The notes beneath the pieces were generated by a model that saw only the letters and a program-made list of their open reading frames with translations, was not told the origin of the DNA and searched no databases. From an uncultured archaeon (GTDB lineage: Archaea; Asgardarchaeota; Thorarchaeia; Thorarchaeales; Thorarchaeaceae), in NCBI GenBank assembly GCA_964354495.1, contig CAYHAA010000004.1, positions 120,001-152,000 of the forward strand: 32,000 nt of DNA, given 5' to 3'. The translations under genes and the position numbers were made by a program. Positions 1 through 32,000 of this stretch are shown piece after piece; the stretch's first letter is position 1; every line of letters begins with the position of its first letter.

Positions 1-1
1 T

Positions 2-853
2 CCGACTGGAACACAGAAGGACAGGATTGCTCTTGCGATTGTCGAGAATGCACGATCACAGGGAGCTAAGGCGGTGTGCGCTGCTTCATGCGGCAACTTC
101 GGCGCAGCATTGGCATGGGCTGCACGGATTGTCGACATTCCTGCACACATCTACATACCCGAAGGTTACCACTTGCCTAAGGATCGCTTGAAGCGAATTC
201 AAGATGCGAGAGCAGAGCTGCACTTTCTGCCGGGCCAGTATGAGGACCTCGTTGAATTATCATCCAAAGACGCCTTGGAAAAAGGATGGTACAATGCTAA
301 TCCTGGAACACCTGGAGTGAAGGAGATATCTCTCGAAGCATATGAGGAGATTGCCTTTGAGATCTATCGTGACATTCGAAGAGCTCCGAACTATTTGTTC
401 TGCCCTGTCGGAAATGGCACGACTTTTGCGGGAATATATCTAGGATTCAAGAAGCTGTATGATACGGGAAAGATCCAAGCAGTGCCGAGAATGGTGGCGA
501 CTAGCACACGACGCGGCAATCCAATCGTAAAGTCATTCAAGATGAACAGCAGGGTCATCGCGGATCTCAGTCGTGAAGAAGTAAAAGAAACTGACATCAA
601 TGAGCCGCTCACCAACTGGCATTCCTATGACGGACAGGAAGCCTTGGATGCAATTTACGAGTCGAATGGATTTGCCGATTACGCGTCAGAGTCCAAGATG
701 ATGGAGTTCAGCAAATGGTTGAGACTAGAGGAAGGCCTACATGTCTTGCCCGCATCTGCAAGCACGCTTGCTGTGATGTCTGACCTTGCAGACGACAAGG
801 TGGTAATTAAGGGATCCTTCGCTGCTATTCTCACTGGCAGGGACTTTGAGTAG
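2..853 (+). CDS. Threonine-synthase-like PLP-dependent enzyme (fold type II), 5'-truncated by the window edge
   Basis: The frame is open from nt 2 and reads PTGTQKDR (PLP-lysine motif, cf. NPTGSFKDR), SCGNFG, PVGNGT and PASAS. It ends with TAG at 851-853. Confidence 0.85.
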   Translation, partial: PTGTQKDRIALAIVENARSQGAKAVCAASCGNFGAALAWAARIVDIPAHIYIPEGYHLPKDRLKRIQDARAELHFLPGQYEDLVELSSKDALEKGWYNANPGTPGVKEISLEAYEEIAFEIYRDIRRAPNYLFCPVGNGTTFAGIYLGFKKLYDTGKIQAVPRMVATSTRRGNPIVKSFKMNSRVIADLSREEVKETDINEPLTNWHSYDGQEALDAIYESNGFADYASESKMMEFSKWLRLEEGLHVLPASASTLAVMSDLADDKVVIKGSFAAILTGRDFE

Positions 854-883
854 GAAAGAGTCTTCAGAAGCATAGTTGATACT

Positions 884-1408
884 CTAGAGAAATAGCTGCA
901 TGGTGATGTTGCCTGTTTCTTCGTCTGAGTCAACAACTCTGAATCCAATATGCTCATAGAAAGAACTGAGATGGAATCCAACCTCATTCTCAAACTCAGT
1001 ATCAAGCTGTATAATTCTATAACCCATCTTCTTGGCCCAACGAATGAGCGCTGTCATAATGATTCGTCCAATTCCTCTCCCTCTCTGCTTGACTGCAATC
1101 GTATCTAGATAGAAGATTTCAGTCAATACTCCATGAAGCGTGTAGCCCAATACCTGTCCACTGGGAACTCCATCCACAGTGATGAACATCATGAGGACAT
1201 CTTCTTCTGCCAGCCGCTCCATAATCTCCTCTTCACTGTAGGTAAGGGAGGGCCTGAATGAGCTCTGCTCTATCTCCCGATACCAAGTCAGGTACTGCTC
1301 AGACCAGGTTTCAGGAAAGACAAGCTTGACTGTAGGACCGAGTATAGGTACAAGTTCTCTCCTCATCTGCCGCCAGATTGGATCTCTTCTTGCTCTGTTC
1401 AACATCAT
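884..1408 (-). CDS. GNAT family N-acetyltransferase
   Basis: 174 aa ORF with YLDTIAV followed by the acetyl-CoA motif QRGRGIG, and a C-terminal FYEHIGF. Confidence 0.85.
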   Translation of the reverse strand: MMLNRARRDPIWRQMRRELVPILGPTVKLVFPETWSEQYLTWYREIEQSSFRPSLTYSEEEIMERLAEEDVLMMFITVDGVPSGQVLGYTLHGVLTEIFYLDTIAVKQRGRGIGRIIMTALIRWAKKMGYRIIQLDTEFENEVGFHLSSFYEHIGFRVVDSDEETGNITMQLFL

Positions 1409-1452
1409 CGCCAGTCCAGTGGGAATTCAGCATGAGAGAAGCCAGAGGACAA

Positions 1453-2457
1453 TTATCCCTTGAGGCCATATCTGCGCATCGCGGACTCTAGCAACCTGCG
1501 TACGAGCTCGTCGTACGAGTATCCAGCCTTCATCGCCATGAGCGGGAAGAACGAGATGTCTTGATTCTCAAGATCAAAGTCCATTCCAGGAAGTGGATTG
1601 ATTTCAAGGAAGAAGATTCTCCCTTTCCTATCCATTCTGTAATCGATTCGGGCAAAGTCAGGTACATCAAGGTTCTTGCAGACGTCGAGCGTGATTGCTT
1701 TGAGTCGGCTCCTTGTCTTTGCATCCAGCTTTGCAGGACAGACATAATGACTCAAATCATCCAGTATTGTCTTGGCTCTCTGCCCTAGAACGCCACCCAC
1801 CTCCGGAGGCATGCTGCTGAAATCAATTTCAACAATGGGCAGAACCTCAGGAGGGCCTTTGGGAGTGCCAAGAATACCCACACTGAACTCGCGTCCTTCA
1901 ATGAACTGCTCAATGAGTATCTCCTGTGCATATTCAATCAACATGGCCTTTAACTTGGCCTTGAGCTGTTTCAGATTGTGTACAATATTGTCCTCATTAA
2001 TTCCGACAGACGATCCCTCTTCGTTGGGCTTCAGAATCACTGGATACTTGAACTCGATAGAATTCGTTTCGTTCAAGCTTGACACAATATGGAACTGAGG
2101 TGTCAGGATGCCATGATACAACAATACTTTCTTTGTCCAGCCCTTGTTCAGGCATACGGCAGTCGTAAGGACGTTTGCTCCCACGTAGGGTATCCCGAGC
2201 ATCTCCAGTACGGCGGGGACATGCGACTCTCTGCTCTCTCCACGCACTCCTTCGGACCTGTTGAGAACGAGGTCAGGACGTTCTCGCTTCAGATTCTCAA
2301 GAATGCCTTCGTTGCCCTCAATGAAGAGATACTCGTGACCTGCATCTTCAATGCCATGTTTAATCATCTCAATAGTATGAGGAGGGTCGTATTCGACCTC
2401 AAACTCAGACTCATCCTTTCTTGTGTTAACTATCAATGCAACGCGCATATCTCGCAC
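1453..2457 (-). CDS. D-Ala-D-Ala ligase-like ATP-grasp ligase (non-canonical subfamily)
   Basis: Motifs LEMLGIPYVG, LNKGWTK, KPNEEGSSVGI, EQFIEGREFSVG, ARIDYR and FLEINPLPG. It lacks the Ddl N-terminal GGxSxE motif. Start is GTG 2457 or ATG 2448. Confidence 0.85.
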   Translation of the reverse strand: MRDMRVALIVNTRKDESEFEVEYDPPHTIEMIKHGIEDAGHEYLFIEGNEGILENLKRERPDLVLNRSEGVRGESRESHVPAVLEMLGIPYVGANVLTTAVCLNKGWTKKVLLYHGILTPQFHIVSSLNETNSIEFKYPVILKPNEEGSSVGINEDNIVHNLKQLKAKLKAMLIEYAQEILIEQFIEGREFSVGILGTPKGPPEVLPIVEIDFSSMPPEVGGVLGQRAKTILDDLSHYVCPAKLDAKTRSRLKAITLDVCKNLDVPDFARIDYRMDRKGRIFFLEINPLPGMDFDLENQDISFFPLMAMKAGYSYDELVRRLLESAMRRYGLKG

Positions 2458-2478
2458 ATCCTAATGTTTCCATGTCCT

Positions 2479-2488
2479 GCTTATATGC
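2479..2488 (-). promoter_or_regulatory. Putative TATA box for the ATP-grasp gene
   Basis: Minus strand GCATATAAGC lies about 24 nt upstream of the GTG at 2457, which is leaderless archaeal spacing. Confidence 0.45.
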
Positions 2489-2513
2489 TTGATACTGGGT
2501 TGAATATGATGAC

Positions 2514-3890
2514 CTAGATTTCAAACGAAGAAATCTCTTCGCGAAGGATGGACATCACTTGGTCCTTCAGTTCGGCGGGTATAGTTATTGGATCGTAGAG
2601 AGTGATGAATCTCTTGAACAGCTCATCTTCCCTCTCACAAGCCTCACTGTACAGGGCGGATTTCTTAAAATCATCGACAAGTTTCCCCTTGACGCCCTTC
2701 TTTACAGCGCAATAGAAAGCAAAGATTTGTTCGTCCCTAGCAGTGACCGTATTTGCATACGGAAGAGCAGACTTGCCATCAAACACCGTAAAGTATCGTT
2801 TCTTATCCCGATCAAACATGTTCTCACGGAAGCCGATTGCCTTTGGATCAATACCACTGCCAGCACATAGAAGATACATCTTACTACAAATCGTGCAATC
2901 TTGGCACCAGTGATAGTCAACACCAGCTTCAGTTTCAGTAAAGCAACTCATCTGGTACTTAGCATACTTCGGATATCTATGTACAAGGGTTCTCTGGACC
3001 ATCATATCCATTATAGGCTCGATGAGGCTTCCAGTCTTCACCGTCCGGCCTGAGAATGCCTTTGTGATTTGATCCAAATGGATTGTCCAATTATGGGTTT
3101 GGTCATAGCACGGATAGATGAACCATCCATCCTTTTCGTTCACAAACGTTTCGCCAGTAGTCTGTTCATTCCCAAACAGGATGTACTTGCCCTGCAATGC
3201 ATAGGCAAGAGGGATGAGATCGATGGCATATTCGGTCGATTGGAGCCCCCACCCAAGATCTGAAAAAGGCAGACCAAGGTAGGCGTAGTGCCTAAGCTTT
3301 CCCGTATCATGCCTGAGGACATGAATCGAATCTCCAAACTCCTTCTTGAACTTCTTCGCCAGTTCTCTCTTGTGTTTCTCCTCATAGAGCATGCTGTCTT
3401 CCACGAAGTAGCCCCCCTCAGGATCTAGGCCAATTTCATCTGCAATGGCGTACGCGAGGAGGCTGTCCTTGCCAAAGCTGAGCCCGACAATTGCACGATA
3501 TGCATCTTCAATAGGATCAGGGGATGGCACAGTAATCTCAGGATCTGTGAACACATACCGAGTCCCAAAGAACTTGCGTACCATCTCTGCAGTATCAGTA
3601 CCATCTACCTCGGCACATGATGGAATATCCCTTATGAAATTATCAACGAAGTACGGCTCCAGTAATGGTCGACCAGAGTGGTAGGTGATTTGCGGATCAT
3701 TGAAGATGAGTGGGAGATGCATTGTAGTCGCCAATGCAAGATTATCTTTCAGAGCCTCGCGCGTGTCCTTGGGCACCCTTTCCCAATACCCCGCGGGATA
3801 CGAGACCGGATAGGATTTCTCATTGAAGTGTACAGAGAATCCATTCTTTGTTGTCTTAGATCGTACCTCAAGCATTTCAAGCACCACCAA
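2514..3890 (-). CDS. PP-loop ATPase resembling the MurL peptide L-to-D-Glu epimerase family
   Basis: PP-loop GLSFGKDS, then FGNEQTT, SLIEP, and SCF...WCQDCTICSK. Order and spacing resemble MurL-type GGGKDS / NExSA / SLLRP / SCN...WCGxCxKC as I recall them. Start is TTG 3890 or ATG 3875 (preceded by GGTGGTG). Confidence 0.65.
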   Translation of the reverse strand: MVVLEMLEVRSKTTKNGFSVHFNEKSYPVSYPAGYWERVPKDTREALKDNLALATTMHLPLIFNDPQITYHSGRPLLEPYFVDNFIRDIPSCAEVDGTDTAEMVRKFFGTRYVFTDPEITVPSPDPIEDAYRAIVGLSFGKDSLLAYAIADEIGLDPEGGYFVEDSMLYEEKHKRELAKKFKKEFGDSIHVLRHDTGKLRHYAYLGLPFSDLGWGLQSTEYAIDLIPLAYALQGKYILFGNEQTTGETFVNEKDGWFIYPCYDQTHNWTIHLDQITKAFSGRTVKTGSLIEPIMDMMVQRTLVHRYPKYAKYQMSCFTETEAGVDYHWCQDCTICSKMYLLCAGSGIDPKAIGFRENMFDRDKKRYFTVFDGKSALPYANTVTARDEQIFAFYCAVKKGVKGKLVDDFKKSALYSEACEREDELFKRFITLYDPITIPAELKDQVMSILREEISSFEI

Positions 3891-3987
3891 TCATGCGCGT
3901 GCATTCATGGATAACTCTTATCGTTCAACTTATTATATTTCTCTGAATCGCGCGCACTTTTCGAGGTATTCACAAGTTTCCAATGGG

Positions 3988-4593
3988 TCAATCAGGTTTC
4001 TGGAGCTTCACGAAGAACGTGTGCTTGTCAACCTTCTTCGCAGTGACCTTGAATCCGACCTTCTTCGCAGGTCTAATAATTGCTTCAGTGTTTTGACCTC
4101 GCAAGACTCCACCATAGCCGGTTTCTATTACGGAGTCATTAGGAAGGTGTATCTTCAGGGGAATTACTGCGAGCTTTTTCGATTGCTCTTCTGGAGGTAT
4201 AGTGAAGATTGGCTCCCATACCATGAGTTCGGCTCCAGGCTTTAGGACTCGCCATATCTCAGATAGCACACGCTCGAAGTCTGCTTCGGGAATGTACATG
4301 AATGTGAAGAACGCAGTAGCGTAGGAAAAGGTTTCATCCAGAAATTGTAGTTCACTTGCATCCATAACTATCTTGAGTGAGCTGTTCTTCATCTCTTCGA
4401 GCTCTCGCTTGACACGATCAATGGCAATCACATCACGGCCCTTCAGAAGCCCAATGATACCCTCTCCTCCGCCGCCTATGTCGAGAATCCATTCGCCTCT
4501 GTTATCGAAGTCTTCGACATGAATCTCCTGTTTTGGAATGACATAGAATCTGCTCAGGTCAATATCGCCGGGGTGGTCGTCTTTTTCGTCCAT
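3988..4593 (-). CDS. Class I SAM-dependent methyltransferase
   Basis: Motif I ILDIGGGGEG, IAIDR, MDASELQFLDETF and RVLKPGA. I prefer the ATG at 4593 (MDEKDD) over the ORF-track start at 4635. Confidence 0.85.
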   Translation of the reverse strand: MDEKDDHPGDIDLSRFYVIPKQEIHVEDFDNRGEWILDIGGGGEGIIGLLKGRDVIAIDRVKRELEEMKNSSLKIVMDASELQFLDETFSYATAFFTFMYIPEADFERVLSEIWRVLKPGAELMVWEPIFTIPPEEQSKKLAVIPLKIHLPNDSVIETGYGGVLRGQNTEAIIRPAKKVGFKVTAKKVDKHTFFVKLQKPD

Positions 4594-4640
4594 GTTCCAT
4601 TCGCCGGAGCAGATTGGAATTAAACCCATTGACAAGCACT

Positions 4641-4676
4641 GACAAAAAGAGTGGGAAGAGGGGAGACTCCCCTCTT
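4641..4676 (-). terminator. Hairpin plus pyrimidine tail after the 4685 gene (divergent copy of the dispersed element)
   Basis: Perfect inverted repeat AAGAGGGGAG (4656-4665) / CTCCCCTCTT (4667-4676), followed on the minus strand by CCCACTCTTTTTGTC. Confidence 0.55.
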
Positions 4677-4684
4677 AGGTTGAT

Positions 4685-5443
4685 CTATGTAAGGATGGCA
4701 CTGATACTGCCAAGATTGGTCACAGCAACTATCGTCAATGTCTGTGCGGCAGTATCGTAGTCGGTTGTTTCGTAATGGTCGGAGCCTGTTTCTGTCCAGC
4801 CGGCAGCAGTGATACTAACACTCCCGAGAGATGTGGTACAATCAATACTGCCACCAATGCCTGATGGGAGATCTGCGATGATTGAGATGCTACCAGTAGT
4901 GGTCTGCAAATCAAAGGTTGGGCTACCCAAGAGCACTGTGTCATCAGCCATTACAGTGTTGATGCTGCCCGTGGTCACTGAAACTGTCATATCTCCAATA
5001 TGGGCGCCAGCACTGAACACAACGTTGACACTACCACTCTGGGTAAGAATGTTGATTGTGTAGTTTACACCACTGCCCAGTGTGATATTGATGCCCATAG
5101 AAGGATACTCAACGCCAATTGTGTTGCCTGCGAAGCTGACAGTTGGAGCACCCTCAGTAGTGAGGGTGGAGTTTTGAATTTCCATTTGGATTTCGTACAG
5201 CAATGACTCGTTGTCGACGAAGACTATGGAAATACTGCCTGCTGCTACGTTGACATCGAGAGCTACAGTTTCATTAGTGGCGCCTACTTCCGCCCCGAAG
5301 GAGAAGTCTGTAGTCGCCGGGTTGAAGTTCCAGTTGAAGTAGCTAGTTCCATAGTAGGCCAAAAAACCTACAGTAACAGCACCAATCACTAGAACTGCAA
5401 GAATACATCCGACCATACTCGGATTTCTTTGATAATTACTCAT
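4685..5443 (-). CDS. Membrane-anchored protein with DUF4097/adhesin-like beta-solenoid repeats
   Basis: N-terminal TM helix (GCILAVLVIGAVTVGFLAYY) and repeated T/SGSI/V units (AGSISI, SGSVNV, TGSINT, TGSISI, LGSVSI, LGSISA). The ATG at 5443 overlaps the stop of the upstream regulator (ATGAGTAA), so the 5587 start in the track is unlikely. Confidence 0.7.
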   Translation of the reverse strand: MSNYQRNPSMVGCILAVLVIGAVTVGFLAYYGTSYFNWNFNPATTDFSFGAEVGATNETVALDVNVAAGSISIVFVDNESLLYEIQMEIQNSTLTTEGAPTVSFAGNTIGVEYPSMGINITLGSGVNYTINILTQSGSVNVVFSAGAHIGDMTVSVTTGSINTVMADDTVLLGSPTFDLQTTTGSISIIADLPSGIGGSIDCTTSLGSVSITAAGWTETGSDHYETTDYDTAAQTLTIVAVTNLGSISAILT

Positions 5444-6068
5444 TTCTAACACCTGTTCTGTGAAACCGCAGAAAACTATGCCATTTATCCCGCAGTTCTC
5501 TGTATTGCGAATCTTCTTCCAAAGCAAAGCGGCGCATGATTCGCGAAGCGTCGCCTCTATCCGAGGATGAAAGCTCATCATGCTCATCCTCGTTCACGAT
5601 AAGGTTACTAGAGCTGATCTCGTTCTCCCTATCGATCAGTGCCGTCAACAAGTCCACAGCCTCGCCAATCTGACGCTCTGGAATGTCTATACCATAGACT
5701 GAGAGGCTTGTTATCATGGACCTCAGGCGCTTTGTTGCATCATCCCCGGTGGCCTGCACCATCTCGCTGATGCCCATGCGATATTCTCGTGCAGAAGCCC
5801 GATAATATCTCTGGACAATGCCAGTCTGTGTCTGCTCGGTTCGTTCCTCAAAGACAAGACCTACTTCTTTCAATTTCTGAATGTGATGCAGTATTGTACC
5901 AGGATTTTTGCGTGTCACGTCTGCGAGCTGTTTCACAGTCATCGCATCTTTGACAAGATAGTCAAAGATTATCTTCGCTCTAGTCGGCTCCATCAGAAGC
6001 TGAATCAGCTTCTTGTCTTCGATGACCTCCATATCCTTGACTCTATGCTTATTCTTGGAGCCCACCAT
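5436..6068 (-). CDS. ArsR/HTH_20-type winged-helix transcription regulator
   Basis: LMEPTRAKII...MTVKQLA...PGTILHHIQKLKEVGLV...RYYRA. Starts 3 nt after the upstream stop. Confidence 0.85.
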   Translation of the reverse strand: MVGSKNKHRVKDMEVIEDKKLIQLLMEPTRAKIIFDYLVKDAMTVKQLADVTRKNPGTILHHIQKLKEVGLVFEERTEQTQTGIVQRYYRASAREYRMGISEMVQATGDDATKRLRSMITSLSVYGIDIPERQIGEAVDLLTALIDRENEISSSNLIVNEDEHDELSSSDRGDASRIMRRFALEEDSQYRELRDKWHSFLRFHRTGVRNE

Positions 6069-6071
6069 ATT

Positions 6072-7016
6072 CTATAAACCCCCTATGAAGCTAGGACCAG
6101 TCCCATCTTCCTGGGGAGTGGTTTCGTAATCATCGTCAGCAGTCAAAATCATGTAGACCCTCGTGAGTCCAATCGTTAGAGCTGGCAAGTATACAAAGAT
6201 TAGAATCAGAATGGCCGGAATAGCAAGGACCGAAAGTAGAACTATCCATGGCCAAGGTGCACCAAGAATCCATGGAAACCCAGTGAGTGGCAAGAGGCAT
6301 GCACCTAGGATGACCACGAAGGCTATCCAGACCCCGAAGACTCTGTCAAAGTACTGGATACTCATCTTTATTGATTCTCTAGTAGCGTCAAGCACGGAGT
6401 GCCCATCTATTATAGCTGGAAACAACATCGAGAGAAGGCCCGTACTAACTACAACCCAGATTGTCAGCAGTACTCCAATGACTGGATACATGTAACTGAC
6501 TGGACTGACACCAATAATCATGAAGCTAAAGAACTCGACTCCGAAGATGACACTCCCCGCTAAGAGGATGAGTATCAGCGGACCGACAACGATCAGGAAA
6601 AGCAGTATGCCACCCCCGGCAAGCGAGAAAAATTTCTTCTTGTACCAAGTGAATACACCCTCAACACTTGTCCCTTCACTCTCTACGATTTCACGGCCCA
6701 TACCGAACATCGCACCAATGGCGACGAAGAAAGGAGCCAGAAGAGGAAGCGCTATCAGGAGACCTCCGACAGCGATGTTGGTGAATCCTGCCTCAGTCAT
6801 GGTACCGAATGACTCGAACAATGCAATGAATGCCTCCAAACCACCACTCACGAAGAAAAGCGGAATGAAGATCATCGCCGCGACGAAAACCAGCAGAATG
6901 GCTGAGATGATGATTACACCGAGCAGCGCGAGGACGTAAGAGATGAGATTCCGTAGTGCAAACTTGAAGCTGACCCTCAAGTCTTCAACAATTGTATGAA
7001 AGCTCGCGTTTTTCAT
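6072..7016 (-). CDS. Multi-pass membrane protein, paralog of 7093-8016
   Basis: About 6 hydrophobic segments. Shares SYxLAxLG, GM..EIV..GT..E..F...KF, FPA..G and ES....YFDRxFG with its neighbour. Confidence 0.75.
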   Translation of the reverse strand: MKNASFHTIVEDLRVSFKFALRNLISYVLALLGVIIISAILLVFVAAMIFIPLFFVSGGLEAFIALFESFGTMTEAGFTNIAVGGLLIALPLLAPFFVAIGAMFGMGREIVESEGTSVEGVFTWYKKKFFSLAGGGILLFLIVVGPLILILLAGSVIFGVEFFSFMIIGVSPVSYMYPVIGVLLTIWVVVSTGLLSMLFPAIIDGHSVLDATRESIKMSIQYFDRVFGVWIAFVVILGACLLPLTGFPWILGAPWPWIVLLSVLAIPAILILIFVYLPALTIGLTRVYMILTADDDYETTPQEDGTGPSFIGGL

Positions 7017-7023
7017 TTTTCAC

Positions 7024-7095
7024 TCACACCTAAGAAGATAGGGAGAGAGTGTCTTGAAGTTACCCCCAAAGACACTCTCAAGTTCATCACACCTA
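7024..7095. repeat. 11-bp inverted repeat flanked by a 9-bp direct repeat
   Basis: IR GAGAGTGTCTT (7045-7055) / AAGACACTCTC (7069-7079) with a 13-nt loop. DR TCACACCTA at 7024-7032 and 7087-7095. Confidence 0.8.
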
Positions 7096-8016
7096 CACAA
7101 TGGGCATGTCGACTACACTCTGTGCTGCAATCGTGCCGCCAGTGAGTTCCTGATAGACCCGGACCCAGCCAATCCTCACCATGGGTAGGAAGAGGAGGAG
7201 CCAGAGGAAGACTGAAACAACTGTCCAGATTCCCACAGCTGCAAGAGCTGGAATGAAGGCCATCATCATAGGCGGGATCATAGGTGGCGCGAAGAGTGCT
7301 GGCGCGACGAACCCTAGGAGGACAACAGGACCGAAGGTAGCTGCAAGCAGGAGCACAATGGCGCTCATGAGTCCGAAGATACGATCGAAATATCCGGAAG
7401 CAAGAGAGAAGGACTCCTTGAATGCTGCCTGGACACCCTTACCGCTCACAACAGCTGGAAATACCATGGAAGTCAGACCACCAGTGATGAAGATCCACAC
7501 AAAGCCGAAGACAGCCAGTAGTGCGGCGACTGCCGTAGTGATGACGTGATCCAAGGCATAGGATGTAAGACCCCAGACAACAACTGGGGGCAGCAGAACA
7601 ATGATAGCGAGCATCGCACCTGTGCTCATGAAGGTAAGGAACTTGCGTCGGAGATAGGAGAAAGCTGCCTCAGCCCGGGTATCGCCCTTGGTCACAAGAT
7701 CATGGCTCATTCCGTAGATGGATCCAGTGACGACCATGAGCAGGGACACAATGAATATCCCCACCAGGACAACAGCAGAGCCCCAGACAAAGAAATTATC
7801 AAGCGCCCATTCTGCTAGAGCATCCACGCTAAACACATAGAAAGGTGCAAACGCCAAATATGCAATAGCAGCAACTGGAATTGCGATTAGTAGCCCAAGA
7901 ATAGCAACGACAATCAACATGCCCAAGTTCGCTAGGAAGTAGCTCAAAGCACCTCCCCAGGCTAGCTTGAGGCTCGTCTTCATGTCTTTGATGATTGTTT
8001 TGTATGTTGTAGACAT
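7093..8016 (-). CDS. Multi-pass membrane protein, paralog of 6072-7016
   Basis: Hydrophobic, with the same conserved blocks as its neighbour. ATG 8016 (MSTTYK) aligns with the paralog's N-terminus. The longer track start at 8151 runs through the promoter. Confidence 0.75.
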   Translation of the reverse strand: MSTTYKTIIKDMKTSLKLAWGGALSYFLANLGMLIVVAILGLLIAIPVAAIAYLAFAPFYVFSVDALAEWALDNFFVWGSAVVLVGIFIVSLLMVVTGSIYGMSHDLVTKGDTRAEAAFSYLRRKFLTFMSTGAMLAIIVLLPPVVVWGLTSYALDHVITTAVAALLAVFGFVWIFITGGLTSMVFPAVVSGKGVQAAFKESFSLASGYFDRIFGLMSAIVLLLAATFGPVVLLGFVAPALFAPPMIPPMMMAFIPALAAVGIWTVVSVFLWLLLFLPMVRIGWVRVYQELTGGTIAAQSVVDMPIV

Positions 8017-8038
8017 TGTATACACCGTTGAAAGGTTC

Positions 8039-8138
8039 ATCAAACGTTTCGGCTTGTTACGTACCAAACGTTTGACATGTATCAAACTTGGACGCAATTG
8101 CTTATAAAGTGTTTGATAAAAGCCAAACATCAAACGTT
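8039..8138 (-). promoter_or_regulatory. Promoter with TATA box and clustered CAAAC(GTTTG) operator-like sites
   Basis: Minus-strand TTTATAAG at 8101-8108. Perfect palindrome CAAACGTTTG at 8065-8074, near-copies CAAACGTTTC at 8041 and CAAACGTT at 8131, and half-sites at 8081 (ATCAAAC), 8111 (GTTTGAT) and 8124 (CAAAC). Confidence 0.65.
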
Positions 8139-8170
8139 CCGTTATAGCCAATCACAGTCATTGAATATGG

Positions 8171-8196
8171 AGCCATTTGAGGGAGGAGACATGGCT
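8171..8196 (-). terminator. Possible hairpin downstream of the Lrp-type regulator
   Basis: AGCCAT (8171-8176) / ATGGCT (8191-8196) stem with a 14-nt loop, about 20 nt after the stop. Confidence 0.3.
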
Positions 8197-8213
8197 AATT
8201 GTGCGGGTTCAGG

Positions 8214-9224
8214 TCAGTTAATGGATTCAACCATTTCTCGGAGTATGCTGCGACGATAGTGAGCAAAGAACTTGTGATGCCCGCCAAAAAGCGCTATAAC
8301 ACCCTTCACAGGAGAATGATTTCGAATCTCACGTGTGAACTTCACAGCCTCTGTGAGGTTCTGAGCTGCGAGCAATGAGTAAAGGACTGGCTCAGATGCA
8401 GAAACATAGGACTCCCAATGCACCAAAGGATACGTCTTTTCAATCCATTCAAGAATTGGCAGATAGGTTGTCTTCTTCTCATTCCAAGTGATTTTAGCGA
8501 TGAACGGGATGCTTGATGCTGCTCCAAGTTCGAGAAGTGCTCTGAACCTTATAGCTCCGCTGGTCTCTAATTGATCAAGCAACCTTCTGACACGACGTGC
8601 AGTAAGATCGCTCTTCTCAGCAATCTCCACAACAGACATGCGGGGGTCTTCCAGTAGTGGTTTTAGAACTCGAAGGTGCAAAGCAGAGAGCTCTATCGCA
8701 GTTCCGCGAGGTGCTAGAACAGGATGCAGTTCAACAGCTTCAATGCTATCCAATTTTCGCAAGAATGAACCTATATCGAGAAGTTCCTCAGGATCTCGAT
8801 ATTCCCCAACCAATGCGTAGGTACCGTTTGAGTATGCCGCTGCAGCTAGGATATTGCGATGTGAACCAATCTCATCAACCAGTTCGAATTCATCTCTTGT
8901 GCCATCAGATGAGAGTAGAGCGAACAGACGTTCCGCACCCATCATTGCTGGAGAGAGATAGATGCTATAGCCTGCAATCTCTCCGGTCTCCTCGAGATGC
9001 AGGATACGTCTGCGAATCGCATTGGCCGATATACCGTAGCTACGAGACAGTCCTTGATAGCTGACCCTGCAATTGCTCTGCAGCTCGGCCATTATCTTCT
9101 TGTCCAGCTCGTCCACGCATTCCACTATCCCAACACGCGCAGCTTCTGGTGAGCTCTGCATTTGGTCGAAAGTCAACGATTTATGCATTACTCTGTCCGC
9201 GAATGCGGCTACTGTGGAGTTCAA
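8214..9224 (-). CDS. Tandem (double) Lrp/AsnC-family transcription regulator
   Basis: Two AsnC-type HTH units: DELDKKIMAELQSNCRVSY..LSRSYGISANAIRRRI and LHLRVLKPLLEDPRMSVVEIAEKSDLTARRVRRLL. Each is followed by a RAM-like domain. Start is TTG 9224 (GGAGGTG 7 nt upstream) or GTG 9116. Confidence 0.85.
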   Translation of the reverse strand: MNSTVAAFADRVMHKSLTFDQMQSSPEAARVGIVECVDELDKKIMAELQSNCRVSYQGLSRSYGISANAIRRRILHLEETGEIAGYSIYLSPAMMGAERLFALLSSDGTRDEFELVDEIGSHRNILAAAAYSNGTYALVGEYRDPEELLDIGSFLRKLDSIEAVELHPVLAPRGTAIELSALHLRVLKPLLEDPRMSVVEIAEKSDLTARRVRRLLDQLETSGAIRFRALLELGAASSIPFIAKITWNEKKTTYLPILEWIEKTYPLVHWESYVSASEPVLYSLLAAQNLTEAVKFTREIRNHSPVKGVIALFGGHHKFFAHYRRSILREMVESIN

Positions 9225-9399
9225 TCATTGACACCTCCAATTGTGATCCGAGCATTGCGGAGCAATGAGAGGCTCCAAAGTCTCTGAAGACTGAATTCTC
9301 CAATCGCCAAGTAGTACATGAGAGTGAAGGTTTCACGACACAGGACGAGCAAAGACAAGAGGTTGAGTTAAATCATGCTTCGTTTGGCAATGATACAAG

Positions 9400-10074
9400 A
9401 TGCGGAACACACACTACGATTTGCACATTCACTCAGACTACTCTGATGGGACAGCAAGAATTCATGAAATCGTCAGCCGGGCAAATACGCTCAGCCTTGA
9501 AACAATAGCCTTTGCAGATCACTTCTGGCCCTCGTTGGGGTCACGTCAGGGAGGGAAGAACATCATTGTGAGCAGGCGTAGAGAGATTGAAACAGCAAAA
9601 TCAGAATATCCCGCACTAGAAGTCCTCGACTGTACTGAGGTAGATATTCAATCAGATGGAAGCCTTGCCCCAGTGGCTGGAGGATTAGGGCAGTTCGATA
9701 TCGTCATCGGTTCGTTTCACTGGGCCTCGGACTCCACTCAGTGGGCATCCACTCTCTCAAACGTTGTGAAGAAGAAGCAATTCGATATCCTTGGGCATTG
9801 GGATGGATTCCTCTCCTCCTTTAGGGAGGAGGACGGTGATATCGCAGCTCGAGTTCTAGCTGAGGCAGGAGTCGCCATTGAACTTAATGAGAAGTACATG
9901 TCTGAGCATACTCGTTTCTTCGAGCGAGCCAAGGAATATGGCTGCATCTTCACCCTAGGTAGTGATTCGCATTCATTGAAAACCATCGGACAACTTGACT
10001 ATGGTAAGAAGATGGCTGCAGATTTAAATCTCCGAGTGGTTGATCCAGAATACTTCCTGAAACAGCGCAAATGA
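9400..10074 (+). CDS. PHP-domain phosphoesterase (YcdX/PolX-PHP-like)
   Basis: Metal-binding motifs HIHSDYSDG, ADH, EVD, GSFH, GH and GSDSH. TTAAAT at 9368-9373 is 27 nt upstream. Confidence 0.88.
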   Translation: MRNTHYDLHIHSDYSDGTARIHEIVSRANTLSLETIAFADHFWPSLGSRQGGKNIIVSRRREIETAKSEYPALEVLDCTEVDIQSDGSLAPVAGGLGQFDIVIGSFHWASDSTQWASTLSNVVKKKQFDILGHWDGFLSSFREEDGDIAARVLAEAGVAIELNEKYMSEHTRFFERAKEYGCIFTLGSDSHSLKTIGQLDYGKKMAADLNLRVVDPEYFLKQRK

Positions 10075-10076
10075 TT

Positions 10077-10137
10077 GACAGAAGCAGCTGGAGGAACGAT
10101 GAGTCGGAATCCTTTTCTCTCACCATTCTCATTGTCC
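10077..10137 (+). repeat. Dispersed structured intergenic element, copy A
   Basis: GACA-GAAGCAGCT, then an imperfect stem GGAGGA..CGA-TGAG-TCG..TCCTTT, then CTCTCACCATTCTCATTGTC. The flanks closely match the minus-strand element at 30633-30712. Confidence 0.7.
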
Positions 10138-10153
10138 GTCACTGGAGAAACTC

Positions 10154-10573
10154 TTGATGACTGAGAAACTTGTATTCCCCTCGGATGAGTGGATAGCACA
10201 GTACGTTGTGGCATTGAACAAGAACGCAAGGTATGAAGATGCAGCCAAGACCTGGGAAGGAGACTTTGTCTTTCAGATAGACGCAGATGGCGCTGCTATC
10301 AAAGAAACCGTCAGGTTCTACATCGACCTGTGGCATGGCAAGTGCAGGTCAGCTAGAATGGCAAAACCTGGTGACAAAGCTGAGTTTGTGTATGCAGGAC
10401 CTCTGAAGAACTGGAAGCTGCTTTTTGATGGCAAGATCGATCCGATAAAAGGAATCATGGCTCGCAAGTTCAAGCTTGATGGCGACATGGGCAAAGTCAT
10501 GCGTTACACAAAGGCGGCCTTGGAGCTGGTGGCGACCACGAGAGAGATCCCAACGAAGTTCTTGGATGAGTAA
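10154..10573 (+). CDS. SCP2 sterol-binding/lipid-carrier domain protein
   Basis: FPSDEW, WEGDFVF, and WKLLFDGKIDPIKGIMARKFKLDGDMGKVMRY, the typical SCP2 C-terminal pattern. Start is TTG 10154 or ATG 10157. Confidence 0.85.
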   Translation: MMTEKLVFPSDEWIAQYVVALNKNARYEDAAKTWEGDFVFQIDADGAAIKETVRFYIDLWHGKCRSARMAKPGDKAEFVYAGPLKNWKLLFDGKIDPIKGIMARKFKLDGDMGKVMRYTKAALELVATTREIPTKFLDE

Positions 10574-10597
10574 TTTCGTTTTACAGAGGAACGCGCT

Positions 10598-11683
10598 ATG
10601 CTGCACACGAAACTCTGTGACATAGTCGGAATCAAGCACCCCATCATGCAGGGTGGGATGGGTCCATACAAGACAGAATCACTGGCAATTGCTGTTGCCA
10701 ATGTAGGTGCGTTGGGGATCATTAGCAGTATAGGGATGGCAGCAACAATGCTCCCAGACGCAGCACCAATAGACGCAATACGTCTCTTTGGAACTGACCC
10801 ACCAGCTGTGATACTGCAGAAGTCGATTGATGCTGTCACGAAGGGGACACGGGCCTCAGGTGGTGTTTTTGGGGTGAACATTCCTGTCGCCTCAGAGTTC
10901 ATGCTTGCATCAGAGATGTTCGTCAAGCAGACGATAGAGTCATGCAAGTCAGACTCTGACACAGAGCGCTCACTGCGGGTCATCGTGACCTCGGCCGGAA
11001 ATCCAAAGCCATGGTCTATACTCAAGCAGGAGGGCTTCATCTGGGTACATGTTGTGCCCTCTGTCTATCACGCAAAGAAAGCAGAACAGGCAGGAGCTGA
11101 TATCATCGTTGCCTCAGGCCATGAGGGTGGAGCTCATGTCTCATGGGAACCAGTACATTCCATGGTCTTGGTTCCTGCGGTCAGTAAAGCAGTGAAGACA
11201 CCTGTCGTCGGAGCAGGCGGATTCTGTGATGGTGCCTCTCTTGCTGCGGCACTTTGTCTTGGCGCAGTGGGTATCCAGATGGGTACTCGCCTGATAGCCA
11301 CTAAGGAGAGTGACTTTGAGCCAATGTGGAAGGAGGCAATCATTGAGAGAGAAGAACGTCGGACGCTTGTTGGAAGAGGTCTCTTCGGTCCAATGCGGTT
11401 CCTTCGCAATGCCAGGGCAGAGGCTATCGTTAGACGCACGCTGAGTGATATCCCGACGTTCTATCTAGGCGAACCTCTTGATTCCAATGAGGAAATCCTG
11501 AAGCTAGAGCGCTCAGGGTTCGACGACCTGATTGACGCAAAATCGGACACAGCCCTCATGTTTGGAGGAGAGGTCACGGGACGTATCAACGATATACCCA
11601 CAACTAAGGAGCTCATAGAGAGGATAATCAAAGAGGCTTCTGAAACACTGGAAACTGTCCCGAAGAGTGTCCTTCGACGATAA
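10598..11683 (+). CDS. Nitronate monooxygenase / FabK-like FMN oxidoreductase
   Basis: GIKHPIMQGGMG, GALGII, GHEGGAH, PVVGAGGFCDG and GAVGIQMGTRLIATKES. Confidence 0.88.
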   Translation: MLHTKLCDIVGIKHPIMQGGMGPYKTESLAIAVANVGALGIISSIGMAATMLPDAAPIDAIRLFGTDPPAVILQKSIDAVTKGTRASGGVFGVNIPVASEFMLASEMFVKQTIESCKSDSDTERSLRVIVTSAGNPKPWSILKQEGFIWVHVVPSVYHAKKAEQAGADIIVASGHEGGAHVSWEPVHSMVLVPAVSKAVKTPVVGAGGFCDGASLAAALCLGAVGIQMGTRLIATKESDFEPMWKEAIIEREERRTLVGRGLFGPMRFLRNARAEAIVRRTLSDIPTFYLGEPLDSNEEILKLERSGFDDLIDAKSDTALMFGGEVTGRINDIPTTKELIERIIKEASETLETVPKSVLRR

Positions 11684-11689
11684 ATGACG

Positions 11690-11729
11690 CCGGGCAGAGC
11701 AAATAAGAGGGGGGACTACTACTGCCCGG
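11690..11729. other. Intergenic 8-bp inverted repeat (possible stabiliser or attenuator hairpin)
   Basis: CCGGGCAG (11690-11697) / CTGCCCGG (11722-11729) with a 24-nt purine-rich loop. Confidence 0.45.
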
Positions 11730-11772
11730 ACCATATTGATTGTGTTATCTTGTGTTCGGAGGCGAATTAGAA

Positions 11773-12948
11773 TTGGTATGGTGGTTTTCTGTACCGAAGA
11801 TTGTATTCGGTGATGATGCGCTTAGCGAACTTGAACTCATTCAAGGAAAGAAAGCAATTATCATCACTGACAGGGTTGTTAATGGGCTAGGCCTTGCTGA
11901 GAAGGTCTCGGATATTCTCGGTGAGAAGCAATGGTCGACTGCAATCTGGGATGGTGTAGTGCCAGATCCAAAGGTTTCGACTGTTAAGGAAGCTGCTGAA
12001 GCAATGAAGCAATTTGGTCCAGACTGGATCATAGCCATTGGAGGAGGCAGCGCGATGGATACAGCAAAGGCAGCTTGGGCACTCTACGAGAAACCCGGTG
12101 TTCAACTCGAGGCGCTGACTCCCTTTGATATACTCGGTCTGAGAGCCAAGGCAAGGCTTGTCTGTATTCCAACTACTGCAGGAACAGGATCCGAAGCAAC
12201 GAAGGCAATAGTGATTCGAGATGATGAAACCGGTCGCAAATTTGCCACGATAAATCCTGAATTCGTCCCGGACATTGCAATCCTCGATCCTTCCTTTGTC
12301 GTTGGTCTTCCCAAGGAACTGACAGCGTACACAGGATTGGATGCATTGGTTCATGCAACCGAAGGTTACATCTCGGTGTGGAAGAACGACTTCTCTGACG
12401 GATGCTCGTTGCAGGCCGTGAAAATGGTCTTCAAATGGCTGCCAATATCGGTCGCAGATCTCACGAATCTGGAGGCTCGAGAGAAGATGCTCGTTGCAGC
12501 GTGCCTTGCAGGTATGTCTTTCGGCAACTCACAGGTAGCTCTTGCTCATTCGCTTGGTCACAGTATGGGATCTGTCTTGAGATTGCATCATGGGCTCTCC
12601 GTAGGAATGGCGCTTCCGTACACGATTGAGTTCAATTGCACTGATAATAATCAGTGCGCATCACAGTATGCCGAGCTGGCAAGAATGATAGGCATCACAC
12701 TCAAAGATGGTGTGAAGGCATCAATGAAGTATGCGGAGGCCATTCGAGACCTCATGGGTGAGGTTGGTTGTCCTAGAAGTTTCAGTGAGGCAGGCGTCAA
12801 GAAGAAGGACTTCAAGGCCGGGCTCGAGAAGCTTGTCGAGTTTGCAATGATGGACTCTAGCCTCACGATGAATCCACGCAATACTGACAGCAATGAAATT
12901 CGGAAGATCTATGAATACATGTATGACGGGAAGGTCATAGATTTCTGA
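11773..12948 (+). CDS. Iron-containing alcohol dehydrogenase
   Basis: GGGSAMDTAK and PTTAGTGSE. Metal ligands in DALVHATE, LAHSLGH and LHHG. I prefer the TTG at 11773 after GGAGG over the track start at 11740. Confidence 0.92.
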   Translation: MVWWFSVPKIVFGDDALSELELIQGKKAIIITDRVVNGLGLAEKVSDILGEKQWSTAIWDGVVPDPKVSTVKEAAEAMKQFGPDWIIAIGGGSAMDTAKAAWALYEKPGVQLEALTPFDILGLRAKARLVCIPTTAGTGSEATKAIVIRDDETGRKFATINPEFVPDIAILDPSFVVGLPKELTAYTGLDALVHATEGYISVWKNDFSDGCSLQAVKMVFKWLPISVADLTNLEAREKMLVAACLAGMSFGNSQVALAHSLGHSMGSVLRLHHGLSVGMALPYTIEFNCTDNNQCASQYAELARMIGITLKDGVKASMKYAEAIRDLMGEVGCPRSFSEAGVKKKDFKAGLEKLVEFAMMDSSLTMNPRNTDSNEIRKIYEYMYDGKVIDF

Positions 12949-12962
12949 GGGAGGCAGAAAGA

Positions 12963-14783
12963 TTGGTCGGCTATAGAGGAAGAATACTCCATGCGAATCT
13001 GACTAATGGTGCTACAACGGTCAAATCGCTCAACAAGAGACTCATGAGACAGTTCATAGGAGGCGCGGGACTCGGTACCCGTCTTCTATACGATATGATT
13101 GACTCCAACACTGACCCACTGGGACCTGAGAATCCCCTAATCTTCATGACAGGCCCCTTTACGGGCACAGCTGTCCCGACAAGTGGGAAGTCGACCTTTT
13201 GCGCAAGGTCTCCGAAGACGGGGCTTCTCGGATACAGCACAGTTGGCGGGCATTTTGGAGCGGACCTGAAATTCGCAGGATATGATGGTATTGTCATCAC
13301 AGGTTCTTCCAAGGAGCCATGTTACCTGCTAGTTGAAGACTCTGATGTTGAGATACGCGATGCGCGGCATCTCTGGGGGAAGGACACAGAACAGGTATGG
13401 AATGAACTTAAGGAAGAAACCGGCCACAGAGTGGCAGGCATAGCAAGAATTGGTATCGCTGGAGAGAACCTCGTCAAGTATGCAAGTATCATAGTCGACC
13501 ATCACCGGGCAGCTGGCAGGACAGGGTTAGGTGCAGTGATGGGTTCAAAGAAGCTCAAGGCTATCGTGATCCATGGGTCTGATAGGAAAATACCAGTTGC
13601 AGATGATGAGGAGCTCCGCAAGTATGCGACAGAGATGAACACGGATAGCAAGGAAGATCCAACGTTCCGAATGTACTCAGACCTTGGGACAGCCGGATAT
13701 ACAGACATGGCAAGTCTCATGTATGGCTCCTTTCCAGCAGGTTACTACACCGTTGCTGGTTTTGATACCTACAACCTCAGTGGCACCAGCGTCAAGGAAA
13801 CTATCCTCGTTGGCAAGACTGCATGCTTCCGATGCCCTATAGGCTGCGGGCGAGTTGTGGAGATACCAGAGGGCAAGTACAAGATGGAGAAGTTCTCGGG
13901 GCCTGAGCTAGAGGTCACCGGGACCATGGGTTCTCTTCTATTGAACAACAATGCAGAGGCTGTGGCATATGCAAATATGATGCTTGACCTATACGGTATT
14001 GATACGATTTCCGGAGGGAACACCATTGCCTTTGCTTACTATCTTTTCAAAGAGGGGAAGATTACAGCCAAGGATCTGGATGGCATCAGTCCGGAGTGGG
14101 GAGAGGTTGACTCTGCTCTCGCACTCATGGCTAAGATTGCGAAGAGAGAGGGTATCGGCGATGTGATGGCAGAAGGAAGTCTTCAGTTCGGAGAGAGATT
14201 CGGTGTAGCAGAACTGGCAGCACAGGTCAACGGACTTGAACTACCACAGCACGACCCAAGAGGTTTCTCTGGCCTGGCTGCAGGATATGCCACTTCGCCA
14301 CGGGGTGCATGCCATATGGCTGCTGATATGTACAATGTCCAAATGGGACAGCCCAACGAGGCTTTCGGAATTGAAAGTGTGGACAGATTCGCGAACGAGG
14401 CAGATCTTGTGGCAAAGCATCAGGACTTTAGGTGCATGACGAACTCGGCTGTGATATGCAACTTCTATCCACTTGATGGAGCCAAGTTGACTAAGCTTCT
14501 GCATCTGGTCACTGGATGGGACATCTCTACAGAGGAGGTTGTGATGACGGGTGAGAGGATATTCACGATGATGAGGCTTCTCAACCTTAAGCTTGGATAT
14601 AGTCCCAAGAATGAAATCCTTCCGAAGATGATCTCGAAACCACTTGAGGGAGCCACAGAGGGACACGTTCCTGACATTGATGAGCATCTCGACAAATGGT
14701 ATGAAACACGGGGCTGGAGTAGAAAGACTGGAAGACCCTCAAAGAAAAGGCTGAAGGTACTTGGTCTTGAGACCATGACATAG
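12963..14783 (+). CDS. aor: Tungsten-dependent aldehyde:ferredoxin oxidoreductase family protein
   Basis: GGAGLG, AGRTGLGAVMGSKKLKA, Fe-S motif CFRCPIGC, HDPR and RGACH. 606 aa, TTG start after GGAGG. Confidence 0.92.
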   Translation: MVGYRGRILHANLTNGATTVKSLNKRLMRQFIGGAGLGTRLLYDMIDSNTDPLGPENPLIFMTGPFTGTAVPTSGKSTFCARSPKTGLLGYSTVGGHFGADLKFAGYDGIVITGSSKEPCYLLVEDSDVEIRDARHLWGKDTEQVWNELKEETGHRVAGIARIGIAGENLVKYASIIVDHHRAAGRTGLGAVMGSKKLKAIVIHGSDRKIPVADDEELRKYATEMNTDSKEDPTFRMYSDLGTAGYTDMASLMYGSFPAGYYTVAGFDTYNLSGTSVKETILVGKTACFRCPIGCGRVVEIPEGKYKMEKFSGPELEVTGTMGSLLLNNNAEAVAYANMMLDLYGIDTISGGNTIAFAYYLFKEGKITAKDLDGISPEWGEVDSALALMAKIAKREGIGDVMAEGSLQFGERFGVAELAAQVNGLELPQHDPRGFSGLAAGYATSPRGACHMAADMYNVQMGQPNEAFGIESVDRFANEADLVAKHQDFRCMTNSAVICNFYPLDGAKLTKLLHLVTGWDISTEEVVMTGERIFTMMRLLNLKLGYSPKNEILPKMISKPLEGATEGHVPDIDEHLDKWYETRGWSRKTGRPSKKRLKVLGLETMT

Positions 14784-14790
14784 GCTTGGC

Positions 14791-16305
14791 TCAGACTTGA
14801 GCATTCGGTAGATCTTCGGCGATACTCCTGAGCAAGTCATAGAGTATGGCGATGTCAGATATCTTGACGCGTTCATCGGGGGTATGCGAATTCTGTGCTG
14901 TTGGCCCAATGGACACCATCTGAAGACCAGGTATCTTCGCACCAATGATGCCACATTCGAGACCAGCATGGATTGCTTCAATCTTCACTTTGGTCTTGGC
15001 CGCAACCTCGTAACGCTCACGGATGAATTTGAGAAACGAGCTATTGGGCTCAGGATTCCATCCAGGGTACATAGGCTTCTGAGTCACATCCCAACCAGAC
15101 AAGGAGCCAATATCAGAGAGCTGAGCTCTCACGACTTCTAGCTCTGCATCAACACTGCTTCTCGTACTGAGAAGAACTTCAATCGATGCGCCCTCTGTCT
15201 TGATAATGGCCATATTGTTCGAGGTCTCTACGAGGCCTTCAACATGAGGCGAGAACTGGATTGGCCCATGAGGAATGACGTTAATCGATGTGATGATCTT
15301 TTTCGATTCATCTAGGGAGAATGCGGGCACAGGGCTGGCCTTACTCCATTTGATAGAAATATCTGGCTCAAGAGGTCTTAATCCCTTTGCAGCAATCTTG
15401 TAATATGATAGAATCTCAGATCTGACCTGTTCGAGTATCTGTTCAGCGCGAACTGCTTTGCCTGGCTCCACTGCAAACTTCACTCTCGATTCTCGTGCGA
15501 TGGCATTGTGCTTGCTTCCACCATTCCATTCACAGAGGTGAACATTCAACTCCTTGACGAGGCCGGTCATCATTCTTGCAGCAATCTTGTTGGCATTCGC
15601 ACGATGTTCATGGATGTCCACACCTGAGTGTCCACCAAGAAGCCCCGTAATCTCAAGTTGATAGAAGGCAGCTTTTCCAGTGACCTTGTTCACTCTCAGG
15701 TTCTTTGTAAGTGTAGTATCTCCGCCGCCTGCAGAGCCAATAGTGATTACGCCCAGTTTCTCAGAGTCAACGTTGATCAGGAGATTGCTCTTGATCCCCA
15801 GAGCCTTGGGCTCAAGTGCAAAAGCGCCCACCAGACCAGTCTCCTCATCGACAGTAATGAGTAGTTCTAGGCGCCCTGACTTCACCTTTGGATCCAGTAG
15901 CAGTGCTAATCCCAACGCGACACCAATTCCATTGTCAGCACCGAGAGTAGTACCATCTGCATCAACCCATTCTCCGTTATCTTGAATACGCACTGGAATA
16001 GGATTGGTATTGAAGTCGAAGCCGCCCTTACGATTGGTCTCACAGACCATGTCCATATGCCCCTGGAGAAGAAGTGCTGGTGCAGACTCTAGTCCTCTTG
16101 ATGGAGCCCGTTTCATGAAAAGATTGCCAGCAGCGTCCTCAGAGATAGTCAGTTGGATGCCCAAGGATTTGGCACGCTCAGAAATCCAAGACTTCAGTTT
16201 GGCTCGTATTCTCTCTTCTTTCTTAGACTCACGGGGAGTCGCAATGAAGACCTTTTCAAAGATTTCCCATACTGGTTTGGGTTCTAGACTCTCAAGGACC
16301 ATCAA
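14791..16305 (-). CDS. pepD: Aminoacyl-histidine dipeptidase (peptidase M20C)
   Basis: QGHMDMVCE, LGADNG, EETGL, GGHSGVDIH, IHAGLECG and HTPDE. Confidence 0.9.
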   Translation of the reverse strand: MMVLESLEPKPVWEIFEKVFIATPRESKKEERIRAKLKSWISERAKSLGIQLTISEDAAGNLFMKRAPSRGLESAPALLLQGHMDMVCETNRKGGFDFNTNPIPVRIQDNGEWVDADGTTLGADNGIGVALGLALLLDPKVKSGRLELLITVDEETGLVGAFALEPKALGIKSNLLINVDSEKLGVITIGSAGGGDTTLTKNLRVNKVTGKAAFYQLEITGLLGGHSGVDIHEHRANANKIAARMMTGLVKELNVHLCEWNGGSKHNAIARESRVKFAVEPGKAVRAEQILEQVRSEILSYYKIAAKGLRPLEPDISIKWSKASPVPAFSLDESKKIITSINVIPHGPIQFSPHVEGLVETSNNMAIIKTEGASIEVLLSTRSSVDAELEVVRAQLSDIGSLSGWDVTQKPMYPGWNPEPNSSFLKFIRERYEVAAKTKVKIEAIHAGLECGIIGAKIPGLQMVSIGPTAQNSHTPDERVKISDIAILYDLLRSIAEDLPNAQV

Positions 16306-16421
16306 TCAGACCTCGGTTCTCCAGAGGCAGAGTCCCCGACTTTAAGGTTTCCTCAGGGAACAGACATCCTTTTCTCCTACGAAACTTCAATATGGCACCT
16401 GATTGCAAGGAGATTGATACC

Positions 16422-17294
16422 ATGGTCTTTGACCCGGGACTTACTGATGTTTTCCAAGATATCTTGCCAGGTTTTGGTGGATTCTTTAGTATCATCACAG
16501 AACTCGGTAGCGAACTTGTCTTCATCGGGTTGATGCTTGTCTTGTATTGGGCTGTGAACAAGAAAGAAGCTATCTTGGCAACCTACATCCTAGTGGTGGC
16601 AATACTCTCGAATTACTGGCTGAAGTATTTCATCGCCAATGAGAGACCACCCCCGAGTAACTGGTATTCCGGACAAGAACCGACGAACTACAGCACACCC
16701 AGTGGACACGCTCAGTCGTCAATAACACTCTATGGATGGTTCGCGACAAGAGTCAGAAAGTGGTGGGTGACTCTTATCGCAATCGTGCTCACACTTCTTG
16801 TCGGTATCTCTAGAGTGTACCTTGGCGTTCACTTCCTTGGGGACATCCTGCTAGGATGGGGAGTAGGAATAGTAACCATACTAGCGTTCGTCTATCTCGA
16901 GAAACCAGCACGGCGGTTCCTCTCACGATACAGACAAGACTACCTCTTGTTGGGACTGGTCGCCATAGGATTTGTGATGACCCTGATTGCCTCACTTCTC
17001 CCCGAACCACCAAATGACAATTTCGGTGCATTGGGAGGTCTGACGATGGGACTAGCTCTCGGACTTGTTCTAGAGAATAGATTCGTCAACTTCTCCGCTG
17101 AGCCACATGACGGGAAGAAATGGAGACTCGTGCTTCGGGTCATCATTGGTCTAGTACTCGTCGTGGGAGTGATGGTGGTACTGGGGCTAATTCCCGGAAC
17201 TGACGCGATCTGGCCGCGTGCCATAAGATACATGCTGATAGCACTCACAGGAATCTTTGTATGGCCAGCCATCTTCAAGAGAGTCAATCTGTAA
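16422..17294 (+). CDS. PAP2-family integral membrane phosphatase
   Basis: KYFIANERP (Kx6RP), PSGH and SRVYLGVHFLGD, with multiple TM helices. Start is ATG 16422 or 16392. Confidence 0.9.
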   Translation: MVFDPGLTDVFQDILPGFGGFFSIITELGSELVFIGLMLVLYWAVNKKEAILATYILVVAILSNYWLKYFIANERPPPSNWYSGQEPTNYSTPSGHAQSSITLYGWFATRVRKWWVTLIAIVLTLLVGISRVYLGVHFLGDILLGWGVGIVTILAFVYLEKPARRFLSRYRQDYLLLGLVAIGFVMTLIASLLPEPPNDNFGALGGLTMGLALGLVLENRFVNFSAEPHDGKKWRLVLRVIIGLVLVVGVMVVLGLIPGTDAIWPRAIRYMLIALTGIFVWPAIFKRVNL

Positions 17295-17378
17295 AGTAGG
17301 TCAACCTATCCTACGATGACCAAAACACTGCCATCTAGGGCTCGACACATTCAAGAGGCGGGTTGTTTTACCGGACTT

Positions 17379-18110
17379 ATGGTGAAGCGCGTGAAAGAGG
17401 AAACTAGTACACCACTATTGTCGCCACTATATCCAGGACCGCCGTATCACTATGTAGATGCAAAGCTCTTCCTAGCATTATTCAACCCGACAGAAGAGTC
17501 GGTGCGGGCTCTACTCCCCGAGCCTCTTAGGCCATCACAGATGCCGCTTGCGGGACTTCTCTTCGCGGAACAACCGTGCAAAGAGGCGGGTACATTCATG
17601 GAGTCAGGCATGCTTGTCCAATGCATGTTCGATAATCCCAAGACAAAGGAGGAGGAGGTCGGTGTCTACTTCTGCTACAACTATGTCGACACAGACGTTG
17701 CTCAGGCTGCAGGCAGGGAGATCTGGGGATATCCACGCAAACGCGCGAAGATATCGCTGGACTGGAAGAAGGACACTCTAGTTGCCACGACACGAAGGGA
17801 TGGTGTGACAATTCTCAAGGCGAAATGCACACTGAACGATGATGGAGAGTGGATTGACAGCGGTCCAAATATCAACATCAAGATCATTCCTAGTGTAACA
17901 GGCAAAGGACATGATCTAGCGGTAGTCACCGCCGCATATCTCAAGTACGACATAAAGAAAGGGCGTTCTGGTGAGGTAGCAGTCGAGTTCAAGAACGGAC
18001 CTCATGATGATTTCTCAAAGGTCGTCATTGAGAGCAATATGATTGGACTCTACTTTGACTGTGATATACTGGTCCCTGAAGGGATTATCGTTGGCAAAGT
18101 CAAGGTCTAA
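17379..18110 (+). CDS. Acetoacetate decarboxylase-like (ADC superfamily) protein
   Basis: LLPEPL, ESGMLV, and GREIWGYPRKRA (family motif GRExWGxPKK). Start is probably ATG 17379; the track gives 17316. Confidence 0.8.
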   Translation: MVKRVKEETSTPLLSPLYPGPPYHYVDAKLFLALFNPTEESVRALLPEPLRPSQMPLAGLLFAEQPCKEAGTFMESGMLVQCMFDNPKTKEEEVGVYFCYNYVDTDVAQAAGREIWGYPRKRAKISLDWKKDTLVATTRRDGVTILKAKCTLNDDGEWIDSGPNINIKIIPSVTGKGHDLAVVTAAYLKYDIKKGRSGEVAVEFKNGPHDDFSKVVIESNMIGLYFDCDILVPEGIIVGKVKV

Positions 18111-19829
18111 CTAGAGATAATCTGATGCCTCGATGGTCTGAAGTTTGCGACCGGATTTTCCTATGTAGGAACGCATGATCTGAATGCAAATCAGGGCGAA
18201 CAGGGGCATTACAAGATAGCTGAATATTGGACTCAAGAGGATACCAAGTCCTAAGATGGCACCAACGCCCACAAATCCGATCATATTAGGCAGAAGATGA
18301 GCTCGAGCCATCGCCCACGTACCTCTGATGGGCATCTGTACGGCTGCACCTCGTTGCCTAGTTATATTTCTCTGGGCCTTGAAGTCACCGCCGGTAGCGG
18401 CAGAGTAGGATGCAATGCCTCCTGATGCCAATGTGAGAAAGATGCTAGAGATGATGACTGCAGGGATATAGATCCAGAGTGAGGGTTGAACAAAGAGGAC
18501 AAGGACAGAAGCAATCCCTGTGGCAATCGCTGTGAATGGAACAGCGCTGAAGACCTTGCCTTTGACATAGTCAGTAAGACTCGCCGGGGCGAGCTGCAGA
18601 TTCATCAAGTTCTTTCCCTCATAGACCAACTCATAGCCTGCAAAATACACGCCATAGGAGACTGCGAACGGAATCATGGCAGAGATGATGATGAACGGAG
18701 CAAATCCTGCCAGATTTCCGCCAGGTGCCAAGAAGATCAAAAAGAACCAGAGAACTGTTCGCATCGGGCCCACAAGATAGTTCGCCAAGACCCGTCCCTC
18801 ACGTCTGACGGAGGTCGTGTTGTACCACATTGAAACACTGGTGGTCGTACTCATCTTCAATAGTGGGAGATCTGATGGGTTCCAGACAGTGTGAGTGATC
18901 TTTACCTCAGTCTTGGATGACCTCTTGGAGCCACTTGCAAGCCAACCACTATAATGTGCTGTTTCACTCACGATAGCGTTTGCATAGATCAGCATTATTG
19001 ATATCAGCATGAAGAGAACAGCAAGCAGAATATCGACCAGATTGATGGGTAGATTCACAATTGGTCTGATAGTGACTGCATTCATTGCGCCGCCGGGGCT
19101 GAAGTCAGAAGACAACCCTATCTGCTGGGCGAACTGAAGAATCACTGCAAAGAAGCCCTCTAGACCAGAGTCAGATGCGAAAAGAGAGTAATAGTAGAGT
19201 GTACCGATCATGATCGACACCGAAGTTCCCAAGAACCACCCAATCTGCTTGAGCCTCCGCCGACCTGCAAGGAATCGTGATATGGTCAATCCAATGAGGC
19301 CACCAAGAGCGACGCCCAGAGTGATATTTACAATAAGCATCACGAGAAACACGGGAATGGATAGCAGTGCGAGTGGAGCTGTTGATGATACTGCTAGTCC
19401 AATGACTATGGGTGTTCCGATGACCAAATAGATCAGGGCATTGTAGAAAATCACGACTATTGTCTTCTCTAGAAACAGGGTCCTGAGGGACACGGGCATG
19501 CACATGAGATACTCCATTTTCGAGGAATTCGCCACAGTCGAAACACTGACTGCGATTGAACCCATGAAGGAAACGATTACGATGAAATTGAACAGTGTCG
19601 CTCCAAAGTCAATACCATTGATGATTGCAGACCGGAAGAAACTCCACCCAAGAACCTTTACCATGGAAACAATACCCCAAAAAGCGACTACTGCAAAAGT
19701 GATTGCAGCCACATAACGTAAGGAACTCCTGAACAGACTACGTTTCTTTGATCTCAATCCCTTTACATTTCTGACCCGTAGAATGCTACCAAGGTCGTGC
19801 CTGATGAGAATCAGGAGGTCTTCGAGCAA
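18111..19829 (-). CDS. Putative ABC exporter permease (ABC-2-like, about 12 or more TM)
   Basis: Highly hydrophobic 572 aa with YLMCMPVS...LFLEK and an internal second repeat (LQLAPAS...KGK). The TTG start directly follows the ATPase stop. Confidence 0.78.
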   Translation of the reverse strand: MLEDLLILIRHDLGSILRVRNVKGLRSKKRSLFRSSLRYVAAITFAVVAFWGIVSMVKVLGWSFFRSAIINGIDFGATLFNFIVIVSFMGSIAVSVSTVANSSKMEYLMCMPVSLRTLFLEKTIVVIFYNALIYLVIGTPIVIGLAVSSTAPLALLSIPVFLVMLIVNITLGVALGGLIGLTISRFLAGRRRLKQIGWFLGTSVSIMIGTLYYYSLFASDSGLEGFFAVILQFAQQIGLSSDFSPGGAMNAVTIRPIVNLPINLVDILLAVLFMLISIMLIYANAIVSETAHYSGWLASGSKRSSKTEVKITHTVWNPSDLPLLKMSTTTSVSMWYNTTSVRREGRVLANYLVGPMRTVLWFFLIFLAPGGNLAGFAPFIIISAMIPFAVSYGVYFAGYELVYEGKNLMNLQLAPASLTDYVKGKVFSAVPFTAIATGIASVLVLFVQPSLWIYIPAVIISSIFLTLASGGIASYSAATGGDFKAQRNITRQRGAAVQMPIRGTWAMARAHLLPNMIGFVGVGAILGLGILLSPIFSYLVMPLFALICIQIMRSYIGKSGRKLQTIEASDYL

Positions 19830-19831
19830 GA

Positions 19832-20590
19832 CTACTCACCCAAGAACTCTGCAATCTTCTGCATGTCAGGTCCGCCCGTAAGGTCGAGAAAGATGGCCTC
19901 AAGAGACTGCTGGCCTTTTGCCTTCGTTCGGAGCTCGTCCATTGTGCCCTCAGCAATCATTTTTCCGTGATCGATGATCCCAATACGGCCACACATGCGT
20001 TCGGCTATCTCAAGAATATGAGTACTCATGAGTATGGTGTTTCCTCTATCCCTCAGACCAACAAGAATCTCTTTAATTGTCGCGGCACCACGAGGGTCAA
20101 TCCCTGCCTGGACTTCATCAAGAATCAGAATCTTCGGACTGTGAATCAACGCAGCCACCAAGCTGATTTTTCTGGACATTCCCTTGGAATAGGTCTCAAT
20201 CAGGTCATCACTGGCGTCTTTGATGTCTAGGAGTGTCAGGAGATCATCAATCTCCTTGTCCCGCTCAGAGCCTCGAGCGACTCTCCAAATATCGCTGACG
20301 TAGTTGATATACTCCCATCCTGTCAATCGCTCGGGCAAAACCGGTTCTTCAGGGACGTAGCCCATGGACCGCTTTGCCTCCACTGTGTGTTGTTGAACAT
20401 CAAATCCATTAATGCGCGCGGTCCCTGCGGTAGGCTTGAGAAGGCCGAGTAGCATCTTCATGGTGGTGGATTTGCCCGATCCATTTGGCCCGAGCAGTCC
20501 GTAAATCTCACCCGGGCTCACCTGAAATGAGAGGCCATCGACAGCGACAAATTCGCTGAACTGTTTTGTCAATGCAACTGCTTCTATCAT
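19832..20590 (-). CDS. ABC transporter ATP-binding protein
   Basis: Walker A GPNGSGKST, signature YSKGM, Walker B ILILDE and H-loop STH. ATG 20590 (MIEAVAL) is preferred. Confidence 0.93.
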   Translation of the reverse strand: MIEAVALTKQFSEFVAVDGLSFQVSPGEIYGLLGPNGSGKSTTMKMLLGLLKPTAGTARINGFDVQQHTVEAKRSMGYVPEEPVLPERLTGWEYINYVSDIWRVARGSERDKEIDDLLTLLDIKDASDDLIETYSKGMSRKISLVAALIHSPKILILDEVQAGIDPRGAATIKEILVGLRDRGNTILMSTHILEIAERMCGRIGIIDHGKMIAEGTMDELRTKAKGQQSLEAIFLDLTGGPDMQKIAEFLGE

Positions 20591-20659
20591 CAGTATCTGT
20601 TGTTGGGGTTTCTCAAAGTGATTTATGCCTTGGCATTGAACTGGTGTTTGTTGTTCGGA

Positions 20660-20671
20660 AATCATTATAAG
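20660..20671 (+). promoter_or_regulatory. TATA box of a leaderless lplA promoter
   Basis: TTATAA at 20665-20670, preceded by the purine-rich CGGAAA and lying about 25 nt upstream of ATG 20695. Confidence 0.6.
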
Positions 20672-20694
20672 AACCAGAAGACGGGTTTCAAATC

Positions 20695-21792
20695 ATGCCG
20701 CTCGAAAGCTGGAGACTTCTGGATATTGGCGCAATCGATCCGCTACAGACACAGATCATCTACGATATGGTTGCTCAAGGAATCACAGAGGGAGAGTCTG
20801 AGAACACCCTGATAATCTGTTGGCCGGCCAAACCATTGGTAAGTCTGGGCTATTTTCAGGAGATAGAGCTGGACATCGATACCAAGTTCTGCAGAGAGAA
20901 TAACATTGTGTTCACTCGACGGGTCATCGGCGGAGGCGGGGTCTATCTTGATGATGGTCAGATGTTCTATCAGCTGATTGGTAGAATTGACAGTCCAACA
21001 ACCCCTAAGAGGATTGACGACTACTATCGAAAGTTCTTGTTGGCTCCAGTTCAGGCATACAGGAATCTAGGAATTGAGGCAGAGTTCAAACCCGTGAATG
21101 ATCTCATTGCAAACGGAAAGAAGATATCAGGAAATGGCGCAGGAGATGTTGGCGATGCCCGAATCCTCACAGGTAACCTGATCTTGGATTTTAATTTCGA
21201 TATGATGGTGAAGGTCCTGAGAGTTCCGGATGAGAAGTTCAGAGACAAGGTTGCAAAGAGTCTCCGTGAGCGGATGACGACGATTCTCTTGGAAACCGGG
21301 TCAATGCCAGACCGGAAAGAGGTCAAAGAGGACCTTATCAGGCTCTATGAGGAAACCCTCGATATTGAACTCAATCGTGGCAAACTCACAAGATGGGAGA
21401 GAGGGAGAATGGCACAGCTGCGACCGAAATATCTCTCAGATGAATGGCTCCATTGGAGGCAAGGACAGCGGCTCACTGATGCAAAGACTGTGAGAATATC
21501 TGCAACGACAAGCGTGGGAACAGCCAACCACAAGGCTCCAGGAGGTCTCATCAGAGCCACTATAGAGAGAGTCGATGACAAGGTGAATGCGATTACTGTC
21601 AGTGGTGACTTCTTCATGTTACCAAATGAGGCTATCTCGCAACTTGAAAAGAAAGTCATTGGCACGTCTATTGAAGGCGATGCAATCATCAATCGCATCA
21701 AATCGGCCTATAGTGAATACAACATCGAGTCTCCGGGAGTGACACCTGAAGACATTGAAACAGCTATACGGTTGGCGATTGAAAAGGACTAG
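20695..21792 (+). CDS. lplA: Lipoate-protein ligase A with C-terminal domain
   Basis: LVSLGYFQ, RRVIGGGGVYLD, NDLIANGKKISGNG, and a C-terminal KAPGGLI...SGDFF domain. Confidence 0.88.
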   Translation: MPLESWRLLDIGAIDPLQTQIIYDMVAQGITEGESENTLIICWPAKPLVSLGYFQEIELDIDTKFCRENNIVFTRRVIGGGGVYLDDGQMFYQLIGRIDSPTTPKRIDDYYRKFLLAPVQAYRNLGIEAEFKPVNDLIANGKKISGNGAGDVGDARILTGNLILDFNFDMMVKVLRVPDEKFRDKVAKSLRERMTTILLETGSMPDRKEVKEDLIRLYEETLDIELNRGKLTRWERGRMAQLRPKYLSDEWLHWRQGQRLTDAKTVRISATTSVGTANHKAPGGLIRATIERVDDKVNAITVSGDFFMLPNEAISQLEKKVIGTSIEGDAIINRIKSAYSEYNIESPGVTPEDIETAIRLAIEKD

Positions 21793-21836
21793 TAGTATTG
21801 GATAAGTTCATGTCATCGGGAGTCTGAACCACAAGT

Positions 21837-22808
21837 ATGCAGGTCCGACAATACCGACCTGGAGATGAGGCAACAATTGCCACAATTCACAACAGTGGAT
21901 ACGCTGCTTTCATTGACTCTCTCCCGGTCATCTATCAGTACCGACGTGCCTGTGCGGAGGAGGTTCTGGCATGGCTCGCGCCAGTGACGAACACACTATG
22001 GGTCGTGGAGTCACAGGGAAAGATCGTCGGATATGCTCAGGTGCGAATTGAAGTCGAGAGGGGAAAAGAGGACGTTCCAGTGCTTCAGTTCATGCCTGCA
22101 CGAAAATGGGACTTGGACCAGACGAATATTGCTGTCCTGCCAGCTTATCAGAGAAAGGGAGTTGGATCCTTCCTCACTGAGAACCTACTCAAGGAGTACC
22201 ATGGTATTGTGAAATTTGCAACTGCTTTGACCTTCAGTGACAACGTGGCTGGAGAGAGGCTGTTTCAGAAGCTAGGGTTTTCACAGTATGACGCCTTCTA
22301 CTATCCTCCATTCTCTGAGGAGTATCCGCTAGCTAACAGTAGTGTCTACGAATCTTTGAAGTTAGATGCGCTCACATCTCCAGACTCCCTCAACCAAGAC
22401 ATGATGTTCAGAAGGGCAGTGGTGCACGACGCACCAATCATTACGGAGATTCATCAAAACAACGTATGGTGGTGTGATGAGTGTGGCACACTAGACTGGA
22501 ATATTAGATTCATTGAGGGCAGCCTCGGACACACGGTCTTTGTGGCTGAGATTAATGGAGAGGTCGTTGGGGAGATGGACTATTACAAGGATGGCCGTAT
22601 CGGTATTGCAGGTATACTCCCTCAATTCAGGAATCAGGGAATTGGAAGTACTATGTTCTACAGAGTCATGAAGACAATGAGAGAAGCAGGCTTCAAGTTC
22701 GCCTTTGTTGACTCTGGTCTCACACAGACCGAGGCTATCAAGATGTATAAGAGGTTTGGATTCACCGTTGAAAGAAGGCAGAACTCTTGGGTCAGGAGCC
22801 TGACCTGA
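21837..22808 (+). CDS. Tandem (double) GNAT acetyltransferase
   Basis: Two GNAT units: AVLPAYQRKGVG...LFQKLGF and GILPQFRNQGIG...MYKRFGF. Confidence 0.85.
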   Translation: MQVRQYRPGDEATIATIHNSGYAAFIDSLPVIYQYRRACAEEVLAWLAPVTNTLWVVESQGKIVGYAQVRIEVERGKEDVPVLQFMPARKWDLDQTNIAVLPAYQRKGVGSFLTENLLKEYHGIVKFATALTFSDNVAGERLFQKLGFSQYDAFYYPPFSEEYPLANSSVYESLKLDALTSPDSLNQDMMFRRAVVHDAPIITEIHQNNVWWCDECGTLDWNIRFIEGSLGHTVFVAEINGEVVGEMDYYKDGRIGIAGILPQFRNQGIGSTMFYRVMKTMREAGFKFAFVDSGLTQTEAIKMYKRFGFTVERRQNSWVRSLT

Positions 22809-22819
22809 GGCGATTATTG

Positions 22820-23902
22820 ATGAGCGAGCCTCCATTCCGTGTCAGAGCACCAGGAAGAGTGTGTCTTTTTGGAGAGCATAGTGACTATCTGGGGCTGGAT
22901 GTAATCGCGGCTGCGATTAGCATGGAGATCGACATAACTGCAGAGCCAAGAGATGACGATGTCATTCACATTACCTATATCGATCTTGGCAAAGAAGATG
23001 CATTCACACTGGACTCTGAGATCTCATACCGAAACCGACGTGACTATTTCAGAAGTGCCTTCAATGTTATGGCACGACACGGAATTCGGCCAAACAGAGG
23101 ATGGAGTCTTCAGGTGAGGGGGAATATTCCGATGGGAGCCGGTCTCTCTAGTTCCTCAGCTATGACTGTAGGAGCAGTACTGACTATAGCAAAGATGGCA
23201 GGCTCAACCATGACTGAAAAGGCCATTGCATTGACAGCCTACGAGGCAGAGGTTGCAGAATTCGGAGAGAGTGGGGGAACCATGGACCATTATGCTTCAG
23301 CCTTTGGTGGAGTCATACATGTCAACATGGAGAACGGACATGTGACCAGACTGCCAGCAAGACTGGCATCTATCGTCATCGGCGACTCCTGTGAGAAAAA
23401 GAAAGATACTGTGGGAGACCTTCGATTCATCAGAAGCACAGTAGAGAGGGAGTATGAAGCCATCTCAGGTAAGATCCAATCCTTCAATAGAAGGGCTACC
23501 TCTGTGAATGAAGTCTATGAATTGAGCAAGCAGCCCTTAAGTAGAGAGAGAAGAATGGCTGAGGCAACACTACGAAACAGAGACCTTACCTGTCGAGCTC
23601 TTAGACTGCTCAGAAATAGGAATCCTGAGCCACACGAAATAGGAAGAATGTTAACAGAGCATCAGGAGATACTGAGAGATGGGCTGGATAGATCCACACC
23701 GAAGATAGAGAGGATGATAGAGGCATCGTTGAGCGCGGGTGCCTTGGGATGTAAGATAAACGGGAGCGGGGGTGGAGGAACGATGATGGCCTACTGCAAT
23801 GGGCAAGAGAAAGAAGTGGCATCTGCAATTGAATATGCAGGCGGAAAGACATACATCGTGGAGTTGAGCAGAGGTGCCTCCCTCAGAAGCATCAATCGAT
23901 GA
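22820..23902 (+). CDS. GHMP-family sugar kinase, galactokinase-like (substrate uncertain)
   Basis: RAPGRVCLFGEHSDY, IPMGAGLSSSSA, GTMDH and GCKINGSGGGG. ATG 22820 is preferred. Confidence 0.85.
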   Translation: MSEPPFRVRAPGRVCLFGEHSDYLGLDVIAAAISMEIDITAEPRDDDVIHITYIDLGKEDAFTLDSEISYRNRRDYFRSAFNVMARHGIRPNRGWSLQVRGNIPMGAGLSSSSAMTVGAVLTIAKMAGSTMTEKAIALTAYEAEVAEFGESGGTMDHYASAFGGVIHVNMENGHVTRLPARLASIVIGDSCEKKKDTVGDLRFIRSTVEREYEAISGKIQSFNRRATSVNEVYELSKQPLSRERRMAEATLRNRDLTCRALRLLRNRNPEPHEIGRMLTEHQEILRDGLDRSTPKIERMIEASLSAGALGCKINGSGGGGTMMAYCNGQEKEVASAIEYAGGKTYIVELSRGASLRSINR

Positions 23903-23903
23903 T

Positions 23904-25475
23904 CTATTTGCCTTCAGCAAGCTGCTTCATGCGAGCCTCGACAATCCCAAGCACCTCTTCCTTGAGTCTTCGGCCATCTGCAAGTATCTTCTCGACCTCT
24001 CTAGTAGTTTTTTCGACAAAACTCTTGGTCTTAATGTTTCCAAGATTGATGCGAACGTTCAAGGCGGCCCCCTCAATGGCAGCCATCAATGCGTGGGATG
24101 CAACGCCAGCATCAGTGATAGTGTTGATGTTGCCCTTCTCAGCGATGAGTCTTGCATGACCTAGGGCATCAAGAGACTGGCGCATGGTAGTCAGAGGCAT
24201 CTCAGCAGCATGGATTGTAGCCTTCTCCGTGGCATCAGCCTTTGCCTTCTTCTCAGCAGCAGTGCCCTCAGGCATCCTGAACGTATTCATCACGATATCG
24301 AATGCCGCAGAGTCCTTTTCAATGAGGTCCTGTAGGATACCTCGATCATATTCGCAGGCATGACGGTGCGAAAGCATCTCCTCCTTCACTCCAGCGAACT
24401 TTCTTTCTGCTAGTGACAGACCAGCAACCATGCACACAAGTCCAGCTCCAAAGGATCCCATAGCAGCAGCAACGCTACCGCCACCGGGAGTGGCACTTGC
24501 CCTTCGGACCTCATTACCGAACTCGATTAGGGACATCTCCGTGAAGGTCTTCTTTGTCGGATCCTGCGCTCCACTCAGATAGTACAGGTCGAGTATCATT
24601 GACTCCTCCAGCTTCTCAGGTTGGAGATAGTACGTGAGAGCATCAAGAAGTGCAAAGAGAGGGACCATCCCAACGATTTCGGTTTCAACAACTGTCGCAC
24701 CGAATCTGCGAGCCTCGTTTCGGACTACTTCTAGTACCTGATGAATCTTTGTCTGTCTTGGGTGAGTGAGGTTGACCGAGACTTGCACGCAGTTCTTGGT
24801 GGGAAGGTCAAGGGCTATCGCCTGCACGTTGACAAAACCGCCGGTTGTTCCTCGAATTGCATCAGCACATGCTTTTGCGACTGAGAGATTGGTCGTACTC
24901 AAATTGAAATTGATGGCCACAAGAAAGTTCCGTGAGCCAGTGGCTGTCGCACCAGCTGTTGGGTGAATCTTATTTGGACCATAGTCAGGTGTCCTCGACG
25001 GGTCCTTGCCAATCAGGTCTCTGAGCCCTTCGAATTCGCCCTCACGTATATTTGGAAGATTAACCCGGTCAGGCCGAGTTGCAGCCTTTGAGTAGAGGTA
25101 GACAGGTACACTATGCTTCTTCGAGAACTCAGCAGCAAACTCCTTCGAGAGCTCGATACATTCACCCACTGTTGTTCCATGCAGTGGTATGAAAGGCACA
25201 ACATCGACAGCACCCATCCGTGGATGCGCACCTTGGTGTTTGGTCAGGTCAATCCTCTCAACCGCAACATCAGCAGCTTTCAGTGCGGCGGCTTTCACGC
25301 TTTGAGGCTCACCAATAAAGGTGAAGACTGAGCGATTGTGGTCCGGGTCAGATTCAATATCAAGCAGGCGGACACCTTCAATGCTCTCTATGGCCTCAGC
25401 GATAGCATCAATGACTTCCTTTCTGCGGCCTTCCGAGAAATTTGGCACACACTCGATAACTTTCACACCATTCAC
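23904..25475 (-). CDS. ftcD: Bifunctional glutamate formiminotransferase-cyclodeaminase (fused FTCD)
   Basis: FT domain: IECVPNFSEGR, DPDHNRSV and HQGAHPRMGAVDVVPF. CD domain: ATPGGGSVAA, DAGV and NVRINL. One uninterrupted 523-aa frame. Confidence 0.92.
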   Translation of the reverse strand: MNGVKVIECVPNFSEGRRKEVIDAIAEAIESIEGVRLLDIESDPDHNRSVFTFIGEPQSVKAAALKAADVAVERIDLTKHQGAHPRMGAVDVVPFIPLHGTTVGECIELSKEFAAEFSKKHSVPVYLYSKAATRPDRVNLPNIREGEFEGLRDLIGKDPSRTPDYGPNKIHPTAGATATGSRNFLVAINFNLSTTNLSVAKACADAIRGTTGGFVNVQAIALDLPTKNCVQVSVNLTHPRQTKIHQVLEVVRNEARRFGATVVETEIVGMVPLFALLDALTYYLQPEKLEESMILDLYYLSGAQDPTKKTFTEMSLIEFGNEVRRASATPGGGSVAAAMGSFGAGLVCMVAGLSLAERKFAGVKEEMLSHRHACEYDRGILQDLIEKDSAAFDIVMNTFRMPEGTAAEKKAKADATEKATIHAAEMPLTTMRQSLDALGHARLIAEKGNINTITDAGVASHALMAAIEGAALNVRINLGNIKTKSFVEKTTREVEKILADGRRLKEEVLGIVEARMKQLAEGK

Positions 25476-25542
25476 CGAGGACCGCTCGGAGCGAGCATGT
25501 AGAAAAGCATTTGGGAGAGTGTTCCTTGTACCAATAAATGGG

Positions 25543-26436
25543 TCACTTCGCCACTTGAGCAGAATAAGCGTCTAGTACATTCCGCAGAAGCATGGCGATT
25601 GTCATGGGGCCAACGCCGCCAGGGACCGGGGAGATGCACAATGCCTTTTCCTTGACATGCTTAAAATCAACATCTCCGTGGGGTGATGCAACATCGATGA
25701 CGACTGCATCCTCCTTTATCATGTCAGCAGTGATGAAGAAGGGAGCTCCCTCTGACTTCCTGCGACCAATGGCCGTGATTAGGACATCAGCCTGCCTAGT
25801 GAAATTAGCCAGATCGGCCGTGCGCGAGTGACACACAGTCACGGTGGCATTTCTGTTCAGAAGCAGGAAGATGAGCGGCTTCCCTACTATCATTGACCGA
25901 TTGACAACAACAACGTGTTTTCCCGAGAGGTCCTTCATGCCAATATGGTCCAGAATCGTGACAATACCATGGGGCGTTGCAGAACTTAGGACTTCGCTAC
26001 CATAGAACAGATTATAGATGTTCGTTGGAGAAAAACCATCCACATCCTTCAACGGGCTGATAGCTCCAATGATCGTCTTCTCGTTGATGTGGTCTGGGAG
26101 AGGGAGTTGGACAAGAATGCAGTGAACCGTACGGTCCTTGTTGAGTTGGTCTATGAGAGATAGTAGATCTCTCTGGGTGGTCTTCACAGGCAAGTCGTTG
26201 TGATCGGAGAGAATACCAGCTTCACTGCACGCCTTGCGCTTCATTCGAACGTACATCTGGGACCCCTCGTCCTCTCCGACAATCACTGTGACGAGTTTGG
26301 GAGCGATGCCATGCTTCTCTATGACTTGTTCCACCTCTTTCTTGACCTGCGCACGAAGGCGTTTTGCGAGCCTCTTTCCCATGATGACGTGATCATCGCA
26401 GATTGGTTTCTGTTCATCCTCCGACACATGACTCAC
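25543..26436 (-). CDS. folD: Methylene-THF dehydrogenase / methenyl-THF cyclohydrolase
   Basis: YVRMK (YxxxK), VQLPLP, KDVDG, NATVTVCHS and SPVPGGVGPMT. Confidence 0.95.
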   Translation of the reverse strand: MSHVSEDEQKPICDDHVIMGKRLAKRLRAQVKKEVEQVIEKHGIAPKLVTVIVGEDEGSQMYVRMKRKACSEAGILSDHNDLPVKTTQRDLLSLIDQLNKDRTVHCILVQLPLPDHINEKTIIGAISPLKDVDGFSPTNIYNLFYGSEVLSSATPHGIVTILDHIGMKDLSGKHVVVVNRSMIVGKPLIFLLLNRNATVTVCHSRTADLANFTRQADVLITAIGRRKSEGAPFFITADMIKEDAVVIDVASPHGDVDFKHVKEKALCISPVPGGVGPMTIAMLLRNVLDAYSAQVAK

Positions 26437-26439
26437 CTA

Positions 26440-28047
26440 CTAGAATACTCCACTGATGTTGCCTCCATCATCTACATCCATCTGTTCTGCGGCAGGTGCT
26501 TCAGGTAGTCCGGGCATCAGATTGATGTCACCCATGTGGATAACAACAAATCCAGCGCCACTGTTGACATCAGCGCCGACTACTTCCACATCAAAGCAAT
26601 CAGGTCTTCCTGGCAATCCCTTGTTGTCAGACAGACTGAACTGTGTCTTTGCAATGCAGATTGGCAGTTTTCCATATCCTCGCTTCTCGAGAGAAGCAAT
26701 AACACCTCGGGCATCGCTTGTGTAATCTACATCCCGAGCACCATAGATTTGCTGCGCGACTTTCTGTATTTTGGTCTTGATAGGGTCCTTCAAATCATAT
26801 GTATACTTGATTGGATCAGCAGGTTGCTTCTCCAAGGTTTCAATGACTGCCCGAGCTAAGTCTAGCCCTCCTGCACTGCCTTTGGCATAGACCTCCGATA
26901 CTTCCACTCTAACGCCTTTCATCGAGCAGTGTTTCCGAATAAGATCAATCTCCTCATCAGTATCATTCGGGAATCGGTTGACCGCAACTATGACAGGAAC
27001 TCCAAAATTGCGCATATTCTCAACGTGTTTCTCAAGGTTGGGAAACCCTTGCTCCAGCACGTCGCTTCCATGGAACTTGAGTGCGCGTATCGTGGTGATT
27101 ACAACACAGGCATCCACCTTGAAATTGCCAATACGTGTGACGATGTTGAGGAATTTCTCTGCTCCAAGGTCAGCGCCAAAGCCAGTTTCGATGATGACAT
27201 AATCAAAGAGCCGTAGTGCAATGTCAGTTGAGATGACGGAGCTTGTACCATGAGCGATATTTGCGAAGGGTCCAGTGTGCATGATTGCAGGGGTTCCCTC
27301 GCAGGTCTGGACTAGGTTCGGTTTGAGTGCATCACGAAGAAGCACTGCCATTGCCCCATGAGCCTTCAGGTCCCTAGCATACATCTCCTTCGACTGCTGA
27401 GACCTACCTATCAGAATGTTTCCAAGACGTGTCTTCAAATCGCGATAGTCCATGGATAGCCCGAGGATGGCCATGACCTCTGATGCAGAGGTGATGATGA
27501 ATGAATCCTCCCGCGGCATTCCATCGTATCTGCCTCCGAGGCCGACTATCACCTTTCTTAGTGCTCTGTCATTCATGTCAACATTTCTCGGCCAGTAGGT
27601 TCGACGTATATCAATCTCAGGCTGATGATCGTGGTGAATGTAGTTGTCAATCATTGCCGACAAGAGGTTGTGGGCTGCTGAAACTGCAGGAAAATCTCCT
27701 GTAAGAAAGAGGTTCACCTGTTCGAATGGTTCTAGCTTGGATTTTCCACCGCCTGCAGCACCTCCTTTCACGCCAAAGACAGGACCCAGCGACGGCTGCC
27801 GCAGCGCTGCGACGGCATTATGGCCAAGCGCATTCAGAGCCATTGAGAGACCAATCGTGTTCGTCGTCTTGCCTTCGCCAGCGGGCGTCGGGGTGGTTGC
27901 TGTTACGAGTATCAGTTTGCCCTTCCGGGTCCCAAGCTCTTTGCGGATGTTCAGGTCAATCTTGGCCATATATTTCCCATAGAATTCTAAGAACCTCTCT
28001 TCGATACCTGCTTTCTTGGCAACCTCTGTAATCGGAATCATTGTCAT
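26440..28047 (-). CDS. fhs: Formate-tetrahydrofolate ligase
   Basis: TPTPAGEGKTT, RQPSLGPVFGVKGGAAGGG, GPFANIAHG, GFGADLGAEKF and PICIAKTQFSLSD. Confidence 0.96.
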   Translation of the reverse strand: MTMIPITEVAKKAGIEERFLEFYGKYMAKIDLNIRKELGTRKGKLILVTATTPTPAGEGKTTNTIGLSMALNALGHNAVAALRQPSLGPVFGVKGGAAGGGKSKLEPFEQVNLFLTGDFPAVSAAHNLLSAMIDNYIHHDHQPEIDIRRTYWPRNVDMNDRALRKVIVGLGGRYDGMPREDSFIITSASEVMAILGLSMDYRDLKTRLGNILIGRSQQSKEMYARDLKAHGAMAVLLRDALKPNLVQTCEGTPAIMHTGPFANIAHGTSSVISTDIALRLFDYVIIETGFGADLGAEKFLNIVTRIGNFKVDACVVITTIRALKFHGSDVLEQGFPNLEKHVENMRNFGVPVIVAVNRFPNDTDEEIDLIRKHCSMKGVRVEVSEVYAKGSAGGLDLARAVIETLEKQPADPIKYTYDLKDPIKTKIQKVAQQIYGARDVDYTSDARGVIASLEKRGYGKLPICIAKTQFSLSDNKGLPGRPDCFDVEVVGADVNSGAGFVVIHMGDINLMPGLPEAPAAEQMDVDDGGNISGVF

Positions 28048-28126
28048 CAGTTCCCGGCTCTAGTTGTCCGATGTTTCCACGATGCAATGCACATTGATAA
28101 AACAAGCTCTCTGGCGAACCACACCC

Positions 28127-28173
28127 GCACAGGAGATGGTGACCATGACACACATCCTTCTGTGTTCCTGTGC
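28127..28173. other. Branched hairpin in the fhs/RLP divergent intergenic region
   Basis: Outer stem GCACAGGA (28127-28134) / TCCTGTGC (28166-28173), inner stem ACACA-TCCTTC-TGTGT (28150-28165), and palindrome ATGGT-G-ACCAT (28136-28146). Confidence 0.5.
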
Positions 28174-28226
28174 TTCTCCAAAAGAACATAAGACGGTGTG
28201 CGCAGTTAGTAAGTCGGTCGATTATC

Positions 28227-29540
28227 ATGGACAGACTTCCACTTGATGCACTACCGGATGCATTACCAGATGCAATTGATGAAGAGAAGTATATCATTAG
28301 TACGTACTACGTCGGACTTCCACCGTTCCTTGATGCAAGGGAGATGGCTTGGGCGGCAGCAGTCGAACAGAGCACTGGGACTTGGACAATCGTTCCCGGA
28401 GAAACTCCAGAGGTCCGAAAGAGACACGTCGCGAAGGTAATCGGAGTCTATGAGGTTCCTCAGTACGAATACAGCCTTCCCAAAGACCTAGAGAGAAGGG
28501 AGTACATCATGCAGGTAGCCTTTCCCTGGGAGAACTTCGGCCAGCAGATTCCCATGCTTCTCAGCACCGTGGTTGGCAATATCTCCCTCTACGGGAGAAT
28601 CAAGTGTCTTGACATGAAGTTTCCAAAGAGCTGGCTTAAAGGATTCAAAGGTCCCAAGTTTGGAATCACGGGCCTCAGGAAGCTCCTGAAGGTCAAGAAG
28701 AGACCACTTCTGAACAATATGATCAAACCATGTGTCTACCCCTCCTGTCAAATGGGCGCAGACCTTGCCTACGAGGCAGCTGTGGGAGGAGCGGACATCA
28801 TTAAGGATGATGAGCTCCTGGCAAACCCCGCTTTCAACACCATCGAGGAGCGAATTCCGCGATTCATGGAAGCTCTTGACCGTGCAGACTCTGAGAAGGG
28901 CGAGAAGACACTCTATACAGTCAATATTACTGATAAATTGCCTCAGATGTTTGAGAATGCGGATCGAGCTATTGAGCTGGGCGCTAATGGACTGATGATC
29001 AACTTTCTTGCGGTGGGCTACGCTGCCTTCCTCCATGTATGTGAGGACTTGTCTCCCAAGGTCCCAGTTCTTGCACACATGGATATCACAGGTGCCATGT
29101 CCTATTCACCTATCGTCGGTATCTCCTCAAACATTATCACCGGAAAACTGCCAAGGATTTGTGGGGCCGACATCACAGTCTTTCCTGCTCCCTATGGAAA
29201 AGCACCGATTCTCAAGGAGCGGTTCCTCAATATCGCGCATGATATGGTCATGCCCCTTCACAATATCGAACAGACAGCTCCAATGCCAAGTGGTGGGATT
29301 AGCCCGGGACATGTTGAAGAAGTCATCAACGACCTAGGTCCAGATATCGTAATCGGATCGGGGGCAGGGATTCATGCTCATCCAAAAGGTCCTCGTGCAG
29401 GGGCTATTGCGTTTAGGCAAGCAATTGAAGCTAAGATGCAGGATATTCCCGTGAGCAGGTATGCAAAGGAAGAAGGGCATGAAGAGCTTAAGATCGCCAT
29501 GGAGTCATGGGGAACAGGAAAGACCGGAGCAGATTTGTAG
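28227..29540 (+). CDS. RuBisCO-like protein (form IV RLP)
   Basis: EQSTGTW, GNISLYG, RPLLNNMIKP, GGADIIKDDE, PYGK, PSGG and GAGIHAHP. K177, R295 and H327 equivalents are substituted. ATG 28227 (MDRLP) is preferred over 28170. Confidence 0.9.
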   Translation: MDRLPLDALPDALPDAIDEEKYIISTYYVGLPPFLDAREMAWAAAVEQSTGTWTIVPGETPEVRKRHVAKVIGVYEVPQYEYSLPKDLERREYIMQVAFPWENFGQQIPMLLSTVVGNISLYGRIKCLDMKFPKSWLKGFKGPKFGITGLRKLLKVKKRPLLNNMIKPCVYPSCQMGADLAYEAAVGGADIIKDDELLANPAFNTIEERIPRFMEALDRADSEKGEKTLYTVNITDKLPQMFENADRAIELGANGLMINFLAVGYAAFLHVCEDLSPKVPVLAHMDITGAMSYSPIVGISSNIITGKLPRICGADITVFPAPYGKAPILKERFLNIAHDMVMPLHNIEQTAPMPSGGISPGHVEEVINDLGPDIVIGSGAGIHAHPKGPRAGAIAFRQAIEAKMQDIPVSRYAKEEGHEELKIAMESWGTGKTGADL

Positions 29541-29583
29541 CTGAACTTGCTCAGAGGAAGCATGTGCCGGACTTGGTATCAAA

Positions 29584-30627
29584 ATGCCAGACCTTGCAGA
29601 TCCTATCACGGTTGGAAGGTTGAGCGTTCGCAATAGAACGGTAATGCCACCAATGGTGCGAAATCTAGCAACGGATGAGGGATTCGTCACACCTGAGCTG
29701 ATAGAGCACTATGCTGCAAGGAGTAGGGGAGGAGTGGGACTCATCATTGTGGAGGCGGCGGCAATTGACTGGGAACACGGCATTATGAAGCGGAATATCG
29801 GAATCCATGATGATAGAGTAATTCCCGGTCTATCAGCACTTGCAGAAGGCATCAAGAAACACGGAGCACGTGCATTCATCCAGATAAATCACGCAGGACC
29901 AAAATCCCATATCGCAACACGATATGTCGGTCCGTCAGCAGTCCCAGTTATGAAGGGCAAAGTACCAGAGGTCTTGACCGTAAGTGAGATCGAAGACATC
30001 AAAGGCAAGTTTGTGGATGCAGCCCGGCGAGCACAAGAGGCTGGATTCGACGGGGTGGAGATCCATGGCGCCCACTTCTATCTTCTAAGCGCATTTCTTT
30101 CCTCATACACGAACCGTAGGGTTGATGACTTTGGGGGAGCAATTGAGAAGAGAGCAAAATTCGCGGTCGATGTCATCAAAGCTATTCGCAGAAATCTTGG
30201 CAGATACCCCATAATCTTTCGCATGAATGGAATTGAAAATGCCGTGAACGGAATCACAATAGTTGAAGCAGTGAAGATTGCACGAATCATCGAACATGCG
30301 GGAGTTGATGCGTTGCATATCTCGTGTGTCGTTGACGCCACATACAATCCCGGGATTCCTTCAGTCTTCAGCGAGAAGACTATACCGGCATTCTTGCGTG
30401 GTTTTCCCTATGACTCCTGTATTCCATGCGCTTCGAATATCAAGCAGGGGGTGAAAATTCCAGTCATAGGCGTGGGTATGGTAAGAGACGCAGAGTTCGC
30501 AAGGAGAATCATCAAGAGGAATCTATGTGATCTTGTCGGAATAGGCAGGGCACTGCTTGCAGATGCAGAGTTTGTCCAAAAGACTCTAGACAACCGAGAT
30601 GACGAGATAGTCCCTTGGAAGGACTAG
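29584..30627 (+). CDS. NADH:flavin oxidoreductase (old yellow enzyme family, TIM-barrel only)
   Basis: RNRTVMPPM, GGVGLIIVE, QINHAG, GFDGVEIHGAHFYLL, NRRVDDFGG and GRALLAD. Confidence 0.92.
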   Translation: MPDLADPITVGRLSVRNRTVMPPMVRNLATDEGFVTPELIEHYAARSRGGVGLIIVEAAAIDWEHGIMKRNIGIHDDRVIPGLSALAEGIKKHGARAFIQINHAGPKSHIATRYVGPSAVPVMKGKVPEVLTVSEIEDIKGKFVDAARRAQEAGFDGVEIHGAHFYLLSAFLSSYTNRRVDDFGGAIEKRAKFAVDVIKAIRRNLGRYPIIFRMNGIENAVNGITIVEAVKIARIIEHAGVDALHISCVVDATYNPGIPSVFSEKTIPAFLRGFPYDSCIPCASNIKQGVKIPVIGVGMVRDAEFARRIIKRNLCDLVGIGRALLADAEFVQKTLDNRDDEIVPWKD

Positions 30628-30632
30628 TGAGT

Positions 30633-30712
30633 CGGACAAAGAGAGTGAGAGCCTCGGTAACGCAGCCTCATTCGCCCGGCTGCAGATTGAACGAGGCTAG
30701 CTGCTTCATGTC
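30633..30712 (-). repeat. Dispersed structured intergenic element, copy B
   Basis: Minus strand: GACATGAAGCAGCT, AGCCTCG..GCAGCC-loop-GGCTGC..CGAGGCT, then CTCACTCTCTTTGTCCG. The stems are at plus-strand 30650-30656/30692-30698 and 30662-30667/30678-30683. Confidence 0.7.
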
Positions 30713-30804
30713 GTGGTCCCTACAGTAGTCGCTCAGTGCCATACGAGTTTTTCATATGAGAGCATCTCAACCGATATCGCCGATTTGGGATGAGTCCCTT
30801 GAGC

Positions 30805-31998
30805 TCAATGAGCCCGTTTCCGTCCGGAAACCACACATAGGATGGCAAGGACAATCACAAGGCCGAGCACTGCCAGGAGCAGAAAGTTGCCTGGTATCGA
30901 AGTTGTGGTCGTTGTGCCTGTCGTCGGGGTTGTTGTCGTGGTAGTCCCTGATTGTATGGCGTAGCTGTATGTCGAGGTCACTGCCCAGTTGCCAAGTGTA
31001 TCGACTGCATAGATGCGATAATCGACTTCTGTCTCTGCAGGGAGGGCCGGTATTACGGCTTGATACTCGCCACCTAACAGACTCATCGTGACATTGAACC
31101 AATATGTGCCATTGAAGTAGGATAGGATTACGGTGTCCACCGCGGTGTCATCTGTGACATTCACCCGTACGAGTACAGTTTCCGTCGAATTGGGGCTCAA
31201 CGGGTCTTGCACAGGCACGTCGATGTTCGGCGGATTCTCTTCTGCAGCAACTGTAGTGTACGATATCTCACTGGTCATGTTCAGATTCCCAGCGGTGTCA
31301 TTCGCGTAGAAGATGTACCTGATTGTCGTACTGACAGTGAAGCCGGGTATCACGCCTGAGTAGGTGCCCCCGGACTTGGACAACAGGACTACTGTGAATG
31401 TGCCCCAGTCGTCCGAGCTATAGTTCAGATATACAGAGTCGATACCGGAGGCTGAGGGGGGCTCAGTGGCATCGACTGATACCAGTACCGCATGACCGGC
31501 TCCAGGGGTCGTTGCGTTCCGGTAGGCATTGCCAATCCATGGCTCGACTGAGTCGCTCACTGTGAAATTCGAAACAGTTGTTTCCGCATCACGCGATGAG
31601 GTGTCATTGGCGTATACACTGTAATAGACATCGGAGGAGAATGCAAATGGACCTATCTGCACACTGTAGTTGCCAGACGGTTGCAGGGACATGCCAACGT
31701 AGGTGGGACTTGTCCATCCTCCAACTTCATACTTCAGGAAGACAGAATCAAGAAACATGTCGGAGACGTTCGCCTCGAACACGGTCTGCTGGTAATACTC
31801 AACCTGAATCGGTGACCGCTTAAGGCCGTGGATTACCGGACTCTCAAGATCGAATGTCGAAATAGCCGCGAATGTATCCAGTTTACCGTATCCCCAGATC
31901 TTGTTGGGTACTACACCCGTGAAACCGTCGCTCGCAGCACTCGACTCGATAATCGACGCGACATCCGATCCGGCTGATGCATTCACCTGTAGCAACAA
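30805..31998 (-). CDS. C-terminal part of a membrane-anchored subtilase (S8)-like surface protein with three Ig-like repeats; 5'-truncated by the window edge
   Basis: PNKIWGYGKLD is a typical subtilase C-terminal motif. It is followed by three ~100-aa repeats (P.I ... V..V.L.Y ... Y...I ... Y..YA.DT.GN), a Thr-rich linker, a TM helix and a basic tail (GRKRAH). The catalytic triad is outside the window. Confidence 0.7.
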   Translation of the reverse strand: MLLQVNASAGSDVASIIESSAASDGFTGVVPNKIWGYGKLDTFAAISTFDLESPVIHGLKRSPIQVEYYQQTVFEANVSDMFLDSVFLKYEVGGWTSPTYVGMSLQPSGNYSVQIGPFAFSSDVYYSVYANDTSSRDAETTVSNFTVSDSVEPWIGNAYRNATTPGAGHAVLVSVDATEPPSASGIDSVYLNYSSDDWGTFTVVLLSKSGGTYSGVIPGFTVSTTIRYIFYANDTAGNLNMTSEISYTTVAAEENPPNIDVPVQDPLSPNSTETVLVRVNVTDDTAVDTVILSYFNGTYWFNVTMSLLGGEYQAVIPALPAETEVDYRIYAVDTLGNWAVTSTYSYAIQSGTTTTTTPTTGTTTTTSIPGNFLLLAVLGLVIVLAILCVVSGRKRAH

Positions 31999-32000
31999 CG

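Follow-up and report, generated by a model that had tools for sequence, protein, structure and literature searches.

A gene on the minus strand of a Thorarchaeota genome (positions 2514..3875 of the 32,000-nucleotide stretch analysed here, the window) encodes a 453-residue PP-loop/zinc enzyme, which we call X. Judged by its sequence, X is a full-length, distant member of the MurL superfamily and not an orthologue of MurL. It belongs to a large, well-conserved sister group of MurL (57-78% identity; sampled in Asgard archaea, Bathyarchaeia and related archaea) that is linked to a Ddl-type ligase, a GNAT N-acetyltransferase and an enzyme resembling threonine synthase (ThrC-like), in organisms devoid of the murein pathway. 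By analogy with the MurD2/MurL pair, we propose, at a probability of about 0.5, that this four-gene module makes a dipeptide with a D-residue, through ATP-driven epimerisation of the ligase product.

The frame of X is open over 458 codons at 2514-3890 of the minus strand, up to a TTG at 3890. The likely start codon is the ATG at 3875; homologues begin at the same position, and a Shine-Dalgarno-like run, GGTGGTG, lies 6 nt upstream of it, with a TATA-like box, AAATATAATA, about 55 nt upstream. Both elements sit in the intergenic region at 3876..3987 (minus strand), which we read as the probable promoter of an X-Ddl-GNAT transcription unit; a scan for promoters and terminators gave no signal above that of shuffled sequences. 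The nearest relatives of X come from Thorarchaeota, with 90% identity to a protein of the MAG OWC2, in agreement with an earlier sequence-only reading that took the genome for an archaeal one.

That reading had also given the motif order of MurL correctly and found the same series in X, at places that the translation confirms. The PP-loop ATP-pyrophosphatase motif SFGKDS (residues 133-138; 3462-3479, minus strand) matches GGGKDS in alignments with genuine MurL. A conserved (G)NE (3165-3173, minus strand; N236-E237 at 3165..3170) follows the fourth core strand and is found as SNE in all five MurL-type sequences. Finally, there is a cluster of four cysteines, C311, C324, C327 and C330, in the pattern SC...WCxxCxxC (SCFTETEAGVDYHWCQDCTIC; 2886-2948, minus strand, the four Cys at 2886..2945), the counterpart of SSCN...WCGxCPKC in MurL. 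This cluster aligns with that of QueC in hhalign and lies inside the part of the predicted model that superposes on QueC; presumably, it is a structural zinc site, as in QueC.

Residues S133, G135, K136, D137, S138, N236 and E237 are invariant in 29 family members (57-78% identity), and so are all four cysteines. In 98 relatives, down to 22% identity, G135, C311, C324 and C327 are still invariant, and conservation reaches 90% or more for K136, S138, E237 and C330. Such conservation across both sets indicates that the motifs are not chance occurrences.

As a reference for genuine MurL we used Xanthomonadales-type proteins, which the NCBIfam model NF041275 (MurL_Xanthmoales; curated cut-off 700 bits) had picked out in a sample of 400 genomes from one class. 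The two controls score 821 and 810 bits, and both are directly followed by a Mur-ligase gene (MurD2). Three alignments were compared: a narrow profile of the X family (A1), a broad one (A2) and a MurL profile (A3). hhalign matches A2 with A3 in 344 columns that reach from the N-domain to the C-terminus, with a probability of 99.0% and E 3.5e-18; with A1 the values are 93.6% and E 2e-7. As many as 76 of the 98 diverse relatives match NF041275, with E down to 3e-12, and 20 conserved columns, including GKDS, NE, SC, WC, C and C, are common to the X family and MurL over the whole length. The ESM Atlas clusters nearest X carry the name MurL, with PF26299 (MurL_N) and PF26298 (MurL_epimerase_C) of Pfam 38.1 on 20-80% of their members. 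The homology to MurL suspected from the letters alone thus holds, if remotely.

The distance is indeed large. Pairwise BLASTP of X with MurL gives E 0.003 and only 21% identity, and in a tree the two clades are separated by a very long branch, of about 3.3 + 3.5 substitutions per site. Neither the X protein nor, at E <= 10, its whole genome matches NF041275. Searches with the single protein found no match in Pfam (a release without PF26298), NCBIfam or the PDB, and a PDB search with the family profile was equally empty. The A1 profile did not find MurL in the 400 genomes of one class; it is too narrow to reach it, since NF041275 found MurL in the same sample. When the broad alignment was searched against a database, the best 120 matches were all close relatives without names, and every one of ten distant cluster representatives of the family is named 'hypothetical'. 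X is therefore placed in the MurL superfamily by its full-length profile similarity and by the series xGKDS, NE, SC...WCxxCxxC; it is set apart from MurL itself by the NF041275 cut-off, and by a location that is not beside MurD2 in a peptidoglycan-making genome.

To our knowledge, MurL is the only characterised relative of the X clade and the only ATP-driven peptide L-to-D epimerase. We know of no deposited structure of MurL, nor of a solved mechanism or an identified catalytic base for its epimerisation, so the comparison of catalytic residues is limited to the shared motifs. Like X, MurL is about 450 residues long, collinear throughout with the same motif series, and its gene adjoins one for an ATP-dependent amino-acid ligase. 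However, that partner is a Mur ligase for MurL and a Ddl-type ATP-grasp ligase for X, which has in addition two conserved partners, GNAT and the ThrC-like PLP enzyme, and a host without the peptidoglycan pathway. The MurL reaction is ATP- and Mg-dependent, releases AMP and proceeds one way, from L to D (PMC5808125, PMC8788868).

The AF2 model of X (pLDDT 90.5, pTM 0.91) predicts an N-terminal domain (about 1-120), a QueC-like core (about 125-343) and a helical C-terminal domain. VIA-align superposes 195/199 residues on QueC over the range 125-343 (Z 14.7, rmsd 2.9 Å), and Foldseek gives the same pair a probability of 1.00. The best full-length structural match is QatC (Z 15.3, 313 residues, range 1-402), and Cap9 reaches Z 13.5. 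QueC, QatC and Cap9 are carboxylate-adenylating PP-loop enzymes that form amides or nitriles and are not epimerases. Formally, their place as best solved matches goes against the sequence-only reading, which had counted a non-MurL family at this place as a refutation; it arises, however, because the PDB holds no MurL structure, and in profile comparison MurL is far closer than QueC. The X family aligned with four Asgard QueC sequences by hhalign gives 28.6% (E 6e-4), and the Pfam QueC model (PF06508) has no match to X at E <= 1, although X has the PP-loop and Cys4 zinc site of a QueC fold.

According to the model, the core of X would be a PP-loop ATP pyrophosphatase of the QueC type, including a Cys4 zinc site, with domains of the MurL type on its N- and C-terminal sides. 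This arrangement may offer a structural frame for MurL itself: a QueC-like core that contains a Cys4 zinc site and is extended at the N-terminal end as in QatC. With QueC (PDB 3bl5, 2pg3) X has in common the core fold, the PP-loop position, the C-x(n)-CxxCxxC zinc motif and, by analogy, a predicted carboxylate-adenylating chemistry; in contrast to QueC, it is twice as long, has extra N- and C-terminal domains, is not tied to queD or queE and follows an independent phyletic pattern. QatC, from the QatABCD anti-phage defence (PDB 9y01/9y02), similarly adds an N-terminal region to a QueC core. Unlike QatC and Cap9 (type IV CBASS, PDB 9nto), to which it is 8-10% identical in the structural alignment, X has no defence-system neighbours and is set among small-molecule amino-acid enzymes.

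X is the first gene of its transcription unit. The ligase gene follows 56 nt downstream (1453-2457, minus strand, 334 aa; Pfam Dala_Dala_lig_C, 1.9e-36). It is the sole Ddl-like gene of the genome and has a Ddl match in the PDB at E 4e-28; its best NCBIfam Ddl model gives 185 bits, under the 243 cut-off. By these scores, the enzyme is a member of the D-Ala-D-Ala ligase family and not an assured Ddl orthologue. The sequence-only reading, which saw no further mur gene in the stretch, was right as regards murA-G but missed this Ddl-family neighbour. Another 44 nt downstream of the ligase lies the GNAT gene (884..1408, minus strand, 174 aa; Pfam Acetyltransf_1, 4e-9). The ThrC-like gene converges on it with a 30-nt gap. 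The window contains the 3' part of this gene (1..853, plus strand; Pfam PALP), which starts 164 nt before the window, at contig position 119837, and encodes in full a short threonine-synthase-like PLP enzyme of 338 aa. It scores 357 bits on NCBIfam NF004996 'threonine synthase' (cut-off 266) and only 81 bits on TIGR00260 thrC, for which the genome has better matches elsewhere (169 and 157 bits).

We compared the gene neighbourhoods of 80 related loci, grouping the neighbours by ORF clustering. X was clustered in 77/80 loci. The Ddl-like ligase is adjacent to it in 59-64, the ThrC-like gene is present in 48, and GNAT, always directly after the ligase, in 47-50; every other neighbour stays at 18 or fewer. 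Two other candidates were rejected as parts of the module for their poor conservation: the methyltransferase gene upstream (3988-4635), kept in only 7 of the loci, and an ArsR/LiaF-like pair (4685-6068), kept in only 14-16. In the tree, a 50-sequence clade with 99% support carries the four genes, which are present in Asgard archaea, Bathyarchaeia, Spirochaetes and one Rickettsiales MAG. Spirochaetes, Rickettsiales and Borrarchaeum have them as a tight same-strand ThrC-X-Ddl-GNAT operon, with the ThrC-like gene directly upstream of X. X occurs in 15 of 121 Asgard genomes, and exactly the same 15 have an adjacent close orthologue of the Ddl-like gene. Altogether, the four make up an accessory module whose genes travel together among Asgard archaea, Bathyarchaeia and a few bacteria. 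Elsewhere in the superfamily, too, a ligase is the recurrent partner: MurD2 with MurL, and Ddl-like genes beside members from DPANN, CPR and gammaproteobacteria.

The host genome is 97.7% complete. We found in it no Mur_ligase_M domain (Mur ligase), MurB or MurG, and the MraY model, whose cut-off is 192 bits, reaches only 59.9. A carboxylate-terminated substrate other than a peptidoglycan precursor, as suggested from the sequence alone, would fit such a genome and a gene tied to a Ddl-like ligase. The host also encodes one protein of the Ala_racemase_N family and two of the Asp/Glu-racemase family, so free D-amino acids could reach the Ddl-type ligase without post-ligation epimerisation, a point against the mechanism that we propose.

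We infer the order of steps, the epimerisation and the nature of the product as follows. The ThrC-like enzyme would supply or tailor an amino acid. The peptide bond then formed by the ATP-grasp ligase would yield a dipeptide-like product whose C-terminal α-carboxylate stays free. X would adenylate this carboxylate, with conversion of ATP to AMP and PPi. The adenylation would acidify the Cα proton and the terminal residue would pass from L to D, possibly via an oxazolone, after which the adenylate would be hydrolysed. GNAT would N-acetylate the free amine, and the outcome would be a small dipeptide with a D-residue, probably N-acetylated, and not a peptidoglycan precursor.

The main rival keeps the adenylation and ends it differently, in C-terminal amidation or nitrile formation on an (N-acetyl) dipeptide made by GNAT and the ligase. 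We consider it unlikely, though far from negligible. Ammonia would attack the adenylated carboxylate to give a dipeptide amide, a compatible solute similar to NAGGN; in the nitrile variant a second ATP would be used, as by QueC on 7-carboxy-7-deazaguanine. Amides or nitriles are just what the enzymes with the best solved folds produce, and the gene set parallels the N-acetylglutaminylglutamine-amide pathway with its GNAT, ATP-grasp ligase and carboxylate-modifying third enzyme. In the latter, acetylation and ligation fall to Ngg and amidation of the C-terminus to AsnO (PMC8070244); an asparagine-synthetase-like enzyme turns a peptide C-terminal carboxylate into a nitrile (PMC13060819). The patchy accessory spread in Asgard genomes would suit an osmolyte or a secondary metabolite too. 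However, the likeness is one of architecture, with acetylation, ATP-grasp ligation and C-terminal carboxylate modification in one cluster, and an analogy rather than homology: AsnO is an asparagine-synthetase-type amidotransferase from another PP-loop branch, Ngg has its GNAT and ATP-grasp parts fused, and NAGGN clusters are without a ThrC-like enzyme. The glutaminase domain of AsnO is found neither in X nor among its neighbours, and the family is far nearer MurL than QueC. Should X amidate nonetheless, the module would represent a new way of making dipeptide amides. The activated ligase product might also meet another fate, with X as a ligase or cyclase: it might undergo intramolecular cyclisation to a lactam or an oxazolone-derived ring, be esterified, or be passed on to an acceptor with a thiol or amine group. 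Conservation with MurL is confined to the adenylating core (PP-loop, NE and zinc site), the sequence distance leaves room for an altered second half-reaction, and the tandem or tail-to-tail paralogue pairs of DPANN and CPR suggest functional diversification. Such outcomes are nevertheless without precedent in the superfamily, no acceptor-supplying gene is conserved besides the three known partners, and we rate them as rather improbable.

The structural match to QatC raises a different idea, that X activates a small carboxylate and couples it to a partner protein at the N-terminus. QatC and Cap9 do target protein N-termini (PMC13279940). Against this, X has none of QatA, QatB, QatD, CD-NTase or a TGT-like gene beside it, and its conserved partners act on small molecules. 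Identity to QatC is as low as given above, and of the 98 family members just one has any match to the NCBIfam QatC model, with E 0.009; we see little chance for this idea. Even less can be said for X as a non-orthologous replacement of QueC in preQ0/archaeosine synthesis, despite its QueC-like fold and a host that has a TGT-family gene (arcTGT, 288 bits) and a FolE2 and PTPS pair but no PF06508 match. In the same Thorarchaeota family QueC is absent from 20 of 22 genomes and X from 16, most being without both, whereas genomes G488 and G519 have full-length QueC plus X. This phyletic pattern and a neighbourhood of amino-acid enzymes instead of queD or queE led us to reject the replacement. Least credible of all is a true MurL in a peptidoglycan- or pseudomurein-like wall pathway: a neighbour from the D-Ala-D-Ala ligase family speaks for it, but NF041275 gives no match, and we rejected the role because the Mur pathway genes are missing from this nearly complete genome.

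Epimerisation of the ligase product remains our preferred reading. A D-amino acid in the product would mean a new archaeal source of D-residues, and sediments with Asgard archaea and Bathyarchaeia would contain small peptides of a new class. Epimerisation or amidation, either outcome would give a new reaction and pathway assignment to a family annotated 'hypothetical protein', and the four-gene module is an expressible system for finding the natural product and studying its chemistry. More tentatively, and with rather more doubt than confidence, post-ligation ATP-driven L-to-D epimerisation might be a general two-enzyme strategy of a ligase with a MurL-like enzyme and not an oddity of Xanthomonas peptidoglycan. 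Asgard archaea, Bathyarchaeia, DPANN, CPR and some Spirochaetes would then make small free peptides with D-residues; here this would be a previously undescribed N-acetylated D-amino-acid dipeptide, perhaps an osmolyte, signal or antimetabolite, in archaea lacking that kind of cell wall.

Distant members of the X superfamily adjoin genes for diaminopimelate epimerase, a DUF1611 protein and a lysine-2,3-aminomutase-like enzyme. These neighbours belong to amino-acid and stereochemistry metabolism; DUF1611 is presumably linked to D-glutamate N-acetylation, a link that we do not use as evidence.

The MurL-like gene lies in an open frame that runs from 3890 to 2514 on the minus strand. Its first ATG is found at 3875, with GGTGGTG 6 bases and a AAATATAATA box some 55 bases 5' of it, both read from the sequence; in an alignment of 29 relatives, the homologues begin at the equivalent methionine. 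As these indications agree, we take the gene as 2514-3875, encoding 453 residues. The three motifs singled out by the sequence-only reading are all there: SFGKDS (residues 133-138, 3462-3479, minus strand), GNE (residues 235-237, minus strand) and SCF...WCQDCTIC (Cys311, Cys324, Cys327 and Cys330; 2886-2945, minus strand). They are not a chance occurrence, being invariant in the 29 relatives (57-78% identity). Across 98 family representatives, down to 22% identity, no change is seen at G135, C311, C324 or C327, and conservation at K136, S138, E237 and C330 is 90% or higher.

Searched alone, the protein gives no sequence match in Pfam, NCBIfam or the PDB, the Pfam release searched predating the MurL models. 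Its ESM Atlas neighbours are clusters named 'UDP-N-acetyl-alpha-D-muramoyl-L-alanyl-L-glutamate epimerase' that bear MurL_N and MurL_epimerase_C of Pfam 38.1. NCBIfam NF041275 (MurL_Xanthmoales) is matched by 76 of 98 diverse family members scanned singly (best E 3e-12). With the same model we obtained genuine MurL from genomes of the class holding a Gammaproteobacteria-labelled MAG: two genes scoring 821 and 810 bits (cut-off 700), each directly followed by the Mur-ligase gene MurD2. Both proteins carry GGGKDS, SNE and SSCN...WCGxCPKC, in the order that the sequence-only reading gave for MurL.

BLASTP aligns the window protein to MurL with E 0.003 and 21% identity. In hhalign, a narrow profile of its close relatives matches MurL at 93.6% (E 2e-7) and a broad family profile at 99.0% (E 3.5e-18; 344 columns, residues 69-442), versus 28.6% (E 6e-4) for the broad profile with four Asgard QueC. 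Twenty columns, from G12 to P433, are conserved in both the family and MurL. Judging from these profile comparisons and common columns, the homology to MurL first proposed from the motifs is real and full-length, though remote.

The protein is, all the same, no orthologue of MurL. The genome of the window (3.3 Mb, 97.7% complete, the window being part of contig 4) has no match to NF041275. The search for mur genes that had been suggested found no Mur_ligase_M domain, MurB or MurG in it, and a single MraY-family match at 59.9 bits, below the cut-off of 192. In a quick-search tree with a midpoint root only, a very long branch parts 5 MurL-type sequences from 86 sequences of the MurL-like family.

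The AlphaFold2 model, made with the family alignment, is a confident one, with a pLDDT of 90.5 and a pTM of 0.91. Its best solved match is QatC (Z 15.3, model residues 1-402), followed by QueC (Z 14.7; 195 of 199 residues, rmsd 2.9 Å, model residues 125-343) and Cap9 (Z 13.5; 174 residues, model residues 126-338); generic PP-loop ATPases come next, at Z 9-11. The model predicts a QueC-type core for adenylation with a presumed Cys4 zinc site, preceded by an N-terminal domain in the position it has in QatC and followed by a helical domain at the C-terminus. The sequence-only reading held that a best match to a family such as QueC would speak against MurL. QueC is indeed among the best solved matches, but this is uninformative, because neither the PDB nor the structure library has a MurL structure; MurL evidently shares the QueC-type fold.

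The nearest relatives of the protein are from Thorarchaeota, with MAG OWC2 at 90% identity. Distribution and neighbourhood were counted on 80 loci, retained from 150 confirmed matches. Among them are Asgard archaea (Thor-, Hermod-, Hod-, Heimdall- and Borrarchaeota), Bathyarchaeia, DPANN (Iainarchaeota, Woesearchaeota and Nanoarchaeota) and bacterial MAGs: Spirochaetes, one Rickettsiales, Gammaproteobacteria-labelled, Gottesmanbacteria, Microgenomates and one Chitinispirillaceae. Protein searches added one Odinarchaeota and one Aigarchaeota member. The gene is accessory: it occurs in 15 of 121 sampled Asgard genomes, that of the window counted, and in 2 of 6 other genomes of the same genus; genome counts rest on samples, and a MAG may carry a wrong label. 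One such label is probably that of L032 (CAVQRL010000018.1, 'uncultured Actinomycetota bacterium'), a locus with the full gene module at 61% identity on a 729-kb contig, which nests within Bathyarchaeia/Bathyarchaeota in the tree, beside L029 of the same sample series.

Clustering all ORFs of the 80 loci delineates this module. The MurL-like gene (77 of 80 loci) is accompanied by a Ddl-family ATP-grasp ligase (59; window 1453-2457, minus strand), a short threonine-synthase-like (ThrC-like) PLP enzyme (48; window 1-853, plus strand, the end of a 338-aa gene starting 164 nt ahead of the window) and a GNAT (47; window 884-1408, minus strand); no further ORF family occurs in more than 18 loci. The gaps between MurL-like gene and ligase, ligase and GNAT, and GNAT and ThrC-like gene are 56, 44 and 30 nt. 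Spirochaetes, the Rickettsiales MAG and Borrarchaeum have a single same-strand operon of ThrC-like, MurL-like, Ddl-like and GNAT genes, and a 50-sequence clade of the tree (99% support) corresponds to the four-gene module. Exactly the 15 Asgard genomes with the MurL-like gene possess a close ligase orthologue (39-85% identity), adjoining it in every one.

Taken one by one, the genes resemble paralogues specific to the module. The ligase, the sole Ddl-like gene of its genome, scores 185 bits, below the NCBIfam Ddl cut-off of 243. The PLP enzyme scores 357 bits on the 'PRK06381 threonine synthase' model, enough to pass it, but no more than 81 bits on the thrC equivalog; as two better thrC matches (169 and 157 bits) sit elsewhere in the genome, it is a dedicated paralogue.

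Asgard genomes lacking the MurL-like gene have at most a different Ddl-like protein (29-34% identity to the module ligase), which many of them do carry, mostly as a domain within an open frame of 560-710 aa that looks like a fused protein (for example G433:C33:30626-31561, G415:C1:857450-858388 and G447:C1:449357-450298). The same-genus ligase orthologue at 85% identity (G511:C8:9433-10428) has one in-frame TGA, which may be a sequencing error or mark a decaying copy. In DPANN, CPR and Gammaproteobacteria-labelled MAGs, the more remote members of the family often form tandem or tail-to-tail paralogue pairs (loci L054, L057, L059, L060, L061, L066, L071, L074, L076, L078 and L080). A Ddl-like gene often accompanies these members as well, and genes for a lysine-2,3-aminomutase-like radical-SAM enzyme, a DUF1611 protein or a diaminopimelate epimerase also lie beside them.

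The analysis shows that the MurL-like protein has the fold of carboxylate-adenylating enzymes, that it is homologous to an epimerase which acts on C-termini with ATP, and that its gene is obligately linked to that of an amino-acid ligase. With MurD2/MurL as the model pair (PMC5808125, PMC8788868), ligation followed by epimerisation is the most economical reading, to which we give a probability of about 0.5. The ligase would form a peptide bond from L-substrates, the MurL-like enzyme would adenylate the new C-terminal carboxylate and invert that residue, and the GNAT and ThrC-like enzyme would tailor the amino-acid parts. Counting against epimerisation, the genome has one alanine-racemase-family and two Asp/Glu-racemase-family genes, so free D-amino acids may reach a Ddl-type ligase. 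The main rival, C-terminal amidation or nitrile formation by the MurL-like enzyme, strikes us as rather improbable. It draws on the logic of the NAGGN osmolyte pathway, which joins a GNAT, an ATP-grasp and a C-terminal-carboxylate-modifying enzyme (PMC8070244), on the existence of peptide C-terminal nitrile synthetases (PMC13060819) and on the nearest solved folds, which form amides. Other outcomes of adenylation appear slightly less probable still. A protein-conjugating role like that of QatC is unlikely, given the lack of defence neighbours and module partners that are small-molecule enzymes.

Replacement of QueC was considered because the genome has no QueC (PF06508) and yet keeps a TGT-family gene (288 bits, 679-aa frame) and a FolE2 and PTPS/QueD-like pair (jointly at G000:C1:201031-202014 and G000:C9:48184-48534, the latter L095:5271-6561). 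We rejected it: of 22 genomes in the window's Thorarchaeota family, 20 are without QueC and 16 without the MurL-like gene, so most lack both, and two genomes of another family, G488 and G519, have both. The genomes of this family that lack QueC may obtain preQ0 by salvage or from an unrecognised synthase.

The label 'MurL family protein' is already attached to relatives in some databases. Our literature search turned up no work on MurL homologues from archaea or outside peptidoglycan synthesis, and MurL goes unmentioned in a 2026 survey of the QueC family. What appears new is that these proteins form a separate and clearly delimited subfamily within the MurL superfamily, with partners and a host range that are new too.

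Upstream of the module lie genes for a class-I SAM methyltransferase (3988-4635), a LiaF-like membrane protein (4685-5587) and an ArsR-type HTH protein (5436-6068) overlapping the latter, all on the minus strand. We rejected them as module parts: conserved in 7 (methyltransferase) and 14-16 (the other two, nearly all in Thorarchaeota) of the 80 loci, they are lineage-specific neighbours. Some 3.4 kb upstream of the ThrC-like gene is a very large open frame of about 1480 aa (L082:1-4443, G000:C4:112001-116443, plus strand), open at the 5' end of the locus, then a YhhN-family membrane protein and a TPR protein. What remains of the window (10598-29540) encodes routine metabolic functions: a nitronate-monooxygenase-like enzyme, Fe-ADH, aldehyde:ferredoxin oxidoreductase, M20 peptidase, PAP2, lipoate-protein ligase, formiminotransferase-cyclodeaminase, formate-THF ligase and a RuBisCO-large-chain-like gene (28170-29540).
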